Assembly: GCA_965116885.1 (NCBI GenBank)
Contig: OZ220741.1
Span: forward strand, 4,128,001-4,192,000
Reading direction: 5' to 3'
From: Candidatus Latescibacterota bacterium
Lineage (GTDB): Bacteria > Latescibacterota > UBA2968
DNA: 64,000 nucleotides
This document shows positions 1 through 64,000 of this stretch, piece by piece. The notes beneath the pieces are model-generated. The model searched no databases. It saw only the letters and a list, made by a program, of their open reading frames with translations, and had not been told where the DNA came from. Every line of letters starts with the position of its first letter. The first letter of the stretch is position 1. The translations under genes were made by a program, and so were the position numbers.

Positions 1-99
1 GAATTGACACCGCTTCAGCAGGCTATTATGCAACCCCCGCACAATGCAGGGCGCATAGATGTCGCCGCGCTAATCGAGGCGGATGAAAGCGAGTGCTAA
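1..99 (+). CDS. 3' end of a gene truncated by the window edge
   Basis: Frame 1 is open from position 1 (ELTPLQQAIMQPPHNAGRIDVAALIEADESEC) to TAA at 97-99. Confidence 0.5.
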   Translation, partial: ELTPLQQAIMQPPHNAGRIDVAALIEADESEC

Positions 100-107
100 A
101 AACTGAG

Positions 108-136
108 TTGACAGGCTGTTTTTTTCTTTCTATAAA
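108..136 (+). promoter_or_regulatory. Sigma70-like promoter of the first molybdoenzyme operon
   Basis: TTGACA-17 bp-TATAAA; RBS TAAGGAGG precedes ATG 183. Confidence 0.65.
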
Positions 137-182
137 TGTTCAACGCAGATGCAAGGGGAAATAAAAAGTATAAGGAGGCCCT

Positions 183-827
183 ATGAATACAAATTTTTCC
201 CGCGAGGTCGTTTTGTCAGATGATGTGGCAATGGGGCGGGCGGGGATGTCGAGACGCGACTTTATCAAAGGGATTATTGCTACTGGCGCGTCCATTTCTG
301 CGATGGGATATGTGTTTGGAGGCTGCGCGGGCGATATGGGTAGCGCGCCGGGCGCGGTTGAGCGGCTCATTTCTCTCAATGTAAATGGTCGCGTGCGCCG
401 CGTTGATGTGTTGCCGCAGGAAACGCTGGCGATGACTTTGCGGTACAAACTGGGGCTTACGGGCACAAAGCTGGGGTGCGACCGGGGTGAATGCGGTGCG
501 TGTACAGTGCTGGTCGATGATGTGGCGATGTATTCGTGTTCGACTTTAACCCACCGCGTTCGGGGCCGTTCGGTTGTGACTGTTGAAGGGCTGGAAGGCG
601 AAGATGGCGCGTTGCATCCGGTTCAGCGAGCATTTATTGAAGAACTGGGCCCTCAGTGTGGTTTTTGCACGCCGGGGCAGGTGATGTCTGCGGTGGCACT
701 GCTGAAGATCAATCCGGATCCAACCCGCGAAGAAGCGCGGGTTGCCATGTCTGGAAATCTTTGTCGCTGTGGTGCTTATGACAATTATCTGAACTCAGTG
801 ATGCGTGCGGCCAAGGAGGCTTCTTAA
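183..827 (+). CDS. Xanthine dehydrogenase/aldehyde oxidoreductase family 2x[2Fe-2S] subunit with Tat signal (PaoA/YagT-like)
   Basis: SRRDFIK twin-arginine motif; GCDRGECGAC, QCGFCTPG and GNLCRCG motifs. Confidence 0.92.
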   Translation: MNTNFSREVVLSDDVAMGRAGMSRRDFIKGIIATGASISAMGYVFGGCAGDMGSAPGAVERLISLNVNGRVRRVDVLPQETLAMTLRYKLGLTGTKLGCDRGECGACTVLVDDVAMYSCSTLTHRVRGRSVVTVEGLEGEDGALHPVQRAFIEELGPQCGFCTPGQVMSAVALLKINPDPTREEARVAMSGNLCRCGAYDNYLNSVMRAAKEAS

Positions 828-3224
828 ATGGCATATCAATTGATTGGCAAGGATTTTACGCCGTCAGATGTGGCGGCAAAGGTTACGGGTAAGGCAAAAT
901 ACGCCGAGGATTTTCGCGCTGAAGGCATGGTGTTTTGTCGCTTGCTTTTGAGCACAATGCCCCATGCGCGCATTCGCAACATCGACGTGTCTGAAGCGAT
1001 GAAGATGAAGGGCGTTTTGGGTATTTTAACTGCCGATGACGTGCCCGAGCAAAACGCGCCGAACAATCCCATTTTGACGAATAATCCCCATTATGTGGGG
1101 GATCCGATTCTGGCAGTTGCCGCCCTCGACGAGCAGACGGCACAGGATGCGATTGACAAAATTGCGATTGATTATGAACCCTTGCCTTTTACGCTCGATC
1201 CCCTGGAGAGTCTTTATCCTGGCGGCACAAATGCCCGAGAAGACGGCAATATTCGCAACCGGCGTTCGGGAAGCGAGACAATCAAATGGACTGCTGGGGA
1301 TTTTGTCGATAAGGATGTGTGTCCGACGGGCAAACCAGCAACTGAATGGTCTTATGGCGAGGTTGATCAGGGGTTTGAAAATGCGAAATTGATCGTAGAT
1401 GAGAGCTTTGTCACGGCAAATAATCCGCATCATTCGATGGAACCGAGATCGTGCATGGCTTTATGGGAAAACGGCAAGTGTTTCGTATATGGCGCGACGC
1501 AAAGCCAGAGCCGTCCCACGCGCGATCTGGCCCGTCTCCTGGGGATGGAGTCTGAAGACCTGGTTTATATCGCAGAATACTGCGGAGGTGGCTTTGGCTC
1601 CAAAGGCACGGCGTATCCCGTGATGGCTATTCCGCCGCTTATGTCCAAAAAAGTCGGACGCCCCGTGATGATGCGTATTAGTCGCGTGGAAGAGTATTTC
1701 ATCGGGTCTGCGCGTCACGGCTTTCAGGGGCGAATTAAAATTGGTTTTCGCGGCGATGGGCGGATCAGTGCGCTGGATATGTACGTGATTCAGGAAAATG
1801 GCGCCTATCGCGGCGGTGGGGATTGGACCGCTGCCGGTGATGCAGTTTCGCTGGTTTATACGCCCGAGGCCATGCGCTTTCGAGGGATTCCCGTATATAC
1901 CAATACGCCAATCAGAGGGGCACAGCGCGGTCCTGGGCAAAACCAAATCGCCTGTGTGGTCGAGCCTTTGCTCGACAAGGCAGCCGAGGAACTGGACATT
2001 GATCAACTGGCGATTCGGCGCATTAATGCACCCGATAACGATTCGAAATACGGGCGCAGGCAGGGACCTGTTACGAGCGTTTATATGCGCGAGGCACTGG
2101 ACAAAGGCGGCAAGGCTTTTGATTGGGCAGGAAAAAAGCAAAAAAGCCGTCAGAAGAGTGGCTCAAAGGTTATTGGTGTGGGGATTGGACAGGCTTATCA
2201 CGCTGCGGGTTCAAATGGTTATGATGGTCTGGTGCGCCTGACGCCAGAGGGCAAGTTGCACATTCATTCGGGTGTTGGCAATCTCGGCACGTTTTCGCAC
2301 ACTGCAACCTCTCTCACAGCCGCCGAAGTACTGACGTGTAAATGGGAAAATTGCGTGATTGAGCGGGGTGACAGCCGTCGTCATTTGCCGTGGAACCACG
2401 CACAGTGGGGGAGCAATACCTCGTTTACGATGACGCGCACGAATTATGTTGCGGCTATGGATGCGAAGAACAAATTGCTGGAGATTGCAGCAAAGGACCT
2501 GGGTGGCTCTCCCAACGATTACGATCTGGCCGATGAGCGTGTTGTGCATAAGACGGACAAATCCAAAAGCATGGGATTTGCAGATGCGGCAAAACGCGCA
2601 ATTGAACTGGGGGGCAAGTACGACGGCCATGAAGCTCCCGAAGATATTCACGACATGACAAAAGCCTCGGTGGTTGCGCTTGCGGGCACGGGACTGATCG
2701 GCGTTGCCAAAGATAACCTGAAGCGCGAGGGCGTTGTCCCGGCGATGGCGGTCGGACTTATCGAGATTGAGTTGGATCTGGAGACTGGCAAGTACGAGAT
2801 TTTGGATTATGTGGGGGTTGCAGAGTGCGGCACAGTGCTGCACCCGCAGGGGCTGGAGACGCAGATCAAAGGCGGCGCAGTTATGGGATTTGGTCTGGCT
2901 GCGCTGGAGCGATACGTGTATGATCCGCAAAACGGCCTTCCCGCAAATATGGGGCTTTATCAATGTAAGCCGCCGTCGTATCTCGATGTCCCATCTGAGA
3001 TGAAAACCGAGGTGGTCGATATCGCCGATCCCCAAAATCCAGTTGGTGCTAAGGGGATAGGCGAACCTGTGCAGGGTTGTGCCGCTGCCGCGCTTTTGTG
3101 CGCGATTTCAGATGCGCTGGGCGGGCATTATTTTAATCGGATGCCCGTGACGACCGATCATATTGTCAATGCAGCCGCAGGACGCGAACAGTCGTATAAA
3201 GCACTGCAGGTGAATACGGTATGA
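828..3224 (+). CDS. Xanthine dehydrogenase family molybdopterin-binding subunit
   Basis: KVTGKAKYAED, PHARI, GGGFGSKG, QIKGGAVMGFG and AKGIGEP motifs. Confidence 0.93.
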   Translation: MAYQLIGKDFTPSDVAAKVTGKAKYAEDFRAEGMVFCRLLLSTMPHARIRNIDVSEAMKMKGVLGILTADDVPEQNAPNNPILTNNPHYVGDPILAVAALDEQTAQDAIDKIAIDYEPLPFTLDPLESLYPGGTNAREDGNIRNRRSGSETIKWTAGDFVDKDVCPTGKPATEWSYGEVDQGFENAKLIVDESFVTANNPHHSMEPRSCMALWENGKCFVYGATQSQSRPTRDLARLLGMESEDLVYIAEYCGGGFGSKGTAYPVMAIPPLMSKKVGRPVMMRISRVEEYFIGSARHGFQGRIKIGFRGDGRISALDMYVIQENGAYRGGGDWTAAGDAVSLVYTPEAMRFRGIPVYTNTPIRGAQRGPGQNQIACVVEPLLDKAAEELDIDQLAIRRINAPDNDSKYGRRQGPVTSVYMREALDKGGKAFDWAGKKQKSRQKSGSKVIGVGIGQAYHAAGSNGYDGLVRLTPEGKLHIHSGVGNLGTFSHTATSLTAAEVLTCKWENCVIERGDSRRHLPWNHAQWGSNTSFTMTRTNYVAAMDAKNKLLEIAAKDLGGSPNDYDLADERVVHKTDKSKSMGFADAAKRAIELGGKYDGHEAPEDIHDMTKASVVALAGTGLIGVAKDNLKREGVVPAMAVGLIEIELDLETGKYEILDYVGVAECGTVLHPQGLETQIKGGAVMGFGLAALERYVYDPQNGLPANMGLYQCKPPSYLDVPSEMKTEVVDIADPQNPVGAKGIGEPVQGCAAAALLCAISDALGGHYFNRMPVTTDHIVNAAAGREQSYKALQVNTV

Positions 3225-3232
3225 GAAATGTG

Positions 3233-3252
3233 ATCCGCAGATGGACGCAGAT
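3233..3252. repeat. Dispersed intergenic repeat ATCCGCAGATGGACGCAGAT (copy 1)
   Basis: Related copies at 14612-14642, 30776-30795, 47011-47030 and inverted at 62895-62924. Confidence 0.8.
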
Positions 3253-3254
3253 AT

Positions 3255-3279
3255 GTAGGGGCGCCCCTCGTGGTCGCCC
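3255..3279 (+). repeat. GTAG-type REP-like palindrome
   Basis: GTAG followed by the GC-rich imperfect hairpin GGGCGCCCCTCGTGGTCGCCC; similar element at 59370. Confidence 0.65.
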
Positions 3280-3320
3280 GTGTATGAGTGTGAAATGTGA
3301 AGGAGAAAGGAGGAAATGAT

Positions 3321-4310
3321 ATGCTCAAAGATATGATGGCTAATTTTGAATTGTATCAGCCCACTGCAATAGATCACGCGCTGAATTTAATGGATCGCTA
3401 TGGCGATGACGGTTGGGTTCTGGCAGGGGGGCAGGATAGTTTTGACTGGTTTAAGGACCGCGCCAAGAAGCCCAGCGCAGTTATCGATATTAACGGTATT
3501 GATGATTTGCATGGGATTCGCGAAACAGCCGATGGGATTGAGATTGGCGCATTGACCACGCTGACGGAGATTGAGACAAGCGCGCTGATTAAAGAGAAAT
3601 ACAGCGTGTTGGCCGATGCTGCGCGACATGTTGCAAGCCCGCAAATTCGCAATGCGGGAACAATCGGGGGCAATGTCTGTCAGGATACGCGGTGCTGGTA
3701 TTATCGGTATGGTCTGGATTGTTATCGGGCGGGCGGGAATACGTGTTATGCAGATACGCCCGAGGGAATTGACCGCGAGCATTGTCTTTTTGGGGCGGAT
3801 CGGTGTATTGCCGTGTCTCCTTCAGATACCGCACCCGCACTTGTTGCCCTCGATGCGCGTATGGTGGTTGTAAATGGCGATGGAGAAAAAGAGGTGCTGG
3901 CAGAGAACTTTTTTATTGGTCCCGATGTGGATATTATGCGCATGACGATTTTGCAACCGGGTGATTTGCTCAAGTCTATTGTGATTCCCAACACATGGGC
4001 AGGTGCGCGTTTTTATTTTGAAAAGGTGGCCGAAAGGAACACCTGGGATTTCGCGCTGGTCAATATTGCCTCTGCAATGAAGGTAGAGAACGATGCGATT
4101 GCCGATATCCGCCTGGCCTGTGGCGGTGTTGCGTGTGTGCCGCGACGCTTGACGGTTGTGGAAGAGGTGGTCAAGGGCAGTCCCCAAACTGGCGCGTCTG
4201 CCGATCTCGCTGCGAGTGCGGCAAGCCGTGGTGCCACGCCGCTGAATTACAATGGGTTTAAGATTCCTCTTATGGAGAGTCTGGTCAAACGGGCGATACG
4301 AGAGAGTTAA
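3321..4310 (+). CDS. FAD-binding subunit with Cys-rich [4Fe-4S] insertion (PaoB/YagS-like)
   Basis: LAGGQD, IGALTTL, SPQIRNAGTIGGN; insertion CWYYR..C..C..C; GGAGG RBS before ATG 3321. Confidence 0.9.
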   Translation: MLKDMMANFELYQPTAIDHALNLMDRYGDDGWVLAGGQDSFDWFKDRAKKPSAVIDINGIDDLHGIRETADGIEIGALTTLTEIETSALIKEKYSVLADAARHVASPQIRNAGTIGGNVCQDTRCWYYRYGLDCYRAGGNTCYADTPEGIDREHCLFGADRCIAVSPSDTAPALVALDARMVVVNGDGEKEVLAENFFIGPDVDIMRMTILQPGDLLKSIVIPNTWAGARFYFEKVAERNTWDFALVNIASAMKVENDAIADIRLACGGVACVPRRLTVVEEVVKGSPQTGASADLAASAASRGATPLNYNGFKIPLMESLVKRAIRES

Positions 4311-4465
4311 TGGATATTTTTCGATATACCAGCGATGCCTGGGGACAGCGGGTTTTAGAAGGTCTTTCGTGGGACCTGATCGGGTATTTTGCAGGTGCTG
4401 GCGTTGTGTTTATTGTTTTGCATGCGGGTTATATGCACTTTTTTGTGAAAAAAAACGGTCAATGA
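4310..4465 (+). CDS. Small 51-aa membrane protein not in the ORF track; possibly the N-terminal part of the cytochrome b
   Basis: MDIFRYTSDAWGQRVLEGLSWDLIGYFAGAGVVFIVLHAGYMHFFVKKNGQ; TAATG overlap upstream, ATGA overlap downstream; one TM segment. Confidence 0.7.
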   Translation: MDIFRYTSDAWGQRVLEGLSWDLIGYFAGAGVVFIVLHAGYMHFFVKKNGQ

Positions 4466-5085
4466 ATGCTCTGTTGAGACATACTTTCGCTACCCGAATC
4501 AATCACTGGTTGATGGCTGCGTGTATGATTGCCCTGCTGCTGACTGGTTTTTTGCCGATTTTGGGAATCAAGTTTGCGTGGGTGACGCTGCACTGGGTTT
4601 CTGGGGTGATTTTTACCGCTTCTGTTTTGTTTCACGTTATTTACGCTCTGACCCGGCAAGACTGGCGGTCTATGTGGATCGCAAGAGGAGAATTTGCAGA
4701 TGTTCTTTCCTCGCTGTCGGGTTCGATCAAGGCTTTGAAAGTGTCGCCCGGCAAATACTGGCTGATGCAAAAGATTTATCACCATATTGTGGCGATTATG
4801 AGTCTGATTGTCTGTGTGACGGGTATTTTGATGTTGTTTAAAATTGATTCGCCTTTCTGGACGCGCGATCCTTATGTTTTTTCAGGTGAAAGCTGGGGTA
4901 TTATTTATGTTTTGCACGATTTTTCGGGTCTGTGTTTTATTCCGCTGATTATGATGCATGTTTATTTTGCGATACGGCCCGAGAAACTTTTTTATACGCG
5001 ATCGATGATTAAAGGATGGATTACAGACGAGGAATATCGCGCACATCACGATCCAGAGAAGTGGGTTGCAAAAAGAAAGGGCTGA
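4462..5085 (+). CDS. Cytochrome b subunit (FdnI/Ni-hydrogenase b-type cytochrome-like)
   Basis: RINHWL, LHWVSG, GKY..MQKIYH, LHD and MHVY His ligands; four TM segments. Confidence 0.85.
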   Translation: MNALLRHTFATRINHWLMAACMIALLLTGFLPILGIKFAWVTLHWVSGVIFTASVLFHVIYALTRQDWRSMWIARGEFADVLSSLSGSIKALKVSPGKYWLMQKIYHHIVAIMSLIVCVTGILMLFKIDSPFWTRDPYVFSGESWGIIYVLHDFSGLCFIPLIMMHVYFAIRPEKLFYTRSMIKGWITDEEYRAHHDPEKWVAKRKG

Positions 5086-5092
5086 TCAACGA

Positions 5093-5473
5093 ATGGCAGA
5101 TGTTTTCTCAGAGTGGGCGCAACATATTGAAGCGATTGAGTCGGGTTATGAATTGATGCTGGCTTATGCCGCACAGGGTATAGAGGGAGACGATGATCCT
5201 GACTCGCAGATTCGACGCGTGCTAAAAGAGATGAATAACGCGCTCGATAATCTGGGAGAGTCTGCAGCGTGCATCGCAGAAGATAGGGGACTTGTGGATT
5301 ATCGGGATTTTTTAGACGCGATGAATGCCGATGCGAAAAGAGCACAGGCGGGCATTCATCTCGTGCTGGGCAAACCCGCCATCAGTTCCCAGTTGATTGA
5401 CAACTTAAATGCCTCTATCCATTTGCGCGCACTGCTGACCGATCTGTTTTTGATTGATGAGGCTTTGAAATAA
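5093..5473 (+). CDS. Hypothetical helical protein in the operon
   Basis: 126-aa ORF starting 7 bp after the cytochrome b stop; amphipathic helices. Confidence 0.7.
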   Translation: MADVFSEWAQHIEAIESGYELMLAYAAQGIEGDDDPDSQIRRVLKEMNNALDNLGESAACIAEDRGLVDYRDFLDAMNADAKRAQAGIHLVLGKPAISSQLIDNLNASIHLRALLTDLFLIDEALK

Positions 5474-5475
5474 TT

Positions 5476-7986
5476 ATGGTTCAAATTCTACGTAAGGATC
5501 ATCCCCGGCTGTATCATCCCGCTGATGATCCGGATTACAGATTCGAGCCGCCGGAGGATGCGGCGCGAAAACGAATCCTTAAGAATATTCTCGCAGATTG
5601 CGAGATTTTTTATTTTCAGCGTCCGTGGAAACGAATTCCCGAACGGCCGCACAGCCCGCATCCGTACCACCAGCTATACCTGACGTTTTACACGGGAATG
5701 CACGCAACTGCGCTGATAGAGCATTACGCGTTCGCCTGGCGGCTGACGGGGGATCCGCGCTGGTTGAAACGGGCGAGAGAATGGTTGCGCGCGGCGGGGG
5801 AATGGGAGCATAGTGACCGGGTAGAAGAGCATTTTTATACCGCCAACCGATATATGCAGGCGTTTGCGCTGGCGCTGGATCTGCTCGACAAAGCGTTGCC
5901 CGACGTAGAAAAAAAACGGGCGACCGCGTGTCTGGTTCAGATGATGAACCGCTGGTGGCCGGATGTGGAGCGGAGCAGATACTCATCGGATGGACGACAC
6001 CACGCCGTGGTTGACAACGGGCATTTTGGCGTGGCGGCTTTGTATTTGTTGGGAAAACATCCCGATGCAGAAGCCTGGATATCGGCGGTGATTGACCGGT
6101 TTCGCAGCGGGGTGATGCCCTATGGCTGCGGGCGAGACGGCGCACCGGGCGACGGGCCTGCGTTCTGGCCGTGGGAAAATTTGTGGATGCTTCACTTCGC
6201 CGATGCGCTGCGCAACGTGACGGGGGAAGATCTGTATGAGGCGTTTCCGAAACGACTGGAGCGGCCTCTGACGTGGTTTCGATATCATCTGGCACCGCCG
6301 AAAGTGATCGAAGACAGGCTGTATTATCCGGAAAATTCAAATGTGATTTCGGGTAGCCAGATAGATGCGTGTTCGGTGACCTTGCTGCGGCTGGCGCAGG
6401 AGGCTGGGGACGCCGAACTGCGGGACGTAGCACTTGGCGATCCGAGGCTGGGACGGCTCTACCGGTTTGGGATGGGCGTGAAGGGTACAACGGCAGAGTG
6501 CATGATCGCATACGCTCCGTACGCTTATTGTTATTATGATCCTGAGTTTCAGGGGTCGAGTCGCAAGATTGTATTGCCGCTTTCAAGAAAATTTACCCGA
6601 ATGCACTACGGGGAGACTGGATTGCTGCGCAGTGGATGGGACAGGGGCGATGTGGTCTGTTGTGTGTCCGGATACAAAGGCGGGAGCGCACATGGGTTTA
6701 TGAATTTACACGTACAATGGGCCGGATATCCGATTTTGAAGACGATTTCCGCAGAAGAGGCCCAGCCGGTGGCCTGTGGGAGTCTCCCGTTCACAGGCGG
6801 GCAAAACGAGATCGTGGCGTTTCTGCGGCGGTCAGATACCGCAGCTTCGTTCGAACGGTTGCGCGTTCGGTCCATTCGAACGGATCATGAATACTGGCTG
6901 CTGAAAGGGACTTTTCCGATCCTTGTAATAGCACTGAGACGTCGGAGGCGTGGTGTAAGAGTGATGCGGAAGTGGGGAGAGAGATCCGTGCGATTGAATG
7001 GCCGTGATTATCTGCAGTACGAAAGAGCACCTTATTTTAATCCCAGAGCAGGTGAATTGCGAATGCGCTTCCGGTTAAACGGCGAGAGGAAAAAAGAAGG
7101 GCCAGAAGTTTTGTTTAATACGGGAATCGGCGTGGGAAGAATCATGGGAAGCCGGGTAAATAATTATTCGCTGGCAATAATGGACGGGGACGCGCTGACA
7201 TTTGTTGTGCAGAGCCAGCGGAATACGTCGGTGGAGGTCGTCTCATCGGTGAAAATTGAACCTGGCAGGTGGTACGATGCGGTTATCCGATGGGGTGGGT
7301 TCAACCGGTCGGGAGATAATCCGTTTATTGAAATTGAGGTGGATGGGTGCAGGAACAGATGTGATGACCGCGCGATTTTCGGTGAATTGGGGCTGGATTC
7401 ACAGAATCTGCAGTCGCGTGCGGAACCGAGGACGTTTTACATCAAATCGAATACGGTACTGGCGTTTGGGGGCGCAGTGCAGATGCCCGGGACAGGGGTA
7501 AAATGCGATCTTGACAGGGTAGATCTGAAATGTCCGGGGCGCAAGCAGTTGCTGTTGGATTTTGAGACGGACCTGGGGCCGGAAACCGGAAGTGGCGCGT
7601 TGGGCTGGAAGTTGAATCCGGTAGATTTGAGACGGGTCCTGGCAAAACAGGCGCGTTTTGGTGCAGGTGGGCGGTCTATTGATGCGTTGCTCCTGTATGG
7701 AGAAGATGCCTTTTTTGAGAAGGAGGAGGTGCCTTTCGCGCCTTCTGGGCTGGCGGCGGGGAGTTTGACGAGTTTTATCCCAGGGGCGCGGGATGCCAAC
7801 ATGCGGGTGCAGCTATCGACTCTCGGAGATATGCTGGTTTTTGCTTTTGTAGAGCATCAGGCGAATGTGCGGGTGATAGAGGATGAGAATGGGTTCGAGA
7901 TTGGCGTTGGGAAAGAGCGGTACGGGTTTGACGTGAATATGAAGGGAGAAGAGATCCTCACCCTGCGCTCAGCCGTAACGGAGTAA
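5476..7986 (+). CDS. Heparinase II/III- or alginate-lyase-like toroid protein with a LamG-like beta-sandwich
   Basis: AFAWRLTGDPRWLKRAREWL, FADALRNVTGEDLY, LLRSGWD; IEPGRWYDAVIRW...IEVDG is LamG-like. Confidence 0.55.
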   Translation: MVQILRKDHPRLYHPADDPDYRFEPPEDAARKRILKNILADCEIFYFQRPWKRIPERPHSPHPYHQLYLTFYTGMHATALIEHYAFAWRLTGDPRWLKRAREWLRAAGEWEHSDRVEEHFYTANRYMQAFALALDLLDKALPDVEKKRATACLVQMMNRWWPDVERSRYSSDGRHHAVVDNGHFGVAALYLLGKHPDAEAWISAVIDRFRSGVMPYGCGRDGAPGDGPAFWPWENLWMLHFADALRNVTGEDLYEAFPKRLERPLTWFRYHLAPPKVIEDRLYYPENSNVISGSQIDACSVTLLRLAQEAGDAELRDVALGDPRLGRLYRFGMGVKGTTAECMIAYAPYAYCYYDPEFQGSSRKIVLPLSRKFTRMHYGETGLLRSGWDRGDVVCCVSGYKGGSAHGFMNLHVQWAGYPILKTISAEEAQPVACGSLPFTGGQNEIVAFLRRSDTAASFERLRVRSIRTDHEYWLLKGTFPILVIALRRRRRGVRVMRKWGERSVRLNGRDYLQYERAPYFNPRAGELRMRFRLNGERKKEGPEVLFNTGIGVGRIMGSRVNNYSLAIMDGDALTFVVQSQRNTSVEVVSSVKIEPGRWYDAVIRWGGFNRSGDNPFIEIEVDGCRNRCDDRAIFGELGLDSQNLQSRAEPRTFYIKSNTVLAFGGAVQMPGTGVKCDLDRVDLKCPGRKQLLLDFETDLGPETGSGALGWKLNPVDLRRVLAKQARFGAGGRSIDALLLYGEDAFFEKEEVPFAPSGLAAGSLTSFIPGARDANMRVQLSTLGDMLVFAFVEHQANVRVIEDENGFEIGVGKERYGFDVNMKGEEILTLRSAVTE

Positions 7987-7988
7987 CT

Positions 7989-8019
7989 AAAGGTCGTGAC
8001 CTGACTCACGGCCTTTTTT
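7989..8019. terminator. Intrinsic terminator between convergent genes
   Basis: AAAGGTCGTGA-loop-TCACGGCCTTTTTT. Confidence 0.7.
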
Positions 8020-8031
8020 GAGTGTAGCCTA

Positions 8032-8862
8032 TCAGGGGCACTCGCCGCGTGTGAGTCTGCTCTGGATGTCGTCTAATACAGCAGGCACATCCCAGATGCC
8101 ATCGACGACATAGTGTGCGCCGGACTGATGCATGCGCTGATATACGGCTTCGAGTTGTGTTTGCAGTACTTCGGGATCAAGGCGGTTGATTTCTTCTTCG
8201 TTTAGACCGATTTCATTCCCTGTTTTTGCAAGTCCAATAGTCCACATGCCAGCGTTGAGGCCCTCTTCGATGCCGGGGATCGTATCATCGACTTTGACAC
8301 AGGCTGCAAAGGGATACACACCCAGTTGCATGGCATTTTGCACACACATCCACGGTGCTGGGCGGCCTTCGGGAACGTCGGTTGCACACACGGTTGCGTC
8401 GGGTTCATAACCGCGTTTTTTGGCTTCTTCCTGCAATAGAGCCATCATTTCGCCTGTATATCCGGTGGTTGATCCTATTTTTAATCCGCGCTTGCGAAAC
8501 TCGGCAACGGCTTCCAGTGTACCGGGAATTAGATCGGCGTATTCAGCCAGACAACTCAGTTGCAAGGGCACAAATGCTTCAAACATCGCATTGATATCCG
8601 ATTCCTCCGGTGGTCGATTGTAGGTATCTTCCCAGCGCTGGTGTACAGATTCGATTTGAGATATTTTGCGGATGTGGACTTTTTTATGCGCTCCCATTGG
8701 CGCACGCGCCTCGGCGATGCTGATAGGTACTCGCATGCGTTCGTACACCTGGCGGAAGACTACGGCGGGCGCGTAACATCCGTAATCCATCGTGGTTCCC
8801 GCCCAATCTAACAAAATGGCTTTTAACGCACCGCGATATGTACGTCGAAAATAAAAATCCAT
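8032..8862 (-). CDS. phnX: Phosphonoacetaldehyde hydrolase (phosphonatase)
   Basis: HAD motif DWAGTTMDYG, PMGAHKKVHI (Schiff-base Lys), GRPAPWM, KVDDTIPGIEEGLNAGMW. Confidence 0.95.
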   Translation of the reverse strand: MDFYFRRTYRGALKAILLDWAGTTMDYGCYAPAVVFRQVYERMRVPISIAEARAPMGAHKKVHIRKISQIESVHQRWEDTYNRPPEESDINAMFEAFVPLQLSCLAEYADLIPGTLEAVAEFRKRGLKIGSTTGYTGEMMALLQEEAKKRGYEPDATVCATDVPEGRPAPWMCVQNAMQLGVYPFAACVKVDDTIPGIEEGLNAGMWTIGLAKTGNEIGLNEEEINRLDPEVLQTQLEAVYQRMHQSGAHYVVDGIWDVPAVLDDIQSRLTRGECP

Positions 8863-8894
8863 TTTCTGTCCTTTCTGATTTATTGGTGAAATGA

Positions 8895-10043
8895 GTGAAT
8901 CATCTCGTGAAACAGATTACTTGTATGGCACCCGGGGCTATTGAGACTGTGGAGTCTTTGTTAGATGACAGAGCCGTACGGTCTGTTTTTATTGTGGCTG
9001 ATCGCACAGCCTACGATGAATCCGGTGCAAAAATGTATATAGAATCCGCATTACAGGGGCGCGTCCAGGCCATCTTTAATGATTTCGCGCCCAATCCCAA
9101 ATACGCCGATGTGATACGCGGTGTCAAATTCTGGCACGCACATCCATGTGATATAATGATTGCTATAGGTGGCGGGTCTGCAATTGATATGGCCAAGCTC
9201 ATTGGCATTTGCGGTACACATCGCGGACAATACCGCGAACTTCTCACAGGGAATATACCGATTCGGGATAAGGTCGCACCATTAATCGCCATTCCCACCA
9301 CAGCGGGTACGGGGAGTGAAGCGACGCATTTTGCTGTGGTTTATGTCGGGGAACAAAAATATTCCGTTGCACATGCCAATGTGCTGCCCGACTACGCAAT
9401 TATCGATTCCAATCTGACGGCCAATTTGCCAGCTTCTATCACCGCACATACTGGCCTGGACGCACTGTCACAGGCTGTTGAATCTTTGTGGAGTGTGAAT
9501 GCAACCGCGCAATCGCGTATTTTTGCAAGTGAAGCCCTGACGCTGGTGCTCGATAATCTCGAGGCCGCTGTTCACCGTCCCACACCCGATGTGCGCGCCA
9601 ATATGTGTCGCGCAGCCCATCTATCGGGCAAAGCGATCAATATCAGCAAGACCACAGCGCCTCACGCGATTTCCTATACGCTTACATCTCAATTTGGCGT
9701 GCCTCACGGTTTGGCTGTGGCTCTGACATTGGGGGCAGTTTTAATATACAACAATGGGGTAACCCGTGGTGATTGTTGGCATCCCAAAGGTGTTGCTCAA
9801 GTTCAGAAAGACATCAGAGACATCAACAGGCTGATAGGGGTTGCGAGCTCTGAAGAAGCGCGAAAACACATTGACGGTCTCATCAGCGCCATTGGTTGTC
9901 CAACCCACCTGCGACAGGTCGGCGTGGATACCGATGCAGACCTGGAAATACTTGTGCAGAATGTCAATACAGAACGTCTAAAAAACAATCCCCGCGCCCT
10001 GTCGGAGTTTGAGTTAAGACGAATACTCAAAGAAATCCATTAG
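8895..10043 (+). CDS. Iron-containing alcohol dehydrogenase, phosphonoacetaldehyde reductase-like
   Basis: GGGSAIDMAK, IPTTAGTGSEAT, DALSQAVES, TTAPHAISY, PHG; adjacent to phnX. Confidence 0.8.
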   Translation: MNHLVKQITCMAPGAIETVESLLDDRAVRSVFIVADRTAYDESGAKMYIESALQGRVQAIFNDFAPNPKYADVIRGVKFWHAHPCDIMIAIGGGSAIDMAKLIGICGTHRGQYRELLTGNIPIRDKVAPLIAIPTTAGTGSEATHFAVVYVGEQKYSVAHANVLPDYAIIDSNLTANLPASITAHTGLDALSQAVESLWSVNATAQSRIFASEALTLVLDNLEAAVHRPTPDVRANMCRAAHLSGKAINISKTTAPHAISYTLTSQFGVPHGLAVALTLGAVLIYNNGVTRGDCWHPKGVAQVQKDIRDINRLIGVASSEEARKHIDGLISAIGCPTHLRQVGVDTDADLEILVQNVNTERLKNNPRALSEFELRRILKEIH

Positions 10044-10131
10044 AGGTATTACGGCAGAGGCTTTAAGAGAGGTTGAGACAACACACGCTCACCAGATACG
10101 GTCACTCCGAACAACGGGTAAGATACGCCTT

Positions 10132-11535
10132 TTATACTGTAAATTCCGGTCGGCCGAGGGCATCGGTGGAGTTTTGGCGCTGGTAGATGGGGATTTCACC
10201 GCTGGCATCTTCGAGAATGCGGCGTTTTGCCCGTTCGATTCTCTCTGCGGCTCTTTCGGCGATGTTCTGGGTGCAGCCCGGGTCTGATTCCAGGTCGAAG
10301 ACGCGAGGCCCAGAAAAGTCTGCCTGAGAAAAGAACCATGTGGTCTGGTCTTTGTACCAGACGGAATTGCCGTATCGGCATGTCAGATAGTCTCGCTCGC
10401 TGAATGTGCCCGAGGATTCAACGATGGGTAGCAGGCTCTGTCCGCCGATTTCTCCGATTGGTGCGACGCCGGCAATATCGAGCACTGTTGCGGGTATGTC
10501 GAGGGTATAGACAAAGGCGTCGGAGATGGTTCCGGCGCCTTTGTCTTGTGGATGTCGCAAGATCATCGGGATGCACATGGTGCCCGGATACATGTAGTCT
10601 GCGGGTTTGCCGATTATGCCTTCGGTATTGTCGGCGAAATTTGTGCCGTGGTCGCTGAGAAAAATGACCATGGTATTGTCTCGCAAGCCCACTCTGTCAA
10701 TTGTATCGACCAATCGTCCAAACCAGGTATCCACCATTGTGACGAGTCCGGCATAATTGGCGCGAATAGAAGCGAGCCGATCGCCGTAGTCGGGATTGGC
10801 GCTCAAGGGACCATAAGGCACGTTGAGACAGATGGGTACTCTATCTTCTCGGCTACCATACAGGTCGTAGTAGTGGAGCGGTGCTTCCCATGTTTCGTGG
10901 GGGGTAAAGCTATCGACGTAGAGGTAAAAGGGCGTGTTTGAAGCGTTTTGCTCCAGAAACTCAATGGCAGCGCGAAACGTCCTCGCTGCGGGCCATGTCT
11001 CTTCGGGACGCTGGGGTTGCACATTGACCAGATGGGCGCGGATCAGGTTCTCGGCCTGTCCCTTTCGGAGTTTATAGCATCCGATCAATGCCGGGTCCGC
11101 TGCGGCTATGGCGCGATAGCGGTCCTCTGCCTGGCCGCGAATGAATTGCCATTGGCGGAAGCCCCGCGTAAAATTCATTCCAGGGACAAAGTAATGGGGG
11201 ACATCGGCAAAGAATCCGGTGTGATAACCAGCCTGCACGAGGGCTTCGGCGATTGTACCTTCATCACCCGACATGGGCTGCCATCCGGCGAGATAGACAT
11301 TGTCCCAGGGAACGGGGGTATAGTCTTTGAAGGGGAAGGCTCGGCGCCCGGTGTGAAGGGTTCGCCGCGTCGGAATGGTGGGCAGACACTCGGGATGGGC
11401 ATTGGTGAAGCGCACGCCTTCTTGGGCAAATTGGTCGAGGTTCGGCGTGTGGATCCAGTCGTTTCCATAAGCACCCAGGAATGATGTGCGAAATGTATCG
11501 GCTACGATGACGACAATGTTCATAGGGTCTGACAT
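10132..11535 (-). CDS. Sulfatase-like/alkaline phosphatase superfamily hydrolase
   Basis: NIVVIVADTFR, TPNLDQFAQEG, TIPTRRTLHTG, FLSDHG. Confidence 0.85.
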   Translation of the reverse strand: MSDPMNIVVIVADTFRTSFLGAYGNDWIHTPNLDQFAQEGVRFTNAHPECLPTIPTRRTLHTGRRAFPFKDYTPVPWDNVYLAGWQPMSGDEGTIAEALVQAGYHTGFFADVPHYFVPGMNFTRGFRQWQFIRGQAEDRYRAIAAADPALIGCYKLRKGQAENLIRAHLVNVQPQRPEETWPAARTFRAAIEFLEQNASNTPFYLYVDSFTPHETWEAPLHYYDLYGSREDRVPICLNVPYGPLSANPDYGDRLASIRANYAGLVTMVDTWFGRLVDTIDRVGLRDNTMVIFLSDHGTNFADNTEGIIGKPADYMYPGTMCIPMILRHPQDKGAGTISDAFVYTLDIPATVLDIAGVAPIGEIGGQSLLPIVESSGTFSERDYLTCRYGNSVWYKDQTTWFFSQADFSGPRVFDLESDPGCTQNIAERAAERIERAKRRILEDASGEIPIYQRQNSTDALGRPEFTV

Positions 11536-11583
11536 TGAGAATTCTCCTTTGGAAAGAGCTGCGTGTAAAAGTGTTAAAACTGT

Positions 11584-12621
11584 TTATCCAGGTGTATTTG
11601 GTTCATTTCCCCAGGGGAATGATTCCACTCGTAGAAATCGGTCCACATCTGACAGGGCGATTTTCGCACCCCTTTGTTTTGAGGAGTGGTGGATGGCAAA
11701 TCCGATCTCTGTGGCTCTGCGCGCATGATTGATGTCACAGGCCGTGCGATTACCCGTTTTAATAGCTTGCACGAGGTCGCGCACCATTGCAGGTCCCGTC
11801 GGCCACGGGTCTTCGTCTGTGGGAAGGCTGAGGGACTGGTACACATCTTCTCGACAAAAATAGGCCTGTGTTGCGTCAGAGAGAATGGATAGATGACCTT
11901 TTGTTCCAGTGATTTGAAAACTGGGGCCTTTGCCGCCATCCATTGTGATATAGGCGACTACATCGTTATCCAGACCAATTTGAGCACGTGCAGGCGGGTC
12001 GAGTTTGCGGCGTTCATCGTCCGAATCGCCGTGGTCAATCAGACCGCTGATCCATAAGGGTTCGGGATCGCCCAATAAGCCCAGCAAGGCGTCGTACCAA
12101 TGACAACCGTGGTTGATGGTGTTGGGTAGGCCATAAGCGACGAGACTCGTGATGGTTCCGATCAGATCGCTCATGTTCTCGCGAAGGTGGCGATAGGGGA
12201 GAGACCAGCGCCGGTCAAGGCCAAAGCAGAGGGGGATGTCTGCACACGCAGATATAATGCGATCCATTTCTGCAAGAGTGGTGGTCAGAGGCTTGTCGCA
12301 GAGGATACCCCGAACGCCTGCTGCGGCAGCGCCTTCAATCTGATCGGCGTGCATGGTCTGGCGCGTGGCAATGCAGAGTACATCTGGTTTGATCTCTTTG
12401 AGCATGTGTTGATAGTTCCCAAAGGCTGGGATATCGCCCCAAACGTCTCGCCAGCAGGTGACAAATTCCGCTCGCGTTTCCGCGCCGTAATCGAATACAC
12501 CAACGATCTCAGTTTCCGGAATGGCTCGAAAAGCCGCGGCAAAATTGTGATGGGTCAAATCGTGTAGCAGCATGCGGTGGCAGCCCGCAATGGCGACTCT
12601 CAGTGTATTTTTTTTAGCCAT
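11584..12621 (-). CDS. Gfo/Idh/MocA family oxidoreductase
   Basis: LRVAIAGC, CDKPL, GCHWYD. Confidence 0.85.
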   Translation of the reverse strand: MAKKNTLRVAIAGCHRMLLHDLTHHNFAAAFRAIPETEIVGVFDYGAETRAEFVTCWRDVWGDIPAFGNYQHMLKEIKPDVLCIATRQTMHADQIEGAAAAGVRGILCDKPLTTTLAEMDRIISACADIPLCFGLDRRWSLPYRHLRENMSDLIGTITSLVAYGLPNTINHGCHWYDALLGLLGDPEPLWISGLIDHGDSDDERRKLDPPARAQIGLDNDVVAYITMDGGKGPSFQITGTKGHLSILSDATQAYFCREDVYQSLSLPTDEDPWPTGPAMVRDLVQAIKTGNRTACDINHARRATEIGFAIHHSSKQRGAKIALSDVDRFLRVESFPWGNEPNTPG

Positions 12622-12810
12622 CTCAATGGCCCTCCTGTAAACGTATTTTACGTATCGAAATCCAAAGTAATATATCCCGCAACAAGAGTAAAGAACTGAA
12701 ACACCGTAAATGCCAAACGAGATTCAGGACTTGCTCCACCCATGATTTTGCTTATTTTTGTACGCGATATATTTCAGAAGTAATCACCTCAATATTTGGA
12801 GTGTTATAAT

Positions 12811-13251
12811 ATGGCAGTTAAACAGTTTGAACCCAGAGAAGCAAAAACCGCGATGGATGAAGCGGAAAACTCGGTTTATCTCGATGTGCGCACGGAAATG
12901 GAGTTTGCCCAGGGGCATCCCGAGGGTGCTGTCAATATCCCCATTGCAGTTCCCGGCCCGGGGGGAATGGTACCAAATCCCGATTTTTTGACTGTTGTGC
13001 AAAAAACACTGCCCGATAAAGAACAGCCTATTTTTTGTGGCTGCCAGAGCGGGATGCGTTCCCAGATGGCTGCGGATTTGATGGCGCGGTTGGGGTATTC
13101 AAATTTGGCCAATGTTCAGGGCGGCTTTGGCGGAAAAGTCGAAAATGGCGTTCTCGTCGTGGTGGGATGGCGCGATTCCAATTTGCCTGTCGAAACCGAT
13201 GTCAATGATTCCAACTCTTATGCGAGTATTAAAGCGCGGGCAGAGTCGTAG
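12811..13251 (+). CDS. Rhodanese-like domain protein
   Basis: LDVRTEMEFAQGHPEGAVNIP, CQSGMRS, NVQGGF. Confidence 0.9.
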   Translation: MAVKQFEPREAKTAMDEAENSVYLDVRTEMEFAQGHPEGAVNIPIAVPGPGGMVPNPDFLTVVQKTLPDKEQPIFCGCQSGMRSQMAADLMARLGYSNLANVQGGFGGKVENGVLVVVGWRDSNLPVETDVNDSNSYASIKARAES

Positions 13252-13299
13252 AGAATTGTTAGAACACACAAAACCATCAGGTGTTTCATTTGATGGAAA

Positions 13300-14385
13300 A
13301 TGGAATATGAATCCTGTTCAATATTGTGGCAGAGGCACTTACGAGTGATAAAGCCAAAGGACACACAAACGCGCGAGGCATTTGTTGCAGCAGCAGATTT
13401 GCAGGCCAGTACTCAGGTCTTGGATCTCGGCTGGGAGGGAGACTGTCTCGAATGCTTGCGGGAAACAGGTGCTCGGGTGACTTTTGTGGGGGAGGATATT
13501 CGCACTGTGCAAAAAGCAGAAGCACTTGGGATAAACGGGGTGCTCAGTGCAATGCCTGCGCAGGTGATTTCCGACGCGCGTGTCGTATTTTACAAACCCG
13601 CACAGAGATCTGCCAAAGGTCAGGTATTTGAATGGATTGATCAGAGCTTTCAGGCACTTGAAATAGGTGGCAAACTTTATCTGGCGGGTCAGCGAAATCG
13701 AGGCATTAGAAGTTATGCCACGTATTTACATGCGGTTTTTGGCAATAGCAAGCGCGCAGGGCGCGTGGGCAGAGTGGAAATTTATAGCGCGAATAAGGAG
13801 AGGAATGATCCACGCCAGGCACCGGTTGACAATCGAATGACATTTGAATTGTGCGATTTGCCGGGCAGTCCATATCGCGTTGAAACCCGTGCGGGCGTTT
13901 TTTCACGGGATGGACTCGATAATGGGACGAGGTTGCTGATCAATTGCCTGAAAGTCCGTCCTGCAGACCAGGTGCTGGACTGGGGGTGTGGCTGGGGCGC
14001 ACTCGGCATGGTTGCTGCGCGTCTATCTGTAAAAGGTAGCGCTACACTTGTCGATTCGAATATTCGCGCTGTTTCCTGCGCAGAGGAAAATTTGAAACGC
14101 AACCAGATTTGCAATGCGGTAGTGCGAGTGGGAGATGCTCGCATTGGGGATCGGCGTGAGAAATTCGATCTTATTGTTTCCAACCCGCCCTTTCACGATG
14201 GCAATGCTGCGGCACACCCCCTTATTGAAGGTGCTTTTCGGGCATTGAGACCGGGAGGGCGTTTGATGCTTGTTGTGATGCGTCCAGCAGCGTATTTAAA
14301 ACACATTCGCACGGTATTTGGACAGGGGAAGATCATGGCGCAACAAGATGGATATGTCGTTCTCGAGGCCCATATTGGGAACTAA
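13300..14385 (+). CDS. RsmC/RlmG-like (MTS family) SAM methyltransferase
   Basis: GVFSRDGLDNGTRLL, LDWGCGWG, SNPPFHDG. Confidence 0.85.
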   Translation: MEYESCSILWQRHLRVIKPKDTQTREAFVAAADLQASTQVLDLGWEGDCLECLRETGARVTFVGEDIRTVQKAEALGINGVLSAMPAQVISDARVVFYKPAQRSAKGQVFEWIDQSFQALEIGGKLYLAGQRNRGIRSYATYLHAVFGNSKRAGRVGRVEIYSANKERNDPRQAPVDNRMTFELCDLPGSPYRVETRAGVFSRDGLDNGTRLLINCLKVRPADQVLDWGCGWGALGMVAARLSVKGSATLVDSNIRAVSCAEENLKRNQICNAVVRVGDARIGDRREKFDLIVSNPPFHDGNAAAHPLIEGAFRALRPGGRLMLVVMRPAAYLKHIRTVFGQGKIMAQQDGYVVLEAHIGN

Positions 14386-14437
14386 TGTATCACACAGGCG
14401 TTTATCGCAATGAAGTATAAGGTCTGATAGTTGGAAA

Positions 14438-14507
14438 CGGGTTTCCGCAAGTGTGCGGTCTGGTTCCCTCCCACCAGATTGGGCGCCTCGCGGAAGCCCG
14501 CTTTTTT
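14438..14507 (+). ncRNA. Candidate structured RNA or extended terminator hairpin
   Basis: CGGGTTTCCGC...GCGGAAGCCCG outer stem, inner TCTGGT/ACCAGA stem with a C-rich loop, then T6. Confidence 0.35.
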
Positions 14508-14557
14508 GTGGTTGACACATCCATTTTCAGAGCGTTAATTCTCTCCCGCCAAAAGGC

Positions 14558-14586
14558 TTGACAGCCCGGAACTCCGGTTGTATTCT
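14558..14586 (+). promoter_or_regulatory. Sigma70-like promoter of the second molybdoenzyme operon
   Basis: TTGACA-17 bp-TATTCT. Confidence 0.65.
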
Positions 14587-14679
14587 TAACTTCTCAGAAA
14601 AATTCAAAAGCATCCGCAGATAAATGGGTAATGGACGCAGATTAAATCTGTGGTTTTAATAAAAAAGAGGAGGAAAATT

Positions 14680-15555
14680 TTGAACGCATTTGATTATGAA
14701 GCACCCCAGTCTGTAGATGAAGCTATTTCTCTGCTCAGCGCGGGAAATGGCAATGTCGGCATTCTGGCGGGCGGCACGGACTTGATCGCGCAGTTGAAGG
14801 AGGGGCGCAAGATCGATTTGATGATCGATCTCAAGCAGATTCCCGAAGCAACGGCGTTGAGTTTTGATGAGGATAGCGGTTTGTCTATTGGCGCAGCAGC
14901 ATCTTGCTCCAAAATTTACAGTTACGATGTTGTCCAAAGCCGTTATCCCGCGCTTGTAGATTGTACTTCGCTCATCGGTTCTATTCAGATTCAAAACCGC
15001 GGATCTATTGGAGGCAATTTCTGCAATGCCTCGCCCGCAGCGGACACCCCGCCTGCTGTCATTGTCCTTGGCGGCACATGTCGTATTGCGGGGCCAAATG
15101 GTACGCGAGAAGTTGCTGCAGAGGATTTCTTTACTGGTCCCGGGCAAAGTGTTCTTCAATCCGGCGAGTTTCTCATTTCTATTCAGGTACCAACTCCGGC
15201 TGCCAATTCGGGAGCGTTTTTTCTGCGATTTATTCCGCGCAATGAAATGGATATTGCCGTGGCCAATGCTGCGGCCTCTGTGGTTTTGGACAGCGATAAA
15301 GCGACTATTCAAGAGGCGCGGGTGTCAATTGGAGCCGTCGCCCCCACCCCCTTATTCGTTGCCGATGCAGGCGCAGCACTTGAGGGGAAATCAGTGGATG
15401 ATGAAGACGCAATAGAAGCGGCGTGTGCGGCATCGCGCGCAGTAGCCAGACCAATTAGCGATATGCGGGGAACTATCGAACAGCGGATTCACCTGTCCGG
15501 CGTTTTGACACGCCGCGCCATTCAGGGAGCCATTCAGAGAGCAAAGGAGTCTTAA
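14680..15555 (+). CDS. CoxM-like FAD-binding subunit
   Basis: LAGGTDL, GSIQIQNRGSIGGN, ASPAADTPP; TTG start after GAGGAGG. Confidence 0.92.
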   Translation: MNAFDYEAPQSVDEAISLLSAGNGNVGILAGGTDLIAQLKEGRKIDLMIDLKQIPEATALSFDEDSGLSIGAAASCSKIYSYDVVQSRYPALVDCTSLIGSIQIQNRGSIGGNFCNASPAADTPPAVIVLGGTCRIAGPNGTREVAAEDFFTGPGQSVLQSGEFLISIQVPTPAANSGAFFLRFIPRNEMDIAVANAAASVVLDSDKATIQEARVSIGAVAPTPLFVADAGAALEGKSVDDEDAIEAACAASRAVARPISDMRGTIEQRIHLSGVLTRRAIQGAIQRAKES

Positions 15556-15559
15556 TCGC

Positions 15560-16036
15560 ATGCCAGGAAAAGTTCACGTTACAACGACAATCAATGGAGA
15601 ATCGGTCGAGTTTTTGTGCGAACCTCGGCAGACAATTCTCGAAGTTTTGCGGGATCAACTCGATCTTACGGGCACGAAAGAGGGTTGCAGCAATGGCAAC
15701 TGCGGCGCGTGTAGCATACTCGTCAATGGAGAGGTTATCGATTCTTGCCTGATGATGGGCGTAGAAGCCGAAGGGCAGGAACTCACGACTATCGAAGGTG
15801 TTGCAACTGCCGATGGCTTGCATCCTCTTCAGCAGCAATTTCTCGAACACGCAGCCCTTCAGTGCGGCATTTGTACGCCGGGCTTTATTGTGGCCGCCAA
15901 GGCATTGCTCGATCAAGAGTCTGATCCTTCGGAAGAACGCATTCGGTTATACTTAGCGGGGAATTTGTGCCGTTGCACGGGGTATGACAAAATCGTTCGC
16001 GCGGTGCAAGACGCCGCGTCTGAAATGGCCGAATAG
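15560..16036 (+). CDS. CoxS-like [2Fe-2S] subunit
   Basis: GCSNGNCGAC, QCGICTPG, GNLCRCTGY. Confidence 0.95.
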   Translation: MPGKVHVTTTINGESVEFLCEPRQTILEVLRDQLDLTGTKEGCSNGNCGACSILVNGEVIDSCLMMGVEAEGQELTTIEGVATADGLHPLQQQFLEHAALQCGICTPGFIVAAKALLDQESDPSEERIRLYLAGNLCRCTGYDKIVRAVQDAASEMAE

Positions 16037-16051
16037 GGAGGTGATCCCATA

Positions 16052-18346
16052 ATGGCGACAAAAACAGAAGATTATCTGGGGATTACGGATTACAAAGTTA
16101 TTGGCACCCGTCCGATTAGACACGATGGCGTCGATAAAGTCATCGGACGAGCCAAATACGGTGCAGATATCGATATGGCGGGTATGTTGCACGGGGCAGT
16201 TGTGCGCAGTCCGCACGCGCATGCGCGGATCAAATCGATAGATACCAGTAAGGCGGAAGCGCTTGCAGGTATAAAAGCCGTGATCACGGTTGAAGACCTG
16301 CCATTGCAAGAAGACAAAATTGAAGACCTGGGTGAAGGCGCTGCCAATCTCCAGCATCTGCGCGCAAATGTACTGGCCGATGGCAAGGTATTGTACCACG
16401 GGCATGCAGTGGCTGCGGTTGCGGCAACAGATATTCACACGGCGCAAGAAGCCGTCGATTTAATCGATGTCGAATACGAGGTGCTACAACCCGTTTTGAC
16501 TGTACAGGAAGCCATGAAAGAGGACGCGCCTCTACTTCTGGAAAACCAGACCACTGAGTCGCTGGGCGAAGATACGGGACAAAAGAGCAATGTGTGTACC
16601 CATTTTCGCCACGAATTGGGCGATGTGGAGAGGGGATTTGCAGAGGCGGAACTCGTCATTGAGCGAGAATTTGATACTGCGACGGTTCACCAGGGGTATA
16701 TTGAACCCCAAAATGCCACAGCCTTGTGGAGTGCCGATGATCAGATCACGGTGTGGTGCAGCACTCAGGGCGCATTTACAGTGCGCGAACAGACCGCGCA
16801 GATATTGGATGTGCCGGTTTCACAGGTCAAAGTCGTTCCCATGGAAATTGGCGGTGGATTTGGGGGAAAAATTCGGATTTATCTCGAACCTCTGGCTGCG
16901 GTTCTGTCGAGAAAAACGGGACGCCCTGTCAAGATGGTCATGAGTCGCACAGAAGTTTTGCAGGCTACTGGACCAACCGCTGGCTCTTTTATCAAGTGCA
17001 AAATGGGGGTTGACAAAGCGGGGAAGATTGTTGCTGCATATGCGTATATGGCGTATGAGTCGGGTGGTTTCCCCGGCAGTTGGGCAGCGCCAGGTGCCAT
17101 GTGCATTTTCGCACCCTACAATATTCCCAATGTGTTGATTGACGGGTACGAGGTGCTGGTCAATAAACCGCAGACCATGGCTTATCGAGCACCAGGTGCG
17201 ACCAATGCCGCTTTTGCTTCAGAAACGATTATCGACGAGCTTTGCGAGCAATTGGGTGTTGACCCACTCGAGTTTCGGCTCAAAAACTCTGCCAGAGAAG
17301 GCACGCGTCGCGCAGACGGTCCGGTTTATCCGCGAATAGGTAACGAGGAATGTGTCAAAACAGCCCTGTCTTCAGAGCACTACGCGACGCAACTCAGTGG
17401 TAAAAACCGCGGGCGCGGGATTGCTTCGGGTTTCTGGTTCAACGTGGGTTTGAAGTCGAGTGCGGCTGCCAGTGTAAATTCCGACGGCACGGTCAGTCTG
17501 GTCGAGGGCTCTACGGATATTGGCGGAACCCGAACGTCTATTGCGATGCAATTGGCCGAAGTACTCGGTATCCGGGCCGAAGATGTCAAGCCACAGGTGG
17601 CTGATACGGATTCTATCGGCGATACAGATGTGACCGGGGGAAGTCGCACGACGTTTGCTACAGGGTGGGCGGCCTATCAGTGCGCCCTGGATATCAAGGA
17701 GCAGTTGATTGAACGCGCGGCAAAATTGTGGGAGATCTCGACTGATGATGTGGTTTTTGACGATGGCACATTTTCTTCATCTGATTCTTCTAAAACTTTC
17801 TCGTTCAAAGAATTGGCCGGAATGCTTGACGAAACCGGTGGTCCCGTTATGGGTAGAGCAACCGTAAATCCGTCCGGCGTGGGCGGAGCTTTTGCGGTAA
17901 TGATTGCCGATATTGAGGTCGATACGGAAACGGGTAAAGTGGAGATCTTGCGCGTCTCTGTGATTCAAGATGCTGGCAAGGCTGTTTATCCCAGTTACGT
18001 CGAAGGACAAATGCAGGGAGGCATAGCGCAGGGCATTGGCTGGGCACTCAACGAAGAATACGCCTATAATCGGGATGGACTTTTGACAAATGCGAGTTTA
18101 CTCGATTATCGGATGCCCACATGTCTCGATTTGCCCATGATCGAAACCCATATCGTCGAAGTGCCAAATCCCGGCCATCCCTATGGTGTGCGAGGGGTGG
18201 GGGAAGTGCCGATTGTTCCACCTGCTGCTGCAGTTGCAAATGCGATTTACGATGCTGTGGGTGTGAGAATGACAAATTTGCCCATGTCGCCAGGCGAAGT
18301 TCTCAAGGCATTGTGGGCAAAAAATGGAGGAAATGGGACAGCCTGA
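16052..18346 (+). CDS. CoxL/XdhA-like molybdopterin-binding subunit (not form I CODH)
   Basis: GGGFGGK, AYRAPG active-site loop, GVRGVGEVP. Confidence 0.92.
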   Translation: MATKTEDYLGITDYKVIGTRPIRHDGVDKVIGRAKYGADIDMAGMLHGAVVRSPHAHARIKSIDTSKAEALAGIKAVITVEDLPLQEDKIEDLGEGAANLQHLRANVLADGKVLYHGHAVAAVAATDIHTAQEAVDLIDVEYEVLQPVLTVQEAMKEDAPLLLENQTTESLGEDTGQKSNVCTHFRHELGDVERGFAEAELVIEREFDTATVHQGYIEPQNATALWSADDQITVWCSTQGAFTVREQTAQILDVPVSQVKVVPMEIGGGFGGKIRIYLEPLAAVLSRKTGRPVKMVMSRTEVLQATGPTAGSFIKCKMGVDKAGKIVAAYAYMAYESGGFPGSWAAPGAMCIFAPYNIPNVLIDGYEVLVNKPQTMAYRAPGATNAAFASETIIDELCEQLGVDPLEFRLKNSAREGTRRADGPVYPRIGNEECVKTALSSEHYATQLSGKNRGRGIASGFWFNVGLKSSAAASVNSDGTVSLVEGSTDIGGTRTSIAMQLAEVLGIRAEDVKPQVADTDSIGDTDVTGGSRTTFATGWAAYQCALDIKEQLIERAAKLWEISTDDVVFDDGTFSSSDSSKTFSFKELAGMLDETGGPVMGRATVNPSGVGGAFAVMIADIEVDTETGKVEILRVSVIQDAGKAVYPSYVEGQMQGGIAQGIGWALNEEYAYNRDGLLTNASLLDYRMPTCLDLPMIETHIVEVPNPGHPYGVRGVGEVPIVPPAAAVANAIYDAVGVRMTNLPMSPGEVLKALWAKNGGNGTA

Positions 18347-18388
18347 TTTGTGTGTTTCTGAATAGACATCCAATCCAAAGGGGGTAAC

Positions 18389-18982
18389 ATGAATCGAGTG
18401 ATTTCAATATTAGCTGCCTGGGGACTGGCAGCCCTGATGGTGCTGTGTGTTCCTCAGATGGCCAATGCCCTGGGATTGGGGGTCAAAGCGGGCGTAAGTC
18501 TGACGCGCGAACAGCAGTTTGACACCTTTTATGGCATGGGGGGGCAATTTGACTCTCACCGATGGATGCTTGGAGGCAATCTCGATCTGGGATCAGTTAT
18601 ATTACCCAAATTGCATCTGCTGCCTGGCATGGATATCGCGGTACAAGAAAATTTGCGCGTTTATGTCGTCAATCTGGATGTCGTTTACTTTTTTCATCAG
18701 ACTCCGGTCAGTCGGGCCTATGTTGGCGGTGGTTTTGGAACCCACTTCTTTCGCCCCAAAACAGCGTCCATAGAGCCAGATCCAGTAGTAGAGGCGTCGG
18801 AAGATATCGTCCTTGAGAGCCCGCAAAACGACACCAAAATCAGCGTAAATTTGCCCTTGGGGTATCGGCGCAAATTGGGGCCGGGGTTGTCCTGGTTTGG
18901 CGAAATAAAACTCATCATTGCCGACGATGAGAAAGATAGCGCATTGCAATTCACAATTGGTTTTCACTTTGGTAACGAATAG
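18389..18982 (+). CDS. Secreted small outer-membrane beta-barrel-like protein
   Basis: Signal peptide ending ANA; alternating beta strands, YVGGGFG, C-terminal IGFHF. Confidence 0.6.
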   Translation: MNRVISILAAWGLAALMVLCVPQMANALGLGVKAGVSLTREQQFDTFYGMGGQFDSHRWMLGGNLDLGSVILPKLHLLPGMDIAVQENLRVYVVNLDVVYFFHQTPVSRAYVGGGFGTHFFRPKTASIEPDPVVEASEDIVLESPQNDTKISVNLPLGYRRKLGPGLSWFGEIKLIIADDEKDSALQFTIGFHFGNE

Positions 18983-18991
18983 GAAGGATTT

Positions 18992-19090
18992 ATGGCGAGT
19001 AGTGAACGCAGAAAAGAGCTTCGTCGAAGGCGACAGAGGCGAAAAAAACGCCTTAAAGCACGTCGTCGAGAAGGAAGAAGTGGGAGGTAA
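18992..19090 (+). CDS. Tiny Arg/Lys-rich protein, 32 aa (DUF6800-like), not in the ORF track
   Basis: MASSERRKELRRRRQRRKKRLKARRREGRSGR, preceded by GGAAGGA RBS. Confidence 0.6.
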   Translation: MASSERRKELRRRRQRRKKRLKARRREGRSGR

Positions 19091-19215
19091 GAACTAATAA
19101 TGGGCATGGCGGTTAAAACGAATAGATAATAAGAACCCTTGCCATATATGCGATTTTTTGTACATTAGTATGGAATAAATCAGACCCGTAGTGTCATTTT
19201 TCAGGAGGTTTTTCA

Positions 19216-19581
19216 ATGGCTAATCCCAAAGTCATCGCCTATTTGAAGCCAGTCTGTGGTTGGAGCGGTGGTGTGCGCGCTGTTCTGGCAAAATATGGAC
19301 TGGAATACGAAGACCGCGATATTATTAACAATCCCAATAACTATCGCGAGATGGTTATGAAGAGTGGACAACCCTTACAGCCCTGCGTGCAGGTTGGGGA
19401 TACGATGCTGGCTGATATCAGCGGTGATGAGTTGGAAGGTTGGTTAATCGAAAATGGGTACCAACCCGCAGGTCCAGACGCAACGGTTCCGACAGATCGT
19501 TCCTGTACAGATGAGGAACATGAAGCAATGGCGCGCGCAGCACAGCAACCGACTATTGCCAACCCTCACTTTGGTAGATAA
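19216..19581 (+). CDS. Glutaredoxin-like protein (monothiol CGWS)
   Basis: YLKPVCGWS, KSGQPLQPCV; AGGAGG RBS. Confidence 0.8.
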   Translation: MANPKVIAYLKPVCGWSGGVRAVLAKYGLEYEDRDIINNPNNYREMVMKSGQPLQPCVQVGDTMLADISGDELEGWLIENGYQPAGPDATVPTDRSCTDEEHEAMARAAQQPTIANPHFGR

Positions 19582-19607
19582 AAACAAGGTGATGGTTTTT
19601 TACAGCG

Positions 19608-19638
19608 AGGCGATCCTCAGGGGTCGCCTTTTTCTTTT
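19608..19638 (+). terminator. Intrinsic terminator
   Basis: AGGCGATCC-TCAG-GGGTCGCCT followed by a T run. Confidence 0.7.
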
Positions 19639-19689
19639 GTCCGAATAGAAGTCATTTGCAGGTACTTGTATTTTTAGATTGAGAATACT

Positions 19690-20370
19690 ATGCAGACGCG
19701 CGTTCTCGAAAAAGAAATTGCAGAATGCACCCTGTGCAAACGTCTGGTCGAATACTGCCACACCTTTGATCTGGCGGAAAATCGCAAAATTGGCGATTGC
19801 GATTACTGGGCAAAACCCGTTCCGGGGTTTGGAGATGTCAATGCACAATTGCTCATTATTGGTCTGGCTCCCGGCGCACACGGAGCCAATCGCACGGGCA
19901 GGCCATTTACAGGCGATGGCGCGGGCGATGTGCTTTACCGCGCACTCTTCCAGCACGGTTTTGCCAACCGGGAAACAGCGATTGATCTCCATGACGGAAT
20001 GCGTCTGGACAATGTGTATATCACCAATGCCGTAAAGTGTGTTCCGCCTCAAAATCGCCCCAATGCTGAAGAGAAGCGTACCTGTCTCGACTGGCTGGCG
20101 CAGGAGATGACCGTCTTGTCTCGAGTAAAAATCGTTCTGGCGATGGGCAGAGATGCGTTTGACAGTTATATAAGGCTGGAGAGGGCAGCAGGGCGCGTGA
20201 CGAGGCTAAACGCCTATCGTTTCCAGCACGGTGGCGTGTACCGGTTGGACGATAAAATTCTCGTGGCGACCTACCATTTTAGCCGCTACAATATGAATAC
20301 AGGTGTTCTGACAGAAGATATGATCGATGTGTTGTTCCAACGCGTACGTGCATTGCTGTGTGAAGTGTGA
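19690..20370 (+). CDS. Uracil-DNA glycosylase family 5 (UdgB-like, Fe-S)
   Basis: CTLCKRL, GLAPGAHGANRTGRPFTGD, NAVKCVPPQNRP. Confidence 0.9.
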   Translation: MQTRVLEKEIAECTLCKRLVEYCHTFDLAENRKIGDCDYWAKPVPGFGDVNAQLLIIGLAPGAHGANRTGRPFTGDGAGDVLYRALFQHGFANRETAIDLHDGMRLDNVYITNAVKCVPPQNRPNAEEKRTCLDWLAQEMTVLSRVKIVLAMGRDAFDSYIRLERAAGRVTRLNAYRFQHGGVYRLDDKILVATYHFSRYNMNTGVLTEDMIDVLFQRVRALLCEV

Positions 20371-20392
20371 AGGAGGATAAAGCACCCGCTTC

Positions 20393-20926
20393 TCACTTGG
20401 GTTCATTCAGCACAGCGATGTAGGGTAGGTTGCGGTAGGCCTGGTTGTAGTCGAGGCCATAACCCACCACAAATTGGTCCGGAATGGTGAAACCGCAGTG
20501 ATGGATGGGGACGGGTACGATTCTGCGGTCTGGTTTGTCCAGGAGGGTGCAGATACCGAGGCTGCGCGGATTTCTGCCCTTTAATAATGTGAGAAGTGCA
20601 GAGATCGTGCGCCCGGTATCGACAATATCTTCGACAATGAGCACATGGCGGTCTTCAATTTCACGGCTGAGGTCTTTTGTGAATGTCACTGTGCCCGAGC
20701 TACTTGTACCGACATAACTCGAAATCGCAATGAGATCAATTTCAATGGGGCAACTTATCGCGCGCGAAAGATCGACTAAAAAGTAGAGGGCACCCGTTAG
20801 AATGCCCACGAGAACGACGCCGTCTGGGTACTGTGCGGAAATTTCGGCACCGAGTTCGCGAACGCGGTTCTGGATCGTTTTTTTGTCAATTAATATAGAA
20901 TCGGGATGAAGGACAAATTCCTGCAC
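20393..20926 (-). CDS. hpt: Hypoxanthine phosphoribosyltransferase
   Basis: LIVEDIVDTGRT, FVVGYGLDY, YRNLPYI. Confidence 0.95.
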   Translation of the reverse strand: MQEFVLHPDSILIDKKTIQNRVRELGAEISAQYPDGVVLVGILTGALYFLVDLSRAISCPIEIDLIAISSYVGTSSSGTVTFTKDLSREIEDRHVLIVEDIVDTGRTISALLTLLKGRNPRSLGICTLLDKPDRRIVPVPIHHCGFTIPDQFVVGYGLDYNQAYRNLPYIAVLNEPK

Positions 20927-21036
20927 TGAAAAGACCTCCTTGTGATGTAAGATGGTATAACTTAAAGAATTTATTTTTTATGTCAAACCCCATTGGGGCT
21001 AACTCATACCCATCAAGCGGTATTTGAAGGAATCCC

Positions 21037-21065
21037 TTGATTCAGATTTGTAAAAATGCTATATT
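21037..21065 (+). promoter_or_regulatory. Sigma70-like promoter upstream of mutL
   Basis: TTGATT-17 bp-TATATT with extended -10 TG. Confidence 0.5.
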
Positions 21066-21087
21066 TGCGTCGAAGCTTGTGCTTCAC

Positions 21088-21196
21088 AAAAAAACGCCTT
21101 GAATCTGCATGAGGGTAGCCCCGCAGGAAGTTTTCCGCTGTTTTAACACCGGGACTTCGACAACCATTTCGGCACCCGGCGGGTTAGGCGTTTTTT
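21088..21196. ncRNA. Candidate structured element between hpt and mutL
   Basis: A7-CGCCT...AGGCG-T6 terminal inverted repeat with nested stems. Confidence 0.4.
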
Positions 21197-21222
21197 GTTT
21201 TCTTTTTTTATCTATTCACAAT

Positions 21223-23016
21223 ATGCCCAATAAAATTCGCATACTTCCGGATGATATCGCCAACCGCATCGCTGCTGGGGAAGTGGTTGAGCGGCCTGCG
21301 TCTGTCGCAAAAGAACTGATGGAGAATTCAGTGGATGCGGGATCAGACCGCATTGTAGTTGAAGTTGCTGCCGGCGGCAAGGAAAGCCTGCGGGTCAGTG
21401 ATAACGGATACGGGATGTCGCGCGATGACGCGCTTTTAGCACTTGAACGACACGCGACGAGCAAAATTCAAAGTCTGGACGATCTAAAAGGGTTGCTCAC
21501 ACATGGATTCAGGGGCGAGGCATTGCCCAGTATTGCCGCTGTTTCGCGCATGACCCTTGAAACTCGTCTGGCAGACGCGGTTGAAGGGACGCGAGTGTCC
21601 GTGGTAGGTGGGCGCGTGCAGGATGTATCCGCGATTGGTCGCGGGCAGGGTACGGCTGTTACATTGCACGGCCTATTTTTTAATGTGCCTGCCAGGCGAA
21701 AATTTCTCAAAAGTGTCGATACGGAATTTCGGCATATTGTGAACGCGGTGACGGCTATGGCCATGGCGTACCCCGAGATCGGATTTGACCTCAAGCACAA
21801 TGGACGCCAGGTGCTACAACTGGGCAGGTCGCGCTTTGATCGGCGGGCAGAGCAGATATTTGGCGTGCGATATGGCACAGATGCCATCGGTGTTGAGAGC
21901 AAAGCGAGCGGGATTGAGGTTCGGGGCTTTGTGGGCAAGCCCGAGTCCGCACGGAAATCCGGCGCCCAACAGGTTTTGATTGTCAATAATCGATGGGTAC
22001 AACACAAAGCCATCGGTTTCGCAGTTTACGAAGGATATGGCGGCCTTTTGCCCAAGGGGCTTGCGCCGTCGTATTGCCTCTGTCTGAGCATTGATCCAGC
22101 GCGTGTGGATGTCAATGTCCATCCTTCAAAGCGCGAGGTTCGCTTTGCCGATGAGCGGACAATTTACGGCCTGATCACCCAGGCGGTTCAACAATCGCTG
22201 CGCGGCGCGGATCTGATCCCAGAAATGGGCGATGCTGTTATGTCTGTGGCAGATACACCTGTGAGCATTGCAGAATCTCCCGAGACTACCTATCAGCTCG
22301 GACAGCCCAAAGTTGGCGGACAGCCCCAGATGGCATTGCCCCTGACAATGAGAATGTCGCAGGAGAGAGTAAAGCCGGGGGCCGGGATTAATACCGATGG
22401 TCTCGATGAAGAGGATTTTACACGCATTTCCGTATGGCAACTGCACGGCAAGTACATTTTGGCGCACATCAAAAACGGTTTGATTGCGATTGACCAGCAG
22501 GTTGCCCACCAGAGGATTTTGTACGAACGCGCCATTGACAATATGCATACCCGTCCCGCCACGAGCCAGCGACTGTTGTTTCCGCTTACACTCGATTTTG
22601 GTGTCAAAGAAATTTTTATTGTGCGCGAGGCTATGCCATTGTTGGAAAAAATGGGGTTTGGCATCCGTGATTTTGGGGGGCATACTGTTGTAGTTGATGC
22701 CATTCCCATGGGGCTGAGAACGTGGCAAGATGGGCAACTTTTGAGAGATATGGTCCGCGATATGGCCGAAGCCGAGCAAGCAACTTCTGTTTCGCCGTCC
22801 TTGCAAGCGCGGCAGATTGCACCCGAGGAACATCGGCTCGCATCGGTTTATGCCTGGCACACGTCGATTCGCACAGGTGAGGATTTATCGACAGAAGAAA
22901 TGCGCGCGCTTATCGATCAATTGTTCGCAACGCGAGAACCTTTCGTCAGCCCTTATGGCAAACCAACGCTTGTGAAGATTGGGCTGGATGAAATTGACAA
23001 TCGGTTTAAGCGGTAG
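21223..23016 (+). CDS. mutL: DNA mismatch repair protein MutL (degenerate endonuclease motifs)
   Basis: NRIAAGEVVERPASVAKELMENS, HATSKI, GFRGEAL, DVNVHPSKREV. Confidence 0.97.
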   Translation: MPNKIRILPDDIANRIAAGEVVERPASVAKELMENSVDAGSDRIVVEVAAGGKESLRVSDNGYGMSRDDALLALERHATSKIQSLDDLKGLLTHGFRGEALPSIAAVSRMTLETRLADAVEGTRVSVVGGRVQDVSAIGRGQGTAVTLHGLFFNVPARRKFLKSVDTEFRHIVNAVTAMAMAYPEIGFDLKHNGRQVLQLGRSRFDRRAEQIFGVRYGTDAIGVESKASGIEVRGFVGKPESARKSGAQQVLIVNNRWVQHKAIGFAVYEGYGGLLPKGLAPSYCLCLSIDPARVDVNVHPSKREVRFADERTIYGLITQAVQQSLRGADLIPEMGDAVMSVADTPVSIAESPETTYQLGQPKVGGQPQMALPLTMRMSQERVKPGAGINTDGLDEEDFTRISVWQLHGKYILAHIKNGLIAIDQQVAHQRILYERAIDNMHTRPATSQRLLFPLTLDFGVKEIFIVREAMPLLEKMGFGIRDFGGHTVVVDAIPMGLRTWQDGQLLRDMVRDMAEAEQATSVSPSLQARQIAPEEHRLASVYAWHTSIRTGEDLSTEEMRALIDQLFATREPFVSPYGKPTLVKIGLDEIDNRFKR

Positions 23017-23018
23017 TC

Positions 23019-23939
23019 ATGACCTCATTCCCAGATATTTTGGTGATTGCAGGACCGACGGCATCGGGTAAAACGTCTGTGGGCATTGAACTCGCGCAGA
23101 GATTAAATGGCGAGATTATATCGGCAGATGCGCGGCAGATTTATCGTTTTATGGATATCGGGACGGCAAAGCCGACAGCTGAAGAACGGGTTGCTGCGCG
23201 CCATCATCTCATCAATTTTGTCAATCCCGATAAAGGCTATAGCGCGGGGCAATTTGCCGAAGATGCGTCTGCTGTAATTGGAGATATTTTGCGTCGTGGT
23301 AAGGTGCCCATTGTGGTCGGCGGAGCGGGATTGTATATTCGCGCGTTGTTCGATGGCTTTTCACCTATGCCGAAAATTCCGATAGAGATTCGCGCGCGAT
23401 TGCAGGAAGAGGGAAGAGATAGTCTTCCCAAATTGTACAAGAGGCTGTGTGAGGTCGATTCAGAATGGGCTGCTAAAATTCAGGCGACCGATACACAACG
23501 CATTCTGCGCGGCCTGGAAGTCTATGAAGCATCGGGCAAGCCGCTTTCTGAACATCAGAAGGTGCCGCCAACGCCGCCGATCCGTCATAAGGCATCTTAT
23601 TTTGGTTTGCACTGGGATCGCGAAACACTCTATGACCGGATCAATGCGCGTGCGTGTCTTATGCTCGAGAATGGCCTAATTGAAGAAACGGCAAGCCTTC
23701 GCGACAGGGGATATACTCCCGATTTAAACGCGCTCAATGCATTCGGATACCGGGAAATATTTCAATATCTCAATGGTAAGACGACGCTTGATCGCGCGCT
23801 TGCCGATTTGCAACAGGGTACGCGACGCTACGCCAAACGACAGATGACATTTTTTCGTAGAGATAAGCGCTTCAGGTGGGTAGATGGCAGCGATGATAAT
23901 GTGGCAGATGCCATCTTGCAAAATCTTGAAACATGTTGA
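23019..23939 (+). CDS. miaA: tRNA dimethylallyltransferase
   Basis: GPTASGKT, DIGTAKP, TRRYAKRQMT; follows mutL. Confidence 0.97.
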   Translation: MTSFPDILVIAGPTASGKTSVGIELAQRLNGEIISADARQIYRFMDIGTAKPTAEERVAARHHLINFVNPDKGYSAGQFAEDASAVIGDILRRGKVPIVVGGAGLYIRALFDGFSPMPKIPIEIRARLQEEGRDSLPKLYKRLCEVDSEWAAKIQATDTQRILRGLEVYEASGKPLSEHQKVPPTPPIRHKASYFGLHWDRETLYDRINARACLMLENGLIEETASLRDRGYTPDLNALNAFGYREIFQYLNGKTTLDRALADLQQGTRRYAKRQMTFFRRDKRFRWVDGSDDNVADAILQNLETC

Positions 23940-23964
23940 CATCCCATGGGAACGCCTGTAAATT
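23936..23964 (+). promoter_or_regulatory. Promoter for tRNA-Gly
   Basis: TTGACA-17 bp-TAAATT, 16 bp before the tRNA. Confidence 0.6.
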
Positions 23965-23980
23965 GGCTATTCCTTGCGGA

Positions 23981-24056
23981 GCGGGAATAACTCAGTTGGT
24001 AGAGTGCAAGCTTCCCAAGCTTGATGTCGCGGGTTCGAGTCCCGTTTCCCGCTCCA
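23981..24056 (+). tRNA. tRNA-Gly(CCC)
   Basis: 76-nt cloverleaf GCGGGAA...TTCCCGC-T-CCA; anticodon arm CAAGC-TT-CCC-AA-GCTTG; GGTTCGAGTCCC T-arm. Confidence 0.98.
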
Positions 24057-24071
24057 AAAATAATGAAAATC

Positions 24072-24105
24072 ACGGGCAATCTCAATGCGGGTTGTCCGTT
24101 CTTTT
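24072..24105 (+). terminator. Terminator after the tRNA
   Basis: ACGGGCAATC...GGTTGTCCGT stem plus T-rich tail. Confidence 0.55.
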
Positions 24106-24163
24106 TGTTTTATACATTGGATAAAGCCAATCGGTGCAATTTGTTGTACCTGAAGGAGTTTCC

Positions 24164-24910
24164 ATGGATAATGAAATTCGCATCCACTATGTCAGTCATT
24201 TTCTCAAGCTGAGTTTGTGGTATGCGCGGTTTCTGATGGCGCGGGAGGGAATTGGGTTTGAAAATGCGGTTACTTCTCGGGTTAATGTGTATCGCAATAC
24301 GGATTTTTTCGATGGCAAAAACCATCCGGCGCGAGGGTATGAAGACCCGGATTGGGACGCCTATCTGATGGGTTTAAAGACCATTTTTGATCGCTGTGAA
24401 GGCGAGGCCTGGGAGGAAGAAGGGCTGGCCTATTTGTGGCCCCGCGTGAAAAAGGGTTATAGCAGGCCTTCGACAAAGGGACGTCCTTACGAATGCTGGA
24501 CGTATGACGATGGCGACGATTATATCGCGATCCACATCGGCAATGTATATCAGCCCAAATCGCCTTTGAGTGAAATGCGAGATGCATTTATGGGCACATT
24601 GCTGCAATTGTTAAAGGATACACAGCAGCGACGCTCCGATGTGAAGACTGTGAGGTGTGGCAGTTGGCTCAACTCTGCGCCGCCATTTCAAGACCTATTT
24701 CCCAAAAGTTGGCGCGAGAGCGCAATAGTGAGTCCAAAAGCGGGATATACGATGGGGCATTGGGGGCAATTTATGGACCGCACGGGGCGGTTTCATATAA
24801 AAAATGGCGCACATTTGCGGGCAACAGGGGAGTTTCTCTATCCCTGTTCGACCTGTTATGCACCGATTGATGAGATTGTGGCGCATTTGGAGGCTATGGT
24901 GGAGGGCTGA
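24164..24910 (+). CDS. Hypothetical protein
   Basis: 248-aa ORF with AAGGAG RBS; CGSWLNS and WGQF motifs, no confident family. Confidence 0.75.
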   Translation: MDNEIRIHYVSHFLKLSLWYARFLMAREGIGFENAVTSRVNVYRNTDFFDGKNHPARGYEDPDWDAYLMGLKTIFDRCEGEAWEEEGLAYLWPRVKKGYSRPSTKGRPYECWTYDDGDDYIAIHIGNVYQPKSPLSEMRDAFMGTLLQLLKDTQQRRSDVKTVRCGSWLNSAPPFQDLFPKSWRESAIVSPKAGYTMGHWGQFMDRTGRFHIKNGAHLRATGEFLYPCSTCYAPIDEIVAHLEAMVEG

Positions 24911-24959
24911 ACGAATCAGCGAATCGAAGCCCGTAACGACTTTGGGTGGCGGGGTGGGA

Positions 24960-24990
24960 TTCGTCTATTCGTCTATTCGTCTATTCGTCT
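24960..24990. repeat. Short tandem repeat (ATTCGTCT) x~4 overlapping the MFS stop codon
   Basis: attcgtctattcgtctattcgtctattcgtct. Confidence 0.75.
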
Positions 24991-26217
24991 TTCCAGAGTC
25001 TCGGGAACGAGGAAGAGGAAGATACCCGCTGCGGAAAGGCCGATGCCTGCAATAGCCAATGCTGCAGGTGATAGGCCGAGGAAGTCGGCGACATAACCGA
25101 CGCATACGGGTCCAGACATGCGCCCGCCATCGCCGATGAGGCGCCAGAGGCCCAAAAATTCGCTCAAGGCATCGCGGGGTGCAAGGTCGGCACCCAGGGT
25201 CATCATGGCTCCTGAACTGAGGCCATTGCCAAATCCGAGCAGACTGGCGGGGAACAAGAGGGCGATAAATTCTCCCGTGATGAGATCGAGAAAGAAAAAG
25301 GACAGATTGAGGTGGGGAGCAAAGAATTCTGTGAGTGGGATAAGTGCCATACCAATAGCCTGTAGCGCGAAGCTGGGTACATTGGCGAATTTGCGTCCAA
25401 AGCGGTCCATGATGACCCCTGCTGGATAGAACATCATCATGTCGATAAAGCCCGATATAGACATAATGAGCCCGATTTGCTCATATCCCAGGTCAAGGAC
25501 TTCGGCGCCGTAGAGCGGTATGATGATGTAGCGACCACTGCGAATGGTTTGGGCAAAGAGTTGACCTGTACCTGCGGTGATCAGATTTTTGCTGTGGATG
25601 CGAAAGATGTTGGCGAAGTGGCGCACAAGGCCGTGTTGCGGTGGCGATACGCGCTTGCGGGAGGCCTCGACGGCGATTGCCGCGACTACTGCGGATAGGA
25701 GTGAGATGCCGCCATAAACGAGGAATGGATATTCTACTGAGGTGGCCGAGGCAATATAGCCACCGATGACAGGTCCCAAAAAGGTGCCGATGCGGCTGAT
25801 GCCGCCAAATACAGAAAGGGCACGGCCCCTCTGGTGGACGGCTGTGGCATCGGCCAGATAAGCATACCGCGAGATGTCCCAAAGTGCGCCACCGATTCCG
25901 CCCACAAAGCGCAACAGGAAGACCACAAAGATAGAGGGCGCAAAAAAGAGGCCCGCGCCGCACAATGCAACTGTTATGACCCCCAATAGCATCGCGGATT
26001 TGCGACCGATGCGGTTGAGTACCATGGCCGCGGGTAGGTCACCAACGAGGTGACCAATACCCTCGGCAGCGAGCACGAGGCCGACGAGGCCATAGGAAAT
26101 ATCAAACGATTTGGCGTAGAGCGGCAATATGGGGACGAGCAGACCACTGCCCAGTCTGAGTAGAAAAGTAGGAATAAAGACGGGAAGGATAAGGGGGTTG
26201 CGGATGATTGAGTTCAT
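24973..26217 (-). CDS. MFS transporter
   Basis: About 12 TM segments; NRIGRK and DRFGRK loop motifs. Confidence 0.92.
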   Translation of the reverse strand: MNSIIRNPLILPVFIPTFLLRLGSGLLVPILPLYAKSFDISYGLVGLVLAAEGIGHLVGDLPAAMVLNRIGRKSAMLLGVITVALCGAGLFFAPSIFVVFLLRFVGGIGGALWDISRYAYLADATAVHQRGRALSVFGGISRIGTFLGPVIGGYIASATSVEYPFLVYGGISLLSAVVAAIAVEASRKRVSPPQHGLVRHFANIFRIHSKNLITAGTGQLFAQTIRSGRYIIIPLYGAEVLDLGYEQIGLIMSISGFIDMMMFYPAGVIMDRFGRKFANVPSFALQAIGMALIPLTEFFAPHLNLSFFFLDLITGEFIALLFPASLLGFGNGLSSGAMMTLGADLAPRDALSEFLGLWRLIGDGGRMSGPVCVGYVADFLGLSPAALAIAGIGLSAAGIFLFLVPETLERRIDE

Positions 26218-26262
26218 TGAACTAAAAAACGAAAATAAAAACTAAAAAGCAACCACAACACA

Positions 26263-26994
26263 ATGGATTTTCCAATACGCGAAATATGTTATGCGAGTAG
26301 TATTTTTTGGATTGCGGGTAGCTTGCAGGGGTTGACAGGGTTTGGGTTTAACCTGCTTTCTATACCGGCGATGGTTTTGTGGTTTCCCGCCCAGGTGGTT
26401 GTGCCCGGGGTTTTGATGTCTTATTTACCTTTGGGAACTGGACAGTTTATTCAACTGAGGCGGGATGTGGATTGGAAGGTGCTGGGGATGATTGTGGGGA
26501 GTGCGATTGTGGGCATGCCTTTGGGCGCGTTTGTGTTACGCGATACAGATGCAGAGGTGATGAAACGCGCCATTGGTCTGGCGATGGTGGTATTGGCAAT
26601 TGTTTTGCAATTGCGACCGGGTAATCCTTTTCGACACGATGCACTGACCTGTGGGGGGGTGGGTATGTTCAGCGGTTTTTTGTCGTCGAGTATCGGTGTA
26701 TCTGGACCGCCTATCGTTCTGTTTGGGCTGAAACAGCGCTGGCCGCAGGCGATGATGCGCGCAACGCTTTTGACCTGTTTTTTGTGTACTTCCACGTTGA
26801 GTCTCTGTGTGTTGTGGGCAGTAGGGGTGTTGACGCTTGAGAGTTTGCAATTCGTCCTCTGGGGTGCGCCGGGTTTGATTTTGGGATTTTTGACCGCGAC
26901 CTATCTCCGCGCACGGGTTCACCAGGTGGCGGTGTTTCGCTGGATTTCGATTGGGATGGTGATGGCAGGTGGATTGGCCGCGGCGATTTTTTAA
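26263..26994 (+). CDS. TauE/SafE sulfite exporter family membrane protein
   Basis: AGSLQGLTGFG and SGFLSSSIGVSGPP motifs. Confidence 0.88.
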   Translation: MDFPIREICYASSIFWIAGSLQGLTGFGFNLLSIPAMVLWFPAQVVVPGVLMSYLPLGTGQFIQLRRDVDWKVLGMIVGSAIVGMPLGAFVLRDTDAEVMKRAIGLAMVVLAIVLQLRPGNPFRHDALTCGGVGMFSGFLSSSIGVSGPPIVLFGLKQRWPQAMMRATLLTCFLCTSTLSLCVLWAVGVLTLESLQFVLWGAPGLILGFLTATYLRARVHQVAVFRWISIGMVMAGGLAAAIF

Positions 26995-27117
26995 TGATGG
27001 GCAAGTGCGTGCCTGTCAGTTGATTAAACTCAACGACCTGTTGATTGGTCAGGCACGCTATTTATTTTATCTTTGTCCTCAACTATTTCCTGTTCAACCG
27101 AATAAGAGAAAAGATGT

Positions 27118-30100
27118 ATGCGCGATATAGATACAACCATTCGCAACTTGATGTCAGAGCGCATTCTGCTGCTCGATGGGGCGATGGCTACGATGCTTCA
27201 GGCTTATGATCTGGACGAGCGAGCGTTTCGAGGCGATGGCTTTGCGGACCATCCCGTTGATCTGAAGGGATGTAGCGATCTCTTGTGCCTGACGCAGCCA
27301 CATTTGATCGCGGATATTCATCGGCGATTTTTGGATGCTGGAGCAGATATTATCGAGACAAATACGTTTAATGCCACGCCGATTTCAATGGCGGAATATC
27401 AGCTTCAGGACCGGGTTTACGACCTCAACGTAGCAGCCGCGCAGGTTGCGCGAAGAGTAGTTGATGAGGTGACAGTGCAAAATCCGGATAAGCCGCGATT
27501 TGTTGCGGGTGCTCTGGGACCAACGAGTTGTACGCTTTCGCTCTCGCCCAATGTGAATGATCCGGCTTTTCGCACGCATACATTTGAAGATGTGGTCAAT
27601 GGGTATTACGCGCAGATCGAGGGTTTGATGGCAGGGGGAGTGGATATAATCCTGGTGGAGACGGTGTTCGATACGCTTACGGCCAAAGCCGCGCTGTTTG
27701 CAGTGTCGCGTTATTTTTCGGATTGCGGTGTAAAAGTGCCCGTGATGATTTCTGGCACAGTAGCCGATCAAAGCGGACGCACATTGTCCGGTCAGACCAT
27801 AGAGGCATTCTGGTTGTCGGTGGCGCACGCGCAGCCCTTGAGTGTGGGGATTAACTGCGCCCTCGGTGCGCGGGAAATGCGGCCCTATGTGGAGGCTTTG
27901 TCGCATTTTGCACCGGCGTTTATGAGTTGTTATCCCAATGCAGGTTTGCCCAATGAGTTTGGGGAATACGACGATACTCCAGGTCATATGGCGGGTGTTT
28001 TGGGCGATTTTGCCGCGCAGGGTTGGCTCAATATCGTGGGCGGATGTTGTGGCACTACCCCCGAATATATCGCTGCGATTGCCGAGGCTGTATCCGATAA
28101 GGCACCGAGAAAAATTCCCGAGCGGCCTTCTGTGTCGCGGTTTAGCGGTTTGGAGCCGATGATTATTTATCCCGACTCCAATTTTATTATGATTGGCGAG
28201 CGCACCAATGTGACGGGGTCGCGGCGGTTTGCGCGGTTGATCAAAACGGGCGATTATGCAGCGGCCCTGGCGGTTGCGCGAGAGCAGGTGGTCGGTGGTG
28301 CGAATATGATCGATGTCAATATGGACGAGGGGTTGCTCGATTCAAAAGATGCTATGGCGACATTTTTAAAGCTGATCGCGGGCGAACCCGATATTGCGCG
28401 CGTGCCAATTGTGATTGACAGTTCCGATTTTGAGGTGATTGAGGCCGGGTTAAAATGTGTGCAAGGGAAGGCGATTGTCAATTCTATCAGTTTGAAAGAG
28501 GGCGAGGCGGTTTTTAAGTCGCAGGCGGAAACCGTCTTGCGCTATGGTGCTGCGGTTGTGGTAATGGCATTTGATGAAAAAGGGCAGGCGACTTCAATTG
28601 AAGATAAGGTGCGGATTTGCCGGCGCGCATATCGCATTTTGACAGAAGATGTGGGGATGGACCCATCGGATATTATTTTTGATCCGAATATTCTGACCGT
28701 TGCAACGGGTATTGAAGAGCATAACGATTATGCAGTCAATTTTATCGAGGCAGTGAAGCAGATCAAAGATCTGTGCCCGGGCGCGAAGACGAGTGGTGGC
28801 GTGAGCAATATTTCATTCTCTTTTCGGGGTAATGATTATGTGCGAGAGGCGATTCACGCGGCTTTCTTGTATCACGCGATTCAGGCGGGGCTGGATATGG
28901 GCATTGTCAATGCCGGACAGTTGATGGTGTATGAGGAAATCCCCGAGAATTTGTGCGTGCTGATTGAAGATGTGTTGTTCAACAGGCGGGAAGATGCAAC
29001 GGAACGGCTGGTGGATTTTGCTGAGTCTGTGCGGTCAGAGGGCAGGAGTCGTGAAAAAGACGATGCATGGCGACAGGGACCGGTTGAAGATCGCTTGAAG
29101 CACGCGCTGTTGCACGGGCAGTCAGAGCATCTTGAAGAGGATTTGGAAGAGGCACTTGGCAGGTACAAACCGCTGGAGATGATTGAAGGTCCATTGATGG
29201 ATGGGATGAATGTGGTGGGCGATTTGTTTGGCGCAGGCAAAATGTTTTTGCCCCAGGTGGTCAAAACAGCGCGCGTGATGAAGCAGGCGGTGGCGTATCT
29301 CGAGCCTTTGATGGAAGATGAGAAGGCAGGCGGTAGAGCACGGGGCAAGGTTCTGATGGCGACGGTGAAGGGCGATGTACACGATATTGGCAAGAATATT
29401 GTGGGCGTGGTTTTGGGGTGCAATAATTACGAGGTTATAGATTTGGGGGTGATGGTGCCCGCAGATCGCATTTTGAAAGTGGCACGAGAAAAAGAGGTCG
29501 ATATTATCGGGCTGAGCGGTTTGATTACACCGTCGCTCAATGAGATGGTCCATGTTGCGGGGGAGATGCAGCGAGAAGCGTTTGACGTGCCCCTTTTAAT
29601 TGGGGGAGCGACCACGAGCCGCAAGCATACGGCGGTGAAAATTGCGCCGGTTTACGATTATGCAACCGTGCATGTGAAGGATGCTTCGCGCGCAACAGGT
29701 GTGGTGGGTACGCTGTTGAACGCAGAGCAGCGCGATGAGTATGTACAGACAAATCGCGAGTCGCAGCAGCGAGCACTGGCAGAGTTCAATATTTCTCAGA
29801 GGCCGCTTATTTCGTACTCGGATGCTCTATCGCGTCACCAGATGTTTGATTGGGCACAGATTGATCTTCCCAGACCCAGTTTTACAGGTGCTCAGGCTTT
29901 GCGCGATTTCCCAATTTCCCAATTGGTCGATTTTATCGACTGGGGACCGTTTTTCCACGCATGGGAACTGCGAGGCAGTTATCCAAAGATATTGAATGAT
30001 CCTCACAAGGGCGCAGAGGCGCGCAAATTGTTCGAGGACGCGCAGGCAATGCTCCAGGTGATTGTCGATGAGGGATGGCTCAAGGCACAGGCTGTGTACG

Positions 30101-30774
30101 GATTTTTCCCTGCAAATACCGATGGCGACGATATTGTCGTGTTTGAAGATGAGTGCAGAGATACCGAGCGGGCGCGGTTGCACATGTTGCGCCAGCAGCA
30201 GGCAAAACGCACGGGAGGACCGCATTTTTCACTGGCGGATTTTGTCGCACCCGTCGGATACGCAGATTATATCGGGGCATTTGCCGTGACGGCCGGATTG
30301 GGCGTTGATGCAAAAGCCGCGGCGTTCAAGCACGCACTGGATGATTACAATGCCATTTTGCTCCAGGCTGTGGCGGACCGCCTGGCTGAGGCGTTTGCCG
30401 AGTTTTTGCACGCGAAGGCACGGCGAGATTGGGGATATGGTCTGGACGAGGCGTTGAGCAATGAGGATTTGATCCGGGAGAGATATCGCGGGATTCGCCC
30501 CGCGCCCGGTTATCCCGCCTGTCCGGATCACACGGAGAAGCAGACTTTGTTTGATTTGCTCGGGGTTGAGCGAGAGACGGAGATTCAGTTGACGGAAAAT
30601 TTTGCGATGTCCCCAGCGGCTTCGGTCAGCGGCTGGTATCTCGCACATCCCGAGGCGCGCTATTTTGCCGTGGGCAAGATCGACGCGGATCAGGTGACCG
30701 ATTACGCACAACGGAAGGGGATGCAGATGGACGAGATGGAACGCTGGCTGGCGCCGAATTTGGGGTATAAGTAG
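27118..30774 (+). CDS. metH: Cobalamin-dependent methionine synthase
   Basis: [36 protein letters not shown]. Confidence 0.98.
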
Positions 30775-30808
30775 TATCCGCAGATGTACGCAGATAAAAG
30801 ACGAGAGT

Positions 30809-31789
30809 ATGAACAAGGCTTATGTTGAGCGACGCGATGAAGGCTATTGGATTGTAAATACTCGAGTATCCCTGGATACCATCGTTTATGCTTTTCTGGA
30901 TGGACAATCTCCCGAGAGCATTGCCCAATCGCTTCCTGTACTGACACTTGAACAGATATATGGATCTATTGCATTCTATCTTGCTCACCAGCCAGAGGTT
31001 GAGACATATCTTGAGAGAGCGAAAACAGATTTCGAGACAAAGCGAAAAGCGTCTCGGGAATCAGATCCTGTATTTTATCAGAAATTAGCGGATACACGCG
31101 TCGTCTTGGAACAATTTGCAAATGAGTATGACATGAGCAAAAATTCTGATGATTCTGAAAAGGTTAGTTGGTGGACGAATGGCTGGGAAATTTTTGGGAA
31201 ATTTATGGCTATTGTGACTTGTACTGGTGTAATAGTTACAATATATATAAATCTGTCCCCAAGTGGCCCTGATTTAGTAGGGTATGGTTGGCACACAAGC
31301 TTGTATTATCCACCCCAATTTAAGGCAGCGCACGATAGTCTAAAAAATGTAACCACTTCGCACTACCTATATGATTTCATTGAGGAAAGAGACTCTACTA
31401 TATCCCAAGATTCTTTACAACGTATTGTTTCTGAACTCTCAGATTCGATTCAAGCTATCTTTGAGGAAGACTTTGTCTATTATCGAGGCTATGTGGTCAT
31501 CAAAATACGAAACGAAGGAGATAGAGTAGCATCAGATATTGTTCTCGATATTCCACGTCGCGGAATCGCTCTTATTACTCATCCAGACACAGTCCAATAT
31601 GTAACTCGGGTAGATAGAAATGTGTCCTTGAATAACCTCAGACCAGGCAATATTGTTGAAGTGCAGATCTGGACAGAGCGTCATATATTTACATCGGACG
31701 AAGGCACTCTCCAGATCACATACGATAGAGGGGTCGGGAGTATCTCCTTTAGCAAAGAATTTTCAGGAATGTGGAGAATCTATCGCTGA
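30809..31789 (+). CDS. DUF433 antitoxin-like domain fused in frame to an unrelated TM-anchored domain
   Basis: TRVSLDTIV...GQSPESIAQSLPVLTLEQIYGSIAFY (DUF433); second half starts near MSKNS (ATG 31133) with a TM helix. Confidence 0.75.
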   Translation: MNKAYVERRDEGYWIVNTRVSLDTIVYAFLDGQSPESIAQSLPVLTLEQIYGSIAFYLAHQPEVETYLERAKTDFETKRKASRESDPVFYQKLADTRVVLEQFANEYDMSKNSDDSEKVSWWTNGWEIFGKFMAIVTCTGVIVTIYINLSPSGPDLVGYGWHTSLYYPPQFKAAHDSLKNVTTSHYLYDFIEERDSTISQDSLQRIVSELSDSIQAIFEEDFVYYRGYVVIKIRNEGDRVASDIVLDIPRRGIALITHPDTVQYVTRVDRNVSLNNLRPGNIVEVQIWTERHIFTSDEGTLQITYDRGVGSISFSKEFSGMWRIYR

Positions 31790-31995
31790 CTAGCTCGAAT
31801 ACATCATTTTTCTGGCTGCTTTGTCCTTGTGTGGATTTACTGGTTTACGGGCTAAATAACATAGCGTAAAGCAGGACTAACAAAGGACCTGAAGAGATGC
31901 AAAGACAGGCGGAAACACTACAGATACAAAAGCGTAAAGAGAATTAATAGGGAGGAGTTAGACAGGCTTCTTGCCTAAAGCAAAGGAAATGAATC

Positions 31996-34900
31996 ATGGG
32001 TAAATTTATCCGGATGGGTGTCGATTATCTTGGCTTTCTGTCTAAGCAGCTTGGCGACCTTCGTGGTATAACAACGCTAGCACACGAGCTTATCCAAAAT
32101 GCGGATGATGCGAAGGATGAATCAGGGGCGCTCTCTGCGACACGGATCACTTTTGATATCAATGACGATGCCCTGATTGTTAGTAATGATGCAGTCTTTA
32201 GAGAAATTGATTTTGAACGGATGCAAAATGTAGCCAGTGGTTCAAAACGCAGCGAATCTGGAGTTCGTACTACTGGGGCATTCGGAATTGGCTTTATCTC
32301 TGTATATCAAGTTACGGATAGACCAGAGATACACTCAGCAGGCCGTCGTTGGATCCTCCGTCCTGAAGCAGAAGAAGGCCGACGGATAGAAGAGTATAGC
32401 GATTCTTTGATCACTAAAGATAATGGCACTGTTTTCCGACTTCCTTGGGCTTTTGGGGAATCCGAGGTACGCACAAAACTAAAAGTTCCTCCGGTTGATA
32501 AAGATGCCCCTGATCTGTTTGTTAAGGAATTGAAGAACTCGTTGCCCAAAGCGATTTTATTCCTGAAGAAGCTTGAAAAGATTGAGTTATTTCGAAACGG
32601 CAAACGTGTCATTCAAGTTACAAAAATTAAAAAAGAGAATGTAGTCGAAGTTAATTGTGATGGTGTAAGCCAAAACTGGCGGGTTATGCAGGGAACCTTC
32701 CAAAATGAAGCCCTGGAACTAAAGAAGAAATTCCAATCGTATATTGAGGACAATCGCGAGGCCCAGGTTCAAATTGCTATCCCCGATACACTTCTCGCTG
32801 ATGGATTGCTATTTGCAACATTGCCAACTGAACAATCAACAGGACTACCGTTTCACATAGACGCAGATTTTTTCCCTACTTCTGATAGGAAATCCATTGC
32901 ATTTGAAGACATTAACATTATTGACCACCGATCTGAATGGAACCGTATGGCAATACGGGAAGCCGCATCCGTAATTGAAGCTAATCTGATTCCACTGCGA
33001 AATATGTTCAAAAATGATGCTTCAACATTTTGGGCTATCTTGAACAGTCTAAACCGCATATACCAAGAATACACAAACGACACACAGAAGCCGTTTGCTA
33101 CGTTTTGGAAGGTATTGCATCCATTGCTAAAAGCTTCACAAATCGTTTACACCGAATCAGAAAAATGGCTTACTCCTGACGAGACCCGCATTCCAACAGG
33201 TGAGAAAGAAGAAGAGGCTATCCCTATATTCAAAGCTCTAAACATTGAGATAGTCCATCAAGACCTAAAGAGATATCGCAATATACTGAGAAGCAATGGC
33301 GTAGGTGTGCTGAGAGTCAACGATATTTTTGAATCACTCCAGCACGAAGGATTGACCAAACATCCCAAGTGCGTTCCTTCAGACTTCCAGACTCCTGAGC
33401 AATTGGAACTGCTATGTAGAGGAATTTACGGGATACTTGAAAACACTCAGGGAGAATCAGCAAAGGAAGAAGCTAAAAAATTGTTGCGCCATTGCGCATT
33501 GGCTCCGGGGCTTGACGGACACCTCTGGCCATGTGGTTCAGTTTATCAAGCTGATGAGCACACCCTTAAAATCTTCGCTAATCTGATACCCGCCGATGTC
33601 TCGTTCTTAGCCGTAGAGGGGATACCTTTATTCAAAGAACTCTGTCCTCAATTCAAGGCCGGAAATGCTATTAAAGAGTTAGAGCGTCTGGAGACTGTGA
33701 AACTTCAGAGAGCTTGGAGAGACGACCATTTCGATCCTTCTACTGTGCTTAAATGGTTCGATAGCTATAAGAAAGAGCTATCCGAAAATGAAGAATTACC
33801 CAAAAGACTCGCAAAAATCCCCTTATTCCCATCCGCAGAAAGGCTATGTTCATTGGAAAATTTGTATCTACAGGGAGGATTCTCTGACCCAATAGGAGAA
33901 GCCGATCTTGTGGATATGAGACAACTCAAAGGGCTTTCAGATTTCCTGAAATTTTTGGGTGCCAAAGAACTCACATTCATAAACTATGCAGAACGCTACA
34001 TTCCAAGAGCGTTTGATGCTAATAAGGATACAAGTTTGGAAGCTAAATGCAAGCTTCTGGATATTTTGGCAACCCGCATCGGTGAGGTTCGGGAGAATGA
34101 CTGGCTACGGAATAAGCTCACTGAAGCAAACATCGTTGAATGTACAGACGGTGAGTTTCATCAACCAGAGCAAGTTTACTTCCCTCGCAAAGAAGTCAGA
34201 GCAATCTTTGAGGATTTTGTTCATTATGCCTGCCTTACCAAAAAATCGGAGAGCAGGAAGGACCTCTATCGCTGGCTGGGTATCGCAAGTCGCCCTCGCC
34301 CCTATGACGTATTGCGATTTATCGACAAATTAACGAACAAGCCACCTAATCAAAGCTCCATACAGGTAATAAAGAGAGTCTTGAAGGCTGTAGGGAACGC
34401 CTGGGATAGAATACCTGAAGATGAGAAGCAATCCTATGATCCTCTGAAAAATAAGAAATGGCTCTTGGCCGATGAATCAACTAAAAAATGGTACTGCCCC
34501 AACCAACTATACGCCGCTTACAATAAGAGCCTTTTCGAATCACAGGCGAAGTTTATTGATCTAACCGTACCAATACAGCAAAAAATCCGAGATTTCCTCG
34601 AATACCTGGGAGTCAATCTTAGACCACAGCCCTCTCAAGTGGCTCAACACCTACTCAAGTGCTCCAAACTTGATAGAGAACCCCCGAAAGGCATTTATCA
34701 GTGGCTGAACAATAGTGAGCAATCCCAGGACATCTATAAGTTAAAGAATTTCGCCTGTCTTCGTATCCAAGGTAAATATCTCCGTCCGGACCAAGTCTTC
34801 TGGGGACAGCATTATTTTGGCAGATTCCGCGTCCAATTGGGGACGGACTTTCTATCATATCAGAATCTACTCCAAACACTTGGTATCAAGGAGTCACCCG

Positions 34901-36666
34901 ATTATAGTGATGCATTTGAAGTATTGAAGGACATCTCAACAGCAATAGGCAATAATCGATTGAAGCCAGAGGACAAAACCGTTGTAACCCATTGCTGGAT
35001 CATGCTAACCGAGGCACTCCAAAGCGAACAACTCGATTCAGCAAGCATACAAACTGAATTACATAGTATCCAATGTGTGCCAAATCTTGACAATATATTG
35101 TACCTGCCGTCCAGAATATTCTTTGAAGACCGTCCTCGCCTCGCAGACAAATTCTCTGAACCACTCGAAAAACATACGATTCCACGTAAAGAAGGCATTT
35201 TGCAGGCACTAGAAGCTGCCGGAGTTAGGCCAATCTCAGATATAGTAAGAGGATTTATAGATGAATCTGTAAACTCGCAGGAAGACGAGATGCTGAAGAC
35301 ACGAGTCATAGAGCGTACTGATCTCATTAGAACTATCTCAAATGATACGGTCCAACTTGACAGTATCCGCTTTCTACGCACGAATCAACTCAAGGTAAAA
35401 TGGTCTCTTAAGGACTTTATCCACGACTGGCCGCCTACTTCACCTGAACCGGTCGAGGCCCATTTGGATGGAGATGAGCAGGCTATCTATTTTGTTTTAC
35501 GAAATGGTAATATTCGCCCATGGCCAGCTATTGCCCGTGAATTAACTCAGTTAATCGCTCCAAGGAAGGAAATTGGGGCCATTTCCCCTGGACTTAAGAT
35601 AATTCTGGAAGCATCTACCTACGAAGATGCGGTAGAGCAACTCAATGATTTGGGCATAGCTCTTACTGAAGAACTGAGAAATCTGGCAAAAACAGGAAGA
35701 GTTGCAAAAACATTTGACGAGAAACCTTCCAGTGAAAATCAGGAATTATCCGATTCTTCACAGAATGGAGTAATGTCAAGTAGCGGCATTGAAAAGACTC
35801 ATCAGAATGAATTGGAAGACGAAGATGATGTAAGCGGCCATACATCCGATACTACGTCCAATCCGACTATCTCAGACAGCAATGGTACGGAATATAGCAC
35901 AGAGAATAATAATGAAAAATCAGATGGTATTGATAGAAATGGTCACACCAAAGGAGAACAGGAAGAGAATACCGAAGATGATGTTAAAGATGGCAAAACT
36001 ACGATGACTCGTGATCCGAAAAGCGGACAAACTACAGATAATGTTAAGGATCAGAACAACAGTAATGGTACGAGTCAGAAGGAATCAAATCGTTCAAACG
36101 GACTGAACAGACCGAGACCCGAAACAGGTCGGGCGGCAGAGGATTGGCTCGAAAAAAGGCTCGAACAAGTGTTCCCAAACTGTGTACAACGACATATTAG
36201 AGATAAAGCAAATAGAGAAAGTGATTTTGTTGTTTTATCCGGTAGCTGCAAGTTTCATATAGAGGTCAAACATGTGGCAAATTGGCCAGGAACATTTTAT
36301 TGGTCCGAACTCGAATGTGAAAAAGCTCAACTCCTCGAAGAGAGTAATGATGAATATATTATGGCAATCCTTTCTCCCAACGGAGGCAGAGAGTATAAAA
36401 TACATTGGATCTGGCATCCACTCGATGAATTGAAAAGCGCATCTCGAGAGGTCCAATGGACAGGTAACAGCGATTATGAACTGGTGGACGCCGATTCTTG
36501 GGATGTCGAGACACGGAGACCTGACGAAGTTCCCACAAAACGACACAGATTTCGTATCAAGCTGGACGGCGAAGCCGTCAAGGGATTTGAGGAAGACACG
36601 GGGGGGCTTGAGGCATTGTGCAGAAAGATTGATAGTGTGAATGCTGAGATGGGAATAGAGTCATAA
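31996..36666 (+). CDS. Sacsin-like GHKL ATPase with C-terminal DUF3883/NOV-type PD-(D/E)xK nuclease
   Basis: ELIQNADDA, GAFGIGFISVYQVTDRPEIHS, GTVFRLP, TGLPFHIDADF; C-terminal GRAAE...SDF...IEVK...WSELE. Confidence 0.85.
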   Translation: MGKFIRMGVDYLGFLSKQLGDLRGITTLAHELIQNADDAKDESGALSATRITFDINDDALIVSNDAVFREIDFERMQNVASGSKRSESGVRTTGAFGIGFISVYQVTDRPEIHSAGRRWILRPEAEEGRRIEEYSDSLITKDNGTVFRLPWAFGESEVRTKLKVPPVDKDAPDLFVKELKNSLPKAILFLKKLEKIELFRNGKRVIQVTKIKKENVVEVNCDGVSQNWRVMQGTFQNEALELKKKFQSYIEDNREAQVQIAIPDTLLADGLLFATLPTEQSTGLPFHIDADFFPTSDRKSIAFEDINIIDHRSEWNRMAIREAASVIEANLIPLRNMFKNDASTFWAILNSLNRIYQEYTNDTQKPFATFWKVLHPLLKASQIVYTESEKWLTPDETRIPTGEKEEEAIPIFKALNIEIVHQDLKRYRNILRSNGVGVLRVNDIFESLQHEGLTKHPKCVPSDFQTPEQLELLCRGIYGILENTQGESAKEEAKKLLRHCALAPGLDGHLWPCGSVYQADEHTLKIFANLIPADVSFLAVEGIPLFKELCPQFKAGNAIKELERLETVKLQRAWRDDHFDPSTVLKWFDSYKKELSENEELPKRLAKIPLFPSAERLCSLENLYLQGGFSDPIGEADLVDMRQLKGLSDFLKFLGAKELTFINYAERYIPRAFDANKDTSLEAKCKLLDILATRIGEVRENDWLRNKLTEANIVECTDGEFHQPEQVYFPRKEVRAIFEDFVHYACLTKKSESRKDLYRWLGIASRPRPYDVLRFIDKLTNKPPNQSSIQVIKRVLKAVGNAWDRIPEDEKQSYDPLKNKKWLLADESTKKWYCPNQLYAAYNKSLFESQAKFIDLTVPIQQKIRDFLEYLGVNLRPQPSQVAQHLLKCSKLDREPPKGIYQWLNNSEQSQDIYKLKNFACLRIQGKYLRPDQVFWGQHYFGRFRVQLGTDFLSYQNLLQTLGIKESPDYSDAFEVLKDISTAIGNNRLKPEDKTVVTHCWIMLTEALQSEQLDSASIQTELHSIQCVPNLDNILYLPSRIFFEDRPRLADKFSEPLEKHTIPRKEGILQALEAAGVRPISDIVRGFIDESVNSQEDEMLKTRVIERTDLIRTISNDTVQLDSIRFLRTNQLKVKWSLKDFIHDWPPTSPEPVEAHLDGDEQAIYFVLRNGNIRPWPAIARELTQLIAPRKEIGAISPGLKIILEASTYEDAVEQLNDLGIALTEELRNLAKTGRVAKTFDEKPSSENQELSDSSQNGVMSSSGIEKTHQNELEDEDDVSGHTSDTTSNPTISDSNGTEYSTENNNEKSDGIDRNGHTKGEQEENTEDDVKDGKTTMTRDPKSGQTTDNVKDQNNSNGTSQKESNRSNGLNRPRPETGRAAEDWLEKRLEQVFPNCVQRHIRDKANRESDFVVLSGSCKFHIEVKHVANWPGTFYWSELECEKAQLLEESNDEYIMAILSPNGGREYKIHWIWHPLDELKSASREVQWTGNSDYELVDADSWDVETRRPDEVPTKRHRFRIKLDGEAVKGFEEDTGGLEALCRKIDSVNAEMGIES

Positions 36667-36692
36667 CTCTATCGACTAATGAGGTCCAATAT

Positions 36693-36793
36693 GAGCCGAA
36701 ACTCTTAGGCGGAGATAATGGCCACCAGATTGTCGATCTTTGATGTCCTTCAACTTGAAAGCACGCGGTAGAGATATTCGCAGTTCAACCGGT
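36693..36793 (-). pseudogene. Decayed HI1420-like addiction-module antidote (HTH) fragment, copy A
   Basis: Minus frame reads LNCEYLYRVLSS*RTSKIDNLVAIISA*EFRL; 60/77 nt identical to copy B. Confidence 0.65.
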
Positions 36794-36802
36794 CCTTAGA
36801 AG

Positions 36803-37630
36803 TCAATACTCATTTTCTGCCATAGCTTCTTCTAAATCAGGAATGTCAGGCACAAGCAAAGTCAAAAACTTCCCGTTGTATCCTAACTCGATAACTGATT
36901 CTGTAGCTCCAATCTCAAAGGGTAAATCATCAAACCACTCGTCGAGTGATATGGGGCAGGCATCTTCTTCTTTGCGACCATTGATATAATCATAGGTAAG
37001 GGTGGTTCCTTTTACCGGTTTTTTACTGAGAAAATCCTGTTTATACGTTTCTTTCATACGGTTAGAACGCTGTTCATACTCAATGAGTCCTTCCTCATTA
37101 CAAACCACAAGTGTACAGGCAAGATCTGTAAGTTCTATAAAACGTAGCACAGCGGCATATGACGAAATACCAAAATGCTCAGATAATTCCAATATAGTTT
37201 CCTTCGTATATTCCTTATACCTCATCGCGGTCTGAAATGCTTTCTTGGGAGCTAAGAAACAAATGGCAAAGTAGTCGGCTTCTCGTTCAATTCGCTCTTT
37301 CGACTGAAATTCGCACTTGGATCGATGCAGTCCTGCTGTTTCCAACATTCGCCTGTGCTCCGGAATATTAATGTGTCCCAACTCATGGGAGAGTGTAAAC
37401 CTGTGGAATTTGTTGCTCCAGAAATGGTCACTATTAAATCCAATCAGATAGTTGCCACCTCCCAATGCTTTGGAAAATCCAGAAAAATCATCTCCGAATG
37501 ATTTCTCCAGGTAGCGATATTCAGATTTCTGAATCTGATCAACAATATCTTCGATAACCTCGTTATCACCAATTGCCATGTTTTCCCGAAGTTGGGCCGC
37601 ATGTGCTGCTATTGATTGTCGCAAATTCAT
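36803..37630 (-). CDS. ImmA/IrrE family metallopeptidase (CapP-like)
   Basis: RFTLSHELGH (HExxH), EREADYFA..LAP, LSEHFGIS. Confidence 0.9.
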   Translation of the reverse strand: MNLRQSIAAHAAQLRENMAIGDNEVIEDIVDQIQKSEYRYLEKSFGDDFSGFSKALGGGNYLIGFNSDHFWSNKFHRFTLSHELGHINIPEHRRMLETAGLHRSKCEFQSKERIEREADYFAICFLAPKKAFQTAMRYKEYTKETILELSEHFGISSYAAVLRFIELTDLACTLVVCNEEGLIEYEQRSNRMKETYKQDFLSKKPVKGTTLTYDYINGRKEEDACPISLDEWFDDLPFEIGATESVIELGYNGKFLTLLVPDIPDLEEAMAENEY

Positions 37631-37956
37631 CTTATACCTCTTTTTCTAACCTGTTCGTTCTGCTTTAGTATTACTACATATTCATTAATCTTATTAAGTG
37701 TGTCAGGCGATAAATCCCGTATATTTCGCATTAACAACGTTTTTTCAAACTCTCCTTTATCTTGTCCAGCTAGATCCACTTCGAGTATATTTAAAATCTG
37801 AGCAAACTTGCGAATATTGGCTGGCGTTGGCATTCTTAGACCTTTCTCAAACTGGGAAATCGAAGCCTGAGTCAGCCCTATAGCCCTTGCCAATTCTACT
37901 TGGCTCATACCCTTGTTTATCCGTGCCCTCCTGAGTCGTTCTCCAAATTCTGACAT
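37627..37956 (-). CDS. XRE-family HTH regulator (CapH-like)
   Basis: FGERLRRAR..GMSQVELARAIGLTQASISQFEKG; ATGA overlap with the peptidase gene. Confidence 0.92.
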   Translation of the reverse strand: MSEFGERLRRARINKGMSQVELARAIGLTQASISQFEKGLRMPTPANIRKFAQILNILEVDLAGQDKGEFEKTLLMRNIRDLSPDTLNKINEYVVILKQNEQVRKRGIR

Positions 37957-37973
37957 GACTTTTCTCCTTTTTC

Positions 37974-38056
37974 TTGACGAAATAAATTTATGTGTTATAT
38001 TATAGCACCATCTTATGAAAATTCAAGGGTCAATTCACAACCCATTGTCTTGAAAT
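37974..38056. promoter_or_regulatory. Overlapping divergent promoters with candidate operator palindromes
   Basis: Plus strand TTGACG-16-TATATT; minus strand TTGAAT-16-TATAAT with TG; ATAAATTTAT palindrome; TTCAAG...CTTGAA inverted repeat. Confidence 0.55.
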
Positions 38057-38072
38057 TGAAAGGAGTTGCCTC

Positions 38073-38465
38073 ATGGCTCGCATATTCATCAGTTTCGCGA
38101 TAGAAGACCGAATCCTACGGGATTTTCTCGTTGGTCAGAAACGGAATACACGTAGCCCCATTGTTTTCACTGATTATTCTGTGAAAGAACCGTGGTCATC
38201 AAGATGGAAGACGAATTGTCGCCAAAGAATAAGATCCTGCGCTGGAGTGATAGGAATTATTACAAAACATACATCAAAAGCAGATGGACAATTGTGGGAG
38301 TTGAAGTGTGCGATTGAAGAAAATGTGCCCTCAATTCTCATTCATGGATACAGGGCACCTCAAAAAAGACTATCTATACTCCCCTCAATCATCAGAGGTC
38401 GTCGCGTCAATATCTGGACTGAAGATAACATTGTCAACTTTCTTAACAAGTTCTCAGGGAGATGA
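38073..38465 (+). CDS. TIR domain protein (ThsB/MTH538-like)
   Basis: RIFISF, DYSVKEPW, RIRSC, LWELKCA (catalytic Glu); AAGGAG RBS. Confidence 0.88.
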   Translation: MARIFISFAIEDRILRDFLVGQKRNTRSPIVFTDYSVKEPWSSRWKTNCRQRIRSCAGVIGIITKHTSKADGQLWELKCAIEENVPSILIHGYRAPQKRLSILPSIIRGRRVNIWTEDNIVNFLNKFSGR

Positions 38466-38469
38466 TACG

Positions 38470-39468
38470 ATGAAAAAAGCTCTTATAGTTGGAATTGATA
38501 ATTACGATCCACCCAATGCATTGGGTGGATGCGTGAATGACGCAGTAGAGGTGAGTAGGGTCATAGAAATGAACGAGGATAGATCGCCAAACTTTGATGT
38601 TCGGTACATGATTAGTAGCGAGAGTGGTGTAACTAGCCAAAGGTTAAACGAAGCATTAAAAGAATTGTTCTCTGGTCAAGCAGAAACAGTAATCTTTTAT
38701 TTTGCTGGGCATGGTATCATCGATGATGTGGCCAATGATGGCTATCTAGTTACTCAAGATGGAAGTGAGCCTAATTGGGGTATTTCTTTATCCCATATCC
38801 TCGAAATGGCCAATAATTCTCATCCTAAAATCCAATCTACGGTGATTATTTTGGATAGCTGTAATTCAGGTTTTGCAGGAGAAGTGTCCGGCCTGGGGCA
38901 AGGTGATGCCACCCCTTCAATAATCGGAAATGGCGTGACTATACTGACGGCCTGCCATCGTCAAGGAACAGCGGCAGAGTCAAATGGACACGGAACATTT
39001 ACGTCAATTATTCTGGATGGATTGCGCGGTGCGGCCTGTGATGTCATTGGCCGCATAACGCCAGCTTCCCTTTATGCTCATGTGGATCAGACTCTTGGAG
39101 CATGGGAGCAACGTCCTATCTACAAGGCGAATGTTCAGAGTTTTATCACCCTGCGTGAAGTCAGCCCTAAAGTACCTTTAGAGGTGCTTCGTAGGCTTCC
39201 AGAATATTTTCCGAATTCTTCAGATGTATTCAAACTTGATCCAACTTTCGAACCGGACCGTGGGGAGAAAGCTGACTGTTTGAAGAACATCCCTATCAAT
39301 GAGGACAACGTAACTATCTATCGGGAACTTCAGCAGTGCAATCGTGTCAATTTGGTCGTACCAGTAGGCTATGATCATATGTGGCATGCAGCCGTGTTTT
39401 CAGGAGGGTGCAGACTGACCGCCACTGGAGCCCATTATCGCAAATTAGCCAAACTCAATAGAATTTAG
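38470..39468 (+). CDS. Caspase-like (peptidase C14) protease with C-terminal extension
   Basis: KALIVGIDNY, LGGCVNDA, FYFAGHG (His), ILDSCNSG (Cys), HGTFTS. Confidence 0.93.
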   Translation: MKKALIVGIDNYDPPNALGGCVNDAVEVSRVIEMNEDRSPNFDVRYMISSESGVTSQRLNEALKELFSGQAETVIFYFAGHGIIDDVANDGYLVTQDGSEPNWGISLSHILEMANNSHPKIQSTVIILDSCNSGFAGEVSGLGQGDATPSIIGNGVTILTACHRQGTAAESNGHGTFTSIILDGLRGAACDVIGRITPASLYAHVDQTLGAWEQRPIYKANVQSFITLREVSPKVPLEVLRRLPEYFPNSSDVFKLDPTFEPDRGEKADCLKNIPINEDNVTIYRELQQCNRVNLVVPVGYDHMWHAAVFSGGCRLTATGAHYRKLAKLNRI

Positions 39469-39478
39469 GGAGGTACCA

Positions 39479-39961
39479 ATGCCGATTAAAGTATTCATAT
39501 CGCACAAAGACTCTGATGCAATAATTGCCGAAAGCGTTAACAGACGTATTCGTAGGAATGGACTGGAAACATATCTTGATGTTATCGACGACGCTCTTGG
39601 GAAAGATGGACCAGACCTCGCAGATCATCTTTTAAGTAGGATGGGGGAGTGCCAGCAACTTGTGGCTGTTGTTTCATCCTCCACCAAAGATTCTTGGTGG
39701 GTACCGTGGGAGATTGGTGTCGGCGCAGAGAAGGGATTTCTAATGGCGAGCTTTTCATATAGCCATGTTCAGTTGCCAAGCTATCTTGAAAAATGGCCTG
39801 CTCTTCACTCTGATCGTGATATTGATCTTTATTGCCGATATTCAAGGCGGACAGATGCAGAGATTGGCAGGAGATATTGGCTCACAGAACAACAAAAATT
39901 TTCCCTTCGCAAAGACGAAGCCCTTAATTTCCATAAACAACTACGTACTGCTTTGGGTTGA
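39479..39961 (+). CDS. Second TIR domain protein (TIR_2-like)
   Basis: KVFISHKDSD, SWWVPWEIGVG (catalytic Glu), LPSYL; GGAGG RBS. Confidence 0.88.
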   Translation: MPIKVFISHKDSDAIIAESVNRRIRRNGLETYLDVIDDALGKDGPDLADHLLSRMGECQQLVAVVSSSTKDSWWVPWEIGVGAEKGFLMASFSYSHVQLPSYLEKWPALHSDRDIDLYCRYSRRTDAEIGRRYWLTEQQKFSLRKDEALNFHKQLRTALG

Positions 39962-40137
39962 TAGAGTGTCTGAAGACTACCCGATATCAGGTACTACTGA
40001 ACCATTAATCCCAAGTGCAGGTCCGTCAGAATGGATAAAAAATGAAGGATGATTGACATACTCAAAATCAATTGATTATGCTAAATATCTGGGCAAGATA
40101 AAGTTATGCATCCGAATAGCTTTTCCGTTGTCCTGTA

Positions 40138-40239
40138 CTACAACTTGATACAATCTAACCTCAGCCGAAACCCCAGAGCAGAAATAATAGCCATCAGGTT
40201 GTCGAGCTTCGGTTTGCTGCGACTTGAAAGCACGCGGTA
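40138..40239 (-). pseudogene. 3' fragment of HI1420-like antidote gene, copy B, truncated by IS3
   Basis: Minus frame reads YRVLSSRSKPKLDNLMAIISALGFRLRLDCIKL*; abuts the IS left end. Confidence 0.7.
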
Positions 40240-40294
40240 TGGACTTGACCCGTTTTGGTGGGTACCTTATCAGTAATCAGAAAGGAGCCCTACT

Positions 40295-40606
40295 ATGCCA
40301 CCAACACGTCCACCTTATCCAGCCGAGTTGAAGCACCAAATCATCGAGCTTGTGCGCGCTGGTCGCTCTCCGGCTGAACTGGCCAGAGAGTTTGAGCCGA
40401 CCGCTCAGACCATCCAAAACTGGATACGCCAAGCTGATCGAGATGAAGGACTTCGAGAAGACGGCCTGACCAGTTCTGAGCGAGAAGAGTTGCGTGTTCT
40501 TCGACGTGAGAACAAGCAGTTGCGCATTGAGCGCGAGATACTCTCAAAAGCAGCAGCCTGGTTCGCAGCGGAGACCGACGCGATCCCAAGAAAATCTTCG
40601 CGTTGA
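40295..40606 (+). CDS. IS3 transposase OrfA
   Basis: YPAELKHQII..LAREF HTH; LRRENKQLRIEREILSKAAAWFA. Confidence 0.93.
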   Translation: MPPTRPPYPAELKHQIIELVRAGRSPAELAREFEPTAQTIQNWIRQADRDEGLREDGLTSSEREELRVLRRENKQLRIEREILSKAAAWFAAETDAIPRKSSR

Positions 40607-41454
40607 TAAAAGCGCACCAGGCACTTTGGCCTATCGCCACGCAATGCCGAGTCTTGGGTGTCTCCCTCAGCGGGTATTATGCCTGGCGAGCACGTCCACC
40701 CTCTAAACGAGCAAAGGTTGATGTGGACCTGAAGAAGCATATCGAAGCCTTTCATACCCGATCAGATGGTACTTATGGTGCCCCTCGCATTTGGAAAGAT
40801 CTGATGGATATAGGCATCCTTGTAGGCAAGAAGCGCGTGGCGCGTCTGATGCGTGAGATGGGTATTTGTGGCATAAGCCGCAGAAAGAGCACGCAAACGA
40901 CGTGTAAGGTGCAACAGTCTGATAAGGCTCCCGATCTGGTCAAGCGTGACTTTGCTGTGGCAACGGTCAATAAACTCTGGGTAGCCGACATCACCTACGT
41001 ACCCACTTGGTCGGGCTTCTTGTATCTCAGTGTTGTCATAGATGCCTTCTCCCGCCGCGTCGTGGGTTGGGCAATGGCAACACACCTGCAAAGTGAGTTG
41101 GTCTTGTCAGCTTTGAATATGGCCCTTTACCAGCGTCGTCCCGAAGGCGTGATCCACCACTCTGATCAGGGGGCGCAATATACCTCCATCGCATTTGGAG
41201 AGCGTTGTCGTGAAACTGGCGTACGTCCTTCAATGGGGGTTGCTGGCGACTGCTATGACAACGCGCTGTGCGAGAGCTTCTTCGCCACGCTTGAATGTGA
41301 ACTGATCAATCGCCGATCCTTCCGTACGCACAAGGAAGCCCGCTTGGCTATCTTCTCCTACATTGAAGGATGGTATAATCCACATCGCAGGCATTCTTCC
41401 ATCGCCTACTATGCGCCGATAGCTTATGAAAAACTGCATCTATCACGGGCTTGA
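40603..41454 (+). CDS. IS3 transposase OrfB (DDE)
   Basis: WVADITYV, HHSDQGAQY, DNALCESFF; -1 frame relative to orfA. Confidence 0.95.
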   Translation: MIKAHQALWPIATQCRVLGVSLSGYYAWRARPPSKRAKVDVDLKKHIEAFHTRSDGTYGAPRIWKDLMDIGILVGKKRVARLMREMGICGISRRKSTQTTCKVQQSDKAPDLVKRDFAVATVNKLWVADITYVPTWSGFLYLSVVIDAFSRRVVGWAMATHLQSELVLSALNMALYQRRPEGVIHHSDQGAQYTSIAFGERCRETGVRPSMGVAGDCYDNALCESFFATLECELINRRSFRTHKEARLAIFSYIEGWYNPHRRHSSIAYYAPIAYEKLHLSRA

Positions 41455-41645
41455 TACACAAGCCCTAAACTCTCCACCGAAGCGGGGTAACTCCAATACT
41501 ACTGCTTGACAGAGAGAGAAATAGCTCTATATTTTTTAGAAACTACACTTAAACTTTTCTTTTTTGAAAAGAATTTCACACAAGTTATACTTTCAGTGCG
41601 TGTTGTGAATCGGCGAATATCGGGGACGGGAAGGGAAAATTTAAC

Positions 41646-42161
41646 TTGAACTATCAAAGCCTATACTGGGATGCCTTAATGCAACTCAGGGCCAGTGTTT
41701 ATTATTTACAAGCCTATCAGATACACTCTGAAAAATGGGATAACAGGATACAGATATTTTTGGCTATTACCTCCAGTTCAAGCATTGGTGGATGGGTTAT
41801 TTGGAATGAATATGGCATAATTTGGGGGTGCGTAATTGCCGTCTCACAAGTGATCAATGCCATCAAGGGATTTTTGCCATTTCAGAAACGAGCTAAGCAG
41901 ATCGGGAGCCTTAATACAGAAGTGGAAAAGTTGGCCTTGGATGCAGAAAGCCAGTGGTATTCGGTATTTGAAGGCAAACTTACCGACGAGGATATTTTCA
42001 ACCTCGTCACCAAACTAAAGCAGCAAAAACTGGAGGCATCACACAAGCATTTCAAAGATCAAGCTCTACCGACAAAATCAAAGTACATCACCGAAGCAGA
42101 GGAACGAACAAGGGCCTATTTTCAGACCTATATAAAGGCCTTTACAACAGGAGAGAGTTAA
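41646..42161 (+). CDS. SLATT-like two-TM protein
   Basis: Two hydrophobic helices followed by a helical tail; TTGACA-16-TATATT at 41506-41533. Confidence 0.55.
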   Translation: MNYQSLYWDALMQLRASVYYLQAYQIHSEKWDNRIQIFLAITSSSSIGGWVIWNEYGIIWGCVIAVSQVINAIKGFLPFQKRAKQIGSLNTEVEKLALDAESQWYSVFEGKLTDEDIFNLVTKLKQQKLEASHKHFKDQALPTKSKYITEAEERTRAYFQTYIKAFTTGES

Positions 42162-42162
42162 A

Positions 42163-42396
42163 ATGGCTAAAAAAAAGAATTCCATGAGAAAAGAAGAACC
42201 ATCAGGGAATAGACGGACCTCAGCTACGTCCACTAAGCGAGACACCCGCCTAGTGTTCCAAAGCGAAGATCGGAATATACCTACTTTCGACGTAGGTCTC
42301 CCCATGCCCCAAGCAGCTAAGCCTCCTAAAGAAAGTGATGGAGCAGACTTGTCGCCAAGTCAGAGAGAGAAATCTTCGCCAGAGAAGCCTTCTTAA
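42163..42396 (+). CDS. Small disordered hypothetical protein
   Basis: 77-aa ORF 1 bp after the previous stop, with GGAGAG RBS. Confidence 0.4.
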   Translation: MAKKKNSMRKEEPSGNRRTSATSTKRDTRLVFQSEDRNIPTFDVGLPMPQAAKPPKESDGADLSPSQREKSSPEKPS

Positions 42397-42453
42397 GTGT
42401 ATCTTCAATGCGATGTGTTAATTTAATTTTAGATTGCGTTAATTTTAACAAAA

Positions 42454-42488
42454 GACGGCCTTGAGTATTTGATCACTCAAGGCCGTTT
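42454..42488. terminator. Hairpin terminator
   Basis: GACGGCCTTGAGT...ACTCAAGGCCGTT. Confidence 0.65.
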
Positions 42489-42727
42489 GTGTACTCAAGG
42501 TGGTGCGGTGTAAAACCGTTTGGTGCATCTTTGGATTGACCTGGGTGGCTACGGGATTTGTCAGGCACGGTACACAATTTTTGAGTATAATAATCTTTAT
42601 ACTCAAAAATGACCTTGAAAACCCCTGTTTTTTCGAGCAAATTGCAGATAGACATTTATCATTATATACAAAAAGAGGAGGGGGCGATTCGCCCGGTTCG
42701 ACAGCGCATCTATGGAGACACGACGCG

Positions 42728-42994
42728 ATGAAGAGAACATTGACTATTGACTACGGTAGCGAAGTCCTGCTGGCCCTCGGATATACACCTAAGCAGTTCA
42801 GCGAAGAGGCCAAGATCCTCATCGCCGTCAAGCTCTACGAGTTAGGCCGTTTGTCCTCGGAGGGAGCAGCCAAGCTGGCCGGCATTCCCAAGCCCTTATT
42901 TCTGACAAAGCTCGCCGAATACGGCGTCGATACCTTCCAACTGACTGAGGACGACCTCCAACAGGACTTAGATAGTGCCCGTCGTCATCTGTAA
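42728..42994 (+). CDS. UPF0175 family antitoxin-like protein
   Basis: AVKLYELGRLSSEGAAKLAGIPKPLFLTKLAEYGV..LTEDDLQQDL; GGAGA RBS. Confidence 0.85.
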   Translation: MKRTLTIDYGSEVLLALGYTPKQFSEEAKILIAVKLYELGRLSSEGAAKLAGIPKPLFLTKLAEYGVDTFQLTEDDLQQDLDSARRHL

Positions 42995-43004
42995 TACTTC
43001 TCCA
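42975..43004 (+). pseudogene. First ~10 codons of a DUF3368 PIN toxin, remainder deleted
   Basis: GTG-CCC-GTC-GTC-ATC-TGT-AAT-ACT-TCT-CCA = MPVVICNTSP, overlapping the UPF0175 end as in intact pairs. Confidence 0.6.
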
Positions 43005-43018
43005 GATGGGAAAACAGC

Positions 43019-43627
43019 ATGCATATTTATATTGTATTCGCGCACCCGAGTAGGCGATCTTTTACGGGTGATGTGCTTGTAGAATTTTGTCGTGGGTTGG
43101 AGGATGGGGGCCACTCGTATGAGATAGGTGATTTGTACGAAATGGATTTCAGGACTGATATGAGTCTGGACGAATACAACCGGGAGATGAATGTGTATGG
43201 CAATCGTCCGGATTTGCCCGTTCCCCCTGATGTGCAAGCTGAACATGCAAAGATTGAGAAGGCTGATGGCTTGGTGTTCGTATTTCCAAATTGGTGGAGT
43301 GATTGTCCGGCAAAATTGAAGGGATGGTTTGATCGGGTCTGTGTCTGTGGATATACGTATGTGTATGAGAACGAGGAATATCCGATGTCTGGACTCGAGG
43401 TTGATAGGGCATTGGTCTTGTGTACTGCGGGTCACACATGCGAGCATCTCGAAGAAACCGGTATTTTGGAGAGTATGCGGTGTATTTATCTCAATGATCG
43501 CCTTCGCCCTGAAATAGGCGTGGCATGGACGGATATGGTTGTGTTGGGAGGTATGGGAGAAGTCGAAGAGAGTATAAGGCAGGAGAATCTCGTAAAGGCT
43601 TATCAGTTGGGAAAGGAGTTTTGCTGA
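43019..43627 (+). CDS. Flavodoxin-like NAD(P)H dehydrogenase (quinone) family
   Basis: IVFAHP..SFT, FVFPNWWSDCPAKLKGWFDRV. Confidence 0.9.
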   Translation: MHIYIVFAHPSRRSFTGDVLVEFCRGLEDGGHSYEIGDLYEMDFRTDMSLDEYNREMNVYGNRPDLPVPPDVQAEHAKIEKADGLVFVFPNWWSDCPAKLKGWFDRVCVCGYTYVYENEEYPMSGLEVDRALVLCTAGHTCEHLEETGILESMRCIYLNDRLRPEIGVAWTDMVVLGGMGEVEESIRQENLVKAYQLGKEFC

Positions 43628-43665
43628 AAGTATTCCGTCTATATGTTTGTCCACCAGATATTTAG

Positions 43666-43700
43666 CCCCACAAGTTTAATTGATTTTGTGGGGATTTTTT
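43666..43700 (+). terminator. Intrinsic terminator
   Basis: CCCCACAA...TTGTGGGG-A-T6. Confidence 0.6.
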
Positions 43701-43816
43701 ATTTTTGCTAAACTATTTTTTTTGAAAAACATTTGATGTGTTTGACTGAGCGTCGTATTATTGGGAAAATGAATGTGTGATCGGTAAAGCTAAATTAACG
43801 ACTGAAAAGGTATAAC

Positions 43817-45232
43817 ATGCGCAGAGCGAAAATTGTGAGTACACTCGGGCCCGCGAGTTCTTCGGCGCGCGTGATAGAGCAACTGATTGGGGCGGGGGTG
43901 GATGTTTTTCGGCTCAATTTTTCACACGGCACGCGGGATGAACATGCGGAGAATGTTGGACGCATTCGGCAGATTGCGGATAACATGCAGCGCAGTGTTG
44001 CCATTTTGCAGGATTTGCAAGGTCCAAAAATGCGGGTGGGGAAACTCGCAGAGGATCCGATTGAGTTGAAGGAAGGCAACAGGCTGACGGTGACGACCCG
44101 CGAAGTGCCGGGCGATGCCGAGTGCGTATCGACAACTTATGCGGGGTTGCCCCGAGATGTGAAGCCCGCGGATCGCATTTTGCTCGATGACGGGCATATC
44201 GAGTTGATTGTGCGCGAGGTCTATCGCTCGGATGTCGTGTGTGAGGTTGTGGTGGGCGGGCTGTTAAAATCCAATAAGGGCATCAATTTGCCCGGTGTGC
44301 GTGTCAGCGCGCCTTCTCTGACAGTCAAAGACCGGGAGGACCTGGATCTGGGGATCGAATTGGGTGTGGATTATATTGCACTGTCTTTTGTGCGGGAACC
44401 CGACGATGTGCGAGAGGTTCAACATATTATTGAACGGGCAGAGAAGGAGATCCCCGTTATTGCAAAGCTGGAACGCGCTGAAGCCGTCGATCACCTCGAA
44501 GATATTCTCGATGTTGCCGACGGCGTGATGGTTGCGCGGGGCGACCTGGGCGTGGAATTATCACCTGAAGACGTACCGGTGATCCAGAAACGCGTGATTT
44601 CGGCGGCCAATCGCGCGGGGGTGTTTGTGATTACGGCCACGCAGATGCTGGAGTCGATGACCGATCACCCACGGCCCACGCGCGCCGAGGCGTCAGATGT
44701 GGCCAATGCAATTTTCGACGGCACCGATGCGGTGATGCTGTCTGGCGAGACCGCGATTGGTAAATATCCCGTTCAAACCGTGCAAATGATGGCGCGGATT
44801 ATTGAGAAGGCAGAAGCAAGTGTGGAACTCGCCCCGCCAATTTTAAATCTGGATGCATCGCTCTCTTTCCCAGATGCTATAGGGCAAGCCGCTGCTGCGG
44901 TATCGACTGCGGTATCTCCCAAAGCCATTGTCGCATTTACCCAGTCGGGATCTACAGCGCGTCTGATTTCAAAGCGCAGACCGCGCACGCCGATTATTGC
45001 GTTTACGCCCAGCGAGCGGATATGTCGGCGGTTGTGCTTGTGCTGGGGGGTTGAACCCCGTCAAATTACGCTGATCGACGATACGGATCGCATGGTAGCG
45101 GAAGTTGAAGCGCGTTTGCTCTCTGAGGGCAATGTGCGTTTCGGAGATACGCTGGTGATCCTGGCCGGTGCGCCCATCACGGCGCGTGCCGAGACCAATT
45201 TGTTGAAATTGCATCGGGTTGGGGAAATATAG
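43817..45232 (+). CDS. pyk: Pyruvate kinase
   Basis: RLNFSHG, DLQGPK, MVARGDLGVE, ATQMLESM, RAEASDVANA. Confidence 0.98.
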   Translation: MRRAKIVSTLGPASSSARVIEQLIGAGVDVFRLNFSHGTRDEHAENVGRIRQIADNMQRSVAILQDLQGPKMRVGKLAEDPIELKEGNRLTVTTREVPGDAECVSTTYAGLPRDVKPADRILLDDGHIELIVREVYRSDVVCEVVVGGLLKSNKGINLPGVRVSAPSLTVKDREDLDLGIELGVDYIALSFVREPDDVREVQHIIERAEKEIPVIAKLERAEAVDHLEDILDVADGVMVARGDLGVELSPEDVPVIQKRVISAANRAGVFVITATQMLESMTDHPRPTRAEASDVANAIFDGTDAVMLSGETAIGKYPVQTVQMMARIIEKAEASVELAPPILNLDASLSFPDAIGQAAAAVSTAVSPKAIVAFTQSGSTARLISKRRPRTPIIAFTPSERICRRLCLCWGVEPRQITLIDDTDRMVAEVEARLLSEGNVRFGDTLVILAGAPITARAETNLLKLHRVGEI

Positions 45233-45237
45233 CTCTC

Positions 45238-47010
45238 ATGGGTGAAAAACTGATAGAAAATAAGGTCCTCAAATTGAGGGCCTGTTTTATACTAATCGCT
45301 CTGATGGCTGTTGTGCCAGCTCATGGGCAAACTTTATCTGATGACCCCATTGTGAGATGGCTACACATTTCGGGGCATCGGGCGATTTGGGGGGGAGAAC
45401 TGAAAGCGCTGATGGTCACGCGCGCTTCGCCCTGGTATGATTTTCTTCCCTGGATCCACGCACGCAGACACGATCCTTTGACACTTGCCTCTGATCTGAA
45501 AAAATTGCGAGTATATTACCGAGATTTGGGATATTTGGCAGTATCGGTGCATTCGACTATTGAGCAGCTTGGCCCAGATGAGATTGGGCTGGGGGTACAC
45601 ATTACAGAGGGGCCTTTGACGCGGATTTCCAGAGCGTCAGTAATTGGCGGTGAAGATATCGAGAACGCTTTTGGACAGCTTGAGGGCAAACCGCTATCGA
45701 GCGACCTCGTGAACAAGAGCGTGTCGGAGGCGGTAAGTGGGTTGCGGAACAAGGGCTATGCGTTTGTGCGCGCTGAGGTCGATACGACGATTGTGGCACA
45801 ACAGGCTGAACTCGTTCTAAAACTTGCACCTGGCCCTGTATGCAGCGTGGGCGTTGTGCAAATATCGGGGCACAAAGCCATGGCGGAAAATACGATCTTG
45901 CGCGGTCTCACATTTAAGCCGGGCGATCAATTTAGCGAAGAGGCATTGCAAAACAGCCAGTACCTGCTCTATCGTGCGGGAGTGTTTCGGTCTGTGGCTT
46001 TGGGATTGGCAGATAGCATAGCGCACGGCAATCGGGTAGATGTAGCTTTGCGCGTGTCCGAACGCCCCTTTCGTACGTTGCGCGTGGGCACGGGGTACGA
46101 CACGGATGAAGACTTGTGGGCCTCGGGTGCGTGGACACATCGCAATTTTGGAGGGGATTTCCGTCAGTTTAAGCTGTCTGGGCGCGTTTCCGGAAAGAAC
46201 AGGGAAGCGGTTATCGGCTTGCGGCAGGCGCATTTCAGGGGCAGTCGCAATTGGTTGAATGTCGGTGGGTTTGTGCAGCGCGAACGGCAGGCGGCATTCG
46301 TGCAAGAAGAGGTGGGGGGAAATATATCTATTGAGAGAAATCTTACGAGCGCAACAGATGTGATCGCGCAGTTCAGCGGTGGCGTAGTTGATTTTTCAGC
46401 TGATAGCGCGTTTGCCGAAATGAAGGCCGGATTGCTCAGGGATACGCGTGACGATATTTTTGACCCGCAATCGGGCATGCTCGCAAAACTCACCCTGCGC
46501 GAACGCGGGCGGTTTCTAAGGGCGGACAGCGAATTTTTGCAGGCGACGGCAGAGGGGCGATGGTTTCGTCGCATACCCTTGCGAAGTGTGCTGGCACTCC
46601 GCGTGCAGGGCGGCGTGATTTTTGAACTGGGCAAGGCGGGCGGCGTGCCCAATGTCGAACGGTTTTTTGCAGGGGGGCTCAATAGTGTGAGGGGATGGGG
46701 ATTGAATGAATTGGGACCAAAAGACCAGCAGGGCGAGCCAACGGGCGGTTTGAGCCGTGTGGAAATGAGCATGGAGATTAGAACACAGATATTTTTTTCA
46801 CTGGGTACAGCCGTTTTTGTAGATGTGGGCAATGTCGATGCGAAAGCGGGTGCGTTTAACCTCGGATCGCTTAAGTACGCTGTAGGCGCGGGACTTAGGT
46901 ATTTGAGTCCGGTTGGGCCCGTGAGATTTGATGTGGGCTACCGCCTGTCGGATGATATTACTGTGAAAAAACGAATCCAGTATCACATCAGTTTGGGACA
47001 GGCGTTTTGA
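45238..47010 (+). CDS. Omp85 family (TamA/BamA-like) protein
   Basis: POTRA repeats, RFFAGGLNSVRGW, YLSPVGPVRFDVG, C-terminal LGQAF. Confidence 0.9.
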   Translation: MGEKLIENKVLKLRACFILIALMAVVPAHGQTLSDDPIVRWLHISGHRAIWGGELKALMVTRASPWYDFLPWIHARRHDPLTLASDLKKLRVYYRDLGYLAVSVHSTIEQLGPDEIGLGVHITEGPLTRISRASVIGGEDIENAFGQLEGKPLSSDLVNKSVSEAVSGLRNKGYAFVRAEVDTTIVAQQAELVLKLAPGPVCSVGVVQISGHKAMAENTILRGLTFKPGDQFSEEALQNSQYLLYRAGVFRSVALGLADSIAHGNRVDVALRVSERPFRTLRVGTGYDTDEDLWASGAWTHRNFGGDFRQFKLSGRVSGKNREAVIGLRQAHFRGSRNWLNVGGFVQRERQAAFVQEEVGGNISIERNLTSATDVIAQFSGGVVDFSADSAFAEMKAGLLRDTRDDIFDPQSGMLAKLTLRERGRFLRADSEFLQATAEGRWFRRIPLRSVLALRVQGGVIFELGKAGGVPNVERFFAGGLNSVRGWGLNELGPKDQQGEPTGGLSRVEMSMEIRTQIFFSLGTAVFVDVGNVDAKAGAFNLGSLKYAVGAGLRYLSPVGPVRFDVGYRLSDDITVKKRIQYHISLGQAF

Positions 47011-47069
47011 ATCCGCAGATGGACGCAGATGGAAAAGTCAAAAGCAATGACTGAAAAGGCAGCAGTCAA

Positions 47070-50000
47070 ATGAACAGGCGAGCGAAATCAATAATCTGGA
47101 TTCTGGTCGGCGCGGGCATTGTACTGGCGGTAGGGGTGATGCTCGTCACCGGGGGCTATGCCAATGGTATTTTGCGCGATTTGGCGCAGCGCGCCCTGTC
47201 CCGGCAAGGGGATGAGGTCTGTCTGATTGGTGAGATTCAAGGCAATCCGTTGGGTGATTGTCGCATCGTTGGTGTGCAGATCGGAGATAGGGCGCGGGTG
47301 GATACGCTCGATATGACGTACAGTTTTTGGAACCTGCTTATAGGAAAAGTTGTGATTCATCGGCTGCGGTTGTCGGGAATCGAGATGCGACTTGATGCTT
47401 CTGATGAAGAGACCGAGACGCCGGTATGGGATGCTCCTCCCCCCCTGGATTTAGATATCGAGTCGCTGGAGATTGCGGATGCCAATGTCTTGGTTGATGG
47501 TACACAGGTGCGCGATATCGCGCTAAAGGGTGCTATTTTCGCGGGAAAATCTGAGTATCGTTTAATCCTGGAGCGTTTTCGTTCGGTGCAATTCGATCCG
47601 CCACTGGAGGTGACCAATCTATCTGGTATTGCCATTTTACAGGCCGGTCACTTGCGACTGAACGACGTGGCGTTGCACACCCACGGCTCTCGCATTTTGC
47701 TGCGCGGCAAGGTTTGGCAATTGGATAGTCCCGAGGTGGATCTCGTTGTGGAAGCCGATTCTCTATGGCTGGCAGATCTCAGGCCCCTGATTGATCTACC
47801 CACACGCGCGATGCAGATGCACGGAAACGTGAAAGGTGACCTACAATCCCTTGTTACAGAATTAGTTATGCAAGATGATGAATCTTTTGTCGAATTTAAT
47901 GGCGTCCTGGGGATTGCTCCGTTTGCTGTGCGCGGAGATGCGGTCTTTAAGATCGAGACCAATGATCTCATCTCGTTGGGATACACGGAATTTGATGCTG
48001 ATTTACCCCGTATCAGCACGAGTCTGGATGGAATGATCACTTTCGCAGTGGATTCCTCCGGCGTGGAGAGTGCCGTTGCTGAGGGTGTTTTTCGGCGCGT
48101 GCAGTTTTGGGATGCGCGATTCGATTCCGTGCGTTTTGCCATCAATTTGGCAAATGATCTGTTGCAAATGCAGGTCACCGCTAATGGGCCAAGTGGCAAT
48201 ATAGTGGGAAACGGGGAAGCGCGGTTGACCGCCTGGGATAGCGAGTGGAAAATGCAATTCCGCGATCTATATGCTGAACATTTACCCGGTGTACCCAAAA
48301 AAGTCGGGCGGGTGACGGGGCGTATTGGTGGTGCGAGATATGTAGATCAACGGCTTTTTATCGATCATTTTGAAACATCTTTACAGAGTTGGGGGACGCG
48401 CGTCACCGGAAATGGACGGATGCATTTTGAGGGAGACAAGCCAGCTATTGGAGGGAATATCCAAGCAGAGGTCGCGTTGCCCAGTTTGACGGGTGCAGAT
48501 AGGTGGGGCACATCGCTGACGCTTGGGGGTGATGTGGATGGCATCACAGGTGACGACTTGACCGTTGAATTGGCGGGAAATATTGTGGGAAATGCTGCGG
48601 CAGACAGTTTGCACATTTCTGCATTGATCAATTCTGAGGGAAAATCTGATATTCGCGTTGATCTGTCGGGCGCGGGTGGGGTGTTTTCCACTCAGGGGCA
48701 GATTGATCGACACGTTGAGGGCCAATGGCTAATGGATGTACAGAATTTAGAGGCGATAGGCGAGGTGATCGGTGTGGATTTGTCCGGAACGTTGGCCTTA
48801 TCCGGCACCTGGTCGGGAGCGTTGGATGCGCCTGGTTTTTCTGCACAAGGTGGCGCAGATAGCCTCGTTGTAACGGGCATCCCGCTACAAAATCTTACGA
48901 TTGAGACGCAGTGGGCGCGGCCTGATTCGGGTGCTATGAACCTGCAAGTGGATCGCTTGACCTGGGGTGAACGTTCATTGCAGAAGGTGTTTTTCGAGGC
49001 AGTGTACGCACAGGGCGAAACATCATTTTTGTTGGGTAACGGCGCGCAAGTAAATGACCAGATCCTTTTTCAGGGACGCGCAGGGCAAAAGGATGGGCAT
49101 TTACAGGTGGGGATGGATTCGCTGTACGTTAAGGTTGATCAGGTGGTGCTGCATAACGAGGGACCCGTGCGGTTCGCGTATTCGCCATCTCACGGCGTTC
49201 ACATTGAGCATCTGGTGCTTTCTGGGCCAGCAGGGCGTCTGGTCGCACAAGATCAACAGGGCTTTCAGGCGACTGTTGAAGTGTTGTTGAAAGATCTGGA
49301 CTTACGCCCCTGGGCATTTCTGGCGGGAGCTTCAGGTATGGGGGGTATTCTCAATGGTGAAGTGCTTTTTGCTGGCACATTGGCCGATCCCCTTATTTTT
49401 TTCCAATTCGATCTTGCAAAGGGCGAAATATCGAGTGTGGAGTTCGATAGCGCCACAGGAGAGATGTCTCTGGGCAATGATAGGATACATTTTGAGGTGA
49501 AAGTCGTACCCGATAGAGATGAAGTCCTGACACTGTTTGGTAGCCTTCCTATTGCAGGTACAGGTGATATGCATCTACGCGCTCGGTCTGAGGGGATCGC
49601 GTTGAGGACACGCCCGAACCTATCGGATGCAAAAACGGAATTGGTCGGAATAAAAAGATCCGAGAGATTGGTAGTTGGCACAGTGCCAAACGCGTTTTTC
49701 GGTGCCGCTGAGGGGATTTCAGGGATGTTATCGTTCGATCTGGAGGCACGCGGTCGTTTTGAGCAACCGGATATTCGGGGAGCGATCGAAATTCGAGATG
49801 GGGTATTCCACATATCCGATCTGAATCGGTCTTACGCACCTGTTTTTGGACGTGCTGCGGTTGGAGATGGAAAAATTCAGATTGACAGTCTTGCAATTGG
49901 GACTTCGGCGAATCTTTTCGGCGACATAATGCTCGAAGGGTTTTGGCCGAGCAGGTGGAATTTGTCTGCACAATTCCGCGATTTCGAACCGGTTGCCCGG

Positions 50001-50930
50001 CCCGAACTACAACTCGTGACAGATGGTCAATTGCAGATCACGGGAACGCTGCAGGGCATCAAAGTTGAGGGCAAACTCGCGATGAAACAGGCAGAGATTC
50101 GCCTGGCGGAATTGCTCGGAGTACCGAGCCTGGCGACGAAACAGGCAGAGATTCGCCTGACGGAATTGTTTGAAGAACCGAGCCCGGAAATGCCGTCGTT
50201 TCTGAGGGATCCGGAAATACACCTGCAAGTGTCTGCCGACAGACAGGTGTGGTTGCGCGACCCGTTCTTTGAGGTGGAAATTGGGGGCGATCTGGATATA
50301 ATAACAAAACGTGAAGATTCGCGTATTTATGGCGCGCTATCGAGCCGCCGGGGCAATTACATCTGGCAAAACCGCCGCTTGCGTATTACACAGGGCGAGA
50401 TTCAATTTCAGGGCAGGCCCGACTGGAATCCCGATCTGGATATTCGCGCCGAGACGCGCGTGCGTGCTGTGACCGGGCCTGTTGATATTATTGTCATAGT
50501 GGGAGGAACATTGACGTATCCGCAGATTTCGTTTGACAGCAGCGATCCGTCATTGGGGGGAGATATGGGGAATATTGCATCTCTACTGTTGACTGGCAGA
50601 CCGGCTGGTCAATTTGAGTTTGAGTTTTCCCGCGATCACACGCTGGACCTGTTTGCGGGGGCTGTTGCAAATCGCCTGGGGCGCCACATTGGTCAAAAGT
50701 TGCATCTGGATCTTGTGGAGGTCGATGTCTCCAGGATTCGATTGGGCAAGTATATCGGAGACAGGTTGTTTATGAGTTATGCAAAGGATATTTCGAGCAC
50801 GGCTTATGAAGCGGCGATGGAGTTTGAAGTATTGTCAGGGCTGACATTGGAAGCGAGTCAGATAGAAGAAGATACGGAAAATCGACGCAGGCGAGGATCG
50901 GTGGGGTTGTTCTGGAAGAAAGAGTGGTGA
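47070..50930 (+). CDS. TamB/DUF490-like translocation and assembly protein
   Basis: N-terminal TM, long beta-rich body, NPDLDIRA, GTLTYPQISFDS, RLGKYIGDRLFMSY; follows the TamA-like gene. Confidence 0.85.
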   Translation: MNRRAKSIIWILVGAGIVLAVGVMLVTGGYANGILRDLAQRALSRQGDEVCLIGEIQGNPLGDCRIVGVQIGDRARVDTLDMTYSFWNLLIGKVVIHRLRLSGIEMRLDASDEETETPVWDAPPPLDLDIESLEIADANVLVDGTQVRDIALKGAIFAGKSEYRLILERFRSVQFDPPLEVTNLSGIAILQAGHLRLNDVALHTHGSRILLRGKVWQLDSPEVDLVVEADSLWLADLRPLIDLPTRAMQMHGNVKGDLQSLVTELVMQDDESFVEFNGVLGIAPFAVRGDAVFKIETNDLISLGYTEFDADLPRISTSLDGMITFAVDSSGVESAVAEGVFRRVQFWDARFDSVRFAINLANDLLQMQVTANGPSGNIVGNGEARLTAWDSEWKMQFRDLYAEHLPGVPKKVGRVTGRIGGARYVDQRLFIDHFETSLQSWGTRVTGNGRMHFEGDKPAIGGNIQAEVALPSLTGADRWGTSLTLGGDVDGITGDDLTVELAGNIVGNAAADSLHISALINSEGKSDIRVDLSGAGGVFSTQGQIDRHVEGQWLMDVQNLEAIGEVIGVDLSGTLALSGTWSGALDAPGFSAQGGADSLVVTGIPLQNLTIETQWARPDSGAMNLQVDRLTWGERSLQKVFFEAVYAQGETSFLLGNGAQVNDQILFQGRAGQKDGHLQVGMDSLYVKVDQVVLHNEGPVRFAYSPSHGVHIEHLVLSGPAGRLVAQDQQGFQATVEVLLKDLDLRPWAFLAGASGMGGILNGEVLFAGTLADPLIFFQFDLAKGEISSVEFDSATGEMSLGNDRIHFEVKVVPDRDEVLTLFGSLPIAGTGDMHLRARSEGIALRTRPNLSDAKTELVGIKRSERLVVGTVPNAFFGAAEGISGMLSFDLEARGRFEQPDIRGAIEIRDGVFHISDLNRSYAPVFGRAAVGDGKIQIDSLAIGTSANLFGDIMLEGFWPSRWNLSAQFRDFEPVARPELQLVTDGQLQITGTLQGIKVEGKLAMKQAEIRLAELLGVPSLATKQAEIRLTELFEEPSPEMPSFLRDPEIHLQVSADRQVWLRDPFFEVEIGGDLDIITKREDSRIYGALSSRRGNYIWQNRRLRITQGEIQFQGRPDWNPDLDIRAETRVRAVTGPVDIIVIVGGTLTYPQISFDSSDPSLGGDMGNIASLLLTGRPAGQFEFEFSRDHTLDLFAGAVANRLGRHIGQKLHLDLVEVDVSRIRLGKYIGDRLFMSYAKDISSTAYEAAMEFEVLSGLTLEASQIEEDTENRRRRGSVGLFWKKEW

Positions 50931-50988
50931 GAAAAAATACAGGTGAAATAAAGAAACTGCTGGCCGAAAGACTTCGGACGGCATTTTT

Positions 50989-52713
50989 TTATTTTAAGGT
51001 AATTTTCAATAGTTCAGCCACTTCTTCTGATGTGCGGTATTTGCCGTCAAAGAGTTGGATGAGATAAAGTTGATAGGTCAGGTAGCGTCCCAGAATGATA
51101 GTGTGGTCTTCTCCTGCGAGATGGCGTTGCCAGAGTTTGGAGGTGTTAGATGTGTTGTAGAGTATATGGTCGCACAAATTTTTGCCCGGCGGTTGGCGCA
51201 ACCAATTCGCGTAATCGGCAAAGGTTTGGGGGGGGCGATTGCGCAATCCTGTGAGTCTCCGCAGGATTTTGACAGTCCAGGGGGAATGGGATATGGGAAA
51301 TCCCGTAGCTTGATAGGGAATATTTTTGAAATATTCGGGAAAGGCCTGGAGAAGCATTTGCCGGTAGAGCCGATTGTTGGCTTTTTGTTGCAGGGGAATA
51401 GAATAGAGAAATTCCTGCACTTGATTGTCGAGGAATGGCAAGCGGTATTCGAGGCCATGCAAAAGTCCCAGGCGGGGACCGTAAATGGTGAATCCGCGCA
51501 TGCGCCAGTCTATGTAAAAAGCGTGTGCCGATCCCGCCTTGTTAAATGCGGTTTCGAGGTGTTGGGCCGTGTTGCGGTCTGCCTGGACGTGTAGCTTGTT
51601 TTTCAGGTAAGCTGAGAGTCCGTTTGGATGAAATAGATGGCCAGCCCCTGCTAATCCATCGCCTCCTGCGCCGTTGAGGCAGATATCACAGGCTTCTTTC
51701 TGTTGTCTGAGATGTTCAATACCGTGCATATGGAGCAAGTCGAGCGCGCCATCGACATACCACACGCCGGAGATTCTCGGCAAGAGCCAATTTTGATCAT
51801 CCAGAGGCAGGATGGTATGTGGCGCGTTTTTTACGGATGCTGCCTGGGCTGCAATGCGAACATCTGCGCTGTCGGGGTGACCGAATGTGAAGGTTTTGGG
51901 CGTGCGAGGCATGGCGGCGAGGATCGCGCGCGAATCGAGGCCACCGCTGAGGGCGAGACCCGTTCGTCCCGTGGTTCTCTGTTCTACGGCAGTGCGAAAG
52001 CGCGCGCCCAATTCATGTGCCAATTCGCGCCGGGTGTGATGACCTGTGAGGGGAGCAATTTCATCCCAGGACCAGTAGCATTGCTGTGTAAGACTACCAT
52101 CAGAGATGCGAAATGTCATTTGCGTTGCAGCGGGCACGGGCGCGACGCCTTCGAGCCAGGTGTGATCAGAAGGCAATTGTCCGGTGGCGAAAAACAGGTC
52201 GCGGGAAATGGGGTCAATCACAGGTGAAAATTCGGGTAGCGTGAGAAATGCCTTGGTCTGAGAGGCCCAGGCAATGCGATTGCCCAAGCGCGTCCAGTAG
52301 AGCGGACGCAAGCCATAGCGGTCAGTGATAATGTGCAGTTCATTTTTGTGCGTATCAAAGACCACACCGGCAAAAATGCCATCGATGCGGCTCAATTTTT
52401 CGCGTTCATCTGTGATAGCCTGAACCAAAAATTCTGGGTCAGAGGTAGCAGAGCGAGCCAGCGCAACGCGGTTAAAAATTTCGCCATCAAACCAGGCAAT
52501 AAGTCCCGATTGTTCATAAACTGGGGACACAGGACGCCAATTGGGCGCAAACGCGACGCCCGCAATGTGCGGGGCAAAGACGACACGGTGCGCTTTTTGA
52601 TGTACGACAAGGCTATCTGCCATGCGCGTGAGCGAGCGGGTGAGTTCGCGGGTGGTAAGAGGCGATTGGGATATGAATCCTGCGAGCATAAAAAATACCT
52701 GTCTGAATACCAC
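50989..52713 (-). CDS. Asparagine synthetase-like amidotransferase/ligase
   Basis: FDGEIFN, DRYGLRPLY, LSGGLDSR, RLPFLD. Confidence 0.85.
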   Translation of the reverse strand: MVFRQVFFMLAGFISQSPLTTRELTRSLTRMADSLVVHQKAHRVVFAPHIAGVAFAPNWRPVSPVYEQSGLIAWFDGEIFNRVALARSATSDPEFLVQAITDEREKLSRIDGIFAGVVFDTHKNELHIITDRYGLRPLYWTRLGNRIAWASQTKAFLTLPEFSPVIDPISRDLFFATGQLPSDHTWLEGVAPVPAATQMTFRISDGSLTQQCYWSWDEIAPLTGHHTRRELAHELGARFRTAVEQRTTGRTGLALSGGLDSRAILAAMPRTPKTFTFGHPDSADVRIAAQAASVKNAPHTILPLDDQNWLLPRISGVWYVDGALDLLHMHGIEHLRQQKEACDICLNGAGGDGLAGAGHLFHPNGLSAYLKNKLHVQADRNTAQHLETAFNKAGSAHAFYIDWRMRGFTIYGPRLGLLHGLEYRLPFLDNQVQEFLYSIPLQQKANNRLYRQMLLQAFPEYFKNIPYQATGFPISHSPWTVKILRRLTGLRNRPPQTFADYANWLRQPPGKNLCDHILYNTSNTSKLWQRHLAGEDHTIILGRYLTYQLYLIQLFDGKYRTSEEVAELLKITLK

Positions 52714-52834
52714 TTCATTCGGGATTAGGTGTAGTCAATATAAGAAAAACTTTATTATTTCACTTTTCATTTTTTGTTTTTATTGGTACAATACAACAGT
52801 TCTAATATCATCGCATTTAACCGCAGGGGTCGAA

Positions 52835-54046
52835 ATGGAAGAGAAGAATTATAAAGTTCGCGCAGCGCATTGCAATTGGCGGGCGTCGGAGGAAGAAATA
52901 TACCAGACTTTGCGCCGCATTACAGATCCATTGCATCGGTCGTGGGAAAAGCTGGAAAAAGCCAATCGGATTGTGATCAAGTTCAATATGATGAAGCTAC
53001 ACAATCGCATTATTTACTACATGGGACGGCGGCGCGAGTTGGTCGATGACATGGTCGCACGCGCTGTTTTGCGTTTGTTGAGAGAACGAACCCGTGCGGA
53101 AATTATTGTGACGGATACCAATCCCTATACGCGCGACCATCTGATGGGTGAAGATTTTAATTACGCACATATTTTGAAAGAATACGATGTGGGGTTTGTC
53201 GATTCAAATGCGCCGCCGTTCAAACAGTATGACGTGCCCGGCGGCGGATGCATGTTTGACCGCTATACGCTTAGCGCGTGTTTTGAAGGGGCAGAGGTGG
53301 TTTCTGTAGCCAAGATGAAGAATCATCTGTTTATGGGGATTACGCTTTGCATGAAAAACCTCTTTGGCCTGCCTCCAATCACACTGCCACACGGCCGCGT
53401 GAGATCCTATTATCACCACTTTATTCGCCTGTCTTATGTATTGCCCGATTTGGGATTGATAACCCAACCTTGTCTGAATATTGTGGATGCACTAACCGGG
53501 CAATGGGATAGAGAATGGGGCGGACAGGGACGTATCTGCAATGCGTTATTAGCAGGTGACCATGTAACCGCTACCGACGCTTGTGGTACCCATTTGATGG
53601 GGCACGACCCTGGGTCTGATTGGCCCAATCCGCCGTTTCGGCGCGACCACAACCATTTGTTGATCGCAGACAGGCGCGGTTTTGGTACGGTTGATCTGAG
53701 GGAGATTGATTTTGAGAGCGAGGTATCTGCGCCCCTGGCCGAGTTTGATTCAGAGCGTACAGACAGCGAGGAAATTGTGGAAAGCTGGCGTCGCACCACC
53801 TGTGAACAGGCCCTGCTTTACCAGGACCGTCGGCGGGATATCGTTGATCGGTATCGAAATGAATTTATCTTTTTGCAAGATGGCGATGTGGTCTGGCACG
53901 GTGTGGATCCCGCCAATTTGAGTAGCCGCAGGCAGTTGAGCGGACAAAAAAAGGACCAGGGGATGTGGCTCAAGTTGGTCGATCCCGAAGAAACCGAAGG
54001 CGAACGCTTTGAGACTTATGAGGCGTGTTTGAGGATGACGGGATAA
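52835..54046 (+). CDS. DUF362 domain protein
   Basis: IVIKFN, SVAKMKNH..GITLCMKNLFG, NIVDAL, DHVTATDAC. Confidence 0.8.
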   Translation: MEEKNYKVRAAHCNWRASEEEIYQTLRRITDPLHRSWEKLEKANRIVIKFNMMKLHNRIIYYMGRRRELVDDMVARAVLRLLRERTRAEIIVTDTNPYTRDHLMGEDFNYAHILKEYDVGFVDSNAPPFKQYDVPGGGCMFDRYTLSACFEGAEVVSVAKMKNHLFMGITLCMKNLFGLPPITLPHGRVRSYYHHFIRLSYVLPDLGLITQPCLNIVDALTGQWDREWGGQGRICNALLAGDHVTATDACGTHLMGHDPGSDWPNPPFRRDHNHLLIADRRGFGTVDLREIDFESEVSAPLAEFDSERTDSEEIVESWRRTTCEQALLYQDRRRDIVDRYRNEFIFLQDGDVVWHGVDPANLSSRRQLSGQKKDQGMWLKLVDPEETEGERFETYEACLRMTG

Positions 54047-54071
54047 AATCCGCTAAGACAGTGCAATAGAT

Positions 54072-54821
54072 ATGGATATTTTGCGAACCGATACTGCCCA
54101 TGTCTGGGCGGTGGATTTAGAGCGCGAGACACACATGTTGGCCGAGACGCTATCGGCAGATGAGTGGATGCGTGCCGACAGGTTTCTCTTTGAAAAGCAC
54201 CGAGCGCATTTTGTTGCCGCACGCGGATGTCTGCGCGCGATTCTCGCAAAATACATGGATTGCAAGCCAGGTGAACTGGCTTTTTTTTATGGCGAACACG
54301 GCAAACCTGCTCTGGCATCTCCCTGGGATAAATCTCAGTTGCGATTTAACCTGAGCCATTCGGCTGGCCTGGCTCTTATCGCGGTTTCGATGCGCCATGA
54401 GATTGGGGTTGATGTTGAGCATCTCAGTCGCAAGGTCGGCCAGATGCAAGATATTGCGAAACGTTTTTTCGCACCTGGCGAATACGAGCGGTTATGCGCG
54501 TTGCCGAGAGAAGAACAGCGACGGGCTTTTTTTTGTTGCTGGACGCGCAAAGAGGCATATCTGAAAGCTGTCGGCACCGGTCTTACCCAGTCATTGAAAA
54601 ATTTTGAAGTTAGTATGGGACGCGAGGCAAAATTGTTGCGAACCAAAAAAGGCAATACAGAAGATTGGACGCTGCAACACCTCGAACCCGCAGAGGGTTA
54701 TGTCGGGTCTGTAGCGATTGCGGGAAAAGATGTTGAGGTAAAGATCGTGAAACACTTTTTGCACGGCCTTTGTCTGAACAATGATGATGCGAACGCGCAA
54801 TGCGGGACAGTATCTCTGTGA
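54072..54821 (+). CDS. Sfp-type 4'-phosphopantetheinyl transferase
   Basis: GKP, FNLSHS, IGVDVE, WTRKEAYLKA. Confidence 0.93.
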   Translation: MDILRTDTAHVWAVDLERETHMLAETLSADEWMRADRFLFEKHRAHFVAARGCLRAILAKYMDCKPGELAFFYGEHGKPALASPWDKSQLRFNLSHSAGLALIAVSMRHEIGVDVEHLSRKVGQMQDIAKRFFAPGEYERLCALPREEQRRAFFCCWTRKEAYLKAVGTGLTQSLKNFEVSMGREAKLLRTKKGNTEDWTLQHLEPAEGYVGSVAIAGKDVEVKIVKHFLHGLCLNNDDANAQCGTVSL

Positions 54822-54840
54822 TCGCCGGATGCAGGAGCAG

Positions 54841-57063
54841 ATGATGGATCGTTTACTGGACAATGGACATAGTTTGAATTGGTTGAAACAGGCTTTGCCC
54901 GAAGGGGAAGATGAACTTATCCGGGTGCAGACCGATTTGAATGAAAAAGGCGACTTCGGAAACCAGTGGGTAGTGGTGACGCGCAATCGCGTGCTGGTGC
55001 GGCAAAATGGCGCGATAGCAGATATTCCGATTTCCGAAATTGAACTGGCGCGAACCGAAGCTCTGGTGGGCGGTGCGCGTCTGGAAATTCATCGAAAAAA
55101 TAAGCCGACCATCCATGTTCCGTATTCTCTGACGCAGGCACAAAAATTTTCGGAGACCACGCGAGGGATCGAGCAACTGCGCAAGGGGCAAGAATTTTTT
55201 ATTAATGCGCATCTGGATCGCACAGTCTGCGAATCGTGTGGCCGACTATTGCCCGAAAAAAATGGGATATGTCCGGCGTGTTTGAACAAATTTGCAACGT
55301 TGGGACGCATTGCATCGTATTTGAAGCCCTACAAAACACGCGCGATTGTACTGGCTCTGGCGTCTATTGTGACGACGGTTGCCGAATTGATTCCGCCTTA
55401 CGTGACCAAGCTCATTGTCGATGATGTGTTGGTGCTGCCCGAAGGCTCGGAGATGCTGTACGACGAGCGGCTCAGTTTGCTCGGCTGGCTCGTGCTGGTT
55501 CTGGTGGGTATCCGGCTGCTAACCTGGGGGGCAGAATGGGCGCACGGCTGGACAGTTACGTGGCTTTCCGCACGGGTAACGGCAGATATCCGCAGCCAGC
55601 TTTACAGGCGTTTGGAGTTGCTATCCCTGCAATTTTACGACAAACGGCAAGTTGGCGCAGTGATGTCCCGCGTGACGAGTGACAGCAGTCGTTTACAGAT
55701 GTTTTTGGTCGATGGCTTGCCATATCTGGTGATCGAGGCGATGATGTTGCTGGGGATTCTCGCCGCGCTGTTTATGATGAGTTGGTCACTGGCTATTCTG
55801 GTGCTCATTCCAGTTCCATTAATCATGATCTGGGGGTATGCGTTTTATCGGCGGATGCGGAAATATTTTACCCGCTGGATGCAGTCCTGGTCTGAGACGA
55901 TGTCGCGGGTTAATGAAGCACTCACGGGCATTCGCGTGGTGAAGGCATTTGCACAGGAAAAGCAGGAAATTCGGGTGTTCAAAAGGCGTAATGACAAATT
56001 GACGCGCATCGGTATTACCGCAGAGGTCAACCAGGGTATTTTTTACAAAACGATGACCTTGTTGACAGCGGCAGGCGTGATCATCGTGTGGTATTTCGGT
56101 GGGTTGGAGGTGATCGATGAGGAGTTGACGCTCGGCACTTTGATGGCTTTTTACAGTTATATGATGTTGCTCTACGGTCCCCTGGAATGGTTTGGGATGG
56201 TCAATTCGTGGATGACGCGCGCAATGGCCGGTGCAGAACGCATTTTTGAAATTATCGACACGCCCTCCGAGGCATACCAAGATCCCAATGCCGTGCCGAT
56301 GCCGCGTATTGAGGGGCGCGTGAAGTTCAATGACGTCACATTTGGATACGACAAAAGTAAGCCCGTGCTTCACGAAATTAACCTCGATATCAAACCGGGG
56401 GAAATGATCGGACTGGTGGGAAAATCCGGCGTGGGTAAGACGACAACGGTAAATCTGATTTGTCGGTTCTACGATGTTGACCGCGGAAGCATTGAGGTAG
56501 ATGGGGTGGATTTGCGCGATATTCGGCTGGAGGATTTGCGGTCTCAAATTGGCATTGTGTTGCAAGAGCCGTTTCTGTTTTCGGGCAGTATTGCTGAAAA
56601 TATCGGCTACGGCAAGCCTGGCGCGACATTCGATGAGATTGTAGCAGCGGCCAGAGCTGCCCATGCACACGATTTTATAGTGACGAAGTCCGATGGCTAT
56701 GATACGCTTATTGGCGAGCGAGGAGAATCGCTTTCGGGCGGTGAACGGCAGCGCGTGTCCATTGCACGGGCTATTTTACACGACCCCAAGATTTTGATCT
56801 TAGACGAGGCCACGTCGTCTGTTGATGTGCAAACGGAAAAACGCATTCAAGATGCGGTTGTGCGATTGGTCAAAGGACGAACGACTTTTGCAATAGCCCA
56901 CCGTTTATCCACCCTTCGCAACGCAGATCGGTTGCTGGTGATGGATGCCGGACGCATTGTGGAAATTGGAACGCACCACGAATTGCTTGAAAAGAAGGGC
57001 ATGTTTTACAAATTGGTTCAGATGCAAGAAGAGATTTCACAGATTATTGCGATTAAGGAATAG
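54841..57063 (+). CDS. ABC exporter (TMD+NBD) with N-terminal extra domain and CxxC..CxxC
   Basis: GKSGVGKT, LSGGERQR, LDEATS; CESC..CPAC. Confidence 0.92.
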   Translation: MMDRLLDNGHSLNWLKQALPEGEDELIRVQTDLNEKGDFGNQWVVVTRNRVLVRQNGAIADIPISEIELARTEALVGGARLEIHRKNKPTIHVPYSLTQAQKFSETTRGIEQLRKGQEFFINAHLDRTVCESCGRLLPEKNGICPACLNKFATLGRIASYLKPYKTRAIVLALASIVTTVAELIPPYVTKLIVDDVLVLPEGSEMLYDERLSLLGWLVLVLVGIRLLTWGAEWAHGWTVTWLSARVTADIRSQLYRRLELLSLQFYDKRQVGAVMSRVTSDSSRLQMFLVDGLPYLVIEAMMLLGILAALFMMSWSLAILVLIPVPLIMIWGYAFYRRMRKYFTRWMQSWSETMSRVNEALTGIRVVKAFAQEKQEIRVFKRRNDKLTRIGITAEVNQGIFYKTMTLLTAAGVIIVWYFGGLEVIDEELTLGTLMAFYSYMMLLYGPLEWFGMVNSWMTRAMAGAERIFEIIDTPSEAYQDPNAVPMPRIEGRVKFNDVTFGYDKSKPVLHEINLDIKPGEMIGLVGKSGVGKTTTVNLICRFYDVDRGSIEVDGVDLRDIRLEDLRSQIGIVLQEPFLFSGSIAENIGYGKPGATFDEIVAAARAAHAHDFIVTKSDGYDTLIGERGESLSGGERQRVSIARAILHDPKILILDEATSSVDVQTEKRIQDAVVRLVKGRTTFAIAHRLSTLRNADRLLVMDAGRIVEIGTHHELLEKKGMFYKLVQMQEEISQIIAIKE

Positions 57064-57078
57064 TTGTTCGAGGTTCAC

Positions 57079-59358
57079 ATGAATCACTTACCAGGAAAAC
57101 CATTGATCGAAAAACTCCCGCCATCTGTGGCAAAGAAGCTAAGTGCTGCAAAGCCCAATGGCGAGACTGTGCTGATGCAGGTAGCAACGGATCTGGACGA
57201 GTCCCTGAATTACAACCCGCAGTGGGTGGTGGTGACTGATCAACAGGTTCTGGTAATTCCCGAATTGGGTGTGGATGGCACGCAGTCGATGGCGATCGGC
57301 GATGTGGAAGACGTGAAAGTAGAGGAACGCGTGGGGTTGGGTGCCCTGGCGTTGACGCACAAAGCAGGACCTGGAATGCAGGTCCCCTATTCCCCATCTC
57401 TCACTGCTGTGTTTGCCGAAGTAGCCGATGGGATTCGGCAGTTGAAGGATAATGAGTCACTAACATTGCCCACAGAATTAGAACAGACCCACTGCGAACA
57501 CTGTGGGCGTCGGTTGCCCGAAAAAAATGGGGTGTGTGCTGCGTGTTTGAAAAAGTGGCAGACGTTTCGACGCATTGTGGGTTATATGGCCGCTTATCCC
57601 GTGCGCCTGGTTACAACCATTGCCCTGACGTTTGTCAGTGCTTTATTGACTCTGTTGCCGCCCAAAATTACAGAGTATGTGATTGATGGTGTTTTGACAG
57701 CGGGTTGGGACGCAGTTGCCATTCCACTAATCGAATCAACAGATCGCCTTAATCGATTGGGGCTGTTGATCTTAGGGCTTATTATTGTACGGCTGTTGAT
57801 CTGGAGTGCCGATGTGGCAATGGCGGCACTGAGTCGATCGTTGGGATTGCGTGCTATTGGCGATTTGCGAGAAGATCTCTATCGCGCGTTTCAACTGGTA
57901 CCCATTCGTTTTTACGATCGGCGGAAGGTGGGGGCACTGACGTCTCGCATGCACAATGATACAGACCGCATGGAAGGGATTATGGTGTATGATTTTTATT
58001 TTGTATTTTCCAACAGCCTGTTATTTGTCGGTATTCTGGGTTTTCTGTTGTGGATGAACTGGAAGCTTACGCTGTTTGTCGTGGCCCCCATTCCGCTGAT
58101 TTTGCTCGCTGGCACAAAGATATGGTACCGCATCATGACATTCTGGACGCAGTGGTCGGGCAAGTGGGGCAGACTATCGGCACAGTTGAATGAGTCGATT
58201 CACGGTATTCGCGTTGTAAAAGCATTTGCACAGGAAGCCAAAGAGAGCGAGCGATTTGACCGGTACAACGAAGATTTGCGCGATGTGGATACCCGGGGCG
58301 AACGGGCCTGGTTTGTTTTTTGGACCGTGACAAATCTGTTTATGAACGTGGGGGTGTTTTTTGTATGGTATTTTGGTGGGTGGCAGATTCTGGACGGAGA
58401 ATTGACGCTGGGTGCGTTAATCGCATTTATGAGTTATCTCTGGATGTTGTACCAGCCGCTGCGCTGGTTTGGCGATTTTTACAGTTATATTTTACGGGCA
58501 TTTGCCGGCGCACAACGCGTGTTCGAGGTGATCGATTTTGAACCCGAACCCTACCAAAAGCCCGATGCTGTGCGCTTGCCCAAACTTGAGGGTGGTTTGA
58601 AGTTCGAGTCCGTGTTCTTTGGTTATGATCCCGGCAAACCCGTGCTCAAGGGGGTTGATCTGGAAGTGAAGGCGGGTGAGATGATTGGGCTTGTGGGCAA
58701 GTCCGGCGCTGGCAAGTCAACGCTGATTAATCTGGTGTGTCGGTTCTACGATCCCGACCGCGGGCGGCTGCTGGTGGATGGCGTGCCGATGACCGATGTG
58801 AACTTGCGCGATTTGCGATCCCAAATCGGAATGGTACATCAACAGCCCTTTTTGTTTGACGGCACGATTGCCGAAAATATCGCCTATGGCAAACCAGACG
58901 CGACCTTTGACGAGGTGATGCGCGCCGCAATCGCAGCCGAAGCACACGAGTTTATTGTCAAAAAACCCGATGGCTATGACATGCGGGTGGGAGAAAGCGG
59001 CGGGCGTCTTTCAGGTGGCGAAAAACAGCGGGTGTCTATCGCGCGGGCGATTTTGCACAACCCGCGGATTCTCATTCTCGATGAAGCGACGTCTTCGCTG
59101 GATACACCGACCGAGAAGAAGATCCAGATGGCGATTGCGCGCCTGGTTGAAGGGCGTACGACATTCGCCATAGCACACCGTTTATCAACCCTTCGCAGCG
59201 CGGATCGGCTCGTGGTTATGGATGAAGGCAATATCGCCGAAGTCGGAACGCATCAGGAGTTGATGGATCGGGAAGGTATTTTTTATCGCCTGGTCAAGAC
59301 ACAGCAAGAGACGACACTGGATATGTTTATGACTGCGGTGGGGGTAGAGTTGGAATAA
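57079..59358 (+). CDS. Paralogous ABC exporter with the same architecture
   Basis: GKSGAGKS, LSGGEKQR, LDEATS; CEHC..CAAC. Confidence 0.92.
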   Translation: MNHLPGKPLIEKLPPSVAKKLSAAKPNGETVLMQVATDLDESLNYNPQWVVVTDQQVLVIPELGVDGTQSMAIGDVEDVKVEERVGLGALALTHKAGPGMQVPYSPSLTAVFAEVADGIRQLKDNESLTLPTELEQTHCEHCGRRLPEKNGVCAACLKKWQTFRRIVGYMAAYPVRLVTTIALTFVSALLTLLPPKITEYVIDGVLTAGWDAVAIPLIESTDRLNRLGLLILGLIIVRLLIWSADVAMAALSRSLGLRAIGDLREDLYRAFQLVPIRFYDRRKVGALTSRMHNDTDRMEGIMVYDFYFVFSNSLLFVGILGFLLWMNWKLTLFVVAPIPLILLAGTKIWYRIMTFWTQWSGKWGRLSAQLNESIHGIRVVKAFAQEAKESERFDRYNEDLRDVDTRGERAWFVFWTVTNLFMNVGVFFVWYFGGWQILDGELTLGALIAFMSYLWMLYQPLRWFGDFYSYILRAFAGAQRVFEVIDFEPEPYQKPDAVRLPKLEGGLKFESVFFGYDPGKPVLKGVDLEVKAGEMIGLVGKSGAGKSTLINLVCRFYDPDRGRLLVDGVPMTDVNLRDLRSQIGMVHQQPFLFDGTIAENIAYGKPDATFDEVMRAAIAAEAHEFIVKKPDGYDMRVGESGGRLSGGEKQRVSIARAILHNPRILILDEATSSLDTPTEKKIQMAIARLVEGRTTFAIAHRLSTLRSADRLVVMDEGNIAEVGTHQELMDREGIFYRLVKTQQETTLDMFMTAVGVELE

Positions 59359-59369
59359 GAGGCGCGCCT

Positions 59370-59396
59370 GTAGGGGCAGTGCCCCTGTGCCTGCCC
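59370..59396 (+). repeat. GTAG-type REP-like palindrome
   Basis: GTAG-GGGCAGTGC..GTGCCTGCCC. Confidence 0.6.
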
Positions 59397-59426
59397 GTTT
59401 AAGAGTAATTTTGATTGGAGATTTTG

Positions 59427-59996
59427 ATGGCTACGGATATGCTGGAGATGGAAGTGGAAGAAATTGAAGAAAATACAGAGGAATGGAAGCCAATACCAAT
59501 TGAGATGGTGCATCCCGAATCGGTTGCCCCGGGTAAGATCCGTTTGTTTAAGGAGCCTCAGTGGATTTTGCGGATGACGATTGAAGGGGATCGGTCCTAT
59601 ACCCGTGTGAAAGTGGTGCGGGCAGCGCCTCTGTCAGAGCCGGATCGCTATTTTTGCATTCTGGATATCAAGGACGAAGCGATCTGCATGGTCAAAGACC
59701 TTTCCGATTTGCCAGAAGAGAGCCAGGCTCTGGTGTATGAAGAACTGGACAATCGGTATTTGACGGCGGAGATACAGAAGATCGTGGCATTGCAAAATGA
59801 ATACGGCGTGACGTACTGGACAGTCGATACAGATCGGGGCAGGCGCGATTTTGTCGCCAAGTCCGTCGCCGAAAACGCGCAGTGGCTGGGGGAGACGCGA
59901 TTGATGATTTTTGATGTGGATAACAACCGCTTTGAGGTACCCGATATACGGGCGTTGGATCGCCGCAGCCAGGGGTTGTTGGAATCGGTTGTGTGA
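59427..59996 (+). CDS. DUF1854 domain protein
   Basis: VRAAPLSEPDRY, EELDNRY, WTVDTDRGRRDF, DVDNNRF..LDRRS. Confidence 0.82.
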   Translation: MATDMLEMEVEEIEENTEEWKPIPIEMVHPESVAPGKIRLFKEPQWILRMTIEGDRSYTRVKVVRAAPLSEPDRYFCILDIKDEAICMVKDLSDLPEESQALVYEELDNRYLTAEIQKIVALQNEYGVTYWTVDTDRGRRDFVAKSVAENAQWLGETRLMIFDVDNNRFEVPDIRALDRRSQGLLESVV

Positions 59997-60015
59997 TGCG
60001 AAATTATATTTCAAT

Positions 60016-60057
60016 AAAAAGAACGCTCCGGCACAACGATGCTGGGGCGTTCTTTTT
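60016..60057. terminator. Bidirectional-type terminator
   Basis: AAAAAGAACGCTCCGGCA...TGCTGGGGCGTTCTTTTT. Confidence 0.75.
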
Positions 60058-60226
60058 GGGGTGGGGTATCCTGTTCATCCTTGCATCCTGATTATCCTGA
60101 TCCTTTTTTCTTGTATAGCCAGTCTTGAATCACTAACTTGTCGAAACACAGTGAGATATTTGCGCGTCTCACTGCAGTCCAGGCAATATCAACAAGTCAT
60201 TTTAATCCAGTTATCAGGAGGATTTT

Positions 60227-61981
60227 ATGCGCAGGAAAATAGGTCGAATTTTGGCGTGGATTGGTGGGATTACGGTTGGGCTGATAGCCCTGACCGTCTT
60301 GTCAATTGTATTGCTATCTGGTGAAGATCCCGTGCCCGATCAGGTGATTTTGGAGATCAACCTGGAGCAGGGGGTTGCGGAGTATGTACCCGAAGATCCA
60401 TTTGCAAAGTTAATCTCAGACGATGTGCGCTCGCTACGCGATGTGGTAGGTGCTTTAGACGCGGCGGCTTTAGATGACCGCGTTGTGGGATTGCTGGCCC
60501 GAGGGGGCGGAGCACCGATGGGCTTTGCACAGGCGCAAGAAATAAGAGATGCGGTTCTGGATTTTGGAAAAAGCGGAAAACCCACCGCGATTTTTGCCGA
60601 GACATTTGGCGAATTTGGATCGGGAAATGTCGGATATTATCTGGCGACAGCATTTGAGCACATCTATCTTCAGCCCTCGGGTGATGTGGGTTTGATCGGA
60701 CTGGCAATGGAGCATCCCTTTGTGAAGGGAACATTGGATTCGCTTGGGATTGGCGTGCAGATGGATCACCGGTATGAGTATAAAAATGCGATGAACCTAT
60801 ATACCGAAACCAAATTTACAGATGCGCATCGCGAGGCGAGTGAGGTACTTTTGAAGTCGATGGTCGATCAGATGGTCCTGGGGATTTCACAAGGGCGAGA
60901 TACAACGCCCGAAGCCGTGCGCGATCTCATTAACCGTGGACCTTTTTTGGCCTTATCTGCCCATGCCGAAGGCCTGGTAGATAGCCTGGCGTATTGGGAT
61001 GAGGTGCGCGACCTGGTGAAGCGCGAGCATGGCGAAGATACCAAATGGCTGGATATAAAAAATTATCTCAAGCGTATCGATGAAAAGCCTTACGGCGAAG
61101 GGACAAAGGTGGCGTTGATATACGGCGTGGGACCTGTGCTTCGCGGGAAGAGTGCCTACGATCCCTTATATGGGTCTGCTACAATGGGCGCGAGTACCCT
61201 GACCAAAGCTTTTCGCGATGCTGTGAAGGATAAGGATGTGCGTGCAATTTTGTTTCGAATAGACTCTCCCGGTGGGTCTTACGTTGCTTCTGACGCGATC
61301 TGGCGCGAGGTTGCCAAAGCTAAGAAGGCGGACAAACCCGTAGTTGTATCAATGGGTAATGTGGCCGGTTCTGGGGGATATTTTGTGGCGATGAATGCCG
61401 ATAAAATTGTGGCGCAACCCGGTAGCATCACGGGATCCATTGGGGTATTAGCGGGAAAATTTGTGACAACTGAGTTTTGGGAACGTCTGGGCATAACCTG
61501 GGATACGGCGCAAGTCGGTGAAAATGCGCTGATATGGGGCTCGGGTACAGAATTTACACCCGAACAATGGGCGAGATTTCAGACGTGGTTGGACCGCATT
61601 TACGAAGATTTTACGGCAAAAGTTGCGGAGGGACGCGATATGTCACAGGCTGATGTCCATGCCGTGGCAAAGGGACGAATCTGGACTGGGAAGGATGCCA
61701 AAGCGCATGGCCTGGTCGATGAATTGGGCGGCATGAAGACTGCAATGAGTCTGGTTCGGGAGACATTGGAATTAGACGCTGATGCATCTCTCAACCTCGT
61801 GGTATTTCCCAAAGAAAAGACGCTGATAGAACAGGTGATGGAAAAAGGACTGATCCGCATGCTGAGCAATGACGATGCATTGGTGAGACTCACCACAGAG
61901 TTGCAACCCGTTTTTCGCTTTGTGCATACAGTGAGGCAGCCGCGACAGGTTTTGGAGATGGCGCCTATGAATATCCGGTAA
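60227..61981 (+). CDS. sppA: Signal peptide peptidase SppA (protease IV, long form)
   Basis: RIDSPGGS, SMGNVAGSGGY, ITGSIGV, GRIWTG, GLVDELGG. Confidence 0.95.
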   Translation: MRRKIGRILAWIGGITVGLIALTVLSIVLLSGEDPVPDQVILEINLEQGVAEYVPEDPFAKLISDDVRSLRDVVGALDAAALDDRVVGLLARGGGAPMGFAQAQEIRDAVLDFGKSGKPTAIFAETFGEFGSGNVGYYLATAFEHIYLQPSGDVGLIGLAMEHPFVKGTLDSLGIGVQMDHRYEYKNAMNLYTETKFTDAHREASEVLLKSMVDQMVLGISQGRDTTPEAVRDLINRGPFLALSAHAEGLVDSLAYWDEVRDLVKREHGEDTKWLDIKNYLKRIDEKPYGEGTKVALIYGVGPVLRGKSAYDPLYGSATMGASTLTKAFRDAVKDKDVRAILFRIDSPGGSYVASDAIWREVAKAKKADKPVVVSMGNVAGSGGYFVAMNADKIVAQPGSITGSIGVLAGKFVTTEFWERLGITWDTAQVGENALIWGSGTEFTPEQWARFQTWLDRIYEDFTAKVAEGRDMSQADVHAVAKGRIWTGKDAKAHGLVDELGGMKTAMSLVRETLELDADASLNLVVFPKEKTLIEQVMEKGLIRMLSNDDALVRLTTELQPVFRFVHTVRQPRQVLEMAPMNIR

Positions 61982-61995
61982 TAAGGGAGGGCATT

Positions 61996-62748
61996 ATGAT
62001 TACTGCAGATTTTGAAGCGTATTTGACAGATGATTGGTATGGGCAGCAGATAACGGTTGACGCTTTGCTGGAATGTGAAGCCGAAGCTGGATTTGAGATG
62101 GCGGTGGTCATGCCGCAGACCAGGCCTCTTCCAGATAATGATGGGTTGCTCGACAAGACAGCGGGACATTCCCAGCTTTTGCCCTGTCCGCTCGTTGATC
62201 CGCATTGGGACGAAGAAGGAATTGCAGCATTGAAGGATTATGTAGATCGCGGTGCTCAGGGCGTGAAGTTGATGGGTGCTATTCACAAATACAATGTGGA
62301 TGATTCCATGGTCATTCCGTTTGTTGAGACGGCGCGCGATCTGGGGATTGTGGTGTCAATTCATTCTGGGCGCGACAATTGCAGTGCCGAGCGCATTGGC
62401 AATGTGGCGCGACAAGTGCCCGGTGTGCCCATTATTATGGACCACATGGGCTTTCCAGATGGATTTGACACAGCGCTTGAGGTGTGTCGGGAGTGTCCCG
62501 ATGTGTATCTGGGCACAACGATTCTGCGATTTCACAAGTTGTGGGCTATTAATCCCGAAGAGACCGTGCCGCATGAGGTCAGACAGGCCGTTGAAGAATT
62601 GGGGCCTGAACGGATCGTTTTTGGGTCCAATTTACCGGAATATCGTCCGATCCAGGTCAAGCGGGCGATTCAGCGGTTGGAATTGGGCGACGAGGCGGAA
62701 GCTCTGATCTTCGGAGGGAATTTAGGGCGGATTTATGGGATTGAATGA
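61996..62748 (+). CDS. Amidohydrolase_2 family protein
   Basis: GVKL, SIHSG, IMDHMG, ERIVFGSNLP. Confidence 0.8.
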   Translation: MITADFEAYLTDDWYGQQITVDALLECEAEAGFEMAVVMPQTRPLPDNDGLLDKTAGHSQLLPCPLVDPHWDEEGIAALKDYVDRGAQGVKLMGAIHKYNVDDSMVIPFVETARDLGIVVSIHSGRDNCSAERIGNVARQVPGVPIIMDHMGFPDGFDTALEVCRECPDVYLGTTILRFHKLWAINPEETVPHEVRQAVEELGPERIVFGSNLPEYRPIQVKRAIQRLELGDEAEALIFGGNLGRIYGIE

Positions 62749-62760
62749 AGTGTGAAGTGT

Positions 62761-62797
62761 AAAAAAAAAGGGCGGCCTGTGGGTACGCCCTTTTTTT
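62761..62797. terminator. Bidirectional-type terminator
   Basis: A9-GGGCG...CGCCC-T7. Confidence 0.7.
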
Positions 62798-62967
62798 ATT
62801 TTACCTTTTATTTGTATGTATCGGTGGTCATTGGTGGTTTTTTTCTGATTTTCCTTGATTTTTTTTCATAAACTTGTTTAAATCTTTGATTTTCATCTGC
62901 GTTTATCTGCGTTTATCTGCGGATAAACAGATTTTGATTTTTTTACTTACAGGAGGTTAATTTCAGA

Positions 62968-63912
62968 ATGATTCGAGTTGAGAATTTGGAGAAGTACTAC
63001 GGCGACATTCATGCACTTAAGGGCATTGATTTTGAAATTGACGACGGGGAAATCGTCGGGTTCCTGGGAGCAAATGGCGCGGGTAAATCTACGACATTAA
63101 AAATTATGACGGGCTTTTTAGCCCCCAGTGCCGGTAATGTCTTTATAGACGACCTGAATATTCAGGACCATTCGCTGGACATTCGCGAGCAAATCGGCTA
63201 TTTGCCCGAAATGAATCCCCTGTACGGAGAAATGCGAGTGTATGACTATCTCGAGTTTATATCTCAAGTTCGCGGTATAGACGCAGGAGAGTTCAAACCG
63301 GCTTTGGATCGCGTGGTCGAACAATGTGGTTTGCGCGATGTGATTCATCTGCCCATTTCTGCGTGCTCAAAGGGTTATAAACAGCGCGTCGGGCTGTCTG
63401 CCGCGATTCTGCACGATCCCAAGGTGTTGATCTTTGACGAGCCGGTTTCCGGGCTGGATCCCAACCAGATTGTGGAGATTCGGAATCTGATCCGAGAATT
63501 GGGCCAGCAGAAGATGGTGATTATATCCAGCCATATTTTGCAAGAGATTGAAGCCACTGTGGATCGCATTGTGATTATTGATCACGGCGAAATTGTGGCC
63601 AATGGGACGAGTCAAGAATTGATGGCGGGATTTATGGGGCGCACGCAACTGACGCTCGATGTAAAATACGCCAATGAAGAGAGTCTCGCCGCGTTGCCCA
63701 ACAGCGTTGATGAGGTCGAAGTAGCAAATATAGAGATGGTAGATGGACGCAGTATTTTGTCGATAGAATACGCCCGTGAGGTAGATCCCCGAGAGGCGAT
63801 TTTTGATTATGCCAAAAACAGTGGCTGGGCCATTTTGGAGATGACGCAAAATCAAGTTCTCCTCGAAGATGTGTTCCGCGGATTGACAGGAGAAGGAGGG
63901 AGCGATGAATAA
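62968..63912 (+). CDS. ABC-2 ATP-binding protein (GldA-like)
   Basis: GANGAGKST, SKGYKQRVG, DEPVSGLDPNQ. Confidence 0.92.
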   Translation: MIRVENLEKYYGDIHALKGIDFEIDDGEIVGFLGANGAGKSTTLKIMTGFLAPSAGNVFIDDLNIQDHSLDIREQIGYLPEMNPLYGEMRVYDYLEFISQVRGIDAGEFKPALDRVVEQCGLRDVIHLPISACSKGYKQRVGLSAAILHDPKVLIFDEPVSGLDPNQIVEIRNLIRELGQQKMVIISSHILQEIEATVDRIVIIDHGEIVANGTSQELMAGFMGRTQLTLDVKYANEESLAALPNSVDEVEVANIEMVDGRSILSIEYAREVDPREAIFDYAKNSGWAILEMTQNQVLLEDVFRGLTGEGGSDE

Positions 63913-64000
63913 TGTGATGGCGATTTATCGCAAAGAAGTCGGCGCGTATTTCAAGAGTCCTATGGCGTATATTTTCCTGGTGTTTTTCGCCATGTTTAAC
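63905..64000 (+). CDS. ABC-2 permease (GldF-like), truncated by the window edge
   Basis: MNNVMAIYRKEVGAYFKSPMAYIFLVFF, overlapping the ATPase stop. Confidence 0.8.
   Translation, partial: MNNVMAIYRKEVGAYFKSPMAYIFLVFFAMFN

Follow-up and report, generated by a model that had tools for sequence, protein, structure and literature searches.

A five-gene locus in Candidatus Latescibacterota bacterium is quite likely a type IV Thoeris-like abortive-infection operon, consisting of a TIR protein (TIR1), a caspase-like protease plus another TIR protein (TIR2), under the control of a portable CapH/CapP switch. The locus lies in a 64,000-nucleotide stretch of DNA (GCA_965116885.1 OZ220741.1:4128001-4192000), hereafter termed the window, and is probably a recombination of two known modules into a type IV Thoeris primed by DNA damage rather than a new system. 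The evidence consists of the identities of the genes, their conserved catalytic residues, the divergent geometry, a conserved putative promoter and operator, and the recurrence of the pairing in other genomes.

The features are collected in Table 1. A sequence-only reading had described an HTH/peptidase gene pair, coupled through ATGA, that is transcribed divergently from a TIR operon across a 116-bp spacer; the sequence and the list of open reading frames (ORFs) confirmed this arrangement, as well as all five genes and their coordinates. In the ATGA, the stop codon of capH overlaps the start codon of capP. The TIR1-caspase-TIR2 operon is tightly packed, with gaps of 4 and 10 nt.

Table 1. Features of the CapH/CapP-type locus and its boundaries (positions in the window)
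Feature	Position	Strand	Description
Left boundary	36685-36792	-	Decayed 3ʹ fragment of HigA-like antidote gene; direct repeat; translation with in-frame stops
capP	36803-37630	-	275 aa; ImmA/IrrE-type (M78) Zn-metallopeptidase
capH	37627-37956	-	109 aa; XRE-type HTH repressor with C-terminal tail
Divergent control region	37957-38072		116 bp, capH to TIR1
Predicted cargo promoter	37974-38001	+	-35 TTGACG (37974-37979), 16-nt spacer, -10 TATATT (37996-38001); consensus scan 10/12
Predicted CapH operator	37982-37998		Inverted repeat ATAA-N9-TTAT
Predicted capH/capP promoter	37999-38026	-	-35 TTGAAT (38026-38021), -10 TATAAT (38004-37999); consensus scan 10/12
TIR1	38073-38465	+	130 aa; short ThsB-type TIR protein
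Caspase-like protease	38470-39468	+	332 aa from the likely start; C14 domain and C-terminal domain
TIR2	39479-39961	+	160 aa; TIR of another clade than TIR1
Right boundary	40100-40239	-	Second 3ʹ fragment of the same HigA-like gene; direct repeat

The regulator pair

CapP matches the PADLOC capP model (2.6e-38; residues 33-260 on model positions 31-240 of 242) and Pfam Peptidase_M78 (PF06114; 1.6e-12). Its HExxH motif reads H82-E83-L-G-H86 and forms a Zn site together with E115. The Zn ligands H82, H86 and E115 and the catalytic E83 are invariant among 28 sequences, and they align to H96, H100, E129 and E97 of the Thauera CapP (7t5t). This protein is the sole solved relative of CapP in the PDB (4.5e-7 with the single sequence, 2e-14 with the family profile); identity, estimated from the single-sequence alignment, is approximately 30% over the aligned part, and the family-profile alignment extends only to residue 190. 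Published CapP has three domains, namely the peptidase, an HTH-like linker and a GAF domain at the C terminus (Lau et al. 2022, bioRxiv 10.1101/2022.04.27.489752). The cysteine switch is not conserved in the family of the window's CapP: the 28-sequence alignment has a consensus Ser where the window has Cys105, and Cys105 is out of register with C113 of the Thauera protein in the 7t5t alignment. A cysteine-switch loop over the active site occurs in 33% of CBASS CapPs (Lau et al. 2022) and is therefore not obligatory.

CapH matches Pfam HTH_3 (2.5e-16) and the PADLOC capH model (3e-14; residues 3-100 on model positions 6-101 of 103). Its XRE-type HTH domain is N-terminal and is followed by a tail carrying a predicted cleavage site, which matches the architecture of CapH; the role of this tail in dimerisation is predicted. 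E. coli CapH is cut between F82 and R83 (Lau et al. 2022). Across the eight aligned CapH sequences R77 never varies and always follows a hydrophobic residue, and by analogy M76|R77 in the C-terminal tail of the window's CapH is the predicted site of cleavage by CapP.

The M78/HTH architecture is also common to ImmA/ImmR (Lau et al. 2022), and the pair might instead be an ImmR/ImmA-type mobile-element switch or an Xre/COG2856 toxin-antitoxin-like pair that controls excision or addiction and not defence. Such a role would fit a weak match to the NCBIfam 'spr1629 family repressor/antitoxin' model (36 bits, where the cutoff is 335), another to phage RstR, and the abundance of distant M78 relatives in viral contigs (80 loci). 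However, the NCBIfam scores are far under their cutoffs, the best models are PADLOC capP and capH, identity to the viral relatives does not exceed 37%, and the close relatives of the pair adjoin immune-type operons. Furthermore, no integrase, excisionase or conjugation gene was seen in the module, and no integrase or excisionase elsewhere among the ORFs of 30000-48000, part of which were searched with Pfam; mobility genes are limited to an IS3-family transposase that lies beyond the module. We regard a mobile-element or addiction switch as highly improbable. The assignment of the pair as CapH/CapP-like, which had been made from the sequence alone, is borne out by the near full-length PADLOC matches and by its position upstream of the cargo on the opposite strand, the position described for all capH/capP-like pairs (Lau et al. 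2022).

The TIR-caspase operon

The listed ORF of the caspase begins with GTG at 38308, and the start is likely the ATG at 38470, which lies behind GGGAG and gives a protein of the same length as its relatives. Pfam Peptidase_C14 (PF00656) matches the longer ORF at positions 56-274 (6.5e-16). In the 332-residue protein this match ends near residue 220, and the remainder, a C-terminal domain of approximately 110 aa, is strongly conserved. H81 and C131 are invariant among 26 sequences, as are many C-terminal columns. Its full-length identity to caspases from three Pseudomonas TIR-caspase loci is 57-60%, and it is 42% identical to that of an E. coli plasmid TIR-caspase pair. Alone, the caspase has no match in the PDB, and its profile matches only metacaspases there; in NCBIfam, only 'caspase, EACC1-associated' was found, below its cutoff. 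No solved structure in the PDB or curated model in NCBIfam of a type IV Thoeris protein was matched.

TIR1 alone has no Pfam match at E<=0.01, and in PADLOC it matches only ThsB (0.0028). Its family is more readily placed: 33 of 39 aligned relatives match Pfam ThsB_TIR, and the family profile matches the solved 'TIR' chain 8fz9 in the PDB at 6.1e-6. The catalytic Glu (E76) is invariant in the 39 sequences, and of 79 related loci, 62 have a TIR1 homologue adjoining the caspase; TIR1 is a conserved partner of this protease. TIR2 matches Pfam TIR_2 (6.6e-8) and PADLOC ThsB (7.9e-14), and its catalytic Glu (E78) is kept, along with S72, W74, P76 and G80, in 33 of 33 sequences. The TIR1-caspase-TIR2 layout occurs in 18 of the 79 loci.

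Type IV Thoeris pairs a TIR protein with a caspase-like protease, and is described as signalling through N7-cADPR and as cleaving proteins promiscuously with specificity for arginine (Rousset et al., bioRxiv 10.1101/2024.10.24.620036; Science 2025). For the tested Pseudomonas sp. 1-7 proteins, the reference residues are C129 in PsCaspase and E79 in PsTIR (Rousset et al.). In the caspase family of the window the Cys falls at 127-131, and in the Pseudomonas TIR1-type proteins the Glu falls at 78/79, counted on the alignment. Judged by these residue positions and by the caspase identity to the Pseudomonas and E. coli plasmid loci, the caspase is a putative homologue of the tested PsCaspase/EcCaspase. 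The cargo matches type IV Thoeris. Induction of the E. coli operon was slightly toxic (Rousset et al.). The TIR-caspase protease itself may be both toxic and promiscuous.

The cargo could be regulated as proposed and still signal in a manner unlike published type IV Thoeris, with two unrelated TIRs making different molecules or with one of them serving as an NAD+-depleting effector or a decoy. TIR1 and TIR2 belong to different clades and are not alignable (E 0.26), TIR2 is optional (32 of 79 loci) and variable in position, and according to the literature several Thoeris types draw on related TIR clusters. On the other hand, the catalytic Glu is kept in both TIRs, the caspase and its C-terminal domain are highly conserved wherever TIR1 is present, and PsTIR has been argued not to be a caspase-activated NADase (Rousset et al., Supplementary Figure 2 legend). 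Divergent signalling of this kind seems rather unlikely.

A control region shared with other operons

The predicted cargo and capH/capP promoters lie face to face, and the predicted CapH operator sits between the -35 and -10 elements of the former and touches the -10 of the latter. Close capP genes were found in 5 of 167 other genomes of the phylum, always with capH alongside (loci L089-L093). In all five and in the window, the ATAA-N9-TTAT half-sites follow TTGAC with the same spacing. The 116-bp region can be aligned to the control regions of L089, L090 and L091, three of these relatives with different cargo, and 45 columns are invariant; the predicted cargo promoter is conserved in all four, and a TTGAC...TATATTAT block and the operator are common to them. 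An ATTCAA block conserved in L089 and L090 is read here as the putative -35 of the capH promoter. Within the 5.56-Mb genome, a 31-nt promoter/operator consensus has a single match at <=3 mismatches (control, 0). A seemingly conserved leader hairpin (38027-38043) was rejected: RNAalifold gave 5 pairs at -2.5 kcal/mol for four sequences, and the leader in the window is no more stably folded than shuffled sequences (z +0.95; 169 of 200 fold as well).

The regulator pair's nearest relatives, in the same phylum, have CapP proteins 66-84% identical to that of the window and the same promoter/operator, but they drive ubiquitination-like operons: L089 and L091 have ThiF/E1 operons, and L090 has an E2-E1-JAB-patatin protein. 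Small DUF3892-like ORFs lie beside capH/capP in L092 and L093. The cassette therefore looks portable. Its swap between defence systems would exchange genes, promoter, operator and ribosome-binding site as one unit.

None of the five drives a TIR-caspase operon, and this is one ground for supposing that the adjacency in the window is a patchwork accident, in which a CapH/CapP cassette has shed the cargo that it once controlled (a ubiquitination-like operon, for example) and now abuts a TIR-caspase operon that is constitutive or otherwise controlled. The window has one copy of the operator versus two in L089, L090 and L091, and regulation may therefore differ or be leaky. The caspase is also foreign to the phylum, with one found in 2 of 167 other genomes (41-47% identity) and in none of 20 congeners. 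Moreover, the module lies between two fragments of one HigA-like gene and is followed by an IS3-family element. These fragments are the only two copies in the genome; the gene is intact (108 aa) in the two congener loci that were read, L258 and L256, and the DNA stretch has matches in 9 of 20 congeners. Similarity of the right fragment ends approximately 55 nt short of the first ORF in the IS3-family element (40295-41454), and the fragment appears to have been cut by the IS. The surrounding island is a patchwork that includes gene fragments and an IS, so regulator and cargo may have been joined recently. A search of 25000-48000 gave no tRNA gene, and an Rfam scan of the island returned nothing.

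Against an accident, the likeness among the control regions spans the promoter, the operator and the ribosome-binding site and extends to the TIR1 start codon; TIR1 therefore stands exactly at the place of the cargo's first gene. In addition, a consensus scan detected no other promoter-like site between the operator and TIR1. Given the canonical position of the CapH/CapP pair and a promoter/operator common to close relatives, the best reading is that DNA damage controls the TIR-caspase operon through CapH/CapP.

Recurrence of the linkage

Whether the linkage exists in other genomes was a question raised by the sequence-only reading, and it does recur, though rarely: CapH/CapP-type pairs adjoin TIR-caspase operons in 2 of 79 species-level loci. 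In L051, capP (6.8e-70) and capH (2.8e-28) are divergent from DUF2188-TIR1-caspase, and in L028 a short M78 gene and an HTH_3 gene are divergent from TIR1-caspase. Both loci have the window's divergent geometry built from unrelated versions of the parts, and such independent pairs at the same position count further against a patchwork accident, which we judge improbable. Pairing of these regulators with the TIR-caspase operon is more than chance. The genome holds a single capP-like gene (plus one weak match at 3.1e-4), and the divergent geometry recurs in L051 and L028.

Broader searches covered plasmids, metagenomes and viral contigs. No CapH/CapP pair was present in 10 plasmid loci examined from 50 matching records. 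None of 80 distant metagenome CapP loci, many of them on short contigs, had a TIR or caspase homologue; these profile matches are distant, with best-segment identity of at most 37% in 77 loci and three matches of 69-71 residues at 39-45%. Viral contigs yielded one caspase locus, with TIR1 and without capP. Two loci were not counted as linkage: L052, where a fused HTH-M78 (RmrA-like) gene lies 2 kb downstream by a QatC-like gene, and L039, which has a PD-Lambda-2_B-like gene. A small DUF2188 protein is often encoded between the regulator and the TIR-caspase operon.

Elsewhere, the same slot before the TIR-caspase operon is occupied by other damage-type regulators, LexA-like in 4-6 loci and WYL in one. 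Because CapH/CapP (in the window, L051 and L028), LexA-like S24 repressors, a WYL/CapW-like protein and CapK/CapS all appear in this one slot, it is conceivable, if somewhat doubtful, that type IV Thoeris is as a rule a damage-primed second-line defence that recruits unrelated damage-responsive repressors to one position. Two keys would then be needed, single-stranded DNA to express the system and a phage cue to fire it. The window would be the most compact version of this design, with one operator, two face-to-face promoters and a cassette that is swapped whole, as far as the cargo's start codon.

Proposed mechanism

Induction, cleavage and signalling at the locus are modelled here on published relatives. 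A CapH dimer would occupy the single ATAA-N9-TTAT operator over the two promoters and repress both the TIR-caspase operon and capH-capP. Single-stranded DNA arising from DNA damage or phage replication would activate the peptidase CapP, which would cut CapH within the dimerisation tail, just ahead of R77; the repressor would then leave the DNA, and the operon would be expressed. One or both TIRs, on sensing phage, would use NAD+ to make a cyclic ADP-ribose signal, which is N7-cADPR in studied systems. This signal would turn on the caspase, which may cleave many proteins after arginine and thereby stop the infection.

Comparison with known systems

The CapH and CapP controller module is known (Lau et al. 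2022; Calloji et al. 2026, bioRxiv 10.64898/2026.05.16.725639), and the literature presents CapH/CapP as portable, with many immune operons under their control. The window's pair resembles this module in its XRE-HTH repressor of approximately 107-109 aa, whose C-terminal tail carries a hydrophobic|Arg site, in its M78 HExxH peptidase of approximately 275-290 aa, in the coupling of the two genes upstream of and opposite to the cargo, and in the putative operator within the cargo promoter. Its close relatives, moreover, stand by E1/E2/JAB operons, a kind that Lau et al. (2022) named as CapH/CapP-associated. Unlike the module as described, the window's family lacks a conserved cysteine switch, and its cargo is a TIR-caspase operon, which is not named among the cargo in the available part of Lau et al. 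The predicted operator lies between the -35 and -10, whereas that of E. coli MS115-1 is upstream of the -35.

Metallopeptidases also cleave HTH repressors after DNA damage in DdrO/IrrE of Deinococcus and in ImmR/ImmA of ICEBs1 and phage phi105 (Lau et al. 2022). DdrO/IrrE governs a repair regulon with many sites, whereas the operator pattern of the window is unique in its genome; ImmR/ImmA controls element excision, whereas no excision genes were seen near the window's pair.

With type IV Thoeris the operon shares a C14 protease with an invariant His/Cys dyad, an adjacent short TIR with a catalytic Glu, the agreement of family residue positions with PsCaspase and PsTIR, and a mobile, defence-island context. 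It differs in having three genes, with a second TIR of another clade after the caspase, and a dedicated divergent regulator pair. Type IV Thoeris under the DNA-damage regulator CapK/CapS has been reported in 12 cases (EMBO J 2026, PMC13373217), in which a damage-responsive repressor system likewise lies just upstream of the operon. Relief of repression differs: in CapK/CapS a kinase phosphorylates a STAS-wHTH repressor, whereas in the window a peptidase is predicted to cleave an XRE repressor.

The exact pairing of CapH/CapP with type IV Thoeris does not appear in the papers that literature searches found, in line with the sequence-only reading, which did not know it as characterised. That reading had also proposed a DNA-damage-inducible TIR-caspase immunity module and the best candidate for a new system. 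The first proposal agrees with the canonical CapH/CapP pair and the conserved promoter/operator, but the claim of novelty fails because type IV Thoeris is known, CapH/CapP are known to be portable and the pairing with CapK/CapS is already reported. The combination follows from the known shuffling of defence modules. If confirmed, it would add type IV Thoeris to the cargo under CapH/CapP control and provide a clean natural case for why some cell-killing defences stay silent until DNA damage, a finding that refines known biology and opens no new class.

Identity of the regulatory pair and its cargo

An earlier sequence-only reading had set a repressor-peptidase gene pair divergent from a TIR-caspase operon, and both its coordinates and the ATGA overlap of capH and capP agree with the ORF list and the sequence. 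For the caspase gene, the likeliest start is the ATG at 38470; the resulting protein, at 332 aa, has the length of its relatives. The cargo genes are separated by gaps of 4 and 10 nt and are preceded by GGGAG-type ribosome-binding sites; TIR1, caspase, and TIR2 are therefore placed in one operon.

CapP matches the PADLOC capP model over nearly its full length (2.6e-38), and CapH matches the capH model (3e-14). Against solved structures, the sole match of the CapP family profile is Thauera CapP (7t5t; 2e-14), which the single sequence from the window also matches (4.5e-7). Residues H82, E83, H86, and E115 are invariant among 28 family members and align with the zinc site of Thauera CapP, H96/E97/H100/E129, as described in the accessible text of Lau et al. 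(bioRxiv 10.1101/2022.04.27.489752). The cysteine switch is not conserved across the 28 aligned members, and the same text reports it in only 134 of 408 CapPs. For CapH, an alignment of eight sequences, including the very distant ones from the caspase loci L051 and L028, has an invariant arginine (R77) preceded by a hydrophobic residue. This motif mirrors the mapped cut of E. coli CapH between F82 and R83, where the arginine is required for cleavage according to the accessible text of the same preprint. In the CapH of the window, the cut is predicted to fall between M76 and R77. Six of 57 close CapP homologues (P0130, P0141, P0147, P0148, P0150, and P0152) are single proteins of 351-389 aa in which Pfam finds an HTH as well as an M78 domain, representing either CapH-CapP fusions or gene calls that read through the ATGA overlap.

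The caspase family is large and well conserved, with 6572 hits among 7999 scored candidates; relatives among the 120 matches listed are 330-333 aa long and 63-92% identical. Across 26 caspase sequences, H81 and C131 do not vary, and neither does much of the C-terminal third; E76 is invariant in 39 TIR1 sequences, and E78 of TIR2 is kept in 33 of 33. TIR1 and TIR2 are not alignable with each other.

Features in and around the low-GC stretch, in order along the window
Feature	Position	Strand	Remarks
326-aa gene	30809-31789		DUF433 N-terminus; just before the TmtA gene
Tiamat TmtA gene	31996-36666	+	1556-aa sacsin-like ATPase; PADLOC E=0
Direct-repeat fragment	36685-36792	-
capP	36803-37630	-
capH	37627-37956	-
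Spacer	37957-38072		116 bp
TIR1	38073-38465	+
Caspase	38470-39468	+
TIR2	39479-39961	+
Direct-repeat fragment	40100-40239	-
IS3-family element	40295-41454
171-aa protein, then overlapping 77-aa basic ORF	41646-42396	+	171-aa protein weakly SLATT-like; just beyond the IS3-family element
UPF0175 ORF	42500-42994	+	domain in the C-terminal half (8.8e-23)
Flavodoxin-like gene	43019-43627

Control region

A consensus scan predicts, within the spacer, a pair of promoters that face each other and have 10 of 12 positions matched in each case, one directed toward TIR1 (TTGACG-16-TATATT) and the other toward capH (TTGAAT-16-TATAAT). Over the whole 3.9-kb region, the same scan gave 12 sites versus 6.9 ± 2.4 in shuffles. 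Aligned with the control region of the window, those of the three closest capP relatives give 45 invariant columns and share the block CTTGAC..ATAA-N9-TTATATTAT, and the similarity extends to the ribosome-binding site. As read from the alignments, an ATAA-N9-TTAT dyad following a TTGAC is also found in the same-phylum loci L092 and L093. In the three closest relatives (L089, L090, and L091), the dyad recurs at a more downstream position, whereas the window has a single copy, and by gene coordinates its spacer is shorter than those of L089 and L090 (141-233 nt). The single predicted operator may reflect a deletion that merged two promoters onto one site. With up to three mismatches allowed, a 31-nt pattern from the control region matches once in the genome (5.56 Mb), and on that single match CapH appears to act locally rather than to govern a regulon.

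Relatives of the capH-capP cassette

Close capP genes are found in five of 167 other genomes of the phylum, at 84, 78, 66, 46, and 46% identity, and capH always precedes capP. None of the five carries a TIR or caspase operon as cargo, nor does any of 80 distant CapP loci, likewise approached from the regulator side, show the pairing. The cargo instead consists of small ORFs and a ThiF/E1 protein in L089, a 390-aa protein and a 1183-aa E2-E1-JAB-patatin protein in L090, a DUF6791-ThiF protein in L091, and small proteins, one weakly DUF3892-like, in L092 and L093. Such operons are listed as CapH/CapP-associated (6a, 6e, and DUF2188/DUF3892) in the accessible text of Lau et al. (bioRxiv 10.1101/2022.04.27.489752), and the available part of a later paper counts CapW or CapH plus CapP with 219 of 544 Bub operons. 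The phylum cassettes are low in GC within their own hosts (0.41-0.46 versus 0.48-0.56).

Occurrence of the pairing and of other regulators

All ORFs of 79 species-level caspase loci (42-72% identical) were scanned with the proteins of the window. The commonest layout is TIR1-caspase (27 loci), followed by TIR1-caspase-TIR2, as in the window (18), caspase-TIR1-TIR2 (7), TIR2-TIR1-caspase and TIR1-TIR1-caspase (4 each), caspase-TIR2 (3), and other layouts (2). No TIR was detected in the remaining 14; seven of these have an ORF matching Pfam ThsB_TIR immediately upstream, and in two more (L011 and L013) the distance from a contig end to the start of the caspase match is 52-129 nt.

Within 2.5 kb on either side of the 79 operons, 12 ORFs contain HExxH; the PADLOC capP calls among them are a strong one in L051 and a weak one in L028. 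L051 has a divergent pair (capP 6.8e-70, capH 2.8e-28) and a DUF2188 ORF before TIR1; L028, also divergent, has a short 192-aa M78 peptidase with an HTH_3 partner. A CapP-family HMM run over all ORFs of the 79 loci, together with a stricter motif scan, found no further pairing. The linkage of a CapH/CapP-type pair with a TIR-caspase operon, sought in other genomes, thus recurs in two of 79 species-level loci.

A Pfam run on 134 ORFs, the two closest on the upstream side in the caspase loci, brought up other regulators. In L018, L022, L030, and L037, the type IV Thoeris-like operon is immediately preceded by a protein with LexA_DNA_bind and Peptidase_S24; S24 alone lies upstream in L044 and L074, and a WYL protein precedes the TIR1-caspase operon of L046. 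A small DUF2188 ORF sits between regulator and TIR1 in L018, L030, and L046; in L053, such an ORF lies upstream of the operon and no regulator was found. Counting L028 and L051, nine of the 79 loci have a repressor of the DNA-damage-responsive kind.

Mobility and genomic setting

Ten plasmid loci were examined out of 50 matching records, including E. coli, Klebsiella, and P. aeruginosa plasmids. All ten have a gene of about 125-145 aa directly upstream of the caspase or caspase match, annotated as TIR in eight and hypothetical in two; an ImmA-type gene is annotated near the caspase in none of the ten, in PLSDB gene tables that are incomplete. In six loci (L003, L004, L005, L023, and the plasmid loci L268 and L275), the TIR-caspase(-TIR) operon is followed within about 2 kb by a gene for a serine recombinase (resolvase), which comes immediately after the operon in four of them; other operons are flanked by IS66, IS3, and IS6 transposases. 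The TIR-caspase cargo seems to travel often on small mobile units.

The caspase is foreign to the phylum: it is found in 2 of 167 other genomes, at 41-47% identity, and in none of 20 congeners. Metagenome proteins P0001 and P0121 are 92% identical to the caspase and CapP, respectively.

In the window, GC is 0.40-0.46 across about 31000-44000 versus 0.54-0.56 in adjoining 1-kb windows. The flanking genes we take, from their translations, to be methionine-synthase-like on one side and pyruvate-kinase-like on the other. The TmtA gene is convergent with capP at a distance of 137 nt. The weak matches of the 171-aa protein are to PADLOC RTasSLATT and NCBIfam SLATT_4 (0.0012 each); in other systems, SLATT genes have been described as partners of TIRs. 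The true start of the UPF0175 ORF is probably well inside the listed frame.

The module from capP to TIR2 lies between two direct-repeat fragments that are 76% alike. They are the sole two copies in the genome, and both correspond to the 3ʹ end of a HigA-like antidote gene. The intact gene (108 aa) is present in both congener loci read (L258 and L256), and the stretch is matched in nine of 20 congeners. In genome G082, the HigA-like gene adjoins the flavodoxin-like gene that the window has at 43019-43627. The HigA-like site looks like an insertion hot spot.

Comparison with described systems

In a full-text literature search, a pairing of CapH/CapP with type IV Thoeris was not found in the text available; in the accessible CapH/CapP literature, Thoeris is named solely as a protease-effector example or as CapK/CapS cargo. 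A published study counts 12 operons of type IV Thoeris with CapK/CapS (PMC13373217, available part). The accessible text of Rousset et al. (bioRxiv 10.1101/2024.10.24.620036) uses the mutants PsTIR E79Q and PsCaspase C129A. The caspase family of the window has its cysteine at 127-131, comparable to PsCaspase C129, and by a count on the alignment the TIR1-type glutamate is at 78/79 in three Pseudomonas loci, comparable to PsTIR E79. The putative assignment to type IV Thoeris rests on architecture, residues, and a chain of homologues; all mechanistic steps beyond gene identity we infer from relatives. The gene arrangement noted from the sequence is real and its function was well read, and what had been put forward as a candidate new system is a recombination of two described modules, CapH/CapP and type IV Thoeris.

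Follow-up and report, generated by a model that had tools for sequence, protein, structure and literature searches.

A predicted type IV Thoeris-family operon with two TIR genes around a caspase-like protease, next to a divergent CapH/CapP pair, in a Latescibacterota genome

The locus described here lies in a 64,000-nucleotide stretch of contig OZ220741.1 from Candidatus Latescibacterota bacterium (hereafter, the window), and it places the gene for a caspase-like protease between two genes for TIR proteins, which we term TIR-A and TIR-B. The three genes are co-directional, with intergenic gaps of 4 nt and 10 nt in the list of open reading frames (ORFs), and TIR-A, the caspase, and TIR-B are preceded by the Shine-Dalgarno-like sites aaaggag, gggag, and gggagg, respectively (Table 1). 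We place the caspase start at ATG 38470 (332 aa, MKKALIVG...), which is also the start used by its homologues. All three reading frames are uninterrupted and retain their catalytic residues. An initial annotation of this DNA had described three tightly spaced genes, a catalytic Glu in both TIR proteins, and an intact AGHG/DSC dyad in the C14 protease, and each of these points is borne out, the residues being Glu76 of TIR-A (in LWE), Glu78 of TIR-B (in PWE), and His81 and Cys131 of the protease. Moreover, since homologues of all three are conserved elsewhere in the same order, the gene arrangement is far beyond chance. These sequences predict an intact three-gene bacterial anti-phage system of an already described family.

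Table 1. Positions of the genes, domains, and control region at the locus, numbered from the first nucleotide of the window.
Feature	Position	Strand	Basis or description
capP, M78/ImmA-type metallopeptidase, 275 aa, HExxH within SHELGH	36803..37630	-	PADLOC capP E 2.6e-38; Pfam Peptidase_M78 E 1.6e-12
capH, XRE-type helix-turn-helix repressor, 109 aa	37627..37956	-	PADLOC capH E 3e-14; Pfam HTH_3 E 2.5e-16
Divergent control region between capH and TIR-A, 116 bp	37957..38072		Consensus scan
TIR-A, short ThsB-type TIR, 130 aa	38073..38465	+	ORF list, homologues, family profile, model
Caspase ORF, whole	38470..39468	+	332 aa, ends 39468
C14 protease domain, residues 1-231	38470..39162	+	Pfam C14, model, structural matches
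C-terminal domain of the effector, residues 232-332 plus stop	39163..39468	+	Conserved columns, alignment with E. coli plasmid caspase
TIR-B, second TIR protein, 160 aa	39479..39961	+	Pfam TIR_2, PADLOC ThsB, PDB 8btn, alignment
SLATT-like 2TM ORF, beyond the IS3 element	41646-42161		PADLOC RTasSLATT weak match, E 0.0012

The central protein carries a Pfam Peptidase_C14 match over residues 2-220 (E 4.3e-16) and also matches the PADLOC 'caspase' profile (E 4.9e-18); the best NCBIfam model, caspase_w_EACC1, scored 77 bits, which is below its cutoff of 140. HMM searches and structural modeling of the caspase, both proposed in the initial annotation as checks, came out in its favor: in addition to these C14 and caspase matches, a Pfam TIR_2 and PADLOC ThsB matches were obtained for the TIR proteins (see below), and the predicted structure shows an intact caspase fold (pLDDT 96.7). 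Its structural neighbors include metacaspase-4 (Z 23.1) and the MALT1 paracaspase (Z 22.3), aligned over residues 1-231/234, and every row of a wide structure search with the same model (VIA-align) was restricted to residues 1-231. Querying the PDB by sequence with just the caspase gave nothing below E 0.1, i.e., no close homologue among solved chains. Across 100 representatives of the family, His81 (38710-38712) and Asp24 are invariant, and Cys131 (38860-38862) and Asp129 each occur in at least 90%; we take Asp24 and Asp129 to correspond to the positions around the P1 pocket for basic residues in metacaspases. The fold over residues 1-231 and the His/Cys dyad are common to this protein, metacaspases, and MALT1, and an alignment with the yeast metacaspase Yca1 shows the motifs GC.NDA and DSC.SG in both proteins. 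However, metacaspases and MALT1 are eukaryotic and have other regulatory domains, and none of them carries the C-terminal domain found here.

That domain comprises 101 residues (232-332) lying beyond both the Pfam C14 match and the structural matches, in agreement with the extension of ~100 aa noted initially. It gave no Pfam or PDB sequence match and is a member of no known family, and an ESM Atlas search with residues 228-332 returned clusters without names (best score, 0.86). Nevertheless, its conserved columns in the 100 representatives are numerous (F247, L256, E261, L295, P298, A307, A308, C314, L316, T317, G320, and Y323), and it aligns with the caspase of E. coli plasmid NZ_CP024822.1 as far as residue 326. 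We presume that the C-terminal domain senses the activating signal. Rousset et al. (bioRxiv 10.1101/2024.10.24.620036) hypothesize that the extension binds the signal, as the initial annotation also suggested, and a relative with a SAVED sensor domain at the place where this domain sits lends this idea indirect support. The alignment of the domain is deep and diverse, and its few conserved residues are possible targets for mutating the presumed ligand pocket.

Searches for relatives of the effector placed 6,572 of 7,999 scored candidates at E<=0.001. The 120 best homologues are all 330-333 aa long (63-92% identity), and the 391 representatives left by clustering at 50% (E<=1e-30) are mostly full length, which indicates that the protease and the C-terminal domain travel together. 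By sequence, the effector is therefore a member of a very large family of ~330-aa proteins in which both parts are conserved jointly. Plasmid NZ_CP024822.1 carries a two-gene TIR-caspase operon with the layout of published type IV Thoeris; the caspase it encodes shares 42% identity with the one studied here over residues 1-326 (E 2e-90), and the plasmid TIR shares 35% with TIR-A (E 2e-26). The link to the validated proteins of Pseudomonas sp. 1-7 and E. coli 328 runs via this unvalidated plasmid operon and via matching residue numbers: the 129-aa TIRs of relatives have Glu at position 79, and the relatives' caspases have Cys at 129-131, in keeping with the published mutants PsTIR E79Q and PsCaspase C129A (bioRxiv 10.1101/2024.10.24.620036). 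When the TIR-caspase DNA of a Klebsiella relative (L027:3500-5000) was searched against complete E. coli genomes, there was no DNA match.

TIR-A alone fell below the Pfam thresholds (TIR_2, E 0.18) and matched PADLOC ThsB at E 0.0028. A profile built from its family matched the TIR domain 8fz9 (E 3.9e-9) and the ThsB 6lhy (E 9.7e-6) in the PDB, and its predicted structure (pLDDT 88.5) was matched by Foldseek to 8fz9 (TM 0.69), the SARM1 TIR, and EcThsB; family profile and predicted fold together identify the protein as a TIR. The catalytic Glu76 (codon 38298-38300) and Ser36 are invariant in all 43 aligned sequences. A similar gene precedes the caspase in 8 of 10 other loci (64-76% identity) and, according to tblastn, lies directly upstream of it in 91 of the 121 loci with enough upstream sequence. 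Among 51 ORFs directly upstream of a caspase, 41 match ThsB_TIR or TIR_2 at E<=0.01, and 36 are above the gathering score. Judging from this conservation, the canonical TIR partner of the caspase is the upstream TIR-A, not TIR-B.

TIR-B, for its part, matches Pfam TIR_2 (E 6.6e-8; 33.5 bits versus a gathering score of 28), PADLOC ThsB (E 7.9e-14), and the TIR of PDB 8btn (E 4.1e-5). In an alignment of 20 sequences, Glu78 (39710-39712) is present in all 20, within the invariant motif WVPWE, and a C-terminal extension of ~70 aa is conserved. A comparison of TIR-A with TIR-B gave no detectable similarity (E 0.26), and sequence comparison assigns TIR-B to a separate TIR family. The gene lies directly downstream of the caspase in 29 of the 109 loci that extend far enough to hold it, in 22 of the 32 loci of the caspase clade at >=64% identity, and, within the clade containing this locus (SH-aLRT 97), in 20 of 24 rows. 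No conserved fourth gene was found after TIR-B.

Upstream of the operon and transcribed away from it are capH and capP, which overlap by 4 nt, with capP as the second gene. The control region between capH and TIR-A contains back-to-back sigma-70-like promoters, one on either strand, TTGACG-16/18-TATATT/TATTAT on the + strand (37974-38003) and TTGAAT-16-TATAAT on the - strand (38026-37999), each with 10/12 consensus matches, and a scan for inverted repeats found a single 9-nt pair (89% complementary). We presume this to be the CapH operator region. Hence, genes for a helix-turn-helix repressor and an M78 metallopeptidase lie together on one side of the promoter of a predicted immune operon, as is characteristic of CapH/CapP control. 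In characterized pairs, CapP activated by ssDNA cleaves CapH and thereby de-represses the adjoining operon, and the same repressor-then-peptidase pair stands divergent from CBASS, Pycsar, BREX, DISARM, and Bub operons (PMC13373217); in the present case, the regulated operon would be type IV Thoeris. That source reports type IV Thoeris with CapK+CapS in 12 cases, and no description of type IV Thoeris with CapH+CapP was found in the literature searched. A divergent capH-capP pair also precedes the TIR-caspase operon of one other locus (L093), but CapP is rare beside such loci: tblastn detected it in 1 of 135 others, and an M78 peptidase was present in 2 of the 68 loci scanned.

The surroundings point to a low-GC defense island of horizontal origin. 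The GC content of the island is 0.40-0.46 versus 0.54 in the flanks, the gene for Tiamat TmtA adjoins the locus (PADLOC, 1083 bits), and none of the 20 other genomes of the genus contains the caspase. Such a patchy distribution, with conservation across phyla and absence from genus mates, is typical of mobile defense genes. An IS3 element, for which a search for borders gave one weak inverted repeat only, lies 330 bp downstream of the TIR operon, and past it is a SLATT-like ORF. We considered this ORF as a partner of TIR-B and judged it unlikely to be one, its homologue being found in none of the 29 loci with a downstream TIR-B.

Collectively, we consider it highly probable that the locus is a complete abortive-infection system of the type IV Thoeris family that also has an additional sensor gene and a transcriptional switch of its own. 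The type IV Thoeris-like assignment made initially is thereby upheld, with support from the caspase fold, the conserved C-terminal domain, the upstream ThsB-type TIR, and the defense island. The CapH/CapP pair, the role of TIR-A as the canonical partner, and the horizontally acquired island are additions to that annotation. The published system (bioRxiv 10.1101/2024.10.24.620036; cited as Science 2025) consists of a TIR and the caspase-like ThsE, and its hallmarks recur here: a C14 effector with an intact His/Cys dyad, a short TIR no more than one gene away with its catalytic Glu (true of both TIR-A and TIR-B), and effector residues 232-332 that are conserved in the 100 representatives and alignable with the E. 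coli plasmid caspase. The catalytic residue numbers differ by 1-3 from the published E79 and C129, and, as in the published case, the locus sits in a defense island and has relatives scattered across phyla. It differs in having three genes instead of two, the extra one being TIR-B, from an unrelated TIR family with a conserved C-terminal extension; in a TIR-A whose subclade is divergent relative to the Pfam TIR models; and in the CapH/CapP pair upstream. Unlike the published system, the present member is known from sequence and models.

By analogy with the characterized CapH/CapP family, CapH would repress the divergent promoter of the TIR-caspase operon until DNA damage or ssDNA produced by infection activates CapP, which would cleave CapH and allow the operon to be expressed. 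A phage cue would then be recognized by TIR-A, and probably also by TIR-B, and Glu76 and Glu78 would serve to convert NAD+ to a signal of the cyclic ADP-ribose type; N7-cADPR, the product in characterized systems, is the most likely one. Binding of this signal by the C-terminal domain of the caspase would switch on the His81/Cys131 protease, which may cut a broad set of cellular proteins (the characterized enzyme does so after arginine) and so stop the infected cell before phage release.

Several other explanations deserve weighing. The messenger between the TIR proteins and the caspase might not be N7-cADPR, or TIR-A and TIR-B might make different products, which would render the clade a chemically distinct Thoeris subtype. 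We regard this as unlikely, though it draws on several observations: the Pfam TIR models no longer fit TIR-A and its marine relatives well (no match for 10 of the 51 upstream ORFs), the two TIR proteins lack detectable similarity to each other, the caspase is only 42% identical to that of the E. coli plasmid, and TIR sequence does not predict the product, given that members of one TIR cluster occur in type I as well as in type IV Thoeris operons (Yirmiya et al.). Set against these, the good conservation of the C-terminal domain throughout the family, Enterobacteria and Pseudomonas relatives included, argues for one ligand, and in published type IV work an E. coli TIR product activates a Pseudomonas caspase, so that signaling crosses between distant members. 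An even less probable possibility is that TIR-B stands outside the caspase pathway, either as a regulator or decoy or as a separate module, such as a TIR plus SLATT pair (type VII-like Thoeris) split by IS3. TIR plus SLATT has been described as type VII Thoeris (Yirmiya et al.), the weak SLATT-like match downstream has a homologue (38% identity) just upstream of a TIR-caspase pair in another locus (L022), and distant TIR-B-like proteins occur without a caspase, beside Type ISP restriction enzymes, in one genome of the same genus. Yet TIR-B begins 10 nt past the caspase stop with its own ribosome-binding site and has been inherited together with the caspase in 20 of the 24 members of the clade; the SLATT-like ORF, in turn, has no homologue in any of the 29 loci with a downstream TIR-B, no conserved fourth gene follows TIR-B, and homologues of the ORF on two plasmids have no TIR neighbor.

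Least credible, and in our estimate very improbable indeed, is that the genes represent a non-defense orthocaspase with chance TIR neighbors or an inactive remnant. The nearby IS3 element could be read as a sign of decay, but the three intact frames with their catalytic residues speak against a remnant, as do the near-universal TIR adjacency in the caspase family, the defense genes flanking the locus, the strong conservation of the family across phyla, and the lack of the caspase in the remaining genomes of its genus.

Within the favored type IV Thoeris reading, we tentatively propose, as a possibility somewhat short of probable, that TIR-A, the caspase, and TIR-B form a distinct, vertically co-inherited three-component subtype in which TIR-B supplies a non-redundant second input (i.e., another phage cue or a second signal), here gated by CapH/CapP. 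In that event, killing would need two successive checks, namely, DNA damage for expression and then phage sensing for activation. No description of type IV Thoeris with two TIR families was found in the literature searched. Type IV Thoeris ties TIR signaling to caspase-like cell death in bacteria, and the locus brings no new principle to it; rather, it is a clean, intact natural case of one effector placed between two TIR sensors unrelated to each other, in a layout conserved in its clade, and of a predicted lethal effector under a predicted DNA-damage-responsive CapH/CapP switch. It also lends itself to testing whether TIR proteins of different families feed into a single signal. The initial suggestion that the two unlike TIRs sense different phage cues is plausible when set beside multi-ThsB type I Thoeris, such as S. 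aureus ThsA/ThsB1/ThsB2, which likewise combines several TIR sensors with one effector in one operon (PMC12578639); different TIRs are usually read as recognizing different phage cues (PMC13069673). In those type I systems, gcADPR activates an effector that is a SIR2/STALD NADase, whereas here the effector is a caspase-like protease, and in this locus the two TIR genes flank that of the effector.

The initial annotation had placed three tightly spaced genes at 38073-39961 and read them as a TIR-caspase-TIR, type IV Thoeris-like operon. The ORF listing returned the same coordinates, with gaps of 4 nt between TIR-A and the caspase gene and 10 nt between the latter and TIR-B, and a Shine-Dalgarno-like site precedes each gene. 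ATG 38470 was taken as the caspase start because it is common to the caspase homologues. As had been claimed, both TIR proteins keep the catalytic Glu (Glu76 in LWE of TIR-A, Glu78 in PWE of TIR-B) and the caspase dyad is intact (His81 in AGHG, Cys131 in DSC); in an alignment of 100 caspase representatives, His81 was invariant and Cys131 occurred in at least 90%.

Features of the operon and the surrounding island (positions within the window)
Feature	Coordinates	Strand	Remarks
metH	27118-30774		island flank
DUF433 protein	30809-31789	+	326 aa, N-terminal match only; low-GC island edge
Tiamat TmtA	31996-36666	+	1556 aa; PADLOC 1083 bits, residues 4-1347; Pfam sacsin/GHKL-like N-terminal domain
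capP	36803-37630	-	PADLOC capP 2.6e-38; Pfam M78
capH	37627-37956	-	PADLOC capH 3e-14; directly upstream of operon
TIR-A	38073-38465	+	130 aa; ORF listing
Caspase-like protein	38470-39468	+	332 aa; ORF listing, start from homologues
TIR-B	39479-39961	+	160 aa; ORF listing
IS3-family element	40295-41454	+	two overlapping ORFs: HTH_Tnp_1, then rve integrase core
SLATT-like 2TM ORF and 77-aa ORF	41646-42396	+	171 aa, two predicted TM helices; weak PADLOC RTasSLATT, E 0.0012
UPF0175 (antitoxin-like) protein	42725-42994	+	89 aa; other edge of low-GC island
Pyruvate kinase	43817 onward		island flank

Profile searches assigned caspase residues 2-220 to Pfam Peptidase_C14 (E = 4.3e-16) and matched the effector to the PADLOC "caspase" model (4.9e-18); the top NCBIfam model, caspase_w_EACC1, reached 77 bits, below its cutoff of 140. 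The Pfam, PADLOC and NCBIfam libraries used contain caspase models and no type IV Thoeris model. A word-indexed protein search found 6572 caspase relatives at E ≤ 0.001 among 7999 scored candidates, and the best 120 of the 6572 were all 330-333 aa long, with 63-92% identity and 98-100% query coverage. Exhaustive searching of 50%-identity representatives gave 7858 matches at E ≤ 0.001; 391 of these reached E ≤ 1e-30, most of them 310-350 aa long and aligned over the full length. A very confident AlphaFold2 model (pLDDT 96.7, pTM 0.92) predicts a caspase fold over residues 1-231, similar to metacaspases 4 and 9 (Z 23.1 and 22.9) and, at Z 22.3, to the caspase domain of MALT1, and Foldseek agreed with these matches.

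The C-terminal extension of ~100 aa noted initially was confirmed: residues 232-332 lie beyond the protease match and have their own conserved columns in the 100-sequence alignment (F247, L256, E261, L295, P298, A307, A308, C314, L316, T317, G320, and Y323), and neither Pfam profiles nor a PDB sequence search matched them. Two relatives, P0255 (371 aa), with a SAVED sensor domain in place of this C-terminal domain, and P0232 (836 aa), a single-chain TIR-TPR-caspase fusion that includes it, show that the caspase family is modular, and both fit a sensor role for the domain.

TIR-B is a plain TIR by sequence (Pfam TIR_2 above gathering score; PADLOC ThsB, 7.9e-14; PDB TIR 8btn, 4.1e-5). Its WVPWE motif with Glu78 was invariant in an alignment of 20 TIR-B sequences, in which P100, L103, W106, P107, and D116 of its C-terminal extension were conserved. 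TIR-A, which showed no detectable similarity to TIR-B in pairwise sequence comparison, scored marginally as a single sequence (TIR_2, E = 0.18; PADLOC ThsB, 0.0028). Among 55 genome loci with a caspase relative, 51 had an ORF directly upstream, and 41 of these ORFs matched ThsB_TIR or TIR_2 at E ≤ 0.01 (36 above gathering score). Eight of the 10 unmatched loci carry a TIR-A-like gene (64-76% identity, tblastn) at that position, including L007, where the ORF taken into the profile search differs from this gene; the others are L049, with a disrupted caspase, and L055, a 35%-identical outlier. Glu76 and Ser36 were invariant in an alignment of TIR-A with 42 upstream proteins, and the family profile matched PDB entries 8fz9 (3.9e-9), EcThsB 8wcf (3.4e-6), and ThsB 6lhy (9.7e-6). 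The TIR-A model (pLDDT 88.5) matched a B. cereus TIR protein (TM 0.69), the SARM1 TIR, and EcThsB. TIR-A is therefore a TIR, its marginal single-sequence score being settled by the relatives' profile matches, the PDB matches and the model. Separately, genome G081 of the same genus, which has no caspase, carries ~190-aa TIR-B-like proteins (loci L138 and L156) beside Type ISP restriction-modification genes; they match residues 3-126 only of the TIR-B profile (E about 1e-35).

The nearest bridge to published type IV Thoeris is E. coli plasmid NZ_CP024822.1, where a 124-aa TIR gene (35% identity to TIR-A, E = 2e-26) is followed by a 317-aa caspase gene (42% identity over residues 1-326, including the C-terminal domain, E = 2e-90). 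Full-length caspase relatives (40-61% identity) occur on plasmids of many genera, several with an annotated TIR neighbour. Of 123 full-length relatives, 81 have the Cys at position 130 and 35 at 131, and the NZ_CP024822.1 protein has it at 129; TIRs of 129 aa, such as the Pseudomonas TIR of locus L045, have Glu at 79 as counted on the TIR-A alignment. This numbering agrees with the published mutants PsTIR E79Q and PsCaspase C129A but is no proof. Collectively, the caspase family, the upstream TIR and the plasmid bridge support the initial assignment, with the locus a probable new and intact member of an already known system, type IV Thoeris. Rousset et al. (bioRxiv 10.1101/2024.10.24.620036) describe the published system as a two-gene operon; the locus in the window has three genes, TIR-B being the extra one.

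With 55 genome and 80 metagenome loci pooled (tblastn, E ≤ 1e-3), 91 of the 121 loci that had 450 nt or more of upstream sequence carried a TIR-A-like gene directly 5' of the caspase, and 29 of the 109 with 550 nt or more downstream carried a TIR-B-like gene directly 3'; 10 further loci have a TIR-B-like gene upstream of the caspase. Within the clade with caspase identities of at least 64%, TIR-B was downstream in 22/32 loci with room. A quick maximum-likelihood caspase tree with SH-aLRT support only (83 rows: the window and the 82 loci in which the gene is full length and flanked on both sides, the other 53 being left out) placed the window in a 24-row clade (SH-aLRT 97), and a second group has TIR-B upstream. 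Comparison of downstream neighbours revealed no conserved fourth gene after TIR-B, the next gene usually being on the opposite strand. This clade-wide order, the conserved TIR-B and the lack of a fourth gene argue that the three genes are an inherited unit and no accident of the window's island.

In the main rival explanation, the partner of TIR-B is the SLATT-like ORF on the far side of the IS3 element, in the fashion of type VII Thoeris (TIR plus SLATT; Yirmiya et al.). Indeed, Cupriavidus basilensis OR16 has a 38%-identical SLATT-like homologue just upstream of its TIR-caspase pair (L022, 2843-3337). However, TIR-B is tightly linked to the caspase across the clade (downstream in 20/24 rows), none of the 29 loci with TIR-B downstream has a homologue of the SLATT-like ORF, and two plasmid homologues of that ORF have no TIR neighbour. 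The SLATT-like 2TM protein may be a separate small effector.

Variants of the order were also seen. In four loci, the next gene after the caspase encodes a ~390-aa subtilase (Peptidase_S8); three (L041, L043, and L045) also have TIR-B upstream and would represent a variant with four genes in the order TIR-B/TIR-A/caspase/S8, and L028 has no TIR-B-like gene. Mobile elements have damaged two relatives: L001 has its TIR-A/caspase pair flanked by transposase genes (IS66-type upstream, DDE transposase at TIR-B's place), and in L049 only caspase residues 112-332 were matched, with a TIR-A-like gene 2.9 kb upstream.

The initial annotation had missed the divergent capH/capP pair, separated from TIR-A by 116 bp with promoter-like sites facing both ways. 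According to PMC13373217, CapH and CapP are DNA-damage-responsive controllers of neighbouring immune operons, and CapK and CapS accompany type IV Thoeris in 12 cases; no report of CapH and CapP with type IV Thoeris was found in the literature searched. Locus L093 has the same divergent capH-capP arrangement ahead of its TIR-caspase pair. We scanned 80 minus-strand ORFs from 68 loci with such an ORF just upstream of the TIR, and found LexA-like repressors (Peptidase_S24 and LexA_DNA_bind) in 8/68 and M78 peptidases in 2/68; repressors that respond to damage thus accompany these operons repeatedly, though in a minority of loci. The LexA-like genes (L015, L026, L032, L070, L072, L074, L096, and L110) are divergent and upstream of the TIR gene, and several adjoin, or are fused to, a DNA methylase; they suggest that some type IV Thoeris systems are under SOS-type control.

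In our best reading, the locus would work by the mechanism published for type IV Thoeris, with input from two TIRs and gating by CapH/CapP. From the gene content, the TIRs would act as NADases that make a signal, the caspase C-terminal domain would bind it, and the activated caspase would protect through Arg-specific proteolysis. Because TIRs of a single cluster occur in type I as well as type IV operons (Yirmiya et al.), the signal product is not readable from TIR sequence. The CapH/CapP pairing and the two-TIR layout are modest additions to the known system.

The operon is embedded in DNA of low GC content (0.40-0.46 versus about 0.54). TmtA, convergent with capP, stands beside the operon, which brings the island to at least two defence systems; the IS3 element lies 330 bp 3' of TIR-B, with no evident disrupted gene. 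A single 5.56-Mb contig makes up the host genome. A genome search found the caspase in none of 20 other genus genomes, none of 30 family genomes, and 3 of 167 other genomes of the phylum. Its nearest named relatives are from marine Rhodobacterales (64-72% identity), and this distribution points to horizontal acquisition.
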